IMG/VR virus record: IMGVR_UViG_3300020583_000224
Coordinates: 58,713-122,712 of that record
Length of the DNA: 64,000 bases
DNA from: a virus
Direction: 5' to 3' (one strand)
Positions 1 through 64,000 of the stretch are shown one piece after another (position 1 is the first letter of the stretch; each line of letters begins with the position of its first letter). A program made the translations under genes and the position numbers. The notes beneath the pieces are model-generated. The model worked only from the letters and a program-made list of their open reading frames with translations. It searched no databases and was not told the DNA's origin.

Positions 1-2144
1 TGCGACGGAGGGCGTCGAGGTCTTCGTGCTCGTCCTCACTCATTGCCGCCGCCTTCCGTTCCTGCGCTGTCGAGCGTGTCGTTGCTGATCCAGCTATACC
101 CGCAACGACCGCAGCCCCGGTGGAAGTGATTCCGATCCTGCCCGGAGCACATTCCATGACGGAGGCTGTAGCCGCCGTCACACCAGCGCATCGTCGTGTC
201 GGACTCGCCGCACTTCGGGCACGCCAGGATCGGCACGCGCGGCGGGGTGTCCTGTGGTTCTTGGGTCGCCATGCCGAGTCCGGGTCGGAGCAGCACTTCG
301 GGGACAGACAGTTCGCTTACCGTCGTGTCGCCAGACACGTAGCCGCCCTTGGTCTTACCGTCGCCCATCGCCGTCTCCGATCGGTTCGAGTTCGATGGTC
401 GCCTCAAGGGGCCTGTCCGACCAGGCGGCGAGAAGGGTGTGCAGAACAGCACCCCGTTCGGCCTCCCGGGTCTCTCCGTCCACGTAGTTGCCTGTGGCGT
501 CGTACCACTTCACGACCGCTCGCACTCGGGCGTCGCGCGTATCGCCACCCCCGCGCTTGACCACGGCCGTGCGGCCTGTGGCCAGGTCGAGGACGCCGAT
601 GTTGTCTGCGCTGACCGCGAAAGCCGTGCTGGGCGGTACGCGGTTGTCCTCGTGGATCAGGCGCGCCCATTCGGGACCAGCCTCGGCCGCGAGCGCTTCC
701 TCGGCGAGTACGCATGCGGCTTCGTCGCGCAGTTCGTTGTACCGGTTGAGGATGTCGGCGAGGCAGCGCCGCACTGACCCGGTCGCGGAGTGCACGATCC
801 CGGCCTGCTCGTCGAGGATCGCGGCGAGTTCGGGCGGGACGGTTTCAGCAGTGAAGGGCACGCGTCCAGTATGAGGCTCGCGGCGGTCGGGCAATCAGCC
901 ATTCGTCGCAGTGTCGTCGGCCGCGAGCCCGGCGAGCAGTTCGTACGTCCAGCACGGCCAGCCGCCCCACTTCTCGCCGTCTTCGGCCTGGAACTCGCAC
1001 GCTTCGCAGTAGACGCCGGGCATGCGGATCGCCCAACCGCCGCCCGAATCGAGCCGGGGTTCGTGGCCGCCCAGCACTTCGTATGCGGGCTCGTTCGCGC
1101 GGTAGTGCTCGCGCAGCCGCACCCACTCGGCGTGGGCTTGCTCGAACTTGACCTTGAGTACGGCGAGCCGTTCGAGGCGCTGCTGCTCCAGGCGCTGGCG
1201 CCGACGCCACGATTCGCGGCCCTGCTCGGTGAGGTGATCGGGCGGCTCGCTGGCCGTGGCCGACTCAGTCACCGGCCTGCTCGCACTCGGGCACCGACGC
1301 GTGGTGATACAGCCGTTCCCCGGCCGCGCCGAGCATGCTGGCGAGGTCGCGTGCGGACGCGCCCGGGTTGGCGTTGAACACGTTGGTCGCGAACGCTGCC
1401 GCGCGCAGCAGCACCGCGCCGATCTGCTCGGCGGGGATGCCTTCGAGGTCGCGGCGGAAATCACCGGCGTTCTGCTTGGCTTGCTTGCGCATCGCCGGGG
1501 TCGCGGCGCCCAAGCGCTGGCGGATCGCGGCGGCGTACTGGTCGAGTTCTGGGCTGTTCACGCGGCCATCATCTCGCAGCGCAAATGGACTGCAATGTGG
1601 ACCATTTATCCGACTGGCACGCTCCGGGCCGCCGCAAGCCGGGCCTGTGCGGCTTCGGTGAGCGCCCGGTCGGCCGCAGCGCGGTCGGTCTGCGTCCGCC
1701 ACCACGGGTGCGCCTGGATTGCCTTGCCGAGGTTGATGCGCCGGGCGAACGCCTCGTGGGACGCGGCGGCCTGCTCGTCGGCGACCGGCGCGAGTCCGTC
1801 CCGGATGAGAGCGACGATCTGCTCTCCGCTGGGGAAGTCGGCGTGGATCCGCTCGTAGTCGGCGTCGGCCTCGAGGTAGCGCGCCTTAAGGTCGATCAGG
1901 CCAGGTGGCGGCGGTGTCGCGGTAATGGGAACCCCCGGGGTTTGGATGTAGTGGTGCGCGCCATGATGCCAGCGGCCACCGACAATTCCGGGGGAGGCGG
2001 GCAGTCCCACCGCTTTTGCAGGGAACAACGCGCACTGATCAGCGTTGGACCGCGACGAGACTGCCCAGGCCGATCGTACGGGAGGCTGACGGGCCGTCAC
2101 AAAAGCGCTAGCGTGACCCTCACGAATCGCGGGAGGAGACGGCA

Positions 2145-2558
2145 GTGAGCGACAGCGGCAGCATGCGAGGCGGCCGGGAGGTGCGGCCGTTCATCGAATC
2201 GATCTCCGGCCCGATGCCCGACACCGCCGAGTACAGTGCGATCAAGAACGGGCGCGAACGGCAGTCCAAGTCGTTCCCCGGCGCCGGCAGCGTCCGGTTC
2301 GTCGCCTACCTGTGGCGGGAGATCCAGAAGTACGCGATCATCCGGTCGCTCGAAACCGGCTTCGACGTTCCGAAACAGCACCGGCGGTTCGTCGTGGAAG
2401 GCTTCGAGGACTACGAGACCGCAGTGTCCAACTACGGGCTGGCCGTCGGCTGGCTTGTCGAACTCGTCGAACTGCACGGGCACGGCCTGTTCGATGAGGA
2501 GACGCTCGCGCAGATGGTCGACTCGCTGACGCCCGATGCTGAGGCCGATCCGCGTTAG
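2145..2558 (+). CDS. Hypothetical protein, opposite strand to its neighbours
   Basis: 137-aa ORF with globular-looking composition and GGAGGAG RBS upstream. Confidence 0.55.
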   Translation: MSDSGSMRGGREVRPFIESISGPMPDTAEYSAIKNGRERQSKSFPGAGSVRFVAYLWREIQKYAIIRSLETGFDVPKQHRRFVVEGFEDYETAVSNYGLAVGWLVELVELHGHGLFDEETLAQMVDSLTPDAEADPR

Positions 2559-2761
2559 GCCTGCTCGCCGCCGATGTGGTCGAAGTCCATGCCGCGCATG
2601 CCCGCGCGGAAAGTCGCCCACTCGTCTCGGTCGAACGTGAGCACCGGTCCGTCCGGGTCCTTGCTGTCGCGGATCAGCACGAGCCCGCCGTGCTCGCCAA
2701 CCTCGACGCAAGTGGCATTGTTGGGGCACCTCGCGGCCTTGGCCCAGCGAATCTCACTCAT
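2555..2761 (-). CDS. DUF397 family protein (BldB/Scr2-like)
   Basis: W-x-K...CVEV...IRDSKDPDGPVLTF...EW..F signature. Confidence 0.9.
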   Translation of the reverse strand: MSEIRWAKAARCPNNATCVEVGEHGGLVLIRDSKDPDGPVLTFDRDEWATFRAGMRGMDFDHIGGEQA

Positions 2762-3530
2762 CGTCATCTTCCTGTCCGTTGGCTTCGCGTACCGCCCGGT
2801 GGGTAGCCCGCGGTACGTCAATCGCGGCGCAGTGCTTGAGCCGGAACTGTTCGGCAGTCTCCCAGTCGAGACCTTCGGCGTCCTGCCGTTTCGCGTCGAT
2901 CAACATGACGAGGGCGTCGCGGACCGCGTCCAACTGCACGGGACTGAGGCCGATCAAGTCGAACGTCGCCGGATTGTGGCGCGCATAGAGCACTCAACAC
3001 CTCCAGGTCTGGGTCAATGCTAGAGGTTCGGTACGGCGAGCAGACCTTTTCAGTTGGAAGGTGCCGCGAGCCTGAGGATCCCGGCGGCCGCCTGCTCGAT
3101 CTCGGCGGGAGTCGCGCCGGGCGCGGTGGTGATCTGCTCCATGGCGTCGAGGAACTGCCAGCGCGCGGTCAGTGCCCGGGTGAACGCGAGACTGTCGGCC
3201 ACCGGTTCGTCGCCCGCGTCGCGTGCCTCGTTGTTGACGCGGGCGATCTCGGCCAGGCCGCTGGCCAACTCGTCGAACCACGGCGGGTCCGTGGAATCAG
3301 TGGATCTCACGGGGCGTCCAGGGCGTTCCTGAGGTCCGCGGCGATCGTGCGCGGGTCGACGCCGGTCGTAGCGAAGCTCTCACGCCACACGTTGACCGCA
3401 GTCTCGAACAGCTCGGCGGAACCGGCCAGGCTGTACGCCTCGCGCCAGGTCGCGGCCGGAATGCCGGTCTCCTGGCTGAGGGCGCCCATCTGAATGTCGG
3501 TGACGGCCTCGGTGTTGCTGCGGGTCATGG

Positions 3531-3935
3531 TCAGTTCTCCTCTTCTGTCTGCATTCCGCGCCGGGTGCACGTGGCGCATACGTCGAAGGGCACGCCGTTG
3601 GGGATGGTCGGGTCGGTCGCGGTCGGGGTTCCGGTTGTGCCGCATGCCGTCGTGACGGTGTCGTGGCCGTCGTTCCAGCGGGCACGGTGTCCGAGCCCGT
3701 CGATGATGGCGAGGATCGGGTATCGGTCGGTGCGTGTTCCGCGTCCGGGCCGGTTGGCATGCGCGGCACGGATCTCGTCTGCGGAGTACAGCGCCTTGGC
3801 GGGCCCTCGCGGGCTGCGCTGGTAGCTGACGGCTTTGACGCCCCAGCGGGACAGGGTGCTGGTCGCGGACTTGTTCGTTGCGGCGCCGATGTGCTCGGCG
3901 GCTTGCGTGATGGTCCAGAGTTCGGGTTCAGGCAT
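3531..3935 (-). CDS. Xis/MerR-like HTH protein with C-terminal Cys-rich domain
   Basis: LWTITQAAEHIG...TLSRWGV..ALYSADEI; C-terminal CG...CATC. Confidence 0.6.
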   Translation of the reverse strand: MPEPELWTITQAAEHIGAATNKSATSTLSRWGVKAVSYQRSPRGPAKALYSADEIRAAHANRPGRGTRTDRYPILAIIDGLGHRARWNDGHDTVTTACGTTGTPTATDPTIPNGVPFDVCATCTRRGMQTEEEN

Positions 3936-4002
3936 GGGCTTCCGTTCGGCGGCGGGGGGACGCGGCCAGGCGCCGGATCGATCCGGCGCCCGTGCGGTCT
4001 GG

Positions 4003-4278
4003 TCAGGCGGAGGCGTACGGGCCCATGATCGCGATCTTCTCGCCGAGTTCGAACTCGCGGACGTCGCCGTCGTTGCGGGTGACGATCACCAGCGTCGGGG
4101 TGACCATGCCGCCGTCGCGCCAGACCTCGTACTCGGCGAGGCGGATCTCGACCGACTTGATGGTCCAGGCGTTCTCGTAGCCGGGGCGCACGGCCCAGTA
4201 GCGGAATCCGGGGCGCATGTCCTCGACGTTGATGCTCGTGGTCTCGACGATCCCGGCCTGCGTAGCGGTGGCGGTCAT
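4003..4278 (-). CDS. Small hypothetical protein downstream of a promoter
   Basis: ATG with AAGGAG RBS. Confidence 0.6.
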   Translation of the reverse strand: MTATATQAGIVETTSINVEDMRPGFRYWAVRPGYENAWTIKSVEIRLAEYEVWRDGGMVTPTLVIVTRNDGDVREFELGEKIAIMGPYASA

Positions 4279-4315
4279 GTCCGGCTCCTTCGTTGGCGTC
4301 TTCCTGACACTTCTA

Positions 4316-4344
4316 ACTATGACGTATAGACGTGGAAGTGTCAA
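4316..4344 (-). promoter_or_regulatory. Housekeeping-sigma-type promoter
   Basis: Minus strand TTGACA-17 nt-CATAGT. Confidence 0.7.
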
Positions 4345-7300
4345 GCGTGCCTACGAAGATTCCTCAACCATCCCCGGGTCGTCATCCGCATGCCCGGCAG
4401 CATGCGCCTCGGCCTCGCTGACGGCCAGCTCCCGCGTGGGGATCAGGTCTTTCGTCGTGTGCCCGCAGATCAGGCACGTCCAATACCAGTGATACAGCGT
4501 GCCGAGCTGCCTGCTGTACCGGAAGGCGTGCGGCCACACGCGGTACGTGGCGGGCTCGTACGTGACCTCGACGCGCCCATCCGGCCACTGTGCGAGCGCT
4601 TCGAACCAGACCTCCGTGTAGTCCTGCGCGTGAACGCCTTCGGGCAGTACGGGCCACGCCGGCTTGGGGTTCGCGGCGCGCCAGGCGTCGATCGCGTCGG
4701 ACGCGGCGCGGGCGGCATCGTCCTGACTCGTCACGAGCCATCACCGCCCGCCCGGTCAAGCTCTACCAGATCGGGGTGCGTTGCCATCTCGTCCCACCCG
4801 GCGTACAGGCCGAACGCACGCGGAGCATCCCGCCGCGGCACGAGCCATTCGAGGATCGCGCCGCACGGCAGCTTGTGGAGGGACTCGGCGAGCAGGGCGC
4901 CGTACACGGCCTCGCTGAACTGGATGTCGTGCTGCGGGATGTCGATCGCGAGGATCGGGCCGCGCGAGAGCGGGTTCACGGACGCGTGGAAGTGCACGTA
5001 GCAGCGGATCTCGGTGAGGATCCGTTCGCAGTCCGGGCCGCCGCGCATGAGGATGAAGCAGGCGGTGAACGCGGACGGGGCGGTCACGGCGCTTCCCCCG
5101 TCCCGCCGCCGATCCCCTCGATCCGGCCGACGTGGGCTTCGATCTCGCCGTCCGCATTCCGGCCGACCGACACAAGCGCGACCGTGCCGGGCGGCATGCG
5201 CTCATCGACGATGATGCGCCCCGCCCAGTCGACCTTGGCGTTCTCGAGCCCGTAGGTTGGGTCGACCGCGCGGTGGATCTTCGTCGGCAGTTCGTTCAGC
5301 ACGTCGGCCGTGTGCGCGGCGAGTTGGTCGCGGAGGTCTTTCGGCACCCGGATGTCGGCGCACACGGTACTGGCGGCGTTCGCGTACTCGCGCGCCAGGT
5401 GCACGAGGATGTCGGTCAGCCGCCGGTTCGTCAGTTCGTCATCGTCCACGGGTTCAGGATCCCACCGTGCAGTCGGGGCACGGGATGCGCGGTACGGGCT
5501 GGACTCGCTGCCACGCCCAGCCGGTAGGCCAGTTCGCCCAGTCGCTGACCCAGCCGAGGTCGAGGCATCGGTGGCAGCGGAACGGCTCGATCGGCCGGCG
5601 CGGCAGGCCGACGGTCACGGCAGCCACGGCGCGTCCGTTAACGGCCGGTGGAAGAACGGCGTGCGCGGATCGGCAGTGGCACACCGGACGCACTGGAGCA
5701 CGGACGCGGTCTCGCCGCAGTAGCCGACCGCGAACACGGCTGGCGCGCCGCAAGCGCACGTGGGCTGTTCGTCGTCCTCGACCGCGTGCAGCCATCGCGT
5801 GCGGGGATGCCCGTCGGGTAGGGCGCTCTGGCTTGCTTCGACCGCGTTGATGGCCCGCGTGACGGCTTGCCGGTGCGCTGGCGTCCCTGGGTTCGGCCAG
5901 TCGAGGGCGAGTTGCTCAGCGGCGACCATGAGGGCGCGGACTGCGGCACCTCGGGCTTCGAGGTCCGGCTCGATCACGGCCATGACGGCGTCGGCTTGGG
6001 CTTCGGGGATCAGGACCCGGCATTCCTCGAGCGCCGCCACGATCCGGGCACGCAGGTCGTCGGTCACGGCGCGTCTCCGTCCTGGTAGGCGTGGTCGGGC
6101 GCGCCGTCGTCGCAGAGCACGCACCGGCCGTCGTGATGCGCAGAGCGCACGTGGTCGCATCCCGCGCACTTCGGTCGGGGTGGCCGGTCCGCGCCGACGA
6201 TCGCCCAGCCGTGGCCCGGCCCGCAGTACGTCCACACCTGCCCGTCGTCGTCGGCGTGCTTCTGGTCGTACGCCGGGTCGGTGGGGAAGTCGCGGAAGTG
6301 GTACTCGTGCCACCAGAGCCCGAAGTTGACCTCGTCGCGTACCTTGGCCTGGTCTTCGGGCGCCAGGGAGGCGAACCAGGCTTCGAAATCGGTCCCGGTC
6401 ACGGCGCGATCCCTTCGGGCGTTGGCCGCTCGGTGACTACCGCACGCAGTTCGCGGGTGCCGACGAATCCGCGAGCGATCAACTGGTCCATGAGCCACTG
6501 CACATTGTCGGCCTCGGCGCGGGCCTTGTCGCGCTCGGCCTGCATGTCGTCGAGTTGCTTCAGCGCGGCGGCAATGTCGCTGCCGCGCAGCTCGTACGCC
6601 CGGTCGGCGTGGATGCGTTCGATGACGTCGCGGCCGGGCACGAGCCACACGTTGAGGAACGCCCGGAGACGGTCCACGGGGTCGTCGTGCAGGTCATCAG
6701 TCGCCATCAACGGCCTCTGTTCCACCAGGCGCCGTCGGTCGCGCTGGCATCGGATACGGGTAGCGGTGCCCGTCATGTCCGGCAGGGAGCGAGCATGGCT
6801 TGCAGCCCATCTCGGCGAGCATGTCCTCGGGTACGGCGCCGCAGATGGGCTCTTCACCGCGCCACGTGTAGTCAACGCGCACTGCCTTGATCTGCTCGAT
6901 CGTCGCGTCGATCAGGTTCGGGTCGGGGTCGCCGGCGAGTGCGGTCTCGAGAAAGACGGCTGTTGCGACCTCGCGCCGGTTGATAGTGCGTATGAGCGCC
7001 TGGTGTTCGCGGGCCAAGAAACGGCGTGCGGCGGCGCGCGCGGGTTCCACCTGGTCCGGCGTCAGGCTTGCGGGCTGCAGGTCAGTCATCGTTAGTCTCC
7101 GGTTCGGCGGTGAGCCAGTCGGGCAGCGCGTCAAGGCTCGCATGGCGCCCGACGAGCCAGTTCGCGCATGGGACGCCCGTGTAGTTGATGAACATCCGCG
7201 CGATGTCGCGTGCGTGGTCCCGTTGCGCTTCGGTGACATCGGCGCGGACCGCTTCCGCCGTGGCCTCGCCGCGGGCGTCCACGATCTCCTGCCGCAGCCG

Positions 7301-8028
7301 GGCGACCTCGGTGTCCTGGCGTGCGAGCGAGTTGAGCAGTTCCCGGTTGGCGTCGAACGCGTAGGTGCGTTGACGGTCCGATATGTCGAGGTCGTCGAGC
7401 AGTTCGCTGACGGTCTTGCTGGGCCACGACATGTTGCCGGGGTCGTTCGCTATGGCCTGGCGCAGGCCGACGCGCTCATCGGGAGTCACGACTCGTCCTC
7501 CCCAAGCGGCTTCCACGTGCCGTCAAGATACTTCCAGGCCAGCCGGACCGCCGTGTACAGCGACGACGCGGGAATCTCCTGGATCGAGACGAGCTCCTTC
7601 GACCCGTCGCGGCCCGCTCGCAGCGCCTTGCGGATGTCCTGCCCGGTTATGGCCTTGGTGCGCGGGTTCTCGGGCTTGCGCGGCTCGACTGGCGGAGGGT
7701 CGTAGGCGAGGGTCGCGGTCTGCCCGCACTCAGTGCATTCGACGCGCGTCGTGGACCAGGACAGGGTGCGCGGTTCGGTGCCGGGCGGGTCGCCGGTGTA
7801 TTCGCTGGTCCAGTCGTGGGCGCCTTCGTCGCAGCCGGGGATGTGGATGGCGTCGGCGAGGTCGAGGAGCCGCCCGAACAGGACGGCGCGGTCCCATTCG
7901 GGGGACGGGGTTGCAGCTTTCTCGGCGCGGTCGGCCTCGGGGTCGGCGTTGGTCATGCAGTCCTCCAGGGTCTTGGTCCATGGTCGCGCGTCACGGCCTG
8001 TGCCCGCGCGGGTTTCGCGGCGGATCGT

Positions 8029-8535
8029 CTACGGTCGGCTCTCCGGGTTGATGTTGAGGCCGAGGAGCGCGGGATCAAGTTCGGTCTCGAACTCGCCCCA
8101 GGTGCGCCGTACGGTGACGACGATCTCAAGCTCCCCGGCGCTGGTGTTGTCGCGGATCTCGCCGCGCAGCATCGCAGCCAATTGTGCGTCGGTGGCGCGT
8201 TCGAGCGGCACGTATTCGCCGGTGATGCATTCGGTGCAGCCGCAGCCGTAGGGGTCGATCGCGATCGGCCACGGGGCGTCGTCTTGGAGGGCGGCGAGGC
8301 CGGGCGGGGAGATCAGGTAGTACTTGCGGATCGGCCGGTTGGCGCCAGCGCGGATCCACTCGTCCTGCGTCTCTGAGCGTCGGGCGACGAGGCCTTCGGC
8401 TTCCATGCGGGCGAGGAGCGGGTAGATGGTGCCGGAGGGGCGGCCGGTGGTTTGGATGAGGTCGTAGCCGGACATTTCGTCGTCGGCGTTGTAGAGGGCG
8501 CGGAGGATGTCGCGGGCTGCGGGGGTCGTGTTCAT
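8029..8535 (-). CDS. PadR-family winged-helix regulator with C-terminal CGCTEC domain (alternative GTG start at 8544)
   Basis: MSGYDLIQTTGRPSGTIYPLLARMEAEGLV...RKYYLISPPG PadR motif. Confidence 0.85.
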   Translation of the reverse strand: MNTTPAARDILRALYNADDEMSGYDLIQTTGRPSGTIYPLLARMEAEGLVARRSETQDEWIRAGANRPIRKYYLISPPGLAALQDDAPWPIAIDPYGCGCTECITGEYVPLERATDAQLAAMLRGEIRDNTSAGELEIVVTVRRTWGEFETELDPALLGLNINPESRP

Positions 8536-10569
8536 CGGGCTCACAACACAGTAGACTACCTATGTAGAGACTTGATCGCCAGTGGATTCCGGCTACCCAC
8601 CGCTGCAACTTGGCCAGTCCACGGCCCACCCCGTGACCTGCACCAACACAAACCGGGTCTCGCGAAACCGCAGGTGGCACTCCGCGGCTGGCCGGGCAGG
8701 GGGCAAGCATCGGCCCGCCTGCGTCAGCCCGTCACCACCGCGGTCTCCGGAGCCGCGGTATCCACCGCTGCACCCGGTTGGCGGCCGACACGTGCTCGAG
8801 CCACGCCATGTGGTTGTCGCTGCGCGGTACACGCTCGAGCGTGTACCAGGATCCGACCCAGCCGCGGGTCACGTAGTGGATGTGCGCCTCGGCCGGGCAG
8901 GCGCGGGTGCAGCGGGTACGGCCGGTCACCAGAGCCCGCACGCCCGCCACAGCCCGACCGCGACAGCCTCCATGCCGTGCTCGACGAGCCAGCAGCCGAT
9001 GACGTCCACGCGCCGCGTGGCCCGCAACCGCACCCGGGTCTTCAACGGCAGCGGCAGGCGGCGGGACACCTTGCCGGACGCGTGCAGGAACAGGTAGGGC
9101 GCGGGAGGTCGTCTCACGAGTCGCATGGCTTCAGTGTGCCGCAGACTTGTGCTTGACCTGCCCCGGGTCGAAGTCGGTGACCCACTTCTCGTCGTTCGGG
9201 TCCTCGAACTCGACGTACACGGAGAAGCTGTAGGGCACGCCGTCGAGGCCGATGTTCGGACCGGCCGAAACGACGATGCCGTCGCGCACGTCTGCAAGGT
9301 AGCCGCCGCCTGCGTACATGGAGACTTCGACCTCGTCGCCTGGGTTGAACTCGGTCACCATGCTGGCCCCTCGCACCTTCCGTAGTAGACGTCGTATCCG
9401 ACCGCGCCCTCAACGGTCAGGATCCCGGCCGCGGCTTCGTCCCCGGCCTGGACGTATCCGACGTAGTTCGGGTCGCTGATCGCGTCGGGCGTGGGCGGGA
9501 CACCGAACACGCCGACACCGAGGTCGGTCTCGAGTTCCGCGCGGGTGACGATCCCGCGCTGGCACCGGAGGCGCATCACGTCGTCGGCCGTCGTCTCGCC
9601 GCGATCCGTCCGATGTCGAGCCGGTCACGTTCCAGCCGCTCCTCAAGTTGTACCAGCGTGGACGGGACGAACGCGTCGCAGTCGCACCGTCCGTAGTGCG
9701 TGCCGCCGGGCAGTTCGCGGGCGACGCTGGCCGCGCACGGACCGCGCTCATGGGAGGCGTAGTGGTGGCGGCAGTTCTCGCAGCCGATTGGCAGGTACAT
9801 CGCGCAGTCGGCGCACACGAACCCGCCGCCGGTGAACCGGACGTACGGGTCCTTCAGTTCGCCGCAGCGGAAACAGGCCTCGGTCACGTCACTCATTGTC
9901 GCCGTCGGCGATCTCCCGCTGTCGCCGCTCGCATGCGGCCGTGTCCTTGCACAGCCACCGCGGCCCGGCGTTCGGCCCGTACTGGGGTCGTTGCGCGGGC
10001 ATGTACACGTCGGCGACCGTCCAGTCGGCGTCGCACGCACTGCACCGGTAAGTCTTCGGGCGGCTGCCGCTGCGGTCGTGCTTCTCGCGCCACAGTTCGC
10101 TGTAGGCGGCGAGCAGGGCGCGCAGGTACGGGGTGAGGAACGCTTGGGTGAACTGGTCATGGCGCCCGGTCAGGTCCCGGGCTACGTACCGGTTGAGGAC
10201 GTCCACGGCCTGTTCGGGCGTGGGCGGCGGGGCGAGTTCGAACAGTTCGGTGTAGTCGTTGTCGACGGTCATAGCTCAGTGTCCCGCGGCCGCGTCGTGA
10301 CAGCGGCAGAGGCAGAACCGTGCGCAGTCCGCGCCGAGCGGCGTGAACCCGCCCTGGCAGCCGTGTTCGGCGTCGCCTCTGTCGTGTCGGCCGAGGACGC
10401 AGCGGATCGAGCGGGTGTAATCGAGGCGGATGCGCATGCGCTGATTGTCCCGCCACCGTTACCGGGCCGCCTCGTCGCCTGCCTGGTAACGGTTGCGCAG
10501 CAAACCGCAGCCAGCCGACACCCCGTCAGTACAGTGCGTCCCGACACACTGACTCACCAGGGGGCAACC

Positions 10570-11076
10570 ATGGCTAAGCGTCCTACCGCACCATCGAACT
10601 CTGTCTCGTTCTGGACCGGGAGCGCGCTCGTGTACTTCGACGGCCACGACCTGACGATCAACCGGCCGTCCGGGTCGATCAAAGGCATCGTGTCGTACCC
10701 CGTGGACCAGATCTCGGGTATCCAGATCACGAAGCCGCCACTGTCGCTGCACGTGTTCCGGATCCTGGTCGCGGGGGAGTCGGCGCCGCGCCGGTCGCAG
10801 GGGATGCTGGAGGTCGCACGGGACCCGTTCGCGGTCCAGTTCAACTCGAGGTGCAAGGCGGAGGCTGAGGCGGTCGCACAGGCCGTACGCGACGCACAGG
10901 CGGCGCTGCGTGCCCCGGACCCGGCCGCGCCGCAGCCGGCCTCGGATGGTCTCGCCGGCCAACTTCAGCAGCTCGCCGCCCTCCACGCGCAGGGCGCGCT
11001 GTCCGACGCCGAGTTCGCTGCCGCTAAGGCGCGGCTGATCGGCGGGGCGCAGGACGAGACGCCGGGGGGTTGGTAG
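10570..11076 (+). CDS. PH-like (DUF4429-like) + SHOCT domain protein
   Basis: C-terminal LQQLAALHAQGALSDAEFAAAKARLI SHOCT motif. Confidence 0.8.
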   Translation: MAKRPTAPSNSVSFWTGSALVYFDGHDLTINRPSGSIKGIVSYPVDQISGIQITKPPLSLHVFRILVAGESAPRRSQGMLEVARDPFAVQFNSRCKAEAEAVAQAVRDAQAALRAPDPAAPQPASDGLAGQLQQLAALHAQGALSDAEFAAAKARLIGGAQDETPGGW

Positions 11077-11126
11077 CACTTCGCCGCCTGGCGCACCTCG
11101 GGTAGATGTGCCAGGCGGCGAGTCTT

Positions 11127-11441
11127 CTACAGGGCGAGCGCCGAACGCAGCCCGGCCGCGACGCGCATCATTGTCTGCGGGGTCAGCGCTCCACCCTCGC
11201 GCTTAACCTCGTCCGGGAACAGTTCGAAGATGTCGTCGCACAGCACCCGGCCGACGAGCGGGTCCTGCGGGGCGAGTTCGACGATGCTCTCCAGCGCAGG
11301 CTTGCTGTCGGTCGTCGTGATGCGCACGACCAGCGCGGTGAGGAGCCGAGTGTTGCGCCCGTTGTTGCTCACGACCAGGAACGGCTTATCACCCTGGCCG
11401 ACGTCGGCGTAGTAGACACGCCCGCGCAGCAGCGCCGCCAT
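11127..11441 (-). CDS. mazF: MazF/PemK-family toxin (mRNA interferase)
   Basis: LRGRVYYADVG..DKPFLVVSNN.RN......VVRITT; ends MMRVAAGLRSALAL; resembles mycobacterial MazF proteins. Confidence 0.88.
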   Translation of the reverse strand: MAALLRGRVYYADVGQGDKPFLVVSNNGRNTRLLTALVVRITTTDSKPALESIVELAPQDPLVGRVLCDDIFELFPDEVKREGGALTPQTMMRVAAGLRSALAL

Positions 11442-11444
11442 GGG

Positions 11445-11738
11445 CTAGTCCTTCCCGCCGCGGCGGCGCTGGCGCATGATGGCGTGGAACTCCCGGTCTT
11501 CGTCGGTTTGCGAGGCTGCAAGGGCGGCGTAGCCGTGTTCGGCGACGCGTTCCTTGATGACGCCGAGGCCGAGGCTGAGGGCGGCGTGCAGGGTGGCTGC
11601 TTCGGAGCGGACGGCGACTGGCCCGACTAGTTCGACGAGTGCCTGGTAGGCGGGGCTGCCCTGGTCGCGGGCGGCTTCGACTATGGCGAGCTCGTCGGGG
11701 TCGATGGGGACGTTCCTTCGGGTAGCATCCGTCTTCAT
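11445..11738 (-). CDS. Probable cognate antitoxin
   Basis: 97-aa ORF 3 nt upstream of the toxin; TGTGCCA direct repeats in its promoter region. Confidence 0.7.
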   Translation of the reverse strand: MKTDATRRNVPIDPDELAIVEAARDQGSPAYQALVELVGPVAVRSEAATLHAALSLGLGVIKERVAEHGYAALAASQTDEDREFHAIMRQRRRGGKD

Positions 11739-11918
11739 GGCTCAAAGTCTGGCACAAATCGTGGCACACTGCTAGCGACATGCCATCAAAACGGGGGCCA
11801 TTCTGATATCACCCCTGGTCACCACGGCGGCGTCCAGTCCACCAAGCGGCGCAGTCACGGCGTCTCGCCGTGCTCGAAGCGGGCGGCGAGGTGGATATTG
11901 GTCGGCCGAGTAGCCACG

Positions 11919-12872
11919 TCAGCCTCCGATGAACAGTTGCGGAAGCTGGGCAAGGGCGGAGCGGACTTCGCGGTGCCGCTCGCGACGGCCAGCCTCCGCG
12001 CGCACCGCAGCGTCGTAGGCGGCCTTGGCCGCTTCCCATCCCGCGTCACTCGCCCCGATCTCCTCGTCAAGCTTTGAGAGCCAGTCGACGAGTTGAGATC
12101 GGGCTTCGACAACGCTCTCGACGTACATGCGCTGCTTCAGCAGCTCGAGGAGTGGTTCGCCGGCCGCGCGGAGTTCAGCCTCCATGATCTCGTCGGTCGT
12201 GATGATCTGAAAGTCCGAGAAGTCGGGCGCCAGGGAGATCAAGACGCCATCAGAGATGGCCATGAGGATGAGTCTTTCCAGCTCCGAGGGACGCACCCCA
12301 CGGTGCGGTGCCGCGCGGTGCTGCGTCAGCGGCTTCGTTGCCTCGGCTTCGGCGTGGGGGATGTCGAAGCCGAGGCAGGCCACCTTTCGGGCGGCAATCT
12401 GCCAGTTGGCCTGGACATGCACGCCGGTCTCGTCGTTGACGCTCTCGTCGATGGAAAGTGTCTCCGAGCGGGTCGTAACGAGGTCGTTGCAGCGGTTGAG
12501 CCGAGTGGACGTCGGCAGACCGTGGGCCATTCGGCTGACATGGTGTGCTAGTAGTGCGTCGGCCTCGGCGCAGATCAAGGTGCCGAACGTGGCATCTTTC
12601 GCGACATGGGCGCGGCGAAGGTTCTCGCCTCGTTGCCAGACGATGTGCCAGTGGTCGTCACGCGTGCATCCTTCGGGGTGCCAGGTGACGTGTCCCCAGG
12701 GGACGCCGTTGAGGGTGCCGTCCTCGGCGATCAGCGGCTCCTCGATCAGTTGCTTGAAGATGCCTTGGGTGACCTGCCGTGCTCCGATGGTGAGGGTCTT
12801 CACCTCGACGGTCATCGTGGTCACGGACGCGTTGTGCACGGTGAGGCGCTTGCCGCTGGCGGGTTCGTTCAT
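11919..12872 (-). CDS. Hypothetical phage protein (317 aa)
   Basis: ATG with AAGGAG RBS; the N-terminal extension in the ORF track crosses the iteron region and is not credible. Confidence 0.7.
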   Translation of the reverse strand: MNEPASGKRLTVHNASVTTMTVEVKTLTIGARQVTQGIFKQLIEEPLIAEDGTLNGVPWGHVTWHPEGCTRDDHWHIVWQRGENLRRAHVAKDATFGTLICAEADALLAHHVSRMAHGLPTSTRLNRCNDLVTTRSETLSIDESVNDETGVHVQANWQIAARKVACLGFDIPHAEAEATKPLTQHRAAPHRGVRPSELERLILMAISDGVLISLAPDFSDFQIITTDEIMEAELRAAGEPLLELLKQRMYVESVVEARSQLVDWLSKLDEEIGASDAGWEAAKAAYDAAVRAEAGRRERHREVRSALAQLPQLFIGG

Positions 12873-12969
12873 GTCGCTGCTCCTTTGCTGGTTACGGGTC
12901 AGGCTTCTTATGCTGACGGCGCGCGCCGACAACGGCGTTCGCGCGTCAACTTCGACGCGCCCCTTGGGG

Positions 12970-13220
12970 GTGGACCACGAGTCATCCCCCCTTAGGGGGA
13001 CCATGTGGTCCAGTGGTCCACCGCAGGTCAGAGGCTTGGATCTGGCAAGTGGTCCGCGAAAAGTGGACCACCCGTGATCGCAACTCTCTGACCTGGCCAT
13101 ATGGGGTGGTCCAGATCGCCGGTCCACCTGGTCCAAGCCTCTTTCAGTATGAGGGGACTGATTCGCGACGTGTGCTGACCTGCTGGATCCCAATTGGCCC
13201 AGTGGACCATCCGAGGTCAG
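12970..13220. repeat. Iteron-like array, candidate replication origin
   Basis: About 10 copies of (G)TGG[A/T]CCA-like motifs (12970, 12996, 13005, 13013, 13049, 13063, 13106, 13119, 13128, 13202) plus 4 copies of CTGACCT(G)/(C)AGGTCAG (13024, 13088, 13175, 13213). Confidence 0.65.
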
Positions 13221-13234
13221 GCGGCATATGAGAG

Positions 13235-14587
13235 TCACTCGTTCCCCTCGAATCGCAGGGCGTCCCACTCGGCCTTGTGCTCCTCCAGCGCCCGCTGAAT
13301 GCTGCCCTTTGCGGCCTGGAGGATCTCGGCGAGGTCGCGCTGCGAGATCCGCGCCCCGGCCTCGACGCACGTCGCCTTTATGCGCAGCCAGAGCAGGTCC
13401 CTCTCGCGCGTCACGGCGGTCCACGGCCATGCCCCACCCATTTGCAGGATCATCGGCCACTCGCGTTCGTCGCGCTGTCCGCGCCAGTGCTGCAGCTCGC
13501 CCTCGGGGGAGAGGTAGATCCCGAACTCGGGCCAGCGGAGCCACAGGGACGCCCCGTATGGGCGGGTAGGCCGCTTCGCGCCGCCGCTCGCGTGCGGCGA
13601 GTGCGCCTCGAGGATGAGCGCGAACCCGTACTCGGTGCGCAGGCGGTCAAAGAGGCTGGCGGCGTTGCGCGCGGCGGCCTCAGGGTTCTTCGGGTCCTCG
13701 CTGATCAGCTTGTAGAGCGGTCCGCCGATTACGATGTCCGGGTCCACGGCCTTGACAGTCGCCTCGAGAGTTGCCGCATCCTTAGAGTCGGCTAGGTCGA
13801 AGCCAGCCGGGTGGATGACGAGGTGAAGTGCAAGCTTGTCGCTGCCCGTCGCTGCCACGAGAGAACGGATCTTGCGCTTCACTTGGCGGTCGCTGTTTTC
13901 CACGTCAAGCAGCAGCACCCGCAGGGGGGTGATGTCGGGTCCGCCAAACGGGTGGATGCCTGCGGCAAGCTGCACGGCCATCTGTCGCAGCAGCGTCGAC
14001 TTTCCCTTGCCTTCCTGGCCCGTGAGGATGACGCGGTCGCCGCGTTCAAGCAGGCCCGGCACCAGCCAGTCGTACGGCTCGTCTTCGCCAGCGAGGAACT
14101 CGTAGATTGAGGGTGCGGGAAGCCCTTTGTGGCGGCGTCCGCCGTCGGTCTCCCGCTGGAAGTCGGCGAGGAACAGCCGCTCGGCCTCGGGCAGATCCTC
14201 GGGTCGGGTCTCCCGGTAGAGCTGAGCCAGCTTCATCGCGCGGCGTTCGCCCTTGCGGAGCTTGTCGGTGTCGCGCACGCGCTCGGCATAGGCCCCAGCG
14301 TTGGCGGCGAACGGCACTGCCTGAGTGAGGTCGTGCAGGTATGCGGGTCCGCCAATCTTCTGGAGTTCTCCGCAGCGACTCAATTCACCCGCGACGGTGA
14401 CCATGTCCACGGGCTGGCTTTCGCCGTAGAGGTCGAGGATCGCGTTGAAGATCTTCTCGTGGCGGGGGTGGTAGAACTGGTCGCCGTCTTCGAGGACGCA
14501 GATGACCTCCGCGATCGCGTCGCGGCTGAGCATCATGCCGCCGAGCGTCGCCTGCTCAGCCTCGATGTCCTGAGGCGGCTCGTTCAC
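13235..14587 (-). CDS. Replication protein: DnaB N-terminal domain + RecA/AAA_25-type ATPase + C-terminal HTH
   Basis: PPQDIEAEQATLGGMM (DnaB-N), GQEGKGKS Walker A, LLLDVEN, RPYGASLW, ISQRDLAEILQAAKGSIQRAL; GTG start with AGGAGA RBS. Confidence 0.85.
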   Translation of the reverse strand: MNEPPQDIEAEQATLGGMMLSRDAIAEVICVLEDGDQFYHPRHEKIFNAILDLYGESQPVDMVTVAGELSRCGELQKIGGPAYLHDLTQAVPFAANAGAYAERVRDTDKLRKGERRAMKLAQLYRETRPEDLPEAERLFLADFQRETDGGRRHKGLPAPSIYEFLAGEDEPYDWLVPGLLERGDRVILTGQEGKGKSTLLRQMAVQLAAGIHPFGGPDITPLRVLLLDVENSDRQVKRKIRSLVAATGSDKLALHLVIHPAGFDLADSKDAATLEATVKAVDPDIVIGGPLYKLISEDPKNPEAAARNAASLFDRLRTEYGFALILEAHSPHASGGAKRPTRPYGASLWLRWPEFGIYLSPEGELQHWRGQRDEREWPMILQMGGAWPWTAVTRERDLLWLRIKATCVEAGARISQRDLAEILQAAKGSIQRALEEHKAEWDALRFEGNE

Positions 14588-14703
14588 AGGGCGGTCTCCT
14601 CTGAAGCCGAGGCGAAGATCACGGGGTGGGTGGTGTTCCTGTTTTCCGGCGGACACGTACACTGACCGCGTAGCAACCGTGCTGCTACAGCGGCATTGAC
14701 ACC

Positions 14704-15462
14704 GTGGCGCCACAGTTGATCGAGGAGGCGACCCGCCCAGTGGTACAGGACCCATCCCAGGTGAGCGCTCGGCAGATCGCCGCCGAAATGAATGCGCGTA
14801 TCGACGCAGGTGAACTTCGGCCCGGCGACACGCTGCCGACGGTGCGCGAGTTGATGGAGCAGTTCGGCGCGTCCACAAACACCGTTCAGCGCGCACTTCG
14901 CGAACTGAAGGACCGTGGGCTGATCAGCAAACTTGGACGCAACAACGTCGTTCGGCATCCGGTTCAGTTGGTCGAGCGATCGGCGGACTACACGCGCCCG
15001 CTCGGCGAGGGCGAGCCGATCCCGCACAGGGACAAGCCTCGAATCACGGAGGTCGGCCCCACGGGCGCACCGGACTACGTTGCGGACCTCCTCGGCGTTG
15101 CGCCAGGCGACGTGGTGCTGGTCAGGCGTCGCACGATGATCCGCAACGAGGTCGAGCCCGTCGAGTTGGTCTCCTCGTTCTACCCGATGGAGATTGCAGG
15201 CGGCACGGAACTCGCGAAGCGCGCGCTCGTGAAGGGCGGCTCGCCAACGGCGCTTGCCCGCCTGGGCTACTTGTCCGGACCGTCTACCGAGTGGGTGTTC
15301 GGCCGCCTCCCCACGCCGGGAGAAGCGGAGAGACTGAATCTCCCGGCCGGCGCTCCGGTACTCCGGATTCTTCGCCAGATTCGGACGGCCGAAGGACGCC
15401 CGCTCGAGGTGATCGAGATGGTGATGAGTGCCGAGCGGAACGTCTTGAGGTACGAGCTGTAG
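14704..15462 (+). CDS. GntR/UTRA repressor (KorSA-like); start uncertain
   Basis: GELRPGDTLPTVRELMEQFGASTNTVQRAL wHTH plus UTRA-type C-terminus (PVELVSSFYP, PTPGEAERLNL). Confidence 0.9.
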   Translation: MAPQLIEEATRPVVQDPSQVSARQIAAEMNARIDAGELRPGDTLPTVRELMEQFGASTNTVQRALRELKDRGLISKLGRNNVVRHPVQLVERSADYTRPLGEGEPIPHRDKPRITEVGPTGAPDYVADLLGVAPGDVVLVRRRTMIRNEVEPVELVSSFYPMEIAGGTELAKRALVKGGSPTALARLGYLSGPSTEWVFGRLPTPGEAERLNLPAGAPVLRILRQIRTAEGRPLEVIEMVMSAERNVLRYEL

Positions 15463-15486
15463 CGTCATCCCGCACCCTTCGATTAG

Positions 15487-15515
15487 AGGCCCCGGTCGTT
15501 CTGACCGGGGCTTTC
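15487..15515 (+). terminator. Intrinsic terminator after gntR
   Basis: GCCCCGGTC-GTTCT-GACCGGGGC followed by TTT. Confidence 0.7.
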
Positions 15516-15544
15516 GCTGTCTCCAGAAGAATCTTCATCGCCAT

Positions 15545-15575
15545 TGTAGCGCTACAGAGATTGTAGCGCTATAGT
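15545..15575 (+). promoter_or_regulatory. Tandem palindromic operators overlapping a -10 box
   Basis: TGTAGCGCTACA (15545-15556) and TGTAGCGCTATA (15562-15573); TATAGT at 15570. Confidence 0.75.
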
Positions 15576-15607
15576 CGTCACCAGAGCCACTAAGACAAGG
15601 AGGACCG

Positions 15608-15814
15608 ATGGCGGCGATCACACCGCGACCCGACCTCGGCGTGATGTTCGAGCCTGAGGCGGTAGCCGACGCGTTGCACGTCGGACGCGGCACGGTCTAC
15701 CGCCTGATCCGCAGCGGCGAACTGAAGGCCAAGAAGATCGGCCGGCAGTACCGCATCCCCGAGGCGTCGCTGAACGAGTACCTCGGCCTCGAACAGCTAG
15801 AGCAGTCCGCATAA
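15608..15814 (+). CDS. Excisionase-like HTH_17 protein
   Basis: FEPEAVADALHVGRGTVYRLIRSGELKAKKIGRQYRIP. Confidence 0.88.
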   Translation: MAAITPRPDLGVMFEPEAVADALHVGRGTVYRLIRSGELKAKKIGRQYRIPEASLNEYLGLEQLEQSA

Positions 15815-15870
15815 CCATCCCCGCGGGGTCCGGCGGCTTCCCTCCCCGGCAACCGGACCCCGCACCACAC

Positions 15871-15949
15871 GCCCTCCGTTGGTCGGAGAGTTCGCTGCCG
15901 TGCCGCACCCGGCAGCGAACGGGCACCGGTTCAACTCCGGTGGAGGGCA
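15871..15949 (+). ncRNA. tRNA-like element lacking a D-arm
   Basis: GCCCTCC/GGAGGGC 7-bp acceptor-like stem, 11-bp central hairpin, ACCGG-TTCAACT-CCGGT T-arm. Confidence 0.55.
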
Positions 15950-16021
15950 CGTAAAAGCCCGGCTGACGGGTCGAGTCCGACAGCCGGGCAAGCCAAACCC
16001 TCCAGCGAAGAGGATCCAGAC

Positions 16022-19000
16022 ATGGACCAGGTTACAGCGACCAGCCGACAGGCCGCGTACGACTACGACCACGCGTTCCTCATGATCGCCGCAGTCGACC
16101 AGGCCGCCGCGTCCGACGACTTCCACGCCGGGATCATCGCCGGATACAACCTGCTCCGGCACCCGTCCGGGGCCGCGAAGTTCACCGCCGCCGTCGAGGC
16201 GCAGCGCCAGCGCATCCAGGACGACGCCGAGCTCGGCGACGACACCGACGGGAGCGCACTCTGATGACGCTGCGGAACGGCAACCACTGCTACGGCTACC
16301 GGTGCACCTGCGGCGCCACCGGCTCCGGCTACCCGTCCGAGTCCGCCGCCGCGCGGGCCGAGCGGCACCACGCCGAACGCAACCCGATCGTGCACAAGCC
16401 GAAGGCGGACGCGCGATGAACCTGACGGACTACGTCCTGGACCGCACCCTGTGCACCCGCTGCGGCAACGAAGGCACGCTCAAGCACGAAGGCAAGTACG
16501 AGGGCTGCCCCGACTGCCCGCGAGGCCAGGAAGTCAACCGGCAACTCGCCGAGATCAAGACCGAGCAGGACCGCACCAACGCCGACCACGACGAGTCGGA
16601 CGAGCCGTACGGCTTCTGCTTCCTGCACGGCGAGGAATGGGGCAAAGGCGGCGGCTGCGAAGGCTGCTCCGACGAGAACCGCGACACGCGCCGCGCCGCC
16701 TACGCAGAAAGGCGGGCCGCGTCATGAACGCCGACCAGCAGCACGCCAAGAACGCGCCCCTGACGGCGCTCGCCCACTGCGGCATCGACACCGACACCGC
16801 CGACCAGTACGTTGCGGACGCGATCCCGAGTGTCCACTCCGAGACCGTCGCCCGCTGGATCACCCTCGCCTACCAGGCTGGGCAAGGCGCCCTCGCCGCC
16901 GACGTCCGCGCCCTGAAACTCCGCGTCACGGCGATCGAGGCGGCCGGCGCCGACCACGCCCCGCCGATGGCCGTCGACTTCGACGCGCTACGCCCGATCG
17001 CCGAACGGAGGACCAACTCGTGAACCGCCTCACCGCCTGGATCAAGACCGTCATCGTCGGTCACCGCAAGCACCTCACCGACGAGCAGCTCGCGGGAGAC
17101 GACTGCGCCCTGTGCGGTCGCCGGTTCCTCACCTACCGCACCTCGTACGGCTGGATCGGGCTGCCGTTCCTCGGCCGCCGCGCCTGGGCGTGCGAAACCG
17201 CGTGCACCATCACCGCAGTCGAAGACATCGAGGCACTGTTCCGTGCGGCGATCCCGGCCCAGCAGCGCGTGGACTTCTACCACCTCGGCATCGACGACAT
17301 CCAACTCGTCACCGCCCCGGACGGCAGCGACATGGTCGACGAGGACTACGTGGCGGGGATCGCCGCACAGCCCCACGTCGAGGTCGAGATCGTCCACGCG
17401 GGCGGGATCCTGACCACGCGCCCACTGCCCGAGCAGTACGCCGGATACATCGCCGTACAGGCGCAGAAGCTCGGGTTCACGGCCATGATCAGCGAGGGGG
17501 CAGTGCGATGAGCGCGGCAACCAAGACCCGGCACCTCGTGGCCGTCCCCGACGCGCCCGCCCCGACCGCGCCCAGCGACGTGGAAGTCGCCCGGTTCTAC
17601 GTCGAGCAGCAGGCGACGCTCACCGAGCAGCACCAGGCCGCGCATGTTGCGCTCGCAGTACCCGACGTGGAGCAGGATCTGCTCGACGCTGTAGCGGACA
17701 CCGTGCGTGCGCTCGAGCAGCCCGGCGCCAACCGTCACGCGCTCCTGGCCGATCTCGCCCGGCGCATGTACCGGCACGGGCACGTCGACGGGGCAGCAGA
17801 CCGGAAGCCCGGCGAACGGCACCTGAAGCTCGCCGACAGCGTGCTCGCCGAAGTCGTCGTCCTCGAGCAGCGCGACCGGCAGGCGTTGCGCGCCACCGAG
17901 CACGCGATCAAGCGCGGGACGGTGAAGGCGTGAGCAGCCGGACCGCCACCCAGACCGCCGACCACGCGCAGCTCAGCCGCGCCTACTACGAGCACTGCCA
18001 GAACTGCCCCTGCTGCCGCCGCGGCCAGACCTGGTGCGAGACCGGCACCGCGATCCTCGCCGCCATAGCCACCACCCGCGCCGACAGCGACCTGCCCGGC
18101 TACGGAGAAGGAGCCTGACATGCGCCGACTACTCCTCGCCGCGACAGCCGCGCTGCTCCTTGCTACGGCCGGCTGCAACCTGAGCCTTGACCCGACCAAC
18201 GTCACCGGCACCGTCACCTCCCACGATGTCAGGTACAACCCCGCAACCAAGGTCAACAACTACTACCTCACCATCGCGGGCACCGAGTACCGCGTCAACT
18301 ACGACACCTACAACCACTGCCGCGACGGCCAGCAGTACCCCAAGTGCAAGTGACCCGCATCAAGAAGGAGAACTGACCATGGCCCTGCGCATCAGCTGGT
18401 CCAACCGAGGCGGACTCCGCCTCACCGAACGCAAGCGGATCGGACGCCTCAGCGTCGGTGAGTCGATCCCACTCACGAAGTCGAAGAACGGCCGCAAGCG
18501 ACGCACCCGCCGCTGGATCTCGTTCCGGCTCTAACCCCAACCCGCCAGCCGAAACCAATGAAGGGGCAGTGCATGCCGTCCGAAGCCGATTTCAACACTG
18601 CCAGCAGGCGCCTCGACCGCCTCGAGGCCGCGGGCGCGCCACCCGCGGACATCGCGGCCGCCCGCGCCGAATACGACCGCATCGACGAGCAACTCACCAT
18701 CCAGCAACTCAACGCGCCCCGAACCAGGGCCGGGCAGTCCTGACCGGACGGCCCCGCTACCCCGAAAGGAACACCATGACCGACGCGTCCACCACCCCGC
18801 TCGACATCGTCGCCAGCCCCGACGACGACGAGTTCTACGAGCCCAGCGACGAACTCGTCAAGCACCTCGCCGACCACGTCACCGAGGTCTACGGCGCCAG
18901 CGCCCGGCTCCCCGAAGTCGGGATGCTCATGGATACCTGGCCCGAGACCCGGAACCTCGACGACGGGCAGCAGGAGGCCCTCGCCGAAGCGCTCGTCGAC

Positions 19001-21102
19001 GAACTCGCCGCCCGCGACAACGGAAGGCGCCGGTAACCGCCATGCGCAACCCGTTCCGCACCGACCCCGACGTCCAAGCCGCCCGAGGCGACCTCGCCGA
19101 GTACATGGACACCGCCAAGCGCTTCGGCAACTACGAGGAGACCCCCGAGTTCGCCGCCGCCAACCGCGCCGTCATCGACGCCGAGAACCGCGCTAAGGCG
19201 CGCCGCCGCTGACCGGACGGGCCAGGTCGAGCAGCGACCACGCGGACGCTGCTCACCTAGTCCGGCCGGACCGGACCGCAGACCAAGCCGACCCCACCGA
19301 AGGAGAACCAGCCATGGCCAAGAAGACCCAGGAAGAGCTGATCGTCGCCTACTCCGGCGCCGCAGCCCGAACCGGACAGCCCGCCTACAACCCCAACTCC
19401 ACCGAGCAGCAGGTCCAGCAGGCCACAGACAACATGCGCGCCGCCGAGCGGAACCTCGAGCGGCTGCGCAACGGGCACATCGAGTAGCAGCGGTCGGCGG
19501 ACCACGATCGCCGGCGGCCCTGAGCTCTCTCCAGGACCGCCGGTCCGCGCGGCCAACCGGCCCGAACCCAACCACTACGCCGAAGGAGGCGCCCAATGCT
19601 CGCGATCACCGTTCTACTACTCGCCGTCGGGGCACTGCTCGCCGCCCTCGGCACCATCGGGTTCGCCCTCGTCTGGCAGGCCCCGTCGCACGACGACCTC
19701 GCCATGGCGCGCAAGACCGCCACGATCGGGCGATGGCTTACCGTCCCCGGACTGTGCCTGTTCGCCGGACACTACGCGGCGGCCGGCCCGGGCCTGTACG
19801 CGCTCATGCTCGTCGTCGCCTTGACCGTAGCCAGCTTCATCACCAAGTCCACGACCCGGCCCGTCGCCGCGACAGGAGCAGCCCGGTGAACCCCCGCGAG
19901 CAAGCCCAAGCCATCACCGACCTCGCAGGCATCGAGGGCGGCGGCAAAAACACCGAAGCGTTCACCCGGTTCTTCCGCAGGGGATCGCGGACCGGCTGGA
20001 ACAGCCTCACCCAGGACGACTTCGCCATGGTCGAGGACGCGTTCGCCGACGCCGCGGGCGGGCCCCGTCGCAAGCGCAAGCACCCGCTCGTCTGGAAGAT
20101 CGGCTTCTGGTGGCACTGGCACGTCACCTCGCCGATCATCTACCCGCTCATCGAGGCGCCCTTTACCGCCTGCCGCAAGATCTACTGGCACGCCTGGAGG
20201 AAACGCCACGGCGGCGAAGTCATGGTCCCCGACTGGCGCGACGACGGCGAGGCGTACATCGCATTCATGCCCTGGGTCGAGGCCAACGCCCAGCGCCGCC
20301 AACTCGTCGCGAACCTGCCGCTGCGCCACCGCATAGCCGACCGTCTCAATCGCCTGCACGTCGCCTGGGGCTGGTGCTGCCCCGACTGCGGCATTGACTT
20401 CGCCGAGCCCGAGCACCTCGAGCCGCGCGACGTCCGGGCGTTCGCGGCCCTCGACGCCCACGTCGCAGAAGCCCACGGAGGTGCGGCACCCGAAGAAGCC
20501 GAGGCCGCCCAACTGTTCTGGATCTAGCGCGCCTAGACCTCAAGCCGACCAACCACCACGAAGGAGACCACGACCATGGCATGGCGAACGAAGAACGGGC
20601 AGACCAGCGAGCCCAACTACGACCGGCGCGGCACCGACGTGCGCCACGGCGTCGAGATCAAGGACTACAGCGAGCCCTGGCGCCAGGCCGAGCGCATCAA
20701 CAAGCGCGAAGCCATGACCCCCGAAGAGCGGCAGGCCGAGAGCCGCGAGATCTCGCGCAGGCTGTTCTCCCGCGACGACTGACCACACGAACTCCGCCTA
20801 CCCAAGAGCACGTCACCACCGAGAGGACCGCGGCCATGCATGAGCCGCACGCACCGTTCTGCACCAACCATGCCGAAGGTATCTGCCGGGCCGATGACCT
20901 CACGTCCGGCAAGTGGGAGATCGGGCTGTCCGAGGTGGACGGCGAGGCCACCGTGTACGTGTGGCATCCCGAGATCATCCCCGACGAGACGAGCGGCACA
21001 TTGCGCCCCGCCGAAGCTATCGAACTCGGACGCGCCCTCGTCGCGCAGGGCACTCGGGGCTTACTCCAAGGCGGCGCCGCCGCCTCAGCGGATGCCGTGT
21101 AG
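16022..21102 (+). other. Rightward array of small plasmid/AICE-like genes (e.g. 16022-16264, 16416-16727, 16724-17023, 17020-17511, 17508-17933, 17930-18118, 19596-19889, 19886-20527, 20576-20782)
   Basis: Coupled ORFs, several with strong GAAGGAG RBS. Confidence 0.65.
18120..18353 (+). CDS. Small lipoprotein
   Basis: MRR + hydrophobic stretch + LATAG|C lipobox. Confidence 0.7.
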   Translation: MRRLLLAATAALLLATAGCNLSLDPTNVTGTVTSHDVRYNPATKVNNYYLTIAGTEYRVNYDTYNHCRDGQQYPKCK

Positions 21103-21993
21103 GGCCTTCGTGATCCACCGCACCACCGCCCTGCTTGCCGCGCCCAGGCCGAAGACGGCAAGCAGACCATCGGACCGGGTGTACTGCGCGAGATGGACGG
21201 CGGTCGTGATGCAAATGCCCAACAGGACGAAGATGTCGACTTCCAGCACCGCCACTGCTATCCGGAGTCCATCCACCTTCGCCCTGCGCCGGCGCCACCA
21301 CGGCAGGCCGACAACTTCGACGGGCGGGGCATCTGGGGCAACCCAAACTTCGAGGTTCGGCTCAGGGCAACCGTCCGGGTCGTGAAGGCTGAGTGTGAAG
21401 GACCCTGGGGCAAGCCCGTAGTCCTCCGTCAGGATGCTGCCCGCCACGTCGTAGATCTCACTCTTAGATCCCGGCTTGACCAGTGGTCCGCACGTCCAAT
21501 AGCCGAGCTCGGTGATCTGCGGAAACCATATCCGTACGCAATCCGGATCGAGCCCCTCCTGATTCGACGAGACGACTGCCGCATAATGCGGCGCGGCATT
21601 CCCGCGAGCCCAGCCCCCGCCCCGATGCTGCATGGCGGACGCGAGCAGCCCCAGCCTCCACGGCCGCGGTTCGTGATGCCCCGGACTGCTGCTCGGCTCC
21701 CAACCCAACCGGTAGTCGTAGTCCCGACTCTTGTTGTAGATCGGGTTCTCGTACTTGAACGCGCAGTACTCCTCGATCGCCGCGCCAAGCCGGGACGTGT
21801 GCCAAACCGCCGTGCGCCAGTGGACCTCATTCCACCAGTCCTTGTCGCGCGCATGCTCGCGCCAGCGCTTGTCCGTGTCGTGGGCGATACCTACGTAGAG
21901 CAGACGCCCGGTGCGATCGTAGAACCGGTAGACGGCCGTCTTGCGCGCCGGTCCACAGTGCAGCGATGAACAGATCCCCACTACTCCCACCAC
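21085..21993 (-). CDS. GIY-YIG nuclease domain protein with hydrophobic C-terminal helices; start uncertain
   Basis: TAVYRFYD..GRLLYVGIA....RWREH...E......ENPIYN. Confidence 0.8.
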   Translation of the reverse strand: MVGVVGICSSLHCGPARKTAVYRFYDRTGRLLYVGIAHDTDKRWREHARDKDWWNEVHWRTAVWHTSRLGAAIEEYCAFKYENPIYNKSRDYDYRLGWEPSSSPGHHEPRPWRLGLLASAMQHRGGGWARGNAAPHYAAVVSSNQEGLDPDCVRIWFPQITELGYWTCGPLVKPGSKSEIYDVAGSILTEDYGLAPGSFTLSLHDPDGCPEPNLEVWVAPDAPPVEVVGLPWWRRRRAKVDGLRIAVAVLEVDIFVLLGICITTAVHLAQYTRSDGLLAVFGLGAASRAVVRWITKALHGIR

Positions 21994-22020
21994 CTGGTGG
22001 CACCCGGCGCGATTTGAAGC

Positions 22021-22281
22021 TCAGCCGCGAGTTTCGCGCCCCTCTGCGATCCGCTGTGCGGCTGACCGCTTGATCCCGAGCAGCCGGGCGACGGTTGCAT
22101 GCGAGTCGCCGCGCTCCCGCATTTCGAGCACGCCTGACCTGCGCACTTCCGCGGCGGCGATGACGTCGTCTTGCAGCTCACGCAGGATGTCCTGCGCCTT
22201 GAGGGCGCGCTCGGCCGGATCCTCGATGGCGCGTACCGCCTCGAGCCTGTCTCTGATCTCACGCATCTCTTCATCCGGCAC
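22021..22281 (-). CDS. Small HTH repressor divergent from the spd-traB operon
   Basis: GDSHATVARLLGIKRSAAQRI; TACACT 7 nt before GTG (leaderless-type). Confidence 0.7.
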   Translation of the reverse strand: MPDEEMREIRDRLEAVRAIEDPAERALKAQDILRELQDDVIAAAEVRRSGVLEMRERGDSHATVARLLGIKRSAAQRIAEGRETRG

Positions 22282-22368
22282 GAGTCGTAGTGTAAGCCCA
22301 TGAGCAAAGTGTACAGGGAGGGGGTACAGTAGAGATCGACGTATTCGAACACGAAGGAGCGAACCGCC

Positions 22369-23415
22369 ATGGACGGCGAGACCCCCACCACCCCGGCGCC
22401 CCCCACGCCGCTCGGGGGATGGTGGATCGCGGCCGTCGCCGTGATCGGCACGATGGCCGCGCTCATCGCGATCGGCGGCATGATCCTGTCTTTCCGCGCC
22501 GTCTCCCAAGAGATGACCCCTGCGTTCGGCACCCAGTGGGCATGGCTCGTACCCGTCGTCATCGACCTGTCCGTGTTCGTGTTCTCCGGCGTCGACCTCG
22601 TCCTGAACCGGCTCCGCATGAACCACCCGCTCGCCCGGTTCACCGTGTACGGTGCGACGTTCGGAACCGTCTGGCTGAACTACTCCGCCGGCGGTTCGGT
22701 CGCTGGCCGAACCGCCCACATCCTCATGCCGAGCATCTGGGTCGTGTTCGTCGAACTCATGCGGCACGTGGTTCGGCGGCTAACCGGCCTGGCCGACGGA
22801 TCCCTGCGCGAACCCGTCCCGACGGTTCGATGGATCCTCGCCCCGTGGCGAACCGTGAACCTCTGGCGGCGCATGGTCCTGTGGGGCACGAACTCCTACC
22901 CGAAGGCCCTCGCGCAGGAGAAGGGGCGCCTGGCCGCTATCGCGGTTCTGCGAACCGAACACGGGCCGTTCTGGCGCTGGCGCGTCGCGCCACTGGTTCG
23001 CCTGCAGCTCAGTCTTGGCGAACCCGTTCAGGCTCCCGAACTTGCTGCGGCCGAACCTGCCGAACCGGACCGCGAGGCCGAACCGGAGACCCCGAACCTT
23101 CCCGCAGTTCCGAACCGAACCACCGCCGCCGGTCGCGCCGAACGTTCTGCGCCGCGCCGAACCAGCCCGCGCCCGAACGGTTCCGGGAGCGTCTCCCCGC
23201 TCATGTCGCGACCCGAACGCGTCGAGATCATCCGGCAGTGGATCGACCAGGCGGGCGGCCTCGAGGCCGTGCCGCTCAGCCGAATCATGACCGAATTCGG
23301 GTGCGCCAAGTCCACCGCCTCCGGCCTGCGCGCCGAGGCAGATCCCAGCCCTGCAACCCAAAGCGCGACGACGCCTAACGAAGACGACGAAGCTGATCGA
23401 GAGGACGCCGCCTGA
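22369..23415 (+). CDS. DUF2637/Spd-like membrane protein with C-terminal HTH
   Basis: Four N-terminal TM segments (SFRAV...AWLVPVVID), RWILAPWRT..LWRRM.LW, C-terminal SRIMTEFGCAKSTA. Confidence 0.8.
   Translation: MDGETPTTPAPPTPLGGWWIAAVAVIGTMAALIAIGGMILSFRAVSQEMTPAFGTQWAWLVPVVIDLSVFVFSGVDLVLNRLRMNHPLARFTVYGATFGTVWLNYSAGGSVAGRTAHILMPSIWVVFVELMRHVVRRLTGLADGSLREPVPTVRWILAPWRTVNLWRRMVLWGTNSYPKALAQEKGRLAAIAVLRTEHGPFWRWRVAPLVRLQLSLGEPVQAPELAAAEPAEPDREAEPETPNLPAVPNRTTAAGRAERSAPRRTSPRPNGSGSVSPLMSRPERVEIIRQWIDQAGGLEAVPLSRIMTEFGCAKSTASGLRAEADPSPATQSATTPNEDDEADREDAA
22700..23300. repeat. Dense CGAAC/GTTCG array within the spd-like gene
   Basis: Roughly 20 copies in all three codon phases and both orientations. 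Confidence 0.6.
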
Positions 23416-25631
23416 TGGCACGACACGACACGACACGCGGCTACCTCGAGGCTCAGCCGCTCCAAATTCCCGATAGCGCCCAGCAATCCACCCTTCCCGT
23501 CGCGTGGCATGGCGCGCCTCCGGCCGTCACGCAACATGGAGAACTCGCAGCTCAGGCGCCGAATCAGGCTGCTCCGCAGTCGTACTACTCGGTCAGTCCG
23601 GGCCAGATCCTCCCACACGCGCAGGCCCACGACCTCCCCTGGCACATGGCCGGACTGCTCGACCACGAACTGCCCCGCCCGAAGCCCGAATGGGTCAAAC
23701 TCCTCAACGACTACCACGTGCCCGGGGTCGCCGGGACGCTCGTGTTCACGGCGTTCGGGTGGATGGCGCACAAGGAGCCGATGCACCCGTGGATGGCCGG
23801 GCTGTTCATCGGCGTGGGCGTCACCGGGCTCGTCGGCGCCTGGTGGGCGCACCACGAGCACGGCCAGGACGCGGACCCGCACTTCACCAAGGGCCTGGCG
23901 GGTCTTGGCGTTGCCGCCATCTGCGGCGGTGCCGCCGTTGGCGCCGGGCCCACGGGGATCTCGTTCATGCTGGCGTTCGCGCTGGCGGTCGGCGCCGTCG
24001 TCGGCGTTCACCAGTACCGCGAGCACAAGCGCCACGTGAAGGCGGTGACGGCAGTCGAGTTCCACGCTGCCGTCAACCAGGGGAAGGTTCACGTGGTCGG
24101 CCCCGGGCCGGCGGCGGCAACGTCGAACATTGTGGACGGTCGGGTGCTATCCCAGGAGGAGGCGCTGCTGCACCGGGCGTTCGCGGACATGGGCATCGAG
24201 CCGATCACGCTGCGCGGGTTCGAGCGCCTCGACAAGGACGCGTTCAACGTGATCGTCGGACTGCCGGGTACTTCCACGAACGACCCGGAGACGGTGATCG
24301 GCAAGCGGGAGGTGCTCAAGTCGAACCTGCGCGCCCGGCAGATCGCGGTGGAGGCGAGCTCCGAGCACGGCCACGAGATCAAGCTCATGGTGCGCTACGG
24401 CGCGACCAACCCGCTGCTCGAGACCATCGCCTGGAAGGGCCCCAACACCGACGACGTCGCCGAGCCGATCAGGACCAGCGTCGATTTGCACGGCGACGAA
24501 GTCATGGTGCGATTCGCCAACCGGCACACCCTCTACGCGGGTAAGACCCGGCGCGGAAAGTCGGCCGGCATCGCCTCGGCCATTTGCTCAATCGGCGCCA
24601 CGAAGAATGCTCAGCTCTGGCTAATGGATTTGAAGCCGGGTCAGGTCTCGCTCGGCCCGTTCGCCGCGATGGCGGCCCAGTCGGTCGAGGGCAGGAACCA
24701 GCAGGAGTGCGTGGAAAGGGCGTCCCTGATGATTCTCGCCGCCGTCGCGGCGATGGAGGAGAACGGGCAAATCCTCAAGGACGAGCGGGAGTCGACCGGG
24801 AAGCCGGTGTACGAGTGGGATGTCAACAGGCACGGCGCGGCGATCGTCCTGGTCATCGACGAGCTTGCCTACCTGCTGCGGCTGGACCCGGAGATCTACG
24901 AGGGCTGGGTTACGATCATGCAGGTCGGGGCGGGCCTCGGCGTGTGGGTGATCGGCGCTACGCAGTCTCCGTCGGCGAAGGCCCTCGGCGGCACCACTGA
25001 CGGCTCCAGTCAGTTCGGCAACGTGTTCTGCTACCAGTGCAAGGGCGCGACCCAGGCCGGGATCATCCTGGGCCAGGGGTCGTGGAGTGAGGGTTGGAAG
25101 CCGAACGAGCGGAACCTGCCGCTGCAGGGCATGCACCTGCTGCGCACCCCGGAGCACATCCACCCCGTGGTCATGCGGAACGAGTTCGTCGAGCCGGGCG
25201 ACGCGATGGACATTGCCGACCGGTACGCCGACTCCATTCCGGCGCTGCATCCGCGGACGGCGGCGGCGGTCGATCGCGTACTGAACATGGGGCTGCCGAC
25301 GAAGAGCGGGCCGGGCCCTGGTCGCGGCGGGAAGCCGTCCGGGCCCGTCGACAGCGAGATCGTGTACACGCGCCCGTATCTCGTGCCGGAGTATCCCGAC
25401 GGCGACGTGGTCGAGGCGCACCACCGCGCGGCGTGGGAGGCCTTCAAGGAGATGGGTTCGGCAACGATCGACGAGCTCAAGGCACTCCGACTCGACCAGC
25501 ACCGTTCACGCGAGTCGTGCAAGACCGCCTTGCAGGTGTTCGTCAGGCACGGCGGCGCGACCTCAGAGATGGACGGCCGTACCGAGCGATTCCACTGCCT
25601 TGTCGGTTCCGAGCGCCGCAAGGAGGCGTGA
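23415..25631 (+). CDS. traB: TraB-type FtsK/SpoIIIE conjugative DNA translocase
   Basis: N-terminal TM helices, HTLYAGKTRRGKS Walker A, LMDLKPG, LVIDELA Walker B, ATQSP, C-terminal wHTH-sized domain. Confidence 0.85.
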   Translation: MARHDTTRGYLEAQPLQIPDSAQQSTLPVAWHGAPPAVTQHGELAAQAPNQAAPQSYYSVSPGQILPHAQAHDLPWHMAGLLDHELPRPKPEWVKLLNDYHVPGVAGTLVFTAFGWMAHKEPMHPWMAGLFIGVGVTGLVGAWWAHHEHGQDADPHFTKGLAGLGVAAICGGAAVGAGPTGISFMLAFALAVGAVVGVHQYREHKRHVKAVTAVEFHAAVNQGKVHVVGPGPAAATSNIVDGRVLSQEEALLHRAFADMGIEPITLRGFERLDKDAFNVIVGLPGTSTNDPETVIGKREVLKSNLRARQIAVEASSEHGHEIKLMVRYGATNPLLETIAWKGPNTDDVAEPIRTSVDLHGDEVMVRFANRHTLYAGKTRRGKSAGIASAICSIGATKNAQLWLMDLKPGQVSLGPFAAMAAQSVEGRNQQECVERASLMILAAVAAMEENGQILKDERESTGKPVYEWDVNRHGAAIVLVIDELAYLLRLDPEIYEGWVTIMQVGAGLGVWVIGATQSPSAKALGGTTDGSSQFGNVFCYQCKGATQAGIILGQGSWSEGWKPNERNLPLQGMHLLRTPEHIHPVVMRNEFVEPGDAMDIADRYADSIPALHPRTAAAVDRVLNMGLPTKSGPGPGRGGKPSGPVDSEIVYTRPYLVPEYPDGDVVEAHHRAAWEAFKEMGSATIDELKALRLDQHRSRESCKTALQVFVRHGGATSEMDGRTERFHCLVGSERRKEA

Positions 25632-27100
25632 TGGCGCGCCGTAAGCGTTCGACCCTCGACCGGATGGCTTTTCACATGAAGCCGAACCGGGTCCTGGCGC
25701 GCTATCTGAGCGGCGGCAGGCACCAGACCTTCAAGTCGATCGCGAAGTCGCCGTTCAAGGAGCGCACGGTCCACACCGCGAAGTCGGGTCGGCACGCGTA
25801 TCAGCAGCAGATGGCCCGGGAGCGGAAGGCGCGGGCGGCCACCGCCGCAAGGCAGCGCAAGCAGGCAGTAGCGGACCAGCGGGGCGCTCGCGCCCAGATG
25901 CGCCAGCAGCAGCCGAAGCCGCCGCGCACTTCCCGGCAGCCGATCGCGGTCGACCCGCGCACCGGCAAGCCGATCACCTGGGCGCAGGCGCAGAAAGCCG
26001 CCCGGGACGCGAACGCGCGCGCCGACCGGCTCGCGGCCGGGCACGACGGCGACGCCCCGGCACGCCGCCCGCGCCGGCCGAAGCCCGAACCGGCCACGCC
26101 GCTCGCCCGCGCGATTGCCGAGGTGCAGAAGAACAAGAAGAAGCCGGCCAAACCCGCACCGAAGAAGCAGCCCCGGAAGAAGCCGACCTCAGCCAAGCGC
26201 GCGACGGCGAAGCGGCGTCCCGCGAAGAAGGGGAAGGGTGTCGCGGCGACGGTCGCGGACCTGATCCCCGGCCAGGCGATCCTCGCCGCGACGATGCCCG
26301 GTCGCGACACGCCCGGCGCCGGGCCGAAGCCCGTGAACCCTCGGACCCGCGCCTCCCGCACCGCACGCAGGGGCATCTACGGGGAGGTGCTCAAGCGCAC
26401 CTGCGAATGCGGCGGCACCGGCCGCATCCCGATCTATAACAATCAGGGCGACCCGGCGGGCTCCACCTCGTGCCCCGAGCACGGCCGCGCCGGGGACGCC
26501 CGTGGCGCGAAGCGTTGGACGGCGAAGCGGGCGATCCGCGACTCGGGACTGCCGGGGCTCGGCGCGTGGCTCGAGAAGCGGCGCACGAAGAAGCGCGGCA
26601 ACTCCGACGCGCGGCAGCACAGGGCATGGGAACTGGCTCAGGGCGAACTCAGAATGGCCGGGCCAACCCTCGAATGCGAATGGTGCGAGGACGGCCTGGT
26701 GAACCGGCAGTTGACCGACCGGCTGCGCAAACAGCACATCATGAAGGCCCGCGCCGACGCTGCGGCCCTGATCCGTGCCGCGCAAGCCCACAACGCCGAG
26801 GTCGCCGACACCGGTGAGGGCAGGCAGGTGAAGGTCCCGAAGATGCCGACGGAGAAGCAGTTGCAGACTGATGCGCGCCGCACCTTCCCGTACGATCACT
26901 GCTCCGTCTGCAAGGGCCTGGGCCGTGTCGCGACCGGTGTACGGCTGCTGCAGGACGGGTCCCAGCCGGTGGCCGAGTGGCGTGCTGCGGCTGGGTTGAA
27001 GGACGGTCACCGGTCGACGGCGCGGCAGCGGTCGACGGGACGGCGCCCGACGGAGAATGCGGCGCGGGTGGAGCGGCGCCGGATCGTGCCTCGACTGTAG
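25631..27100 (+). CDS. Lys/Arg-rich protein with DnaJ-like Zn-finger motifs
   Basis: ATG overlaps the traB stop; CECGGTG, CEWCEDG, CSVCKGLG. Confidence 0.7.
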   Translation: MARRKRSTLDRMAFHMKPNRVLARYLSGGRHQTFKSIAKSPFKERTVHTAKSGRHAYQQQMARERKARAATAARQRKQAVADQRGARAQMRQQQPKPPRTSRQPIAVDPRTGKPITWAQAQKAARDANARADRLAAGHDGDAPARRPRRPKPEPATPLARAIAEVQKNKKKPAKPAPKKQPRKKPTSAKRATAKRRPAKKGKGVAATVADLIPGQAILAATMPGRDTPGAGPKPVNPRTRASRTARRGIYGEVLKRTCECGGTGRIPIYNNQGDPAGSTSCPEHGRAGDARGAKRWTAKRAIRDSGLPGLGAWLEKRRTKKRGNSDARQHRAWELAQGELRMAGPTLECEWCEDGLVNRQLTDRLRKQHIMKARADAAALIRAAQAHNAEVADTGEGRQVKVPKMPTEKQLQTDARRTFPYDHCSVCKGLGRVATGVRLLQDGSQPVAEWRAAAGLKDGHRSTARQRSTGRRPTENAARVERRRIVPRL

Positions 27101-27234
27101 GAAAATATTTAGCATTGCTAAGCATCTGGGTCGGGGTGGCGCTGTGCCACCCCGACCCTTTCCGTGTGCTGCGGCGTGGGGTGACGTGCCGCCAGGGCTT
27201 GGCGAAGTCTCTAGAAGAATCTTGAGCTACACCC

Positions 27235-27266
27235 TTGACGATACCACCGGGGGGTGGCATCATAGT
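27235..27266 (+). promoter_or_regulatory. Putative promoter
   Basis: TTGACG followed by CATCAT/CATAGT at 17-20 nt. Confidence 0.5.
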
Positions 27267-27302
27267 ACTTAGAGGGAGACGCCGACCGGAAGGAAACCAG
27301 AA

Positions 27303-27554
27303 ATGACCGCCACCGCCACCAAGATCCAGCCGGAGATCGAAGACGGAGAGTGCGTCAACTGCGGAGTCCCGGAAGACGAGATCTGCGAGCGGTGTGGATG
27401 CGACTGCGGCCACGGCCCTGACGGGCTGAAGCTCTTCGGGGGCCCCGATAGCGAGTACTGCCCGCACGGCTGCAAGACCGCCTACGGCGACGGCGAGGAG
27501 ACCTGGGCTGCGGACGAAGCCCAGCGGCGGGAGCTGGAAGGATGGCAGGCCTGA
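27303..27554 (+). CDS. Cys-rich small protein
   Basis: CVNC, CERCGCDC, CPHGC; AAGGAA RBS. Confidence 0.6.
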   Translation: MTATATKIQPEIEDGECVNCGVPEDEICERCGCDCGHGPDGLKLFGGPDSEYCPHGCKTAYGDGEETWAADEAQRRELEGWQA

Positions 27555-27883
27555 TGGGCGGGCAGGACGCCGGGGCGCGGGGAGTACCCGGCCCCACCCT
27601 GGGGTCGATCTTGGGAGATGCCGACGCCGCCCTCACGCACCTCGCCGCCACCCACACCCCGCTCGCCCGCGCCCAAGAACTCAAGCGCTGGACCGAAGCC
27701 GTCCAAGCCCTCAGCAAGCGCATCGGCGACGACACCACCGAAGCCGTCTGGCAAGCCGCGCAATCGCAGCCCTCCGCCGACGTGGCCGCCGCACTCGGCG
27801 TCTCCAAGTCCGCCGTCGACAACCGGGTCAACGCGTACCGCAAAGCGCACCCGGACGCGCCCCGAAAGGACCCCCGACCGTGA
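27554..27883 (+). CDS. HTH protein
   Basis: SADVAAALGVSKSAVDNRV. Confidence 0.7.
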   Translation: MGGQDAGARGVPGPTLGSILGDADAALTHLAATHTPLARAQELKRWTEAVQALSKRIGDDTTEAVWQAAQSQPSADVAAALGVSKSAVDNRVNAYRKAHPDAPRKDPRP

Positions 27884-28215
27884 ACGCTCCCAGCCTCGCT
27901 GCCGACCACGCCTACTACTGCGCCCCGGCCGAACGCCACGACACGTACGACACGTGGGCCGAGTTCGCCGACCTGGAAGCAGGCGCCGACCACGACCGGA
28001 ACCTGCTGTTCCGCTGGGACTGGATCCCGGGCGACGGGTACGGCGCGGCCAGCCTCGAACTGTTCTTCGCCCTACAGGGCAAGGGCGAGCTGCGGTCCGT
28101 CACGGTCGCGGTGCTCGCCGAGGACGAGACGGCGGTCCGCGCGTACCTGCAGCCGCGGCTCGAGCACCTGGCGGGCCTGTGGGCGCCGCTCTCGCTGTCG
28201 GCCGCCGGGGCATGA
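27880..28215 (+). CDS. Hypothetical phage protein
   Basis: Coupled ORF (NLLFRWDW). Confidence 0.6.
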   Translation: MNAPSLAADHAYYCAPAERHDTYDTWAEFADLEAGADHDRNLLFRWDWIPGDGYGAASLELFFALQGKGELRSVTVAVLAEDETAVRAYLQPRLEHLAGLWAPLSLSAAGA

Positions 28216-28266
28216 CAGGGTGACCCGATAGCTACGCTAAGTATTTCCCCCACCTAAACTGACCCC

Positions 28267-28827
28267 ATGGACGGCGAGTCGACGCGCGCCAGAATCCGCG
28301 AACTCGTAGGCGACGGCGCGGCCACCCTCCAGCAGATCGCCGACAGCCTCGGGATCCGCATGCAGACTGTCGCCGGGCACATCGCGCGCATGCCGGATGC
28401 GGCCGGGATCCGCGCGGCTATGGACCGCAACAAGCCGGCGCCGCGCACCCTGACTGCGTTCGGCGAGGCCAAGACCGTGACCGCCTGGTCGAGGGACCCG
28501 CGCAGCCGCATATCACGGAACACGCTGCGCACGCGGCTCGCCGATGGCTGGAGTCTCGAGGACGCGCTCACCACCGGACCCAGGAGGCGCGGGCAGACGG
28601 TGACGCTCACCGTCGAGGAGGCTGCCGCGTTGAAGGCCGCGGCAGGCCGGGTGCGTGCACTGCCGCAGGTGCACAGGAACACGACCGCCGACGCGCCGGA
28701 ACGGGCTGCGACCAGAGAGCTGCGCGAGCTGATCCGGCAGGCAGCCGAGCGGGCGTCCATCGGCGAGATCGCGCGGGCGGCCGGGCTTAGCTACCAGCAG
28801 GCGTGGCGGCACCTTCGGCGCGCATAA
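28267..28827 (+). CDS. Multi-HTH DNA-binding protein
   Basis: TLQQIADSLGIRMQTV; LTAFGEAKTVTAWS...TLRTRLADGWSLEDALT; SIGEIARAAGLSYQQA. Confidence 0.7.
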   Translation: MDGESTRARIRELVGDGAATLQQIADSLGIRMQTVAGHIARMPDAAGIRAAMDRNKPAPRTLTAFGEAKTVTAWSRDPRSRISRNTLRTRLADGWSLEDALTTGPRRRGQTVTLTVEEAAALKAAAGRVRALPQVHRNTTADAPERAATRELRELIRQAAERASIGEIARAAGLSYQQAWRHLRRA

Positions 28828-29004
28828 GGTCCGTAGGGCCGCACTTCGACACCGAAGGAAACTGACTCCAAGGTTAGGAAACAGGAAACCCCTTCCGCCC
28901 GCTGTCGGCGGGCGAGAGAATCAGAACAAGAAGACGGGTCGCCACCGACGCTACGGCGACGACCCAGCCCCCTCCGTACCAGACACGAAGGAGACACGCA
29001 CATC

Positions 29005-29448
29005 ATGACCGACCCCAAGCCCCGGGCCAAGCCCCGGGTTTTGATCACCAGCTACGGCGTGCTGCACGGCGTCCCGCCCGCACCCCGGCATCACGCGATG
29101 CCCGTCGAGGTCGACCTCGCCGACGCGCTGCGCAACCCGCACGACGACCCCGGCATGCGGTACCTGACCGGGCTCGACCCCAAGGTCGCCGCGCACGTCA
29201 TGACGACCCCCGGCGCTACTGACTACCGCGACCAGGCCGTCCACGAGATCCAGGTGCGCATCAGCCTCGGCGTGGACCCTGTCGAAGTGTTCGTCTACTG
29301 CCGCGGCGGACGCCACCGTTCCGTCGCGATGGCCGAAGCGATCGGTTCCGCGCTATCGGCCCGGGCCGTCCGCGTGACCATCGAGCACCGCGACATCGAC
29401 AAGCCCGTCGTCCAAGCCATCCCCGCAACCAGCGCCAAGGAGGCGTGA
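29005..29448 (+). CDS. Stand-alone RapZ C-terminal-domain protein
   Basis: ITSYG..HG.PP...LRNP......LTGLD..V...CRGGRHRSVAMAE...IEHRDI. Confidence 0.85.
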   Translation: MTDPKPRAKPRVLITSYGVLHGVPPAPRHHAMPVEVDLADALRNPHDDPGMRYLTGLDPKVAAHVMTTPGATDYRDQAVHEIQVRISLGVDPVEVFVYCRGGRHRSVAMAEAIGSALSARAVRVTIEHRDIDKPVVQAIPATSAKEA

Positions 29449-29855
29449 CCATGTCGAGGCGCAGCCGGAACGAGGAGAACAACGAGCGCTGGGAGAACAT
29501 GGTCACCCAGGCAGGCAGCTTCGTCGCCGCGGCAAGCGACGCCCGCGCCCGCGGCGACAACCGGAACGCCGACCACTGGACGCACATGGCCGACGTGTCC
29601 CTGAACCTCGCAGAAACGGTCCGCGAGGACCGGTAGTCCGGCAGGCCATTCGACCGCTCCTCGTGATCCCGGTTGCCCGCGTGGTGCCGGGATCACGCGC
29701 GTCAGGGGGCGCACTTCGAGACAACTTGCGCCCCGCGCCCCGTAGCCCCACAATCGCGCTAGACGATCACGCCCGCCCCGATGACCAGTCAGGGCGGGCT
29801 ACGCGGATCACGGGCGTCTCCCCAAATGCTAACGCGCACCATCGGGAGCCGCCGC

Positions 29856-30731
29856 ATGCCCAGAGACCACCGCGCCGCACGACCCTACTGGGTGCACAGC
29901 GACCCCGAACCGGCCCCCGAAACCACCGCGCCGGACGCCACCCCTTGCGTAGGACGATGCAACGCAGCCTGGCGCGCCGCGGAGCAGCGCAAGGCCGACA
30001 GGGGGACCGAGCACACCCTCAAGCCGCGCGCCGGCTATCCGATCTGGTGCCCGCCCTGCGCCACCTCCATCCGCGGCGCCCTCGGCGACATGCCCGAACT
30101 CGCGGTACGCCTCCACGTCGAGATCTCCGCGGGCGCCAGCGCCACCGCCCTCGACGACGACCTGAACGTCACCGGCTCCCGCGAACGCGCCCTGCACGAG
30201 CACGAGGCCATTGTGTTCACCCTCGAAGAAGCCGCCGGATTCCTCACCGACTGGGAAGACACCGTCCGTGCCCAGCGAGACCTGCCGCCGCGCACCAGCG
30301 GCCACCAGCAATCGAAGCAGGCGAAAGCAGTAGAGACCTCAAGCCGGTTCCTCCAACGCCACCTCGCATGGCTGCTCGACGAACACCCCGACACCGCGCC
30401 CGAAGGCGACGAGCGGCTCGCGAGCGAAGGCTTCGGACTCGACCTGCTCGCCATGCACCGCAAAGCCCAAGCCATGACCAAGACCGGCGAGGTGCGCCCC
30501 GAACCCTGCGAAGGCGTCTTCTGCCCCAGTTGCGACCTGCGCTCCCTCGAGTGGGAAGTCGATCCGGACACGAACGCCGCGACCGGCTACGTCCGGTGCC
30601 GCGTGTGCCGGCCCCGCTTCGTAATGACAGCCGACGAATACCACCAGTGGACGAAGATGGAAGACCACGACGCACGCAAGCGCGGCCTCGCGACCCCGGC
30701 GGTGCTCGCGAAGGCGGGGCTCGCGCGGTGA
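29856..30731 (+). CDS. Zn-finger protein preceding the late region (putative regulator)
   Basis: CxxxC, CPPC, CPSC, CRVC; position. Confidence 0.65.
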   Translation: MPRDHRAARPYWVHSDPEPAPETTAPDATPCVGRCNAAWRAAEQRKADRGTEHTLKPRAGYPIWCPPCATSIRGALGDMPELAVRLHVEISAGASATALDDDLNVTGSRERALHEHEAIVFTLEEAAGFLTDWEDTVRAQRDLPPRTSGHQQSKQAKAVETSSRFLQRHLAWLLDEHPDTAPEGDERLASEGFGLDLLAMHRKAQAMTKTGEVRPEPCEGVFCPSCDLRSLEWEVDPDTNAATGYVRCRVCRPRFVMTADEYHQWTKMEDHDARKRGLATPAVLAKAGLAR

Positions 30732-30991
30732 CCAGGCCCGAGTTCGATCCGGATGATCCGCTATTCCGGCCGATCAGCATCAAGCAGGCCATGGAGTTGA
30801 CGCGCCGGTCCGACGACACGATCAACCGGTGGATCAAGGACGGGCATCTGCGCGTCATCCACCTCAAGGACCCGCCGGAGGAAGCGCTGATCGAGCGCGA
30901 GGTCGTGGACACCGCGATTCAGAAGCGGAAGAACGCCCACCGCGGCAGGCCCCGCCCGAAGCGCGGTGAAGCCACTGGCGACACGGCTTGA
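30728..30991 (+). CDS. Xis/MerR-like HTH protein
   Basis: ISIKQAMELTRRSDDTINRWIKDGHL. Confidence 0.75.
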   Translation: MTRPEFDPDDPLFRPISIKQAMELTRRSDDTINRWIKDGHLRVIHLKDPPEEALIEREVVDTAIQKRKNAHRGRPRPKRGEATGDTA

Positions 30992-31017
30992 CTCGCAGGT
31001 CACTCGCGTGCGACATT
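30988..31017 (+). promoter_or_regulatory. Putative late-operon promoter
   Basis: TTGACT-18 nt-GACATT ahead of the structured non-coding region. Confidence 0.45.
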
Positions 31018-31170
31018 CTCGGTGCGGGAGTATGTCCGCACGCAAGTTCGCCCGGCCAGCGTGGCCGGGGAAGTGGTGCTCGTCCAGGGTCCGGCCGGAC
31101 CGGATCGAGCGCCCAGCCTTGAGAGCCCCGCCAAGCGCGGGGCTTTCGGCTTCCGCAGTATTCTGCACGT

Positions 31171-31257
31171 GTCGGCGGAGGCGAGGGTTCGAATCCCTAC
31201 CGCCACACGGTAACCAATCCGTAGTGGCGCAGCTCGCCCTGGTCGAGCGCCGCCGAC
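31171..31257 (+). ncRNA. Circularly permuted tRNA-like RNA (YrlA/Y-RNA-like topology)
   Basis: GTCGGCGG/CCGCCGAC closing stem; T-arm AGGG-TTCGAAT-CCCT; acceptor-like CGCCAC/GTGGCG closed by a hairpin; D-arm GCTC-GCCCTGGTC-GAGC. Confidence 0.65.
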
Positions 31258-31313
31258 CTCCAGTCAGGCCTGGGCTGCCGTCCGCGAGGACCGCGGCCCA
31301 TCGCCCTTTTCGG

Positions 31314-31381
31314 GCCGTGGGTGCGCCGCGACCATGGCTATCCGCGCGCACCAGGAACAGCGGTTCGAACCCGCACACGGC
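31314..31381 (+). ncRNA. Second D-armless tRNA-like element
   Basis: GCCGTG/CACGGC, GGTGCGC/GCGCACC hairpin, GCGG-TTCGAAC-CCGC T-arm. Confidence 0.45.
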
Positions 31382-31435
31382 GCTAAGGATCGCGGTCCCG
31401 ACCCGGGTCTGACCGCCCGCAGTCGGAGGCGAGCC

Positions 31436-31957
31436 ATGGCCGACGAGTGGACCGTAGACACGCTGAAGCTGTACGCGGACGCGGCCATCGCGCACGCCAG
31501 CGACGTTGCCCGCATCGCGATCGAAGCAGCGGAGAAGCTCTCCAGTCAACGCTTCGAGGACCAGCAGATCGCGGTCACTGCGGCGCTGGCTGCGCAGAAG
31601 GAAGCCGTCGCTGCGGCGCTTACGGCCGCAGACCGGGCTGTCGCGAAAGCGGAAACCGCAGCTGAGAGACGCTTCGCCTCAGTGAACGAGTTCCGAGCTC
31701 AACTGAGCGACCAGGCGTCGACGTTCATGTCCCGCGCTGAGGCCCTGCTGCAGATCAACGCGAACGCCGAGAAGATCGACGCGTTGTCTGCGCGCATGGA
31801 CCGCGGTGAAGGCGGCCACGCCGGCGCAGCGGAGTCTCGTAGCGAGCAGCGCCAGTCGCAGGCCGCAGGGATCAGCCAGGGCGTACTGGTGTCCATGGGG
31901 ATCGCGATCTTAATCTCGCTTGCGGCGCTCATCACTTCGATCGTGATGCACCACTGA
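31436..31957 (+). CDS. Coiled-coil protein with C-terminal TM helix
   Basis: GGAGG RBS; C-terminal hydrophobic helix. Confidence 0.7.
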   Translation: MADEWTVDTLKLYADAAIAHASDVARIAIEAAEKLSSQRFEDQQIAVTAALAAQKEAVAAALTAADRAVAKAETAAERRFASVNEFRAQLSDQASTFMSRAEALLQINANAEKIDALSARMDRGEGGHAGAAESRSEQRQSQAAGISQGVLVSMGIAILISLAALITSIVMHH

Positions 31958-31967
31958 GGCGGGTGTC

Positions 31968-32258
31968 GTGACCGTCACCGACCACCTGCCCGGCGATGAC
32001 CCGGTCCGGCTCGATGCGGACAACGCGTACCGGCTGTACTGGCGCGCCGATCGTCCCGGCCCGGCCGGGCTCGTCTGGTCGCACCGTCTCGACGACGGCC
32101 GCTGGTGCTCGGTCGAGATCCCGCTCCGAGGCCACGGTCACGGACGCGGCGAGTGGACCGTGATCCTCGACGAACCGCTCACTGTCACCCCAGCACTCCG
32201 ATGCGCGTGTGGCCGCAAGGGCTGGCTGGACGGCGGGACGTGGAGGCCAGCGAAGTGA
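31968..32258 (+). CDS. DUF6527-like Zn-binding protein
   Basis: W.H...C...LTVTPALRC.CG..GW..GTW. Confidence 0.55.
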   Translation: MTVTDHLPGDDPVRLDADNAYRLYWRADRPGPAGLVWSHRLDDGRWCSVEIPLRGHGHGRGEWTVILDEPLTVTPALRCACGRKGWLDGGTWRPAK

Positions 32259-32506
32259 CCGACAAGCCACTTCCTCGAGTCGAGCGCGATCCAGACGACG
32301 ACCACCCCGTGTTCTTCCACCACTGCACGGCGCCCTGGCTTCGCGATGACTCACCGTCCAGGCGCCTCGGCGGGAAGCTGCCGCTCGGCCCGAACGGCTG
32401 GGAATGGCAGGACGATGGGTCGCTTCGGCCGTCGATCCAGTGCCTTGAGGGCTGCGGCACGCACGGTTTCTGGGACGGTCCAGAGCGAGGCTGGCGGCCG
32501 GCGTGA
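32255..32506 (+). CDS. DUF6527-like Zn-binding protein (tandem paralogue)
   Basis: HHC...SLRPSIQC..GCGTHGF. Confidence 0.6.
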   Translation: MTDKPLPRVERDPDDDHPVFFHHCTAPWLRDDSPSRRLGGKLPLGPNGWEWQDDGSLRPSIQCLEGCGTHGFWDGPERGWRPA

Positions 32507-32942
32507 GCCGCTCGGGAAGACGCGGGCGGCCTTGTGCCGCGTCGTCCTGCACCTCCTGATCCCGATCTTGGTCCTCACCGTGGTTTGCGAGGGGCTCGTC
32601 GTCCTGACGCTGCTGCGTATCGCCACGGCGCTCCTGAACTTCCTGGCCAGCAACTGAACCATCCACGCACCAAAAAGGACCAGCGCCATCAGCACCGCAC
32701 TGCTCGACAGGCCCACCCGAGCCGACGCCGGGGACCGAACCATGCGATACCGGCCCCCGCGCCCCGGCGACCTCCTCACCGTCCGCAGCAGCAACCCGTA
32801 CCTCGACGAGGCGCAAGTGGTCGTCGAGACGGTGGCAGACAACGGCGGGTTCTTACTCATCTCCGGCACCTGGGGCACGCACGACCTCGAGGTCGTCCTG
32901 CGCAGGGTTGGCGAACCGCACCTTCAACCACAGGAGAACTAA

Positions 32943-33209
32943 ATGTCCTTCCTCACTCCCGTCATCGACGAGCTCCACGCCATCTGGGCGAAGCTCGAGG
33001 CCGAGGGCCACGCGGTCGCGGCCGACGTCAAGTCCGTGCTCGACAAGCTGAAGGCGGACGCCCCGGCCGTCGAGCAGGAGGCCGTCGCGGACGCCGAGAA
33101 GGTGGCTGCCGACGCGGAGACCGCGGCCAAGCCCGTCGTCGCCGAAGCCGTCAAGGCCGCCGAGACCGTCGCGTCCGAGGCCGCGGCCGACGTCGCCAAG
33201 TCCGCCTGA
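32943..33209 (+). CDS. Ala/Glu-rich small protein
   Basis: AGGAGA RBS. Confidence 0.65.
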   Translation: MSFLTPVIDELHAIWAKLEAEGHAVAADVKSVLDKLKADAPAVEQEAVADAEKVAADAETAAKPVVAEAVKAAETVASEAAADVAKSA

Positions 33210-33247
33210 GCGACCGCCGCACACCACCCACCAAGGAACGAGACACC

Positions 33248-34402
33248 ATGAGCGAGACCCAAGACAGGCGCTACCGCGTCACCTGGCGCAGCACCACACC
33301 GGCTGGCATCGGTAGCACCAGCCTCGAATTCCTCGAAGAGCGCACGATCATCGCCGCCTACTACCGGCGGGACGAAGACCGAATGGTGTTCAAGCGCGCC
33401 GACGGCATGCAGGCGTTCGACGTGGCCGCGGACCTCGTCGAGACGATCGAGGTCGTCGAGGACGCGGCGGTGAGCGCGTAATGCTTACTGGCCGTGCCGC
33501 GCTTCTGCGCCCCGACATCAACGACCTCCACGTCACCGAGGTCGTGCTCGTCGCGCCCGAGGACGCCACCCAGCCCTACATGACTGACGGCGAGTACGCG
33601 CTACTGCTACGCCAGTGGTCCCGGCAGAGCAACACCAAGCGGGTCAACGCGTCCCGTGCACGCAACGCCAGCCGGGACATCCCCACCTCCGGGGCCGAAC
33701 GCCGCCGGGCGAAGAACCACCGGCAGCGCGGCCTCTGCCTCGAACACGTCGCCGCCACTACGCGGTGCACGCACGCGGCGGTCGACGGAACCGGCCGCTG
33801 CGAGCGGCACGCCCCGGACGAGGACGCGTGAACGCCGTGATGCTCGACGACAAGAACTTCCGCCGCGTCATCATCACCTGGCCCGCCCCGACCACTGCGG
33901 GCGTGCTGCCGATCTACGGCGTGACGCTGACCGACGCGGACAGCGGCGAACAGATCGTCTCCGGCCTGAAGCTGGCCCTCACCCTGGGCACCGACACCAG
34001 TTACGACGGCAACATCATCGAGGCCGAAGTCACCGCACTGGTCGACGAAGACGGCCACTTGCTGCCCGCTGGCAAGCGGCCCGTCATCACCGAGGAATAC
34101 GCGGCCCACCGCGCCGCGGCGCCAGAGAAGTTCACCGACGCGTACGGCGAGCACGAAGCCGCATTCAAGGGCCAAGAGCTCCGTACCGGGGTCTTCAAGT
34201 TCGCGGTCGCCGAGATGCGCATCCAGGAGGCCTGATGCTCGCCATTATTGCCGCAGTCCTGTTCGGAGTCGGCTTTGTGCTCGACGGCGCGGGCGACCAC
34301 ACGAACACGTGGCTCTCGCCCGGCGCGCTCGTCCTCGCCGGACTCGCGCTGCTCGCACTACACCTCAGTGGGGTGACATGGACGCGCAGGCCTCCGCAGT
34401 AG
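33248..34402 (+). other. Four coupled hypothetical genes (33248-33481, 33481-33831, 33828-34235, 34235-34402; the last is a small membrane protein)
   Basis: Start/stop overlaps and RBS. Confidence 0.6.
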
Positions 34403-34887
34403 AGCCGCAGCCTGGGGACATCGGCGTAACTCAGATCGGCGGCGACGTCGGCCGACTCATCCGCTTCGGCCAGTGGCTCAACGGCGACGGGTTCGCCAAC
34501 TACGAGCATTGCTTCGTGTTCGTCGGCGATGGCCAGATCGTGGAAGCAGAGCCCGACGGCGCGCGGATCGCTGATCTAGCCGAGTACGACGCACGCACCA
34601 CTGTGTGGGTCCGTTGCCCCGACCAATACCGGACCGCAGTCGCCGAAGCGGCACGCGCCTTCATCGGACGCCCGTACGGGTTCCTCGACTACGCGGTCAT
34701 CGCCGCCCACCACTGGCACCTGCCGATCCCGGGCCTAAGTCGGGTCGCAGCCAGCACCCGGACGATCATCTGCTCGGCGCTCGCCGTCGCAGCCGCGCGC
34801 GCTGGCGGATGGGACCTGCTCGGCACAGAACCCGCCGGGTACATCACACCCGCAGACCTTGCGGCGCTCGCCGACCCGCTGAGCTGA
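34378..34887 (+). CDS. Permuted papain-like NlpC/P60 (YiiX/YaeF-type) enzyme
   Basis: PGDI...H before C order: HCFVFVGDGQIVEA...IGRPYG...ICSAL. Confidence 0.8.
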   Translation: MDAQASAVEPQPGDIGVTQIGGDVGRLIRFGQWLNGDGFANYEHCFVFVGDGQIVEAEPDGARIADLAEYDARTTVWVRCPDQYRTAVAEAARAFIGRPYGFLDYAVIAAHHWHLPIPGLSRVAASTRTIICSALAVAAARAGGWDLLGTEPAGYITPADLAALADPLS

Positions 34888-34922
34888 CGGCCGTTCACCG
34901 ATCGCAGCAAGGGCGGTGACCC

Positions 34923-37900
34923 GTGCCGCTGCCCGGCGACCTCAACAAGATCAGCGTCACGGCGACCTATCAGGACGCTGCGGGCAACCCGCTCGCCGGG
35001 ACCGTCACGTTCACCCCGTCGGCAGACCTCGCTGACTCGACCGGACGCGTCATCCTGCGTGCCGAGCCGATCCCCGCACAGGTCGTTGGCGGCGTCATGA
35101 GCCCGCCATCGCTCGCCTGCACGGATAACGCAAATATCGCCCCGACCGGGTGGACTTGGGCCGTCGTCGAGTACATCTCCGGCGCCAGCGCGAACGTCGC
35201 CACCCGCTCCTACTCGGTCCTGCTGCCGCACACTCTCGGTAGCACCGTGGATCTTTCGACGCTCTCCCCGGTCGTGCCGCAGCCCGGCGTCACCAACTAC
35301 CTGCTCGCGACGAACAACCTCAGCGACCTGTCGAATGCGGCGACCGCCCGCACAAACCTGGGCCTCGGCACCGCCGCGACATCTGCCGCGACGGCGTTCG
35401 CGCAGACCGCGAACAACCTCTCGGATCTGGCCTCGGCGTCCACGGCGCGCACGAACCTGGGGCTCGGGGGAGCGGCCACCGAGAACGTCGGAACCGGCGC
35501 GGGCACTGTCGCGGCCGGGAATGACAGTCGGATCACCGGGGCGCTGCAAACGACCGGCGGCACGATGTCCGGGCCGATCGCCATGGGCAGCAACAAGGTC
35601 ACCGGCTTGGCGAATGGCACCGCCGGGTCTGATGCGGCGGCGTTCGGGCAGATTCCCACCTCGGCCAGCGGCATCGGCGGCCTGCTCGCCGCGAACAACC
35701 TGAGCGACGTTGCGAACGTCACGACGGCGCGCGGGAACCTCTCGGCCGCCGCGTCCGGCTCGAACTCGGACATTACCGCGCTCACCGGTCTGACCACGGC
35801 GCTGCCTGTCTCCGAGGGTGGTACCGGGTCCACGACCGGCCCTGCGGCTCAGGTCGCGCTCGGCGGCGTGTCCTGGTTCAACGTCCAAGCCCCCGCCTAC
35901 GGGGCCAAGGGCGACGGCAACATGGTCGCCGACGCGGCGATGACCGCGACGAGCGCGACGCTCACCTCCGCGACCGCGAACTTCACCGCAGGGGATGTCG
36001 GCAAGCTGGTCCAGGTGCGCGGCGCCGGCGCCGCGGGCGCCGACCTGAACACGACGATCAGCGGGTTCACCAACTCGACGACCGTCACGCTCACGGTCGC
36101 CGCTGGAACCACCGTCAGCGCGGCCACGGCCGTGTACGCCACGGACTCCGCCGCAGCCTGCCAGTCCGCGTTCACCGCCGCGCAGGGCGTGTACTACGGC
36201 ACGACCTACGTGCCGCCGGGCATCTACATGTGGTCGACGTTCGTGTCGATCAGCAAATGCATGCGGATCATGGCGAACGGCGCGCTGATCATCACGACGA
36301 ACTCCGGCGCCCTGAACCTCACCAACACGTTCTTGAGCCCCACGCCCGGGGTGTTCGGGCGCGGCAACGGCCTGGTCATCGAGGGCCTGGAGCTCGACTG
36401 CACCGGCGGCCACAACATCTACAACGTCAACCTGAGCAACTTCAGTTGGCGCGACATGGTCCTCACGCAGCGCTCCTCGAACTTCAGCGCCGTCTGGCAC
36501 GACACGACCGGCACGAACTTCATCGGCGGCGACATCCGCAACGTCCTGACGTACGTGTACGGCTCGGCGCGCACTATCCAGGCCTGGCACCTCGTCTCCC
36601 ACGTCGGCGGCGGCCTCGCCCTGACGAAATGGACCAGGTGCCTGTTCCAGAACCAGGGCGCCGACACCGCGCAGTTCCTGCTGTGGACCGAGGCACGCGG
36701 CGGCACGAACTACACCAACGGGCTCGAGCTCGACAGCTGCGTGTTCACTTCCGCCACTGGCGGCGGCGCCGCGTTCTGGAGCGCGCAGGGCGTCGTGCTC
36801 GTCAACTGCCGGGTCGTCAACTCGAACAACACTGTCAACGGCAACTCGATCTACCGGGTCGGCACCAACACCGGCTCCGGCGTGTCCACGTACACCAGTC
36901 AGGGCGTCACGATCGTCGGCTGCGGCAGGGACCTGCCCGGTCCTGACGGCTCGACCACGTGGGACGTGCACCTCGACTCGACCGTCGACCAGGTCGTCAT
37001 CGAGGCCTACGAGTGCAGGTTCCGCAGCACGGACGCGGCGAAGACCCCGTTCTTCAACCTCAACTCGGCGACCCACGTGCTCGTGCTCGACTGCCCGACC
37101 GCGGTCATCACCAACCCGGGCAACGCCATCCAGATCCCGGTCACCGGCGACGGCAACACGCCCGGCACCGGCGACGGCGCGGTCAGCATCCCGTCGCTCA
37201 CCCTCGGCGCGGCGCTCCCGATCGGGTCCGGCGGCACCGGACAGGCCACCCCGCAGGCCGCGATCAACGCGCTCACGGGCACGCAGTCCGCAGGCAAATA
37301 CCTGCGTTCGGACGGCACCAACGCGAGCCTCGCTTCGATCCAGGCAGCCGACCTGCCCGCCGCGACCACCTCGGTTCAGGGCGCGGTCGTCATCGACGGC
37401 ACCGCCGCCGACATCGCCGCCCTCGGCACCCAAGCCGCAGGCGCCATCGGGAAGTCTGCGGACGCGGGCCACGTCCACCCCACCGCGGGCCTGGTCGACA
37501 CCGCCACCACGCAGAACGTCGGCGGCACGAAGACGTTCACCGGCGAAATCGTCGTTCCGACCCCGGTCAACGCCGGCGACGCCGTCACCAAGGCGTACGC
37601 GGACGCGATCTCCCTCGGCCTGTCCATCAAGGGGTCGGTGCAAGAAGCAACGGCCGCAGCGCTGCCCGCGAACACGTACAGCAACGGCGCCTCGGGCGTC
37701 GGGGCGACACTGACCGGCAACGCCACCGGGACGCTGACGGTCGACGGCGTGACGGTCGCACTCAACGACCGGGTCCTGGTGCAAAACGAGGCGACCGGCG
37801 CGAACAACGGCATCTACCTGTGCACCACGGCCGGGGCGACCGGAGTCGCCTACGTCCTGACCCGCGCCACCGACATGAACACCGCCGCGAAGATCCCCGG

Positions 37901-39056
37901 GGCGTTCACGTTCGTGGAGGCTGGCACCGTGAACTCGGGCGCCGGGTTCGTAGTGGCCTCCGCCGGGCCGTTCACGGTCGGCACGGCTGCGATCAGCTTC
38001 ACCCAGTTCTCCGGAGCCGGGGAGATCACGGCCGGGACCGGCCTGTCCAAGTCCGGCAACACGATCTCGCTCTTCACGCCGGTGGCCTCCGGCAATCTTC
38101 CGGGAGCGACCGCCAGCGCTCAGGGCGCCGTCATCCTTGACGGTACCGCGACGGACATCGCGCCCCTGGGGACCCAGGCCGCTGGTGCGGTCGGCAAAGC
38201 GGCCGACGCCGGGCACGTGCATCCCCTGTCCGCGACGGGCAACGTCCAGACCTTCACAGCGAACGGCACCTGGAATAAGCCAGCGACAGCGACGCAGGTC
38301 ACGGTGATCCTCATCGGCGCGGGTGGCGGCGGAGGATCCGGCGCGGTCGAGAACTCGGGCACGGTCGCCTCCGGCGGCGCCGGTGGCGGCGGCGGCGGTT
38401 ACACGATCAAATCGTTCCCGGCCGCGCTGCTCAGCTCCACCGAGACCGTCACCGTCAGCGCAACCGGCGGAACCGGCGGCGCCGCGGTCGGCACCGCCGC
38501 CTCGGCGGGCAACGCGGGCGGGGCTGGTGGCGCCACCAGCTTCAAGAGCACCTCATGGGCAGTCGCCAACGGCGGTGCGGGCGGCGGCGCAGGCACCACA
38601 GGCGCCGCCACCGGCGGAACCGGCGGCGTCGGGTCCATCAACGGCGGCACCGGCGCAAGCTCCAACGCGGCTGGCGGTGCAGGCGGCACCGGGTCCGGCT
38701 CCAACCAAGGCGGCTCCGGCGGCGGCGCGGGCGGCGGCATGGCCACCACCCCCGCCAACGTCGCAGGCGGCGCGGGCGGCTTGATTCAGTCCTCGTCCGG
38801 CAACCTGGGCGGCACCGCAGGCACATCAGGCGGCGGCTCGGGCGGCGCAGGCAACTCGGCCGGCGTCAACGCGCCCGTCGCAGGAACCGGCGGAGGCGGC
38901 GGAGGAACCCTCACCGCTGGAACCGGCGGCAGCGGCGGCCTAGGCGGCAACTACGGCGGAGGCGGTGGCGGCGGCGCAGGAGCCACCACGGGCCAGAGTT
39001 CGGGTGCAGGCGGAAACGGCGCAGGCGGACTCGCCGTCATCATCTCCCTGAATTAG
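34923..39056 (+). CDS. Large fibre/spike-like virion protein: NNLSD repeats, pectate-lyase-like beta-helix, Gly-rich C-terminus
   Basis: FNVQAPAYGAKGDG...DSAAACQSA...YVPPGIY; three NNLSD repeats; duplicated 43-aa QGAV..DG...DAGHVHP module. Confidence 0.75.
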   Translation: MPLPGDLNKISVTATYQDAAGNPLAGTVTFTPSADLADSTGRVILRAEPIPAQVVGGVMSPPSLACTDNANIAPTGWTWAVVEYISGASANVATRSYSVLLPHTLGSTVDLSTLSPVVPQPGVTNYLLATNNLSDLSNAATARTNLGLGTAATSAATAFAQTANNLSDLASASTARTNLGLGGAATENVGTGAGTVAAGNDSRITGALQTTGGTMSGPIAMGSNKVTGLANGTAGSDAAAFGQIPTSASGIGGLLAANNLSDVANVTTARGNLSAAASGSNSDITALTGLTTALPVSEGGTGSTTGPAAQVALGGVSWFNVQAPAYGAKGDGNMVADAAMTATSATLTSATANFTAGDVGKLVQVRGAGAAGADLNTTISGFTNSTTVTLTVAAGTTVSAATAVYATDSAAACQSAFTAAQGVYYGTTYVPPGIYMWSTFVSISKCMRIMANGALIITTNSGALNLTNTFLSPTPGVFGRGNGLVIEGLELDCTGGHNIYNVNLSNFSWRDMVLTQRSSNFSAVWHDTTGTNFIGGDIRNVLTYVYGSARTIQAWHLVSHVGGGLALTKWTRCLFQNQGADTAQFLLWTEARGGTNYTNGLELDSCVFTSATGGGAAFWSAQGVVLVNCRVVNSNNTVNGNSIYRVGTNTGSGVSTYTSQGVTIVGCGRDLPGPDGSTTWDVHLDSTVDQVVIEAYECRFRSTDAAKTPFFNLNSATHVLVLDCPTAVITNPGNAIQIPVTGDGNTPGTGDGAVSIPSLTLGAALPIGSGGTGQATPQAAINALTGTQSAGKYLRSDGTNASLASIQAADLPAATTSVQGAVVIDGTAADIAALGTQAAGAIGKSADAGHVHPTAGLVDTATTQNVGGTKTFTGEIVVPTPVNAGDAVTKAYADAISLGLSIKGSVQEATAAALPANTYSNGASGVGATLTGNATGTLTVDGVTVALNDRVLVQNEATGANNGIYLCTTAGATGVAYVLTRATDMNTAAKIPGAFTFVEAGTVNSGAGFVVASAGPFTVGTAAISFTQFSGAGEITAGTGLSKSGNTISLFTPVASGNLPGATASAQGAVILDGTATDIAPLGTQAAGAVGKAADAGHVHPLSATGNVQTFTANGTWNKPATATQVTVILIGAGGGGGSGAVENSGTVASGGAGGGGGGYTIKSFPAALLSSTETVTVSATGGTGGAAVGTAASAGNAGGAGGATSFKSTSWAVANGGAGGGAGTTGAATGGTGGVGSINGGTGASSNAAGGAGGTGSGSNQGGSGGGAGGGMATTPANVAGGAGGLIQSSSGNLGGTAGTSGGGSGGAGNSAGVNAPVAGTGGGGGGTLTAGTGGSGGLGGNYGGGGGGGAGATTGQSSGAGGNGAGGLAVIISLN

Positions 39057-39069
39057 GCGGCGAGGGGCG

Positions 39070-39435
39070 GTGACGATGGCCGAACTCCCCGCCGCAGCGG
39101 CAGACGAGATCGCACGGCGCAAAGCCAAAGCCCGCGGCCGGGCACGGCTGAAAGCGCTCGGCATCGACGTCGACACCCTCACCCACGAACAGATCCGCGA
39201 GGCGTACGAAACCTACCGGCAGGCCTACATCGATATGGCCGAGGCCGGGCGGCACATGGAACCCGTCCGGATCGATGGGGATCCGCTGTCAGGAGCCTGC
39301 TTCCACAGTCGTTACGGTCAACTCATTGATGCGATCAGAGACTTTCACGGCGGCCAGCACCCCGAAGGCTGGTCGCCGCCACGGGTCAAATGGCCGACGC
39401 ACCACGAACGCGCGGCAGGCATGCGGGGCAAGTGA
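39070..39435 (+). CDS. Hypothetical protein
   Basis: ORF between the fibre gene and terS. Confidence 0.55.
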   Translation: MTMAELPAAAADEIARRKAKARGRARLKALGIDVDTLTHEQIREAYETYRQAYIDMAEAGRHMEPVRIDGDPLSGACFHSRYGQLIDAIRDFHGGQHPEGWSPPRVKWPTHHERAAGMRGK

Positions 39436-39450
39436 GCAGGAGGCCGAGCC

Positions 39451-40182
39451 GTGATCGAGCGGGCACTGAAGGACGACACCCCCTGCGCCGCCACGTGGCC
39501 CATCACCGGGAAACCGTGCAGGCACCTGCCCATGCCCGGCCTCGACGTGTGCGAAGCCCATCATCCCGACGGCGACCAGCGCGTCCCCCCGCCGTCCGAA
39601 ACAGTCCGGTGCACCGGCACCAACCGGGAATCCGGGGAACGCTGCCGGCGGCCACACCGGCCCGGCGGGAAAGTCTGCAATAAGCACGGCGGCAACGCCC
39701 GTGCCCCCCGCGAAGCCGCCGACCGGCGCGTGGCGATCAAGAAGGCGAGGGAGCGGATGGAAACCTACGGCGCACCCGTCAAAATCGCTCCCGAGCACGC
39801 GCTCCTCGCAGAGATCCACCGCACCGCCGGACACGTCGCCTGGCTCGAACAGCAGGTGCACGCGCTTACCGAGGGCGAGCTCGTGTGGGGCATCACCCGC
39901 GTCAAGGAAGGCGGCGAGGACCGGGGTATCACCGAAGAGGCGGTGCCGCACGCGCTCCTGAAGCTGTACCAGGAAGAACGCGCCCACCTCGTGAAAGCCT
40001 GCGCCGCAGCGCTCCGCGCGGGCATCGAGGAGCGGCAGGTCAAGCTCGCGGAGTCCCAGGGGGCCCTTGTTGCCCAGACGATCCGGGCGATCCTCGGCGA
40101 CCTGAACCTGAACGCGACACAGAAGGCGCTCATCCCCATCATCGTCCCGCAGCGCCTGCGCGAACTCGCGCTCACCAACTGA
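39451..40182 (+). CDS. terS: Terminase small subunit (HGG Zn-motif type)
   Basis: C..C..VCNKHGG; ALLAEIHRTAGHVAWL; immediately upstream of terL. Confidence 0.7.
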   Translation: MIERALKDDTPCAATWPITGKPCRHLPMPGLDVCEAHHPDGDQRVPPPSETVRCTGTNRESGERCRRPHRPGGKVCNKHGGNARAPREAADRRVAIKKARERMETYGAPVKIAPEHALLAEIHRTAGHVAWLEQQVHALTEGELVWGITRVKEGGEDRGITEEAVPHALLKLYQEERAHLVKACAAALRAGIEERQVKLAESQGALVAQTIRAILGDLNLNATQKALIPIIVPQRLRELALTN

Positions 40183-40195
40183 ACCAGAGGGCGGG

Positions 40196-42805
40196 ATGAC
40201 CGCCACCGTGGAGTGGGTCGAATACGCCGCCCGCGCGTTCGAAGTCGTCAGGCCCCCGGCGTGGCGCGACATCGCAAGACCCGAGCAGCTCGCACCCGAG
40301 GGCGACTGGCTCGTCTGGGCGTATATCGCCGGGCGAGGTTGTGTCGCAGGCGATACTCGAATCTACCTGCCGCTTGAGGATCGGCACGAGCGGATCGACA
40401 TCCTAGCCTCAGCGGGCCGCGCAATCACGGTCCTCGCCCTGGCATCCAGTGGACCGCGTCCGGTCGCCACGGACGGCGCCCCATTCGTCAAGGGCGTCGC
40501 GCCGCTGTACGAGGTGACGACGTCCGACGGGCACGTCATCACCGCGACGGATCGGCATCGGTTCCTTGGTCCGCAAGGATGGCTGCGACTCGCTGACGTG
40601 CGCGCCGGACAGCTTCTTGCCGCAGGAGCTCCCGTTGCACAGCAGGCAGCTTCTTGCGGCCAGTCAACGTCGCCCGCAGGTGGTCCGCGTTCGACGGGAA
40701 CACCCGCAGGTTCGCCGGATCGTTGTCCGACGTGTCTCCGTTGCGATGGTCAACGACCTCTCCCGGGAGCAGCATTCGGCCTAGTTCGCGTTCCATCACC
40801 AAGCGGTGCATCCGCACGTACCCCTTCACTGCTTGAGGGTGGTCCGGCTGGTGCTGCAGGATGTAGCCCTGCTCATCTACCGCATAGCCTCCGCGCCAGA
40901 ACGGGTTCCGCTCCGGCCGGGCTTTCGCAGGAAGACGATCTAGTCCAAGCTCGACCAGTCGATCCCGGACCGTCTCGTCGTTACAGCCCAGCGCTGCAGC
41001 CATCTCCCGGCACGACATGCCCTGCGCATGAAGGTCGCGGAGATCGCCCTCGGGGATTTGAAGACGCCTGGCTTTCGACTGCTTTGCCCGCTGCTGCGGA
41101 GTCTTCTCGCGGCCTCGAAGCTGGACGCCAGCCCGCTCAAGACGCCGCTGCACGGTCTGGTGCGACACTCCAGCGTCTTTGGCTATGCCCTTCGCCGACT
41201 CGCCAGCCTCATAGCGAGCCCGCATCTCCTCGGCGGTCAACTGCGCCAGAAACTCCTGGCGCAGCGTCACGCCGGCTTCTCGCAGTCGCCGGGCAACCGT
41301 TTGCGGTGTGGTCTGGTACTCGATCGCGATCGACCGCATCGGCTGGCCAGCCAGATACTGAGCTAGCGCCTCAGGCGGCAACGAAATCTTTGGCATGTTT
41401 GGATTGTATCGCCTGGACGCGGGTTGTGACGGTACGACCTGTAGGAACGGGCGTCTTCTACGACCTCACGGTTCCCGGTGCGGAGAACTACGCAGCCGAG
41501 GGAATGTGGCACCACAACAGCGGAAAGACGCGCTCCGCCGCCGAATGGGTCCACGAGAAGGCCACGCTCAACCCGGGCGCCCGCATTGCCCTCGTCGGCC
41601 GCACTCCGGCTGACGTCCGCGATGTCATGATCGAGGGCGAGTCGGGGATTCTTGCCTGCGCGGGCGAGGATCGCCCCATCTATGAGTCGACCAAGCGGAA
41701 GCTGACGTGGGCCAACGGGTCCACTGCGCACGCCTACTCTGCCGAAGTCCCCGACCAGCTCCGAGGCCCGCAGCACGGGTTTGCGTGGTGCGATGAGCCT
41801 GCCGCCTGGACGGATGCCCGCAAGGGCGACGTGCTCGACACGGCGTGGAACAACCTGCTGCTCGGCCTGCGTCTCGGGGCGAACCCGCAGTGCGTGGCCA
41901 CCACGACCCCGAAGCCCAACGCGCTGATCCGCACCCTGCTCGGCCGCGCCTCCACCGTCGTCAGCCGCGGCTCGACCTACGACAACCTCGCCAACCTCGC
42001 GCCCTCCTTCCGCGAGCACGTGCTCGCCACCTATGAGGGCACCAGGATCGGCCGCCAGGAGCTCCTCGGCGAACTGCTCGAGGACGTCGAAGGCGCCCTG
42101 TGGACGCTCGACCGGATCGACGCTGGCCGAGTCGCGGTCGCGCCCGACATGGTGCGCGTCGTCGTAGCCGTAGACCCGTCCGGCGGATCCGGGCCCAACA
42201 ACGACGAGCAGGGCATCGTCGTCGCTGGCCTCGGCGTTGACGGCGCCCTGTACGTGCTCGCGGACCGGTCGTGCAAGCTGTCCCCGCACGGCTGGGCGTC
42301 GAGGGCGATTGCGGCTTACCGCGAGTTCGCGGCCGACCGTATCGTGGCTGAGCGCAACTTCGGCGGCGAGATGGTCGAGTCGACGATCCTCCAGGTCGAC
42401 AAACTCGTGCCCGTCAAGGTGATCACCGCATCGCGGGGCAAGGTGCAGCGCGCCGAGCCGATCGCCGCGCTCTACGAGCACACGCCCGCCCGCGTCCACC
42501 ATGTTGGGGCGCTGCCTCAACTCGAGGACCAGCTCACCACCTGGACCCCGCAGGACGGCACGAGCCCCGACAAACTCGATGCGATGGTGTGGGCCTTGAC
42601 CGAGTTGACGGATGGCCTCGGCGCGGACGCGTGGATCGAGTACATGAAGCGCCGCGCCGAAGAGGTGGGCATGCAGCCGCGCGAGCGGGCGCCAGAGGTC
42701 CTCGAACCGCCCGAGCCGCGGCGCGATCCCGAACCTGAACCGGATGACCCGGTAGCCCGCCTGCGTGCCGCCCGTACTGCCGCACTCCGCGCCCAACGCA
42801 GATAA
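40196..42805 (+). CDS. terL: Terminase large subunit precursor (869 aa; 476 aa after intein splicing)
   Basis: Spliced Walker A AGRG|SGKT; LRGPQH..AWCDE Walker B; TTTP; VAVDP; ERNFGG; SPDKLDAMVWA nuclease motifs. Confidence 0.95.
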   Translation: MTATVEWVEYAARAFEVVRPPAWRDIARPEQLAPEGDWLVWAYIAGRGCVAGDTRIYLPLEDRHERIDILASAGRAITVLALASSGPRPVATDGAPFVKGVAPLYEVTTSDGHVITATDRHRFLGPQGWLRLADVRAGQLLAAGAPVAQQAASCGQSTSPAGGPRSTGTPAGSPDRCPTCLRCDGQRPLPGAAFGLVRVPSPSGASARTPSLLEGGPAGAAGCSPAHLPHSLRARTGSAPAGLSQEDDLVQARPVDPGPSRRYSPALQPSPGTTCPAHEGRGDRPRGFEDAWLSTALPAAAESSRGLEAGRQPAQDAAARSGATLQRLWLCPSPTRQPHSEPASPRRSTAPETPGAASRRLLAVAGQPFAVWSGTRSRSTASAGQPDTELAPQAATKSLACLDCIAWTRVVTVRPVGTGVFYDLTVPGAENYAAEGMWHHNSGKTRSAAEWVHEKATLNPGARIALVGRTPADVRDVMIEGESGILACAGEDRPIYESTKRKLTWANGSTAHAYSAEVPDQLRGPQHGFAWCDEPAAWTDARKGDVLDTAWNNLLLGLRLGANPQCVATTTPKPNALIRTLLGRASTVVSRGSTYDNLANLAPSFREHVLATYEGTRIGRQELLGELLEDVEGALWTLDRIDAGRVAVAPDMVRVVVAVDPSGGSGPNNDEQGIVVAGLGVDGALYVLADRSCKLSPHGWASRAIAAYREFAADRIVAERNFGGEMVESTILQVDKLVPVKVITASRGKVQRAEPIAALYEHTPARVHHVGALPQLEDQLTTWTPQDGTSPDKLDAMVWALTELTDGLGADAWIEYMKRRAEEVGMQPRERAPEVLEPPEPRRDPEPEPDDPVARLRAARTAALRAQRR
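40539..41396 (-). CDS. HNH homing-endonuclease-like protein (3 HTH repeats + NPFWRGG + HNH) nested antisense within the intein
   Basis: YVRMHRLVMERELGRML..GEVVDHRNGDTSDNDPANLRVF; three HTH repeats. Confidence 0.9.
   Translation of the reverse strand: MPKISLPPEALAQYLAGQPMRSIAIEYQTTPQTVARRLREAGVTLRQEFLAQLTAEEMRARYEAGESAKGIAKDAGVSHQTVQRRLERAGVQLRGREKTPQQRAKQSKARRLQIPEGDLRDLHAQGMSCREMAAALGCNDETVRDRLVELGLDRLPAKARPERNPFWRGGYAVDEQGYILQHQPDHPQAVKGYVRMHRLVMERELGRMLLPGEVVDHRNGDTSDNDPANLRVFPSNADHLRATLTGRKKLPAVQRELLRQEAVRRARQRVAAILADQGTDADPSR
41403..41430 (-). promoter_or_regulatory. Leaderless-type promoter of the antisense HNH gene
   Basis: Minus strand GTCACA-16 nt-TACAAT-6 nt-ATG. Confidence 0.6.
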
Positions 42806-42817
42806 AGGGGGCCCGGC

Positions 42818-45800
42818 GTGCCCGATGTGATCACCGCTGCGGCCACGCCCAACACTCCCCGGATTCGGGTGCGTGAGCGCATCGGCGGCGGGTTCATGCG
42901 CCTCGCAAAGGTATTCGGCACCGCAGTCCCCGCGGACATTGCCGCAGCCGAGACCGCCGCCGGCATGGACTCGTCCACCCCGTTCTCCCCGGGCGCGCCC
43001 CTCTCGCCCTACGACGGATACTCGCGCACCCCGCGCAGCCAGAACTTCGTCCCCCAAGTCAACGTCACCACCCGGCCGCGCACCCACGAACGCGTCTCGT
43101 TCGAAACCCTCAAGGGCCTGATCGACGCCTACGACATCGCCACCATGGCGATCTGGCACCGCATCGACTCGCTGCGCTCCCTCGACTGGTCGCTCGTCGC
43201 GGCCGACGGATTCGAGGGCGACGTGGCCGACGCGGTCGCGATCGGCATGTCCGTGCTCGCCAAGCCCGACGGGCAAACCCCGTTCGGGGCGTGGCTCGCC
43301 GAATGGGTGTACGACATCCTCGCGTTCGACGCCGGCACCCTGTGGCGGATGCGGAACCGGGCCGGGCAGGTCGTCGGGCTGCGCGTGGTTGACGGCAGCC
43401 TGATCGCGCCGCTGCTCGACGACTGGGGCAACACGCCCCAGGCCCCGGCCCCGGCGTTCGTGCAATACATCAACGGCTTGCCGTGGAACTGGCTGACCAC
43501 GAACGACCTGATCTACAGGCCGTTCCGCAAGCGTCCCGACTCCCCGTACGGGCGGCCGCCGCTCGAGTCGATCCTGCTCAATGCGAACACCGACCTGCGG
43601 TTCCAGGCGTACTTCCTGCAGCGGTTCACCGAAGGCAACCTGCCCGCCGCGTTCGCCAGCGCCCCGGACTCGTGGACCCCGCAGCAGATCGAGCAGTTCC
43701 AGGAGTACTGGGACGGGTTCATCCTCGGCGACCAGTCGTTCAAGTCGCAGATCCGGTGGATCCCCCCCGGCTCGAAGATCGAGTGGAGCAACGAGAAAGA
43801 CTTCACCGACGCGTTCTCGCTGTTCATGATGCGCAAGACGCTCGCCGCATACCACGTGGTGCCGTCCGACATGGGCATCACCGACACCGTCAACAAGTCA
43901 ACCGGTGAAACCCAGCGCGACGTCCAGCACCGCATCGGCGACGTGCCCCTCGCCCGGCACGTCTCCGACATCCTCACCGCGTTCCTCCAAGACGACCTGC
44001 ACCTGCCCGTCAAGCACCAGTTCGACTTCGGCGAGGAACAAGACGACCGGCTCCAGTTGGCGCAAGCCGACGACATCTACATCAAGAACGGCACCGTCTC
44101 CAACTCCGACATCCGGGAACTGCGGTTCGGCCTCTCGGAGCCCGAAGGCAAGCGGGTCCCGCGGTTCGTCTACTCCAACCGCGGCGGACCCATCCCACTG
44201 TCTGCGCTCGAAGCCGTGGCGGGGCCGATCGACTTCGAATCCGGCGCCCCGCAGCCTGGCGCGCCGCTGCCGCACACCGTGTTCCAGCCCGTCGAAGGCG
44301 TCGAAGGCAACCCGCCGACCCCGCGTCCGCCGCTCGCGGTCGAGCAGTACGGTCCGGGCGCGCTGCCCGTCGCGGCACCGCAGTCCGTGCCCGCGCTGCC
44401 GGTTGCACCCGTGCAGGCCGAATTGAAGGCGGCCCCGGTCGCGAAGGACGGGCCTACTGCGGGAATCACGGCAGCGACCGGGATCACGTCCTACGACCTC
44501 GTCGGACGCCACGACGACGAAGACGACGACGAGGACGAGGCTGTCGCCAAGGAACTCGCCGCATACCGGCGTTTCGCCAAGGCCCGGCGCCGCGACGGCA
44601 GATGGCGCGACTTCCAGTTCCAGGCCGTAGACGCCGCCACCGCGCGCAGCCTCAACGAGGCCGGCCACCAGTCCGTGCTCGCCAAGCAGTCCGGCATCCC
44701 GGGACTGACCAAGCGCTCCGGCATGATCTCGCTCGACCTGCCCGCAGGCCTCGTGCCGACCGTACCGGGCGGCGTGAACGACCACCATGTGACCGTCGTG
44801 TACCTCGGTCCGGACGTGGCGAATGAAGAGTTCGACACCGCCTGCGACCGCGCCGAAGCCGCGGCAGCAGCCTGCCCCGGACCGCTCACCGGCACCATCG
44901 CAGGGATCGACACGTTCCCGCCGTCCAGCGGCAGCGATGGCAAGATTCCCGCGTTTGTGCCCGTCACGCTGCCCGGCGTCGAGCAGGTACGCGCGTCGCT
45001 CGAAGACCTCTCAGCGAGTGAGCACACCGACTACCACCCGCACGTGACGCTCGCATACCTCGACGAAGGCGACCCGCTGCCGGACCCCGTGCCGCCGACG
45101 CTCGTCACCTTCACCCACCTTACTGTGCACCGCGGCGACGAGACCCGCAGCTTCCCGCTCGGGCCGCGCATGCTCGGCCTGGCGAAGGCCGCGGCGGGAA
45201 GTGAACCGGGCCCAAAAGCTGACGCCTCCGCCAAGGAGGCGTCCAGCCACTGGCCCGGATGGGACTACGACGAGACCGCCGCAGACCACTGGGCACGGAA
45301 ACTCGCCGACGGCTACGTTGCCGCGTTGAGCGTCGCCCGGGCGCAGCGGATCGCGGCCAGCTTCCTCGCCGCGCACCCCGGCGACGGCGAGAAGCACACC
45401 AAGGCCGAAACCGCCGCGATCGCCGCAGCGCTACTCGCAGCGGCCCTCGCGCACCTCGAGGACCAAAACCTCGACCTCACCAGCGCCGCCACCGCAACAC
45501 TCCAAGGCCTCTACACCGACGCCTACCTGATCGGCGCCGCCAGCGGCAACGCAGTCATCGACGGCGGCAAGCCCGTGCTCACAGGCTGGTCGCCAGGCAA
45601 GACCGACGAAGCGCACGGGCTCATCGAGGCGCTCGCGCTCGGCACCGGCCTGTCCGCGCTGCTGCGGCGCGCGCCCGAAACCGCGGCGGCCATGTCCAGC
45701 ACGCGCATGGCCGTGCTCGCCAGCGCGCTCGCGGCAGGCGCGGCAGCCGGACAATCAGCCGCGATCATCGCAGGGTCGCTCATCGCAGTACTCAAGGCGG

Positions 45801-46045
45801 GGTGGCGGTCGCTGACCGCTGCCATCACCGAAGTCACCAGCGCATCCAGCGCAGGCGCGAGCGACGCCTACCAGAAGCGCGGCATCACCCTCTACGAGTG
45901 GGCCCTCGACCCCAGCGTCAACAACTGTCCGATCTGCATAACGAACGCCAACTCGGCGCCCCGAAAGTTCGGGCAGAAATGGCCCAGCGGCCAGGCCGCC
46001 CCGCCAATCCACGGCCGCTGCCGCTGCGCGCTCGTCCCGGCCTAG
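42818..46045 (+). CDS. Portal protein fused to a 2H phosphoesterase and a MuF/gpF-like C-terminus
   Basis: Portal motifs (DILAFDAG, SPYGRPPLE, FTEGNLP); two HVT motifs (44786, 45041); terminal W....CPIC....PPIHGRCRC. Confidence 0.88.
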   Translation: MPDVITAAATPNTPRIRVRERIGGGFMRLAKVFGTAVPADIAAAETAAGMDSSTPFSPGAPLSPYDGYSRTPRSQNFVPQVNVTTRPRTHERVSFETLKGLIDAYDIATMAIWHRIDSLRSLDWSLVAADGFEGDVADAVAIGMSVLAKPDGQTPFGAWLAEWVYDILAFDAGTLWRMRNRAGQVVGLRVVDGSLIAPLLDDWGNTPQAPAPAFVQYINGLPWNWLTTNDLIYRPFRKRPDSPYGRPPLESILLNANTDLRFQAYFLQRFTEGNLPAAFASAPDSWTPQQIEQFQEYWDGFILGDQSFKSQIRWIPPGSKIEWSNEKDFTDAFSLFMMRKTLAAYHVVPSDMGITDTVNKSTGETQRDVQHRIGDVPLARHVSDILTAFLQDDLHLPVKHQFDFGEEQDDRLQLAQADDIYIKNGTVSNSDIRELRFGLSEPEGKRVPRFVYSNRGGPIPLSALEAVAGPIDFESGAPQPGAPLPHTVFQPVEGVEGNPPTPRPPLAVEQYGPGALPVAAPQSVPALPVAPVQAELKAAPVAKDGPTAGITAATGITSYDLVGRHDDEDDDEDEAVAKELAAYRRFAKARRRDGRWRDFQFQAVDAATARSLNEAGHQSVLAKQSGIPGLTKRSGMISLDLPAGLVPTVPGGVNDHHVTVVYLGPDVANEEFDTACDRAEAAAAACPGPLTGTIAGIDTFPPSSGSDGKIPAFVPVTLPGVEQVRASLEDLSASEHTDYHPHVTLAYLDEGDPLPDPVPPTLVTFTHLTVHRGDETRSFPLGPRMLGLAKAAAGSEPGPKADASAKEASSHWPGWDYDETAADHWARKLADGYVAALSVARAQRIAASFLAAHPGDGEKHTKAETAAIAAALLAAALAHLEDQNLDLTSAATATLQGLYTDAYLIGAASGNAVIDGGKPVLTGWSPGKTDEAHGLIEALALGTGLSALLRRAPETAAAMSSTRMAVLASALAAGAAAGQSAAIIAGSLIAVLKAGWRSLTAAITEVTSASSAGASDAYQKRGITLYEWALDPSVNNCPICITNANSAPRKFGQKWPSGQAAPPIHGRCRCALVPA

Positions 46046-46086
46046 ACCACGGCGAGGGCCATCTAGCCTGAGGAACGGGGGCGCCC

Positions 46087-46659
46087 ATGTGCCTATCGTG
46101 CGGATGTGGCTTGACGGAGAACGACCACGGCGACCCGCGGCACCTGACCCTCGCAGCTCTGCAAGCCGCAGCCGACGCGTCCGGCGTCAGCCTCGCCGTC
46201 GCCGCATCGAACATCCTGCGCACCGTCACCGGGACGCTCGGCGACGACGAGCCGCAGGACGGCCCCCCCGACCAGTTCCTATATGGGGTTGCATACCAGG
46301 CGGGCCCCGATCCACGGATCCGGATGGGCGCGGACGGCGGCCGAGACTACTTCGCTCCGCGATCTCTGGAGCTAGCTGCATGGTCATTCATGTTGGGTGG
46401 CCACCAGCACGGCCTGTTCCACGCCGACGGTACCGAAGGCGCGGCGCGAACCGTCGAATCGGGCATCTACCGGAACCCGATCCCGTGGGTCATCGACGAC
46501 GACCTGATCGTGCGTAAGGGCGACTGGACGATTGGGGTCCTTGTGGACGACGAGGGCTGGGCCTTGCACAAGCAGGGGAAGATCGGCGGCCTGTCGCCGC
46601 AGGGTGGCGGCAAGCGACGGCGCCCCAAGCCCCGCTCCAATCCTTTCGGCATCACGTAG
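46087..46659 (+). CDS. XkdF-like putative prohead protease
   Basis: YGVAY...D.F...LELAAWSF...GLFH...VES...KGDW.IGV...W...KQGKIGGLS.QG. Confidence 0.8.
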   Translation: MCLSCGCGLTENDHGDPRHLTLAALQAAADASGVSLAVAASNILRTVTGTLGDDEPQDGPPDQFLYGVAYQAGPDPRIRMGADGGRDYFAPRSLELAAWSFMLGGHQHGLFHADGTEGAARTVESGIYRNPIPWVIDDDLIVRKGDWTIGVLVDDEGWALHKQGKIGGLSPQGGGKRRRPKPRSNPFGIT

Positions 46660-46669
46660 GAGCTGAGCC

Positions 46670-48649
46670 ATGACCGAAGAGATCCCCGAGGACATGACTG
46701 AGATCTACGACGCTGACGTCCCGCGCGTGGACCTCGTTGGCGCCGCAGCCAATGGAATTCCCCGGTTCCTGATCGCGAAGGGCCAGGACGGTGCCGGACT
46801 CTTCGACCCGGGCTATGTGCGCAACCTGATCGCTAAGTCGGAACCCGAGACCACGGAGACGGTGACCATGAGCGGTAGTCCCGCGGCGATCGCGGCCCTC
46901 ATCCACGGCGCGCCCGTCCGCAAGGCCGAGACGCCTGCGGCCGAGGACGACGTGGCCAAGGCTGAGGCCTCTACCAAGTCGATGAACGACCGACCTGACA
47001 GCGACTTCGCGTACGTGGAGCCCGGCGGCAAGAAGGACGAGTCCGGCAAGACTGTGCCGCGCTCGCTGCGCCACTTCCCGATCTACGACGCCGCGCACGT
47101 CCGCAACGCCCTGTCGCGGGCACCGCAGTCCCCGTTCGGCGACAAGGCCATGCCCAAGATTCGGGCCGCAGCCAAGAAGTTCGACATCGACGTGTCCAAG
47201 GAGACCGCCGCAGCCCCCGAGCAGACCGAGGTGACGAAGGACATGGACATGCCGATGGACGACGAAGGCGGCATGGACCCGACCGTCGTCCTCGCCGAAC
47301 CCGAGGAGACGCCCGACGGCGACGCCGGCGACCCCGGATCCCCGGCGTGGGAGGCGATCGACGCGGCCACCGCCCGCAAGTGGACCGCCATCGCAGCCCG
47401 CCTCCGCAGCGCCCTCGGCGTCATGGCCGACCGCGAATCCCTCGAGGCCGCGACCGTCGACCCCGACGACGCCGAAGCCGCCATGGACCTCGACGACGCG
47501 GCATGCGCCGTCGACTACGTCATCGACACGCTCGCCGGGTTCGCCGTAGACGAGCAGGCCGAAGCCGACGACGCCGTCATGGCGATGGTCGGCAAGTCCA
47601 TCGGCGCCCTCGACACCGCGCACCTCGACACCGTCGAATCCCTCGGTGCCGTACGCAAGGCCGGCCGCACCCTGTCCGCGAGCAACGAATCCGCGCTGCG
47701 GCAGGCGATCCAGGCCCTACAGCAGATCCTCGCGAGCCTCCCGGCCGCACCCGTCACGAAGGAGGCCGGGGAGCCGGTCGCCAAGACCGCCAACGAGGAG
47801 AGCGATATGCCGACCCCCACCCCGTCCGAAGACGTCACCGCAGCGTCCGGCCAGGAGCCCGCCATGGGCGCCGCGTCGCTCGAGCCGAAGCCCGTCGCCG
47901 GACAGGCCGTCACCGAGATGGCCAAGGCCGCCGAGCCCGCGCCGGTCGCCAAGGCCGAGAAGACCCCGCAGGTCGCGATCTACGACGCCAACGGCAACCT
48001 CGTCGGCACCGTCGACCCGGCTGAGATCACCATGCTCGCCCCCGCCAAGGCCCCCGAGGCCGCCGCCAAGGCCGACGACGGCGCGATGCCGGAAGAGCCC
48101 GCCGCACCCGCGGCCGAGGCCCCCGCCGCCACCCCCACAGACCTGACGCCCGCCCCCGCGGCGTCCGTCGGCACCCCCGCCGACGCAGTACCGGCCGACG
48201 ACGACACCGTCGCCAAGGCCGCCGACACCAGCACCACCGAGGACCCGCAGAACGTGCTCAAGGGCAGCATCACGGAACTGGTCAAGGCAGCGTACGCCGA
48301 GCAGAGCGCCCCCACGGGCGAGCTCATCAAGTCGCTGGAGGACCGGAACCGCAAGCTGGAGGAGCAGAACGCGGCACTCGTGAAGCACACCGCCGCCCTC
48401 GAGGAGCGGCTCACGAAGGTCGAAAACCAGCCCGCCGTCATGGCCATCGCGTCCAACGGCGCCATCCCGCCCGCGCACCTCATGCGCGGCCAGGACCACG
48501 GCGCGCCCGCCGACATCAGCAAGGCCCAGGCCCTGCGCACGGCGTTCAAGGCGACCGACGACGCGCCCACGCAGCAGTCCCTCGCCCGCGACATGAACGC
48601 CCTCGCGATCGAGCAGCTGCAGGCCATCCACGCGGCAGGCCCGCGCTAA
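46670..48649 (+). CDS. Scaffold-like acidic protein containing a DUF6582-like domain
   Basis: PDSDFAYVE...RHFPIYDAAHVRNAL; KAGRTLSASN; C-terminal coiled coil; position before the capsid gene. Confidence 0.65.
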   Translation: MTEEIPEDMTEIYDADVPRVDLVGAAANGIPRFLIAKGQDGAGLFDPGYVRNLIAKSEPETTETVTMSGSPAAIAALIHGAPVRKAETPAAEDDVAKAEASTKSMNDRPDSDFAYVEPGGKKDESGKTVPRSLRHFPIYDAAHVRNALSRAPQSPFGDKAMPKIRAAAKKFDIDVSKETAAAPEQTEVTKDMDMPMDDEGGMDPTVVLAEPEETPDGDAGDPGSPAWEAIDAATARKWTAIAARLRSALGVMADRESLEAATVDPDDAEAAMDLDDAACAVDYVIDTLAGFAVDEQAEADDAVMAMVGKSIGALDTAHLDTVESLGAVRKAGRTLSASNESALRQAIQALQQILASLPAAPVTKEAGEPVAKTANEESDMPTPTPSEDVTAASGQEPAMGAASLEPKPVAGQAVTEMAKAAEPAPVAKAEKTPQVAIYDANGNLVGTVDPAEITMLAPAKAPEAAAKADDGAMPEEPAAPAAEAPAATPTDLTPAPAASVGTPADAVPADDDTVAKAADTSTTEDPQNVLKGSITELVKAAYAEQSAPTGELIKSLEDRNRKLEEQNAALVKHTAALEERLTKVENQPAVMAIASNGAIPPAHLMRGQDHGAPADISKAQALRTAFKATDDAPTQQSLARDMNALAIEQLQAIHAAGPR

Positions 48650-48672
48650 CTGGCGCACCTCCAGCCCACCCC

Positions 48673-48709
48673 GAAGCCCCCGTAGACGCCGCGCGTCCGG
48701 GGGCTTTCG
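48673..48709 (+). terminator. Hairpin between scaffold and capsid genes
   Basis: AAGCCCC...GGGGCTTT. Confidence 0.5.
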
Positions 48710-48730
48710 CATGCCCGAAAGAAGGCACAC

Positions 48731-50227
48731 GTGAGCAACACCATGCAAGACGTGACCGAGGAGACCCTCGCCGCGATCACCAAGGCCCAGACCACGGGCA
48801 TCATGGAAGCCACCGGCTTCTACTCGTACGACCTGTCCGGCCTGATCAGCCTGATTCCGGTGGTCACGCCGTTCCGTGACCACGTCGCCCGCAAGCAGTC
48901 CCCTGACGGGAACCCCTTCGCGATCTGGAGGGCGATCCTCAACCTGACGGACTCGCAGCCCGACGGCTCCATGGGCTTCGACTACGCGGCCAACGAGGTC
49001 ATCGTCTCCGAGCAGGACTTCCAGTCCCGCTACAAGCCGACCGGCTACGCCGGGTTCGTCACCCAGGACGCGTTCGACCTCGCCAAGGGGTACACGGACG
49101 TCTACGCCGAGTCGACGTTCAACACCCTCAACCAGGTCCTGATCATGGACGACCGCAAGATGCTCGGCGCGCAGTCTTTCGCGCTGGCGGCGGCCACCGC
49201 CCCGACGCTGACCCAGCACACGACCGGTGGCACCATCGGCACCGTCACCTCGTACGTCGGCGTCGCTGCCCGTACCGGCAGCGGCTACTACTACGGGTCC
49301 GGCAATAGCCAGGGCGCGAGCAACTCGACCACGTTCGGCTCCGGCACCACCAACTCGATCACCGCGACCACCGCGGCCGTGAGGGGTGCGGTCTGCTACG
49401 ACTGGTTCTACTCGGCCAACGGCACGACCTGGTACTACTACACCACCACCACCGTCAACACGGTGACGATCACCACGCCGATCACGTCGAACAACGCGCT
49501 CCCCACCACCCTGCCCGACCTGCAGCAGACCTGGTGGAAGGGCTCGAACTCCTCCGCGATCCCCACCTACAACGGCTCCGCCGACAACGGTTCGGCCAAC
49601 AGCACCGACTACGACGGATTCCTCTCCAGCCTGTCCGGCGACTACAACACCGCCGGCCAGTGGGTGCAGCCCGGCACCGGCACCACCAACCCGTCGGTGT
49701 GGAACTCGCTCAACGGTGCCGGCCTGACGCTGTCCGGCGGCTCCGTCAACGAGATCGAGAACGACCTGTTCCTGCCGCTGTGGAACCAGGTCAAGTGCTC
49801 CCCGACCGCGCTGATGATGAACGCCGCGCAGGCGCAGGAGATCGCGAACCTCGTGCTCGGCTCGAACTCGGCGACCACGTTCCTGAACACCGACGCCTCG
49901 GGCCGTATCTCGGTCACGGCCGGCGGCCGTGTCGGCGAGCTCGTCAACGCCCCCGCTGGCGGTGTGACGGTGCCGATCGAGGTGCACGTCTCCCTGCCCC
50001 CGGGTACGATCATCGCGCGCTCCGACCGGGTTCCGTTCCCGCAGGCGAACATCAGCTCCGTGCTGGAGTTCCGCACCCTGCGTGACACCGCGCAGTTCGA
50101 CTACGGCATCTCCCGGGTCGCGGGCACCGCCGGTGGCGGGCCAAGGCGTGAATATGAAATCCGCACCATCGGAGCCATGATCAACAGGGCTCCCGTGGCG
50201 GCAGGCGTGCTCAGCAACATTGCCTGA
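48731..50227 (+). CDS. Major capsid protein (by synteny), with Thr-rich insertion
   Basis: Position after protease/scaffold; strong codon bias; followed by a hairpin. Confidence 0.7.
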   Translation: MSNTMQDVTEETLAAITKAQTTGIMEATGFYSYDLSGLISLIPVVTPFRDHVARKQSPDGNPFAIWRAILNLTDSQPDGSMGFDYAANEVIVSEQDFQSRYKPTGYAGFVTQDAFDLAKGYTDVYAESTFNTLNQVLIMDDRKMLGAQSFALAAATAPTLTQHTTGGTIGTVTSYVGVAARTGSGYYYGSGNSQGASNSTTFGSGTTNSITATTAAVRGAVCYDWFYSANGTTWYYYTTTTVNTVTITTPITSNNALPTTLPDLQQTWWKGSNSSAIPTYNGSADNGSANSTDYDGFLSSLSGDYNTAGQWVQPGTGTTNPSVWNSLNGAGLTLSGGSVNEIENDLFLPLWNQVKCSPTALMMNAAQAQEIANLVLGSNSATTFLNTDASGRISVTAGGRVGELVNAPAGGVTVPIEVHVSLPPGTIIARSDRVPFPQANISSVLEFRTLRDTAQFDYGISRVAGTAGGGPRREYEIRTIGAMINRAPVAAGVLSNIA

Positions 50228-50246
50228 GTAACCACATACTGATACA

Positions 50247-50276
50247 CCCGGCCGAGAGTGGTCACTCTCGGCCGGG
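50247..50276 (+). terminator. Strong hairpin after the capsid gene
   Basis: CCCGGCCGAGAGTG-GT-CACTCTCGGCCGGG. Confidence 0.55.
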
Positions 50277-50349
50277 GGCTGCCCGGGGGCACCGCCGCCC
50301 GGCATCACCCCGTCGAGGCCGCGCGGCCTCTCCAGGCCGGAGGTTCCCT

Positions 50350-51033
50350 ATGCCCATCAACCAGATCGTCACCGGTGGCCCGAACGGACTGCTCGCAGTC
50401 GAGACCGTCGGCGACGCCATGCAGGGCCCGCTCACCCTCGACAACCAGGCCACCGCGCCCGCCGCAGCGGCAGGCGGCGCAGTGCTGTACGCGACGGGCG
50501 GCGTAGTCACCTACATCAACCCGCAGGGCCTGGTGAACACGATCGTCGGCTCCCAGGGCGGCCTGACCGCTGCCGGGTCCGCGATCACGACCACGACCTC
50601 GGAGACTGTGCTCCAGTCGATGAGCCTGCCCGCGAACGACGCGATCGCGGGCGCGGTGTACAAGATGGCCGGCTGGGGCGTGTTCTCTTCGACGGCCAGC
50701 CCGGGCAACACGGTGTTCACGCTGAGGCTCGGCGGCGTTGCGGGCACGTCGCTGGCGGCGAGCGCGAACATCGCGCTGACGGCTTCGCTGACGAACGCGC
50801 AGTTCAACTACGAGGCGCGGCTGAATTTCCTGTCGCCGACCTCGGTGACGTGCGACCTGGAGATCACGCTCAACACCGCTGCGGGTGGCGCGGCGTCGGA
50901 GTTCCTGGTGGCTTCGACGGCTGCGGTGACGGTGTCGCTGTCGACGGCGAAGGCGTGGGTTCTGGACATCACGCCGGGTGCGTCCGGCAACTCCATCCAG
51001 CTGCTCGGCGGGTGGACGGAAAGGGTCGCATAA
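50350..51033 (+). CDS. Virion structural/decoration protein
   Basis: Beta-rich T/S/A/G composition; position. Confidence 0.55.
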   Translation: MPINQIVTGGPNGLLAVETVGDAMQGPLTLDNQATAPAAAAGGAVLYATGGVVTYINPQGLVNTIVGSQGGLTAAGSAITTTTSETVLQSMSLPANDAIAGAVYKMAGWGVFSSTASPGNTVFTLRLGGVAGTSLAASANIALTASLTNAQFNYEARLNFLSPTSVTCDLEITLNTAAGGAASEFLVASTAAVTVSLSTAKAWVLDITPGASGNSIQLLGGWTERVA

Positions 51034-51112
51034 TCATACATTGACAGGCCGGAAGCGGTGATCGTTTCCGGCCTGCCTCTCGCCCGAACTACTACGATCA
51101 AGGGAGCGCTCG

Positions 51113-51559
51113 ATGCGCCTTTACAACACTGAGGGCGCGACCCAGGTCGACGACCCCGATTTCGGCACGTTCAAGCCGGACGCGAACGGTGCGTTCGATG
51201 GCCTGCCCGACCCGATGTACGCGAAGCTGCACGGCCGTCCGGGCTGGGAGAACGAGGCGGAGCGCGCGGCCCGACTGGCGGCGGAGCAGATGGAGAAGCT
51301 GCGCGACCCGGCAACGATGCTCGCGGAACTGCAGAAGATGACCGCTGGTCAAGGCGCCTTGGCGTCGCTGCTGGCGACCGCGCTCGGCGTGGGGCAGGCC
51401 CAGTCTGCCGATGCGCCGACGGCGCCGGCCCCGGCCGTTGCTGAGGTGCCGCCGGTCGAACCTGTGGCCAAGTCGGACGAGCCGGAGCAGCCCGCCCCGG
51501 CGCCCGCGAAGTCTTCGCGCGCCTCGAAGAAGGCCGCAGCCACACCGCCTACCGCCTGA
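51113..51559 (+). CDS. Hypothetical head-region protein
   Basis: AAGGGAG RBS; low-complexity tail. Confidence 0.6.
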   Translation: MRLYNTEGATQVDDPDFGTFKPDANGAFDGLPDPMYAKLHGRPGWENEAERAARLAAEQMEKLRDPATMLAELQKMTAGQGALASLLATALGVGQAQSADAPTAPAPAVAEVPPVEPVAKSDEPEQPAPAPAKSSRASKKAAATPPTA

Positions 51560-51595
51560 GGCGGTCCTGGATCCGCGATCCGGCCAGGTCGAAAG

Positions 51596-51645
51596 TGGTA
51601 GAATTCTGACATCAGACCCCGGCGACTGCGTCAACAGTCCCGGGG
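51596..51645 (+). promoter_or_regulatory. Extended -10 promoter plus leader hairpin of the endonuclease gene
   Basis: TG-G-TAGAAT at 51596-51604; CCCCGG-c-GACTG/CAGTC-CCGGGG hairpin. Confidence 0.6.
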
Positions 51646-51673
51646 CGTGGCCGACCTGAGGGAACAGGACGAC

Positions 51674-52687
51674 ATGGCAAAGGGTACATGCAGCATTGAT
51701 GGCTGCGACAGGCCGAGACGCTCACGCGGCTGGTGCGTGATGCACTATGACAGGTGGCGCAGACACGGCGACCCCGAGGTGCTCCTTCGAGAAGCTGATG
51801 CCTGCGCCTTTCACGACTGCGAGCGGCAGCGGAAGACGCACGGGTACTGCTACACCCACTACCGGCAGGTCAAAGCTGGCGCGCCGCTCCGGCCGATCGG
51901 CAGCCCGAAGCCCAAGCGGTTGTGCTCGATCGACGAATGCGGAAGTCCGCATGTGGGCCTCGGATACTGCAACATGCACCTTCTGCGTCTGCGCCTACAC
52001 GGGAATGTCGACCACGTCAGAAGGCCAGAAGATGCTCACAGGAAGTACACGCTTGATGCGGCATTCTTCGAGCAGATTCGAACCGAGGCGCAGGCGTACT
52101 GGCTCGGATTCGTTACGGCCGACGGCTGCGTCTCTCAGTCGCCCCGAACGAACACGCTGATCGTGACCTTGCAGTTGCGCGATGTTGACCACCTTGTGCG
52201 CATGAACGCGGACCTGGCCTCCGACCGCCCTCTGTACTTTCCGCCGAATAAGGCCGCTGCCACCGCATCCTTCGACTCGCTTCAACTGATCGAAGGCCTG
52301 ATCCGCTTGGGCGTGGGTCCTCGCAAGAGCGGCGTAGTTGAGCCGTGGGACGGGCCAGCCGATCTCATGCCGCACTACTGGCGCGGTTTGTTCGACGGCG
52401 ACGGGACGATTCACAAGGGCAGGCAGTGGGCCGTCGGCATTAGCGGCAGCAGAGCGTGTGTCGAAGGATTTGCGGAATGGGGCCGTTCAGTTAGCGGATC
52501 GCGGGCGCAGTCTCGGCGGGCTCGCGACAGAACGTGGGCCTGGACTCTGTCTGGCAGCCATGGCCCGCAGTCTCTGGCGTCGGCGATGTTCGCCGATACG
52601 ACCGTGTCGCTCGTTCGTAAGCAGCGCATGGCCGACGAGTTGATCTCGGCGACCTTTCCCGCGAGCGGACGGCTGCGGATGACGTAG
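51674..52687 (+). CDS. Free-standing LAGLIDADG homing endonuclease with three N-terminal C-x4-C..C-x2-H repeats
   Basis: [10 protein letters not shown] and [10 protein letters not shown] motifs; CSIDGC...WCVMHY-type repeats. Confidence 0.88.
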
Positions 52688-52705
52688 AAACTTGGGGGTG
52701 CCACG

Positions 52706-53683
52706 ATGCCCCTCGGCACTCCGTATATCAACCAGCAGACGCTGAATGATGCGGCCACGGGCGTTTCCTGGTCGTCTATCCCCACTCCCCAGGCGCCACT
52801 GCCAGCACAGGAAGCCGAGCAACTGGCGATCTGCTGGCGTGCAACTTCGATAGTTGATACATACTGCCACCAGGTTCTCCGCGCGACGGTCGCCAACGAG
52901 CAGCTGACCGGCCCTGGCGCCCCGCGCTTCGGCTTCATGCCGGGCACGGACCAGTTCATGTTGACGATGCGCCAGTGGCCGATTTCGGCGATTCTGGCGA
53001 TCCAGTACGCCTACAACCGGCCTCCGCTGACGTGGTCAACGGCGCCTTCGACGTCGTATCTGATCAACCATCCGCTGGTGGGGGAGTACACGGATACGGC
53101 GTCGGCGACGGCGCCGGATGGCGGCTGGTCGATTCAGTTGGATCCGTGCGGGATCGGTTCGTCGTCGGGCGTGTTCGGTGGGCGCCTGGTGCGCGGCCGC
53201 TGGCGCCGCAACCATCTGCGGCTGTTGGTGTCGTACACGAACGGCTGGCCGCACGCGTCGTTGACGTCGCCGGCCGCGGCGGGCGCTTCGACGATCTCCG
53301 TGGATGACGTGACGGGATGGGTGGGCGCGTCGGGTTTCGCGTATGACGGTTCGGCGACGGAGCAGGTTGCAGCCACGGCAGTCTCGGGGGCTTCGCCACT
53401 GGCGTTGCCGAACGGCGTGGGCACGGCGCAGACGGGTCCGGGCACGGTCACTCTGTCGTCGCCGCTGTCGTATGCGCATGGCACCGGCACCCTGGTCTCG
53501 GCGCTGCCTGCGAACGTGATGCAGGCGACGATTCTGGTGGCGACGTCGCAGGTGCTGGATTCGGGGATCGAGTCGATCAGCGCGCAGACCTTGTCAGGTT
53601 CGACGTCGCTGGGCGGCAAGGGTGTGTCGGATCTGATCGGGCAGATCAAGGATCTGCTGGACCCGTACCGGCGGGTGATCTAG
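52706..53683 (+). CDS. Head-tail adaptor-like protein
   Basis: RATSIVDTYCHQ, VSYTNGW, P.NVMQA, LLDPYRR. Confidence 0.7.
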   Translation: MPLGTPYINQQTLNDAATGVSWSSIPTPQAPLPAQEAEQLAICWRATSIVDTYCHQVLRATVANEQLTGPGAPRFGFMPGTDQFMLTMRQWPISAILAIQYAYNRPPLTWSTAPSTSYLINHPLVGEYTDTASATAPDGGWSIQLDPCGIGSSSGVFGGRLVRGRWRRNHLRLLVSYTNGWPHASLTSPAAAGASTISVDDVTGWVGASGFAYDGSATEQVAATAVSGASPLALPNGVGTAQTGPGTVTLSSPLSYAHGTGTLVSALPANVMQATILVATSQVLDSGIESISAQTLSGSTSLGGKGVSDLIGQIKDLLDPYRRVI

Positions 53684-54166
53684 ATTCCTCTCAACTCTGT
53701 GCAACAGTATGTTCACGGCTTGATAGACGGTCTGCAGGTTCCATGGGACGGCATCCCGGCGGTCACCGCTTACATCACCCCGCCGGCGCCGGGCGCGTTC
53801 AACGGTCCGATCGCCCTGATCGCAGGAGCCCGCGCCCAGGCGTCGCGCGAGACGATGCCGCGTGGCGCGGGGTTCAAGAACCTGCTGTGGACGGTTGAGG
53901 TGTACCTGCACTACCAGTCGCCGCCGACCGCGCCCGATCTGGACCAGGTGTTCCCGATCATCGTGGATGCGGTGATGGTGCAGATGTGGACGACGAAGAT
54001 GCCGCTCAAGATCGATGACCCGACGACGGGCTACTCGTCGGCGACGATGTCCGTCGGCGAGCGGTTCACGCTCGATTTCCCGCCAGTGCGTACCGCGAAC
54101 AAGTCGCAGACCTACGTGTACGTCGCCAGGATCCAGTTCGAGGTGAAGGAACTCCTCCAAGCCTGA
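53684..54166 (+). CDS. Tail completion/terminator-like protein (possible ATT start; GTG at 53699)
   Basis: Synteny. Confidence 0.55.
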   Translation: MPLNSVQQYVHGLIDGLQVPWDGIPAVTAYITPPAPGAFNGPIALIAGARAQASRETMPRGAGFKNLLWTVEVYLHYQSPPTAPDLDQVFPIIVDAVMVQMWTTKMPLKIDDPTTGYSSATMSVGERFTLDFPPVRTANKSQTYVYVARIQFEVKELLQA

Positions 54167-54179
54167 TCGGCGGTGGCTC

Positions 54180-54623
54180 GTGGCGTCGGATCCGCTGCTC
54201 GGGATCGGCATGTCGGGGGATTCGTCGAAGCTGAGCGGCCTCGACGTGACCGCAGCCATGGCGGAGTGGGCGAAGACCTGGTCCGTGATGGTCACGGTGG
54301 AACTGGTCGGCGAAGCCCCGGTCGGCAAGGACGAGAACGCGGGACGCCTGCGGGATTCGATCGGCCTGCCGGACATCGAGTCCGGCGGCGGCAAGGTGTC
54401 GATGACGTGGACGTCGGATGTGCCGTACGCAGGGTTCGTGATCGAGGGCACGCAGCCGCATCCGATCTACCCGGTGAATGTGCGGGCGCTGCATTGGGAC
54501 GACGTGTTCGCGGCGCATGTGAATCATCCGGGCACGAAGCCCGACCCGTTTCCGCAGCGCGCGATCGACCGGCTGCTGCCGGAGTTGACGACGTCGCTGG
54601 CCGCGATCTTCAAGGAGCTCTAA
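54180..54623 (+). CDS. HK97 gp10-like neck protein
   Basis: APV....GRLRDSI...YAGFVIEGT.PH.I...VNHPGTKP.PF. Confidence 0.8.
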   Translation: MASDPLLGIGMSGDSSKLSGLDVTAAMAEWAKTWSVMVTVELVGEAPVGKDENAGRLRDSIGLPDIESGGGKVSMTWTSDVPYAGFVIEGTQPHPIYPVNVRALHWDDVFAAHVNHPGTKPDPFPQRAIDRLLPELTTSLAAIFKEL

Positions 54624-54913
54624 TGCCTGCTGCTGCCCGTAAGTCTGCTGATGCCGCTTCCGCCGCTGTCGAGGCTGGGGCCGCGCCTGCGACGGAAGCG
54701 GGGCCGTCGGCGCCGGTGGCCGAAGCGGCGCCCGTCGAGGCGGCGGCCGAGGAGGAGTTCCGGCCGCCGGTGACGGTGGTGTTCCTCGGCCATGCGCAGT
54801 CGTCGGTGGCCGGCGTGGGCCTCGTCGAGCCGGGCGAGCAATACCTGGTGCCCGCGGCGCTCGCGGCCGAGCTGGTGCGCGGCGGCTTGTTCGCGCTGAC
54901 CGAGTCCGCCTGA
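54623..54913 (+). CDS. Small hypothetical protein
   Basis: TAATG coupling to the upstream gene. Confidence 0.55.
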   Translation: MPAAARKSADAASAAVEAGAAPATEAGPSAPVAEAAPVEAAAEEEFRPPVTVVFLGHAQSSVAGVGLVEPGEQYLVPAALAAELVRGGLFALTESA

Positions 54914-54932
54914 CGTTCGGTCCGATCCGTTT

Positions 54933-54958
54933 CGACCCCGCCGTGTGCGGGGTTTTTG
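54933..54958 (+). terminator. Intrinsic terminator
   Basis: ACCCCGC-CGTGT-GCGGGGT followed by TTTT. Confidence 0.65.
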
Positions 54959-55023
54959 TCTTTCTCGCCCTGCGCTGCTTGGCGAGCAGTTCCTGATGCC
55001 CTGAGCGCAGAAAGGCGGCCAGC

Positions 55024-56265
55024 ATGACCACGGCGGTGACAGCCAAGTTCGGTGCGATGTCCGACACCGGCATGGTGCAGGAGGCGGTGTTCGGTCAGCC
55101 GTTGTCGGCGAAGACGTATTTCCCGATGACCGGCAACGGCATGAACATCGACCCGGGCCTGTTCTCCCCGAAGCTGATGTTCGGGCACCGTGACGCGAAC
55201 AGCTTCGCGCTGAACGGCCAGTTCAAGAACGCGGGCACGCTTGCGGGTCCGGTGTGGCCGACGAACGCCGCGAGCCTGATTCCGGGTGCGATCGGCCCGG
55301 ACGCGCAGCCCGGGTACGGGGTGACGGGTACGGCGGGCACGGGTTCGACGACCCTGTCGGCGTCGTCGGCGGCGAACGCGACGTCGGTGACGGTGACTTC
55401 GGCGACGGGCTTCACGGTCGGGCAGATCGTGCAGATCGACATCAACAACACTGCGACGCCGACGACTGCGGAGTGCCGCAAGATCTCGGCGATCGTGAGC
55501 AACACGCTCACGCTGGATGTGGCGTTGACGTACGCGCACGCGTCCGGGGTGGCGCTGATCGGGGTGCAGGCTCCGGGCACGGGCCTGTTCGCGCATTCGA
55601 TCCAGCAGGCTGTGGCGCTCTCGTCGTACACGATCGAGAAGAACCTGGGCGGTCCGGCGTCGCTGGGCGGCCAGTCGATCCTGTTCGCGGGTTCCCGCGT
55701 GAACAAGCTGTCGATCAACGTGACGGCGACGGACGCCGAGGCGGCATTGTCGGCGGACATGGTGGCGCAGTCGGCGGCGGTGCTGGATTCGCCGACGAAC
55801 CCGGTCGTGATCAACGAGATGCCCTACGTGTTCAGCGAGGGCACGCTGTCGCTGTTCGGGCAGACGGTGGCGCAGGCCTCGGGTTTCACGATGGACATCG
55901 ACAACAAGCTGATCAGCACGTACACGTTCAACGGCAGCCACAACCTGCAGTTCCTGACGCCGGGGATGCTGGAGGTCATGGGCAAGATCGACCTGGTGTG
56001 GCAGTCGTTCGACGACTCGACCTGGGGCTACTGGACTCAGGCGCTGAACGGCGGCCACGGCGTGCTCAGCTTCACCCTCGCGCACCCGACGACCGGCGGC
56101 TCGGTCTCCTTCTCCTGCCCGAACGTGTACATCAAGACGGATGTCGAGGACCCGAAGCCCGAGGACATCGTCATGGAGTCCCTGAACTACCTGGCCTTCC
56201 TGAACCTCGCGACGAACAACACCATCAGCGCGACGATCACCGACTCGTCCTACCTGCCGCTCTGA
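55024..56265 (+). CDS. Major tail tube protein with inserted beta domain
   Basis: SYTIEKN, G.RVNKLSI, FTMDIDNKL; position before the chaperones. Confidence 0.8.
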   Translation: MTTAVTAKFGAMSDTGMVQEAVFGQPLSAKTYFPMTGNGMNIDPGLFSPKLMFGHRDANSFALNGQFKNAGTLAGPVWPTNAASLIPGAIGPDAQPGYGVTGTAGTGSTTLSASSAANATSVTVTSATGFTVGQIVQIDINNTATPTTAECRKISAIVSNTLTLDVALTYAHASGVALIGVQAPGTGLFAHSIQQAVALSSYTIEKNLGGPASLGGQSILFAGSRVNKLSINVTATDAEAALSADMVAQSAAVLDSPTNPVVINEMPYVFSEGTLSLFGQTVAQASGFTMDIDNKLISTYTFNGSHNLQFLTPGMLEVMGKIDLVWQSFDDSTWGYWTQALNGGHGVLSFTLAHPTTGGSVSFSCPNVYIKTDVEDPKPEDIVMESLNYLAFLNLATNNTISATITDSSYLPL

Positions 56266-56331
56266 TCCACCGCCTTCCCGCCGCGCCCGCGCACACCCGT
56301 GCCGGGCGCTTCGCCATCCCTAAGGACAACC

Positions 56332-56928
56332 ATGGGCTTCCTTTCCCGCTACGCCGGTACCGAGAAGGTCGACGTGACCGACCTCGGCCCGGGCGACGGC
56401 ACCGAGTACTGGGTCGAGATCCGCTCCACGCTCTCCGGCGACGAGTGGGACCAGGCGGACGCGCTGCACGTGAAGACCGCCGCGAACATGAAGATGGGCG
56501 GCAAGGCGGCCAAGGCCGCGCGGGCGGCGGCGGCGAAGCGCCGTGCCGCGATGGCGAACGGCAACGGGCAGGTCGAGGACGACGACGACCTGACCGCGCT
56601 GCTCTCCTTCGACACGCGCGCCTACCGGCAGTTCCTGTTCGAGCGCGCGATCGTCGGCTGGAACCTGACGGACCAGTACGGCCGCCCGCTGCCGCTGAAG
56701 GACCCGGACGGCCGCGCGGCGTCGATCCGCGCGCTGCCGGGCGAGGTGCGGGACCGCCTGTATGAACTGATCGAGGCGAACCGGCCGAAGAAGCGCAGCG
56801 CCGACGAGGATGCCGAGTTTCCAGACGATCTGCCGGTCGGCGGCGAGGCGCGGGAAATCGGCTCATCCGCTGATCCAGGAGATCTGGATGCGGGAGATCT
56901 GGTGGTCGCGCACTGGGCTGACAGTTGA
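56332..56928 (+). CDS. Tail assembly chaperone (G-like)
   Basis: AIVGWNLTD..G.PLP; between tube and tape measure genes. Confidence 0.8.
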   Translation: MGFLSRYAGTEKVDVTDLGPGDGTEYWVEIRSTLSGDEWDQADALHVKTAANMKMGGKAAKAARAAAAKRRAAMANGNGQVEDDDDLTALLSFDTRAYRQFLFERAIVGWNLTDQYGRPLPLKDPDGRAASIRALPGEVRDRLYELIEANRPKKRSADEDAEFPDDLPVGGEAREIGSSADPGDLDAGDLVVAHWADS

Positions 56929-57100
56929 GTCTGCACGGTCGCTGTATGACGTGCAGGAGTTCGCGGACGCGTTGACGTTCTGGTCGATCGAGGCCGAGGA
57001 GCGCAACTCCAAGGGTTCGGGTGGCGGCCAGGATCCTGAGGCGGTTGATGCCGCGTTCGCCCGGCTTCCGAGGATCGAGCGGCCTCCGACGGCCGGCTGA
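56819..57100 (+). CDS. Frameshift extension of the tail assembly chaperone (T-like), +1 frame
   Basis: Overlapping ORF starting at GAG TTT CCA and ending just before the tape measure gene. Confidence 0.6.
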   Translation, partial: FQTICRSAARRGKSAHPLIQEIWMREIWWSRTGLTVESARSLYDVQEFADALTFWSIEAEERNSKGSGGGQDPEAVDAAFARLPRIERPPTAG

Positions 57101-57126
57101 CGTGCACGGGGCGGGGGTGGCGCGCC

Positions 57127-60100
57127 GTGTCGGAGTCCAGCGTCACCGTCCTGCTGATGCTCGAGGCGATCGACAAGGCGTCGCAGATCATCGAGGGGAT
57201 TTCGGGGAAGCTCGAGGGTCTCGGCCAGAAGGCTCAGGACGCTGCGGCGAAGGCGTCGATGACCGGCGAGGAGCTTGAGGCCGCGCAGGTCAAGGCCGAG
57301 GCTGCGGCGAACGCCTATACGGCCGCCGTGGCGGAGCAGGACGCTGCGCAGGCGCGTCTGCTGGAGTCGACGCAGGCGGTGCGTGAGGCGCAGACTGCGG
57401 CGGCGGAGTCGGCGGCGCGCCTGGCCGAGGCCGACGCGGCGGTGGCGTCGGGGGTGGAGGAGGCGGCGAACGCCGCGCAGGTCTCGTATGCGGATATCGC
57501 GGCGGCTGCGGACGCTTCGGCGGCGGCGGTGAAGACCGCGATCGCCGAGCAGACGGTGGCGCTCGACGGGCTCAGCGCCGCGCAGAAGGAGGCTGCGGCG
57601 CGGGCGGACGAGTCGGCGGCGGCGCAGGACGCGGCGAACACGTCGGTGGACGCGAGCGGCGGCCTGATGAAGGGCGCCGCGATGGGCGCCGCGGTGACGG
57701 CTGCCGCGGTCGCGGGGATCGGCTACGAGTCGATCAAGGCTGCGGGCAACTTCCAGTCGCTGACCGAGCATCTGGTGACGGACGCGGGCGAGTCGCAGGC
57801 GAATCTCGCGAAGGTGCAGGCGGGGATCTTGTCGATCTCCACGGCGACGGGCACGTCGAGCACCGAACTGGTCAACGGCATGTACCACATCGAATCAGCG
57901 GGTTTCCATGGTGCCGCCGGTTTGACGATGCTGAAGACCGCCGCCGAGGGCGCGAAGGTGGGCAACGCCGACCTCGACACGGTCAGCAAGGCCCTGGTCG
58001 GGTCGATGAACGCCTACGGGATGTCCGCTGGCCAGTCGACGTCGATGATGAACCAGCTGATCGCGACGGTCGGCGCGGGCGACATGCGCATGGAGGACCT
58101 TGCCTCCTCGATGTCGTCGGTGACCGCTTCGGCCGCCGCCGCGCACATCCAGTTCTCACAGGTCGCGGGCGCCATCGCGACGATGACCGCGCAGGGCATG
58201 AGCGCGAATCAGGCGACCCAGGATTTGAACCACACGATCGGCGCGATGTCGAACCCCAACGCCGTGCAGATCAAGGAAATGCAGGCGATGGGCCTGTCGT
58301 CGAACCAGGTCGCGTCGGATCTGGGAAAGCAGGGGCTCACCGGCACGTTCCAGGAACTGACGGCCGCGGTGGCGAAGCACGTGCAGGGCGGGCAGGTCCT
58401 GATCTCGACTTTCCAGTCGAGCCAGCAGGCCGCGGCCGACGCCAACGTGATGATCAAGTCGATGCCGTCGTCGCTGCAGAAGCTCGCCGACGCGTACCTC
58501 GCGGGCAGTGTCACACAGAAGCAGTGGACTACCACGCTGCAGGGGCTGCCGCCGATCCAGGCGAAGATGATGGGCAGTTTCGCGACCCTCGCCGACAAGA
58601 CGCACGCGTTCAACGCGCAACTGACTTCCGGCTCGCCCGCCGCGCAGACGTACAACGCGGCGATGTCGAAGATGATGGGCGGCACCGTCGGCCTGAACAC
58701 CGCGTTGATGCTGACGGGCACGCACGCGGCGACGTTCTCGCAGAACGTCGCGACCGTGCAGAAGGCCGCGGACTCGAGCAGCGGCAGTGTCGCGAACTGG
58801 GCTGCGATCCAGGGCACGATGAACCAGAAGCTGGATCAGCTGAAGGCGGGTGTCCAGGCGGCTGCGATCGGCCTGGGCACGGCGCTGATCCCGATGGTCA
58901 CGAAGATCCTCGACCTCATCATGAAGATCGTGACGCCGATCGTGGACTGGATCGACCACAACCAGAAGCTCGCCGCGATGATCCTGCTCGTCGTCGGGGC
59001 GATCGCGACCGCCATCACCGTGTTCGTGATGGCCGCGAAGGTGATCGAGGCCATCTCGGCCGCGATCAAGGTGTTCCAGGTCGCACTGGCGGGCCTCGAG
59101 TTCAACCCGGTGATCCTGGCGATCACCGCGATCGCGATCGTCGCCCTGCTGATCATCACGCACTGGTCGACGGTCAAGCGGTGGATGTCCGACTTCTGGG
59201 ACTGGCTGAAGCGGATGTTCTCCGACGCGGTCACGTTCGTCAAAAGCCACGTGCAGGAGATCGCCGCGGGCCTGGTGCTGCTGCTCGGCCCGATCGGGCT
59301 GATGATCGCCGCCGTGCTGGAGATCGCCACGCATTGGCGGCAGGTCGAGGCGGTCCTCAAGGAAGTCTGGAACTGGATGAAGGGCGCCGCCAAGGACGTC
59401 GCCGACTTCGTCTCCGGGGCTTTCAGGGCGTCCGTGGCGTTCGTGACCGGCCTGTGGAAGGGCTTCGTCAACGACCTGAAGGCCCTCTGGGGTCTGCTGA
59501 AGGACGCGTGGAACTCGACCGGCGGGAAGCTGGTCACCGATATCGCGCACGCCTGGGACGAGGTGTCCGCGGCGTTCGACAAGGAATGGTCGAAGATCAC
59601 CTCGGATCTGTCGTCGATCTGGGGTTCGATCGTGCAGATCTGGAACGCGACCGGGGGCGCGCTGATCTCCGCGATCGAGCAGGCCACTCGGGACGTCGTC
59701 GAGTTCCTCGAGTCGCACTGGTCGCAAATCAAGGGGATCATCCAGGGCGCGTTGCAGCCGCTCGTCACGATCGTGCGCGCCGCGTGGGACTTCATCAAGG
59801 GCGTGTTCACGGCGGCGTTCGGCTTCATCCGCGGGATCGTGGTCAGCCAGTGGGACGTCATCAAGGGCGTCTTCGACGCCGCATGGGCGTTGATCCGCGG
59901 CGTCGTGCAGGTCGGCTGGGATCTGATCACCGGGATCTTCACTGCCGCCTGGGCCGTGGTCTCCGGGATCGTCAAGGCCGGCTGGGACTTCGTGTCCGGG
60001 ATCTTCCATGCGGCGGCCGACGTGATCGTCGGCGTGATCAAGGCCCTGTGGGACGCGGTCACCACGACGATCAACGTCGCGCTCGACGTGATCAAGGGTG

Positions 60101-60873
60101 TTCTCAGGGCCTTCGCGGATCTGGTGACCGGCCAGTGGGGCAAGCTGTGGGGCGACGTCAAGTCGACGTTCTCGGCCGTGTGGAATGACATCTCCGGGTT
60201 CTTCAAGAAGATCCTCGGGGACATCGAGACGACCGTGTCGGGCGCGGTGTCCTCGATCTGGCGCGGGTTCATCGGCGCGATCGAGTCCGCCCTGTCGGGG
60301 ATCGGCAAGGCGCTGGACGACGTATGGCACACGATCATGAACGCTTTTTCCGACGCGGGCACGTGGCTGGCGCAGGCGGGCCAGGACATCATCAATGGCC
60401 TGATCAACGGCGTGAAGAACATGGCGGGGCAGGCCGTCCAGGCGGTCAAGAACGTCGGCCACGACATCATCAACGCCGCCAAGACCGTCCTGTCGATCTT
60501 CTCGCCGTCGAAGGAGTTCTCGACCATCGGCGAGATGACGATGGCGGGCATGGTCCAGGGCATCGTCGGCGCGGCGCCGACGGTGAACAAGGCGATGCGC
60601 AACGCTATGGGCGGCCTGACCGGACCGTCGATCACAGCGTCCGTGGTGGCGAACGCGCAGGCGACGGGCACGCAGTTGGGTGTCGCGGTCGCGTCCGGGC
60701 TCGGCGGCGCCGCGTCGATGGGCGGCGCGGCTTCCGGCGGCGTCACGATCGTCGTCGAGGGCGGCAATACGCTGATGTCGGATTCGGACTTCGACAAGTT
60801 CGCGCAGAAGGTCGGCACCCGGGTCGTGGCGTCGCTCGGCCCGCAGGGCGGCGTAAAGACGTTGCTGAGGTGA
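57127..60873 (+). CDS. Tape measure protein
   Basis: 1248 aa; EAIDKAS start, TP901-like core, 11-residue Trp/Phe periodicity, IFSPSK motif. Confidence 0.95.
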   Translation: MSESSVTVLLMLEAIDKASQIIEGISGKLEGLGQKAQDAAAKASMTGEELEAAQVKAEAAANAYTAAVAEQDAAQARLLESTQAVREAQTAAAESAARLAEADAAVASGVEEAANAAQVSYADIAAAADASAAAVKTAIAEQTVALDGLSAAQKEAAARADESAAAQDAANTSVDASGGLMKGAAMGAAVTAAAVAGIGYESIKAAGNFQSLTEHLVTDAGESQANLAKVQAGILSISTATGTSSTELVNGMYHIESAGFHGAAGLTMLKTAAEGAKVGNADLDTVSKALVGSMNAYGMSAGQSTSMMNQLIATVGAGDMRMEDLASSMSSVTASAAAAHIQFSQVAGAIATMTAQGMSANQATQDLNHTIGAMSNPNAVQIKEMQAMGLSSNQVASDLGKQGLTGTFQELTAAVAKHVQGGQVLISTFQSSQQAAADANVMIKSMPSSLQKLADAYLAGSVTQKQWTTTLQGLPPIQAKMMGSFATLADKTHAFNAQLTSGSPAAQTYNAAMSKMMGGTVGLNTALMLTGTHAATFSQNVATVQKAADSSSGSVANWAAIQGTMNQKLDQLKAGVQAAAIGLGTALIPMVTKILDLIMKIVTPIVDWIDHNQKLAAMILLVVGAIATAITVFVMAAKVIEAISAAIKVFQVALAGLEFNPVILAITAIAIVALLIITHWSTVKRWMSDFWDWLKRMFSDAVTFVKSHVQEIAAGLVLLLGPIGLMIAAVLEIATHWRQVEAVLKEVWNWMKGAAKDVADFVSGAFRASVAFVTGLWKGFVNDLKALWGLLKDAWNSTGGKLVTDIAHAWDEVSAAFDKEWSKITSDLSSIWGSIVQIWNATGGALISAIEQATRDVVEFLESHWSQIKGIIQGALQPLVTIVRAAWDFIKGVFTAAFGFIRGIVVSQWDVIKGVFDAAWALIRGVVQVGWDLITGIFTAAWAVVSGIVKAGWDFVSGIFHAAADVIVGVIKALWDAVTTTINVALDVIKGVLRAFADLVTGQWGKLWGDVKSTFSAVWNDISGFFKKILGDIETTVSGAVSSIWRGFIGAIESALSGIGKALDDVWHTIMNAFSDAGTWLAQAGQDIINGLINGVKNMAGQAVQAVKNVGHDIINAAKTVLSIFSPSKEFSTIGEMTMAGMVQGIVGAAPTVNKAMRNAMGGLTGPSITASVVANAQATGTQLGVAVASGLGGAASMGGAASGGVTIVVEGGNTLMSDSDFDKFAQKVGTRVVASLGPQGGVKTLLR

Positions 60874-60877
60874 GTTG

Positions 60878-62266
60878 ATGGTCGCGCCTCCGCACTTGAC
60901 GCTCACCGTCACCCCGCCGGGCGGTTCGCCCACCGACTATACGACGCACCTGTCGTGGGCTGGCGCCCAGCAGTCGATGACGATCACCCAGAATTTCGGG
61001 CGGCAGGGCGACACCTGCGTCCTGCCGGTCGTCGAGGACTGGGCGGCGCACGGCACCCCGACGATCGCGTTCCACGGCCAGTCGCAGGTGTCGCTGTACG
61101 ACAACATCGCAAGCCAGAACCTGTTCGCCGGGGTCGCGAACTCGGTCACCCAGTCGACGATCGTCAACAAGACCCTGAACGAATGGGACCTGGGCTGCGT
61201 CGACTACACGCTGTACGCGGACAACAAGGACGTGCACGGGATCTTCTACGGCTGGACCGTGGACGCGATCGTGGTCTCGCTCGTCGCGCAGGCGGACTGC
61301 GGTATTACGGCGGCGACGGTGGCGGACGGCGGTTTCGTCGAACCGGGCCCGCAACTCGCCTCGTACGTCCTGAACTTCAATCCGCTGTCGACGGCGTGGC
61401 GCCAGTTGGCGAACCTCGCCGGCTCAACCAGCCCCTGGGGCTGGTTCGTCGATCAGAACCTCGAATTGCACTTTTTCCCGGGCGCCGAGGCTCAGTCGTC
61501 CGGCGTGACGTTCACGACGTCGCCGACGACGGCCGGGTCGCTGACCGAGGGCCACATCCTGCTGGACTCGCAGAACGCCTACCAGCAGGACGGCACGTCG
61601 CTGTCGAACCGGATCCTGGTGCAGGGCGCGAACCAGACGATCCCGTACGGGTCTACGACGAAGCCCCCGACGGACACGTGGCTCGCGGACGGCACCCAGT
61701 CGGCGTGGCCGCTGCGGTACACCGTGTCCGGCACGCCGATTCTGCACATCAACGATGTCGCTACCACGGTCACCGTGGCGCAGAAGGGCACGAACGCGAG
61801 CGGCCCGTGGGTCGTCGAGCAGAACTCCATCGGCCAATATTTCCTGGTAGCCGACTCCGCGCCAAGCGGCGGTACAGAGATCGACATCTGGTACACGTAC
61901 CTGGTGCCGGTGGTCGCGCAGGCCTCCGATCAGGCGTCGATCAGCCAGTACGCGGGCCCGAACGGCGGCGTGTACGGCCAGTTCGTGTCGGACTCGTCGC
62001 TGACGACGGTGCCGATGGCGCTGGCGCGGGCGCAGCAGATGCGCACCGAGTACGCGTTCGTCGTCGAGAGGTTCACGTTCAACACGTCGCAGGACTGGAT
62101 CGGCTGGGTGCGGGCGGGCTGGACGTGCTTCATCGTGAACATGTTCGCCTACGACATCCAATCCTCCGCGTGGGGCGTCAGCGACACGTTCGTGATCGTC
62201 GCGAACACCGTGACGTTCGGGGGCGGCGGGTACCGCACCATGCAGCTCACGACGGTCCGGATCTAG
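60878..62266 (+). CDS. Tail tip/hub protein
   Basis: Follows the tape measure gene; WFVD...LHF, NRILVQG. Confidence 0.7.
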   Translation: MVAPPHLTLTVTPPGGSPTDYTTHLSWAGAQQSMTITQNFGRQGDTCVLPVVEDWAAHGTPTIAFHGQSQVSLYDNIASQNLFAGVANSVTQSTIVNKTLNEWDLGCVDYTLYADNKDVHGIFYGWTVDAIVVSLVAQADCGITAATVADGGFVEPGPQLASYVLNFNPLSTAWRQLANLAGSTSPWGWFVDQNLELHFFPGAEAQSSGVTFTTSPTTAGSLTEGHILLDSQNAYQQDGTSLSNRILVQGANQTIPYGSTTKPPTDTWLADGTQSAWPLRYTVSGTPILHINDVATTVTVAQKGTNASGPWVVEQNSIGQYFLVADSAPSGGTEIDIWYTYLVPVVAQASDQASISQYAGPNGGVYGQFVSDSSLTTVPMALARAQQMRTEYAFVVERFTFNTSQDWIGWVRAGWTCFIVNMFAYDIQSSAWGVSDTFVIVANTVTFGGGGYRTMQLTTVRI

Positions 62267-62275
62267 GGGGCCGCG

Positions 62276-62491
62276 ATGACCTCGGGCGTCTACCGGCCGC
62301 TGACCTGGGTCGACCTGCTGCAGTCCATCAACGGCCAGAACTCGGCGACCGCCGACACGTCCACGGCCGGACTCGGGTACGTCGCCGAGGCCGACGAGGA
62401 GACCACGTGGGCTGATGCCGCGACGGGGCTCGTGGTGACCGGCTCCCCTGGCTGGGATCAAGAAGTTTGGGGAGCGAGTGTCTACCAGTGA
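62276..62491 (+). CDS. Small tail-region protein
   Basis: Coupled ORF. Confidence 0.55.
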   Translation: MTSGVYRPLTWVDLLQSINGQNSATADTSTAGLGYVAEADEETTWADAATGLVVTGSPGWDQEVWGASVYQ

Positions 62492-63116
62492 GGTCCGCGC
62501 CCAGGCGCATGAGCCGCTCCCGATCCGCGGTCGCCTGGCCGCGACCGTCGTGCGCGGCGACCCGCTCACGACCGCGGACCTCGCCGAGTACCTCGAGTTG
62601 ACGATGCGCCAGGGTGTGCCCGGCCCGGAGGCGCTGGCCCGGATCCTCGGGTCGCCGGACGCGGTCGGCGAGCACCGCGAGGGCGGCAACGTCATGTGCA
62701 CCAGCGGGTACGGCGCCCTGGCCGCCGCGCTCGTCTGGTCGGGGCTGCAGGACCAGGCCGCGAACCTGGGGCTGACTTCGCCGACGTTCCTCACGCCCCT
62801 GTACGGCGCGGTCGGCTCGGGCACGGGCACGCCGGTGAAGTCGGATACGGCGCTGTTCACGGAGCTCGGGCGGCAGACGGTGGGGGCGGGCGGCTCGAAC
62901 CCGGCGTCATCCTCGATCGCCGCGTACTGCACGTGGCTGTTCTACTTCCCGCAGCCGGCGTCGGCGTGGACGGTCGCGGAGGCCGGGCTGTTCGCGGGTG
63001 CGACGAGTGTCGCGAACTCCGGGACGATGATCGACCACTGGGCGTTCTCGCCGACGATCGCGGTGCCGACCAACGACAGCCTGCTCTTGCAAATCAGCCT
63101 ATTGATTGGCCCGTAG
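62478..63116 (+). CDS. Baseplate/tail-fibre N-terminal-like protein
   Basis: AVGSGT......DTALFTELGR...EAGLF. Confidence 0.65.
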   Translation: MSTSEVRAQAHEPLPIRGRLAATVVRGDPLTTADLAEYLELTMRQGVPGPEALARILGSPDAVGEHREGGNVMCTSGYGALAAALVWSGLQDQAANLGLTSPTFLTPLYGAVGSGTGTPVKSDTALFTELGRQTVGAGGSNPASSSIAAYCTWLFYFPQPASAWTVAEAGLFAGATSVANSGTMIDHWAFSPTIAVPTNDSLLLQISLLIGP

Positions 63117-63124
63117 GGGGGCGC

Positions 63125-63877
63125 ATGGCGACTCCTGCTTGGCTCGCGGCCACGGCGGGCCAGCGCCCGCAGCCCGGCCAGATCAACCAGCTGCTCGCCT
63201 CCCATTCGGTGACGTGGATCTACTCCGGCAACGTGCTGCAGGCCGGGCAGACGACCGGCACGGGACTGTACGTCTCTACGGCCGCCCAGTACCTGACGCA
63301 GGAGTTCACGACCGGCGCCGCGCAGACCGCGATCGGCAACGTGCACCTGCAGATCTCCGCGGTCGGCGGCTCCCCGGTCACGGCGGCGATCACGCCGCTG
63401 CAGGTCGCGCTGTACGCCTCGAGCGCGGGCCTGCCGACCGGCCCGGCGCTCGCGGCCACGACGCTCGCGGAGCAGTACGTGTACTCCGGGAGCGTCCTGC
63501 TGTCGGTGCCGCTGGGCGCGACCGGGCTGACGCCTTCGACGCCGTACCAGATCGTGGTCGCCGCGGCCGGGACGGGCACGTCGTACTACGCGTGGCAGCG
63601 GTCGAACCAAACCTCGGGCGCCGCCACGTCGCCTGACGGGGTGACGTGGACGGCGCAGCCCTACGGGCTGATGTTCGAGGTGCTCGACCTGTCGGGCACG
63701 ACGGGTCCGCCCCTGTACGCGATCGAGGACTCGGGCGCCCGGGTGGCGCACTTGACCTACAACACGGCCGGGCAGTTGGCGGGGATCACTGAGTCGACGG
63801 CGGCGCAAGGCGGCGGCTCGCTCTATTCGACGCGCACTTTGTCCTACAGCAACGGCCTGCTGATCGGGGTGAGTTGA
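63125..63877 (+). CDS. Minor tail protein
   Basis: QEFTTG..T.I..V.L..., G.PTG..LA beta-sandwich pattern. Confidence 0.65.
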   Translation: MATPAWLAATAGQRPQPGQINQLLASHSVTWIYSGNVLQAGQTTGTGLYVSTAAQYLTQEFTTGAAQTAIGNVHLQISAVGGSPVTAAITPLQVALYASSAGLPTGPALAATTLAEQYVYSGSVLLSVPLGATGLTPSTPYQIVVAAAGTGTSYYAWQRSNQTSGAATSPDGVTWTAQPYGLMFEVLDLSGTTGPPLYAIEDSGARVAHLTYNTAGQLAGITESTAAQGGGSLYSTRTLSYSNGLLIGVS

Positions 63878-64000
63878 TGCCTTACCTCGCAGCGAATGTC
63901 AGCGTCATGGACTTCGGCGCCGACCCGACGGGCGTGGCCGACTCCACTTCCGCGTTCAACCAGGCGCTCGCCTACGTTGCAGGACTCGGCGGCGGCGTGG
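63877..64000 (+). CDS. Tail spike/depolymerase, pectate-lyase-3-like N-terminus (truncated by window end)
   Basis: MPYLAANVSVMDFGADPTGVADSTSAFNQAL....GGGV. Confidence 0.75.
   Translation, partial: MPYLAANVSVMDFGADPTGVADSTSAFNQALAYVAGLGGGV

Follow-up and report, generated by a model that had tools for sequence, protein, structure and literature searches.

An intein in a phage terminase gene with an HNH endonuclease gene on its antisense strand

The window analysed here is a stretch of 64,000 nucleotides, positions 58,713 to 122,712 of the IMG/VR record IMGVR_UViG_3300020583_000224. Its gene for the large terminase subunit (TerL) is interrupted in the Walker A codons by an intein, and on the opposite strand, between the two splicing lobes of that intein, lies a separate gene for an HNH endonuclease. 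We think it likely that the two together form a selfish element, in which the intein splices and the antisense HNH homes. The original prediction had already proposed such a composite element, and the mechanism fitted the tests made of it: the sense frame is held open, the HNH frame is under purifying selection, promoter or Shine-Dalgarno (SD) signals are present and the modelled HINT fold is complete. The claim of novelty did not stand in the form in which it was made.

The interrupted terminase and its intein

The TerL precursor is a single ORF of 869 aa (40196-42805, + strand) made up of N-extein, intein and C-extein. It was recognised by the ORF call, by the PHROG terminase large subunit families and by the Pfam models Terminase_6N (1.6e-16) and Terminase_6C (2.8e-12). 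The N-extein of 48 aa (40196-40339, +) ends in WAYIAGRG, containing the first half of Walker A, as read from the translation and from an intein-free allele. The +1 Ser opens the remainder of the motif, SGKT (41519-41530, +), and with it the C-extein, in agreement with the junctions of related loci. In the intein-free allele P0122 the Walker A region is uninterrupted (...WAYVAGRGAGKT). The insertion point was thereby placed where it had been predicted, in the Walker A loop after AGRG and before SGKT, with the translation of 40340-41518 beginning in Cys and ending in His-Asn.

The intein (393 aa, 40340-41518, +) was assigned to class 1 from alignment, Pfam and an AlphaFold2 (AF2) model. It has the N-terminal nucleophile Cys1, block B as T70xxH73 and a terminal His392-Asn393 followed by the +1 Ser, and its N and C lobes form a Hint fold in the model. 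Invariant positions in the intein alignment (A2, 16 sequences) were C1, T6, T70, H73, D375, V378, Y384, G388, H392 and N393. Pfam Intein_splicing matched with E-values of 2.7e-10 to 3.3e-11; as residues 102-441 of the TerL ORF covered only profile positions 48-155, a large insertion must lie within the match. The model superimposed on the NpuDnaB intein (4o1r) with Z 21.2 and an rmsd of 1.8 Å over 135 aligned residues, and each of the 31 chains found at Z ≥ 8 was an intein or another Hint-fold domain. PF14890 gave one match across the 122.7-kb record, and no second intein was detected in it.

The N-terminal splicing lobe (residues 1-100; 40340-40639, +) was modelled with beta strands at block-mean pLDDT 77-97 and is conserved in A2. 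The C-terminal lobe (residues 353-393; 41396-41518, +) holds blocks F and G, with block-mean pLDDT 70-97 over residues 351-393 and the conserved pattern VFYDLTVPG.ENY.AEG..HN in A2. Between them, residues 101-352 (40640-41395, +) are the sense reading of the antisense HNH gene, a 'shadow' linker that is variable in both sequence and length across A2 and predicted to be disordered, at block-mean pLDDT 34-48 and with secondary structure absent up to residue 348. The composition of its 252 residues (16.7% A, 13.5% P, 11.9% S, 10.7% G and 9.9% R) agrees with the motif-free, Pro/Ala/Arg/Ser-rich insert first described, and no Pfam model matched. That the sense insert is a folded domain was ruled out by the low pLDDT and the missing Pfam match. 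In the model, the HINT fold is complete around about 250 disordered residues placed between its two lobes. The intact splicing motifs, and the occurrence of the same layout in cultured, viable phages, suggest that the precursor undergoes protein splicing.

The antisense HNH gene and its distribution

The minus strand carries a separate gene of 285 aa with an ATG start (40539-41396, -). As had been read from the sequence, it is a clean ORF for three helix-turn-helix (HTH) repeats and an HNH nuclease, and the ORF call, Pfam, PHROGs and AF2 agree in this. Profile scans of both strands found Intein_splicing on the plus and HNH_3 on the minus strand, the latter at 1.5e-11 and 44.2 bits (cut-off 24.8 bits) over residues 195-236. 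Several HTH families matched as well, among them HTH_58 (2.9e-12) and HTH_38 (1.2e-11), and phrog_7545, 'HNH endonuclease', matched at 7.9e-26. Neither a LAGLIDADG nor a Vsr model was among the Pfam matches listed for the protein (25 of 35 families, E ≤ 0.1).

Three tri-helical HTH units, by AF2 helices at residues 8-40, 55-88 and 116-150 and by Pfam, occupy residues 8-150 (40947-41375, -) and are the predicted separate DNA-binding module that is expected of an HNH homing endonuclease. A profile of the HNH protein (alignment A1) found HTH proteins only in the PDB, including the tandem-HTH protein 2lvs (E 1.9e-6). The catalytic core of beta-beta-alpha-Me type (residues 170-245; 40662-40889, -) is defined by the HNH_3 match and was modelled at block-mean pLDDT 91-96 over residues 171-240, against a mean of 81.5 for the whole protein. 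H217, N225, N229, N236 and H239, invariant across 25 sequences, form the HNH motif with the conserved His and Asn of HNH_3 homing endonucleases. A Foldseek search of the PDB with the whole model, which is elongated and multi-domain, gave no match at E ≤ 0.001, and the assignment as a nuclease rests therefore on sequence profiles. I-HmuI (1u3e), ranked 14 in that search (E 0.2, 24% identity, 102 columns), is a weak structural match; it is likewise phage-borne and shares the beta-beta-alpha-Me core and modular helical DNA-binding units, but it is encoded in an intron, unlike the intein-resident HNH.

Homologues were numerous, with 205 at E ≤ 1e-3 among 8000 candidates scored, and with 26,428 cluster representatives at the same threshold. 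The best 150 of these clusters were all 138-496 aa long, so that none of the 150 is an in-frame fusion within a large host protein. Judged from the Pfam and PHROG matches and the invariant catalytic residues, the HNH is a real and separate protein-coding gene.

Related loci were taken as the best 80 of 179 IMG/VR matches to an alignment of HNH proteins that reside in inteins; because of this selection the counts do not represent the wider HNH_3 family without bias. In all 80 the HNH was antisense in one common phase; the host ORF was at least 400 aa long in 79, the junction HN|[S/T/C][G/A][K/L] was present in 75, and full-length, intact HNH ORFs were found across the loci examined. An intein with an antisense HNH is thus a real layout, and a common one in phages. 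It is present also in cultured, viable Pectobacterium phages: in phage Ymer a 754-aa 'hypothetical protein' is a TerL with intein, and an antisense HNH ORF of 232 aa is unannotated.

The cassette is patchily distributed. The search for homologous terL alleles that the original prediction had proposed yielded intein-free ones with 93%, 87% and 86% extein identity, in which AGRGAGKT is unbroken, and an intein was present in none of the 80 nearest IMG/VR TerL relatives examined (47-79% identity). One of the related loci (L002) was compared with the window, and identity was 79% in the intein N-lobe, 72% in the C-lobe and 58% in the HNH, against 36% in the C-extein. In another (L016) the host of the same cassette is an AAA_24 ATPase, not a TerL, and phase and junction are unchanged; there are other non-TerL hosts too. 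Intein-free alleles at 93% identity would fit homing; the patchy distribution is also compatible with repeated precise loss.

HNH genes adjoining terminase genes are described as common in phages (PMC3592412), and here the HNH gene is located within terL itself, so a terminase accessory nuclease of the cos-phage kind, or a nuclease domesticated for some other phage function, was considered. We regard this as improbable, since the cassette tracks the intein and not TerL, into the AAA_24 ATPase and the other hosts, and is found neither in any of the 80 nearest TerL relatives nor in the 93%-identical alleles. The tandem HTH units with HNH_3, and the PHROG families, are also those of phage homing-type HNH endonucleases, and a free-standing relative in phage Cursive lies between the RNR and endolysin genes. 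These observations describe a mobile insert rather than an HNH linked to terminase function.

Coding and expression on the two strands

Over the length of the HNH ORF the TerL frame contains no stop codon, whereas the two remaining plus-strand frames have 3 and 8. When the synonymous codons of the HNH gene were shuffled 5000 times, as suggested with the original prediction, the sense frame acquired 4.97 stops on average and P(0) was 0.0016; the open sense frame exceeds chance, even at 65% GC. Stops in the sense frame of homologues would have spoken against the prediction, and the same antisense phase was stop-free in 62 of the 62 distinct HNH regions of related loci (shuffle mean 3.96). The corresponding phase of a free-standing relative, gp41 of Streptomyces phage Cursive, which served as control, has 14 stops. 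The frame was open also in loci of 44-50% GC, such as Ymer, where the antisense HNH has 0 stops in that phase and 11 in each of the two remaining antisense frames. A chance ORF driven by GC content was rejected on the shuffles, the counts in related loci and the Cursive and Ymer controls.

Which of the two frames is under selection was found to depend on the region. Among 9 sequences with 5713 codon pairs (L005 was omitted, as its HNH ORF runs off the end of the locus), differences in the HNH core at HNH codon positions 1, 2 and 3 amounted to 0.313, 0.271 and 0.591. The most variable position, the third, is position 2 of the sense codon, and the sense frame is thus free of amino-acid constraint in the core. 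In the HNH tail (residues 262-285) the pattern was reversed, at 0.096, 0.375 and 0.21, and there the intein frame dominates. The HNH C-terminal helix (residues 252-285; 40542-40643, -) lies opposite the end of the intein N-lobe and block B, and this stretch is constrained at the protein level on both strands. Its 'R.RVAAILA' is invariant or nearly so in the HNH, the stop codon of which (40539-40541) lies beside block B (T70 to H73, 40547-40558), so the overlap of the HNH 3' end with block B was correctly seen at the outset. By these codon-position differences, the HNH frame is under purifying selection, and the stop counts argue that selection holds the sense frame open.

A promoter-like site for the HNH gene, GTCACA and TACAAT with a 16-nt spacer (41403-41430, -), lies within the coding sequence of the intein C-lobe; it was the one sigma-70-like site in 40100-41800, where shuffled sequences predict 0.1. 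As 6 nt separate the end of the -10 hexamer from the ATG at 41396, the HNH mRNA is predicted to be leaderless. TAnnnT at -12 was retained in 9 of 9 close relatives, L005 again being omitted for its incomplete HNH ORF; these sequences are related and not independent, and the -35 element is weak. Opposite the -10 element a sense-synonymous third-position T was kept in all 9, though the codon encodes 7 different amino acids and the frequency of T at host third positions is only 0.09-0.22. In more distant loci an SD-like motif was found upstream of the first HNH start in 17 of 42, compared with 86 of 830 control windows. The HNH gene has then, as far as such signals can tell, a promoter or an SD sequence of its own, and is probably expressed from the antisense strand. 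Metatranscriptome contigs (runs X3, X4 and X5) match at ≥99% over 40870-41289, 41226-41469, 41155-41391 and three other pieces; being unstranded and possibly including DNA carry-over, they were entered neither for nor against expression, and stretches that they leave uncovered were given no weight.

The unconstrained and disordered sense linker, together with the unstranded RNA contigs, would also suit a decaying, unexpressed relic of an HNH gene, left as a junk linker in a vertically inherited mini-intein. We hold this to be very improbable: position 3 of the HNH core varies at 0.59 and positions 1 and 2 at 0.31 and 0.27, as under purifying selection, the catalytic residues are invariant and the ORFs intact, promoter or SD signals are conserved, and intein and HNH are closer between loci than are the exteins, the nearest of which lack the element. 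That TerL is made as two polypeptides joined by trans-splicing, as in the 'fractured genes' with split inteins and an intervening endonuclease described by Dassa et al. 2009 (PMC2677866), one terminase among them, might be read from the 459-aa protein beginning inside the intein to which the gene caller cut TerL (P0121), but is hardly credible, because such a split layout imposes no selection on the sense frame across the endonuclease gene, yet every one of the 80 loci (the best 80 of 179) keeps that frame open, as do all 62 distinct regions, where about 4 stops would be expected, and it is open at 44-50% GC as well. The host gene, moreover, is one ORF of 869 aa rather than two separately translated ones.

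Relation to known elements and proposed mechanism

Antisense homing-endonuclease (HEN) genes in inteins have been in print since Gorbalenya 1998 for LAGLIDADG enzymes, according to Gosselin, Arsenault and Gogarten 2025 (bioRxiv 10.1101/2025.01.02.630785) and a preprint by Phillips 2026. The examples given are Synechocystis DnaX and a Chloroflexus SpoVR-like protein (Gorbalenya 1998; Gogarten 2002, both as cited in 10.1101/2025.01.02.630785) and the minor-capsid inteins of actinophages. As outlined there, these share with the present element a contiguous intein, an uninterrupted sense frame without recognisable fold, an endonuclease ORF opposite it between the splicing blocks, and an apparently horizontal movement of the unit. 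They differ in the nuclease, here HTH with HNH_3, in the host site, here the TerL Walker A loop, and in the size of the family, which is very large in environmental phages (179 IMG/VR matches, with the layout in the best 80). The 2025 preprint also reports actinophage inteins, many of them in TerL, with antisense VSR-like (EDxHD) or out-of-frame EndoVII-like HENs. Host class, phage group and a HEN in a separate frame are common to these and to the present element, as is the proposed origin by a free-standing HEN invading an intein; the nuclease family is different, and HNH enzymes appear in the main text of that preprint in frame only.

With antisense LAGLIDADG (1998) and VSR-like (2025) genes published, the first view, in which the nearest precedent was an out-of-frame HNH in a phage methylase insertion and not an antisense gene in an intein, had to be given up. 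The HNH ORF opposite this contiguous, uninterrupted intein is of neither described type, and with only HNH_3 and HTH families in its Pfam listing it falls outside the described antisense-HEN sub-types. No description of an antisense HNH gene within an intein was found in the literature, a provisional result as most subscription journals and supplements lay outside the scope of the search. What is new would then be, provisionally, the nuclease type (HTH with HNH_3) and the size of the family only; the principle was already published for other nucleases.

Two further systems bear a resemblance. The ShiLan insertion in phage DNA methylases (Arsenault et al. 2025, PMC11855218) has an HNH_3-type endonuclease in an alternative frame with the host frame open, and tblastn with the window HNH found these insertions, its residues 156-233 aligning at 47-49% identity. 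In ShiLan, HNH and host gene share one strand and a splicing domain is reported as not found, whereas here the HNH is antisense and the intein complete. In the fractured genes (PMC2677866), a layout thought to be the route by which inteins gain new nucleases, a free-standing HEN gene is likewise located between the N and C parts of an intein; as described, these loci have a host gene divided over two ORFs and GIY-YIG or Vsr-like nucleases, while the host ORF here is continuous.

The element probably works as follows. The plus strand encodes a contiguous class-1 intein, between whose two splicing lobes lie about 250 disordered residues, merely another gene read from its reverse strand. Once translated, the intein would fold, excise itself together with the shadow linker and rejoin AGRG to SGKT, leaving a functional terminase of about 476 aa. 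The minus strand would yield a protein of its own, the putative homing endonuclease, 285 aa long and composed of three HTH units and an HNH_3 nuclease. In the actinophage-like clade it would be transcribed from its own promoter in the C-lobe coding sequence, probably as a leaderless mRNA, and in more distant relatives an SD sequence would precede it. During co-infection, we infer, the HNH nicks or cuts intein-free terL at or near the Walker A codons, and repair then would copy the entire cassette of intein and HNH. Selection preserves the HNH protein and exploits its synonymous sites to avoid stops in the sense frame.

A bolder reading, which we offer as rather unlikely, is that intein and antisense HTH-HNH are one ancient, co-evolved two-strand element from a single invasion, which targets Walker A codons generally and hops between unrelated P-loop ATPases (TerL, AAA_24), and in which the antisense leaderless promoter, by convergent transcription or antisense RNA, couples nuclease expression negatively to the transcription of terL. 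A single invasion is suggested by the phase, which does not vary among the 80 loci (the best 80 of 179), and by the HNH tail overprinted on block B. If this reading were true, the nuclease would be produced early, while naive genomes are present in co-infection, and shut off late, once TerL is required.

For the composite selfish element as such, the two strands overlap in coding sequence for about 850 nt, of which about 100 nt are protein-constrained on both. It is a natural example of an intein tolerating a predicted disordered insert of about 250 residues. As gene callers take one strand only, a large family of terminases and nucleases is mis-annotated, as seen in the TerL shortened to 459 aa in the window and in the Pectobacterium phages with their 'hypothetical' TerL and overlooked HNH. 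The element supports the model of intein evolution in which the splicing domain comes first and a free-standing nuclease invades later, and as cultured carriers exist, it offers a testable system for the evolution of inteins.

Locus anatomy and predicted proteins

The terminase large subunit (TerL) is encoded at 40196-42805 on the plus strand as a precursor ORF of 869 aa, with matches to Terminase_6N, Terminase_6C and Intein_splicing, the last spanning residues 102-441 with a big central gap. The intein (40340-41518, plus strand) starts with Cys, ends with His-Asn and is flanked by ...IAGRG and SGKT..., which puts the insertion point within the Walker A loop. Opposite to it, at 40539-41396 on the minus strand, is a gene for 285 aa matching HNH_3 (1.5e-11), several HTH families and phrog_7545 'HNH endonuclease' (7.9e-26), and its final codons and stop codon lie opposite intein block B. 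ORFs and profile matches thus bore out at these coordinates every element of the original prediction, namely the TerL intein in Walker A, the antisense HTH/HNH ORF and its overlap with block B. The source is an IMG/VR virus record of 122.7 kb, of which the window is one part.

In the public gene call for the same DNA (P0121, window 41427-42805), TerL is a 459-aa protein starting inside the intein (MTVRPVG...). Automatic annotation cuts TerL short here, presumably because the HNH gene was called on the opposite strand. The next ORF after terL, at 42818-46045 (plus strand), encodes a 1075-aa portal protein (Phage_portal at residues 144-435) to which a domain of the 2'-5' RNA ligase superfamily (residues 657-764, 1.1e-06) and a lengthy C-terminal extension are fused. 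An ORF of 1377 aa that precedes the packaging genes (34923-39056, plus strand) ends in a long Gly/Ala/Ser-rich tract and matched nothing in Pfam at E<=0.001; GC content in this region is 75-79%, and several long overlapping ORFs there look spurious.

Alignment of 16 such inteins showed C1, T70, H73, D375, H392 and N393 to be invariant, while the middle differed in length and sequence. An AlphaFold2 model based on this alignment reached pLDDT >90 at residues 1-100 and 80-97 at residues ~355-393. In the linker between the two lobes (residues 101-352), which is rich in A, P, S, G and R, pLDDT was 34-48 and secondary structure was absent through residue 348. The model matched the NpuDnaB mini-intein with Z 21.2 and rmsd 1.8 Å over 135 residues, and all 31 chains at Z>=8 were inteins or other Hint-fold domains. 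Confident lobes, the Hint match and the low-pLDDT middle together point to a mini-intein whose lobes are joined by ~250 disordered residues. From sequence and model the intein looks functional, and the TerL precursor would be expected to splice.

In the AlphaFold2 model of the HNH protein (mean pLDDT 81.5), three HTH units, each tri-helical, accompany a beta-beta-alpha core whose block-mean pLDDT is 91-96. An alignment of 25 sequences showed no variation in the catalytic His and Asn columns. Among 8000 candidates scored, 205 homologues were found at E<=1e-3, and an exhaustive search identified 26,428 representative clusters at the same threshold. The best 150 of these clusters were 138-496 aa long throughout, too short for any of the 150 to be an in-frame fusion with a large host protein. 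The HNH gene is thereby predicted to encode a real, separately made protein, for which we infer nuclease specificity.

Selection on the two strands

GC at the TerL/HNH locus is ~65%, a level at which long ORFs on the antisense strand are not unusual, and the open sense frame was therefore examined directly by shuffling. Synonymous codons were permuted 5000 times with the HNH protein and codon usage fixed, giving a mean of 4.97 stops in the TerL frame and an open frame in only 0.16% of shuffles. The actual HNH region has 0 stops in the TerL frame, as originally remarked from the sequence, versus 3 and 8 in the remaining two plus-strand frames. Related loci gave the same picture: none of 62 distinct HNH regions (80 loci minus duplicates, including loci with 44-51% GC) contained a stop in the same antisense phase, against a shuffle mean of 3.96. 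The antisense HNH gene of Pectobacterium phage Ymer (50% GC) has 0 stops in that phase versus 11 and 11 in the other antisense frames, and the control, the free-standing relative gp41 of Streptomyces phage Cursive, has 14. The open sense frame across the HNH gene is not due to chance.

This phase sets HNH codon positions 1, 2 and 3 against sense positions 1, 3 and 2, respectively. Codon positions were compared between the window and 8 close relatives. In the HNH core (residues 100-258, 5713 codon pairs) the differences at HNH positions 1/2/3 were 0.313/0.271/0.591, which is the usual pattern for a protein under purifying selection. The core sense frame accordingly varies chiefly at codon position 2 and is thus free of amino-acid constraint there. 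The pattern was reversed in the final 24 HNH codons facing the end of the intein N-lobe (0.096/0.375/0.21), indicating that the intein frame dominates in this tail; to this dominance we attribute the HNH C-terminus 'R.RVAAILA' being invariant or nearly so across 25 homologues.

Within 40100-41800 a single sigma-70-like site was found, on the minus strand at 41430-41403 (GTCACA, 16 nt, TACAAT); its -10 hexamer ends 6 nt before the HNH ATG, a geometry suggestive of a leaderless mRNA. TAnnnT is placed exactly at -12 in 9/9 members of the close clade. The base facing position 2 of the -10 hexamer is a sense codon third position and is always T in the 9 sequences, although the codon specifies 7 different amino acids among them and third-position T has a frequency of just 0.09-0.22 in these host genes, which argues for selection on the antisense signal and not on the intein protein. 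Of 42 more distant loci, 17 had a motif of GGAG type 5-17 nt ahead of the first in-frame start, compared with 86/830 control windows. These signals suggest antisense transcription of the HNH gene. Unstranded metatranscriptome contigs match parts of the region and count neither for nor against expression.

Published systems and other inteins of the clade

The original prediction regarded an antisense endonuclease gene in an intein as lacking precedent, which did not hold. Antisense LAGLIDADG ORFs in inteins go back to Gorbalenya 1998 and Gogarten 2002, as cited by Gosselin et al. 2025 (bioRxiv 10.1101/2025.01.02.630785), who describe actinophage inteins, often located in TerL, with antisense LAGLIDADG, antisense VSR-like and out-of-frame EndoVII-like homing endonucleases. 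There the antisense nuclease is LAGLIDADG or VSR-like, whereas here it is HNH, which that survey gives solely as an in-frame endonuclease. A 2026 preprint on the dnaX intein makes the same argument from frame-specific selection, Dassa et al. 2009 (PMC2677866) described a split-gene form, and Arsenault et al. 2025 (PMC11855218) a hidden HNH on the same strand with no intein. The window HNH has 47-49% identity (tblastn) to the methylase insertions of the latter, but is antisense and within an intein. No published account of an antisense HNH in an intein was found in a search that stopped short of supplements and older subscription papers; the HNH form thus seems new and the principle known.

A close TerL relative (L098:1290-3677, plus strand), with 76% identity in the C-extein, keeps its P-loop intact and has a different intein close to the C-terminus (...DRLDA|CIAAG...VHN|CVWA...). 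Its in-frame reading is S/T/P/A-rich, and a 206-aa HNH_3 ORF (5.8e-08) within it at 2753-3373 (plus strand) is on the same strand in a different frame, that is, out-of-frame and not antisense. Another TerL of this clade (P0171, 723 aa) is interrupted at a third site, following the Walker B-like FAWCDE region (...FAWC|FPAGT...VHN|CDEPAAW), by an intein with an S/T/P/A-rich middle that may hide an alternative-frame nuclease.

Probable mobility and distribution of the cassette

Scanning IMG/VR with the HNH alignment yielded 179 confirmed matches, of which the best 80 were taken; these are the closest to an intein-resident query and do not amount to a census of HNH_3 genes as a whole. Among these 80, the same antisense phase was open over the HNH match in 80/80, the host ORF was at least 400 aa in 79/80, and the host strand past HNH read ...HN|[S/T/C][G/A][K/L] in 75/80, placing the intein end within a Walker A motif. 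The hosts were mostly TerL, with an AAA_24 ATPase in L016 and other proteins in L011, L021 and L039. Only L027 looked free-standing among the best 80: neither an intein nor a P-loop host ORF surrounds its HNH relative (3947-4492, plus strand), yet the phase-0 antisense frame of this gene is open along the full length (220 aa), and it may be a cassette lately departed from an intein.

The nearest TerL proteins in a set of 5.8 billion proteins are without intein. Empty terL alleles, envisaged in the original prediction, were found at up to 93% C-extein identity in P0122 (474 aa), which reads ...AGRGAGKT... unbroken, as do P0123 and P0124, and P0135 has AGRGSGKT. In the nearest 80 TerL loci of IMG/VR (47-79% identity) AGRG-xGKT was uninterrupted in 80/80, with no HNH or intein matches. 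Exteins of the cassette-sharing loci are far more divergent; L002 and the window share 79% identity in the intein N-lobe, 72% in the C-lobe, 58% in HNH and 36% in the C-extein. Repeated loss is a possible explanation of this distribution, and the mismatch between cassette and extein identity, together with the non-TerL hosts, is as homing predicts. We infer from these comparisons that the cassette homes.

In the cultured Pectobacterium phage Ymer (OP748252.2), a 754-aa 'hypothetical protein' between the terminase and portal genes is TerL with an intein, and the opposite strand (L082:2453-3151, plus strand) has a 232-aa HNH ORF without annotation. By tblastn the same match was present in six sibling Pectobacterium phages and one Dickeya phage. 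The TerL-plus-intein gene is labelled 'hypothetical protein' in these cultured phages, and the record of Dickeya phage Setonix is without any annotation. The intein with an antisense HNH gene is the layout of a large family, not a single case.
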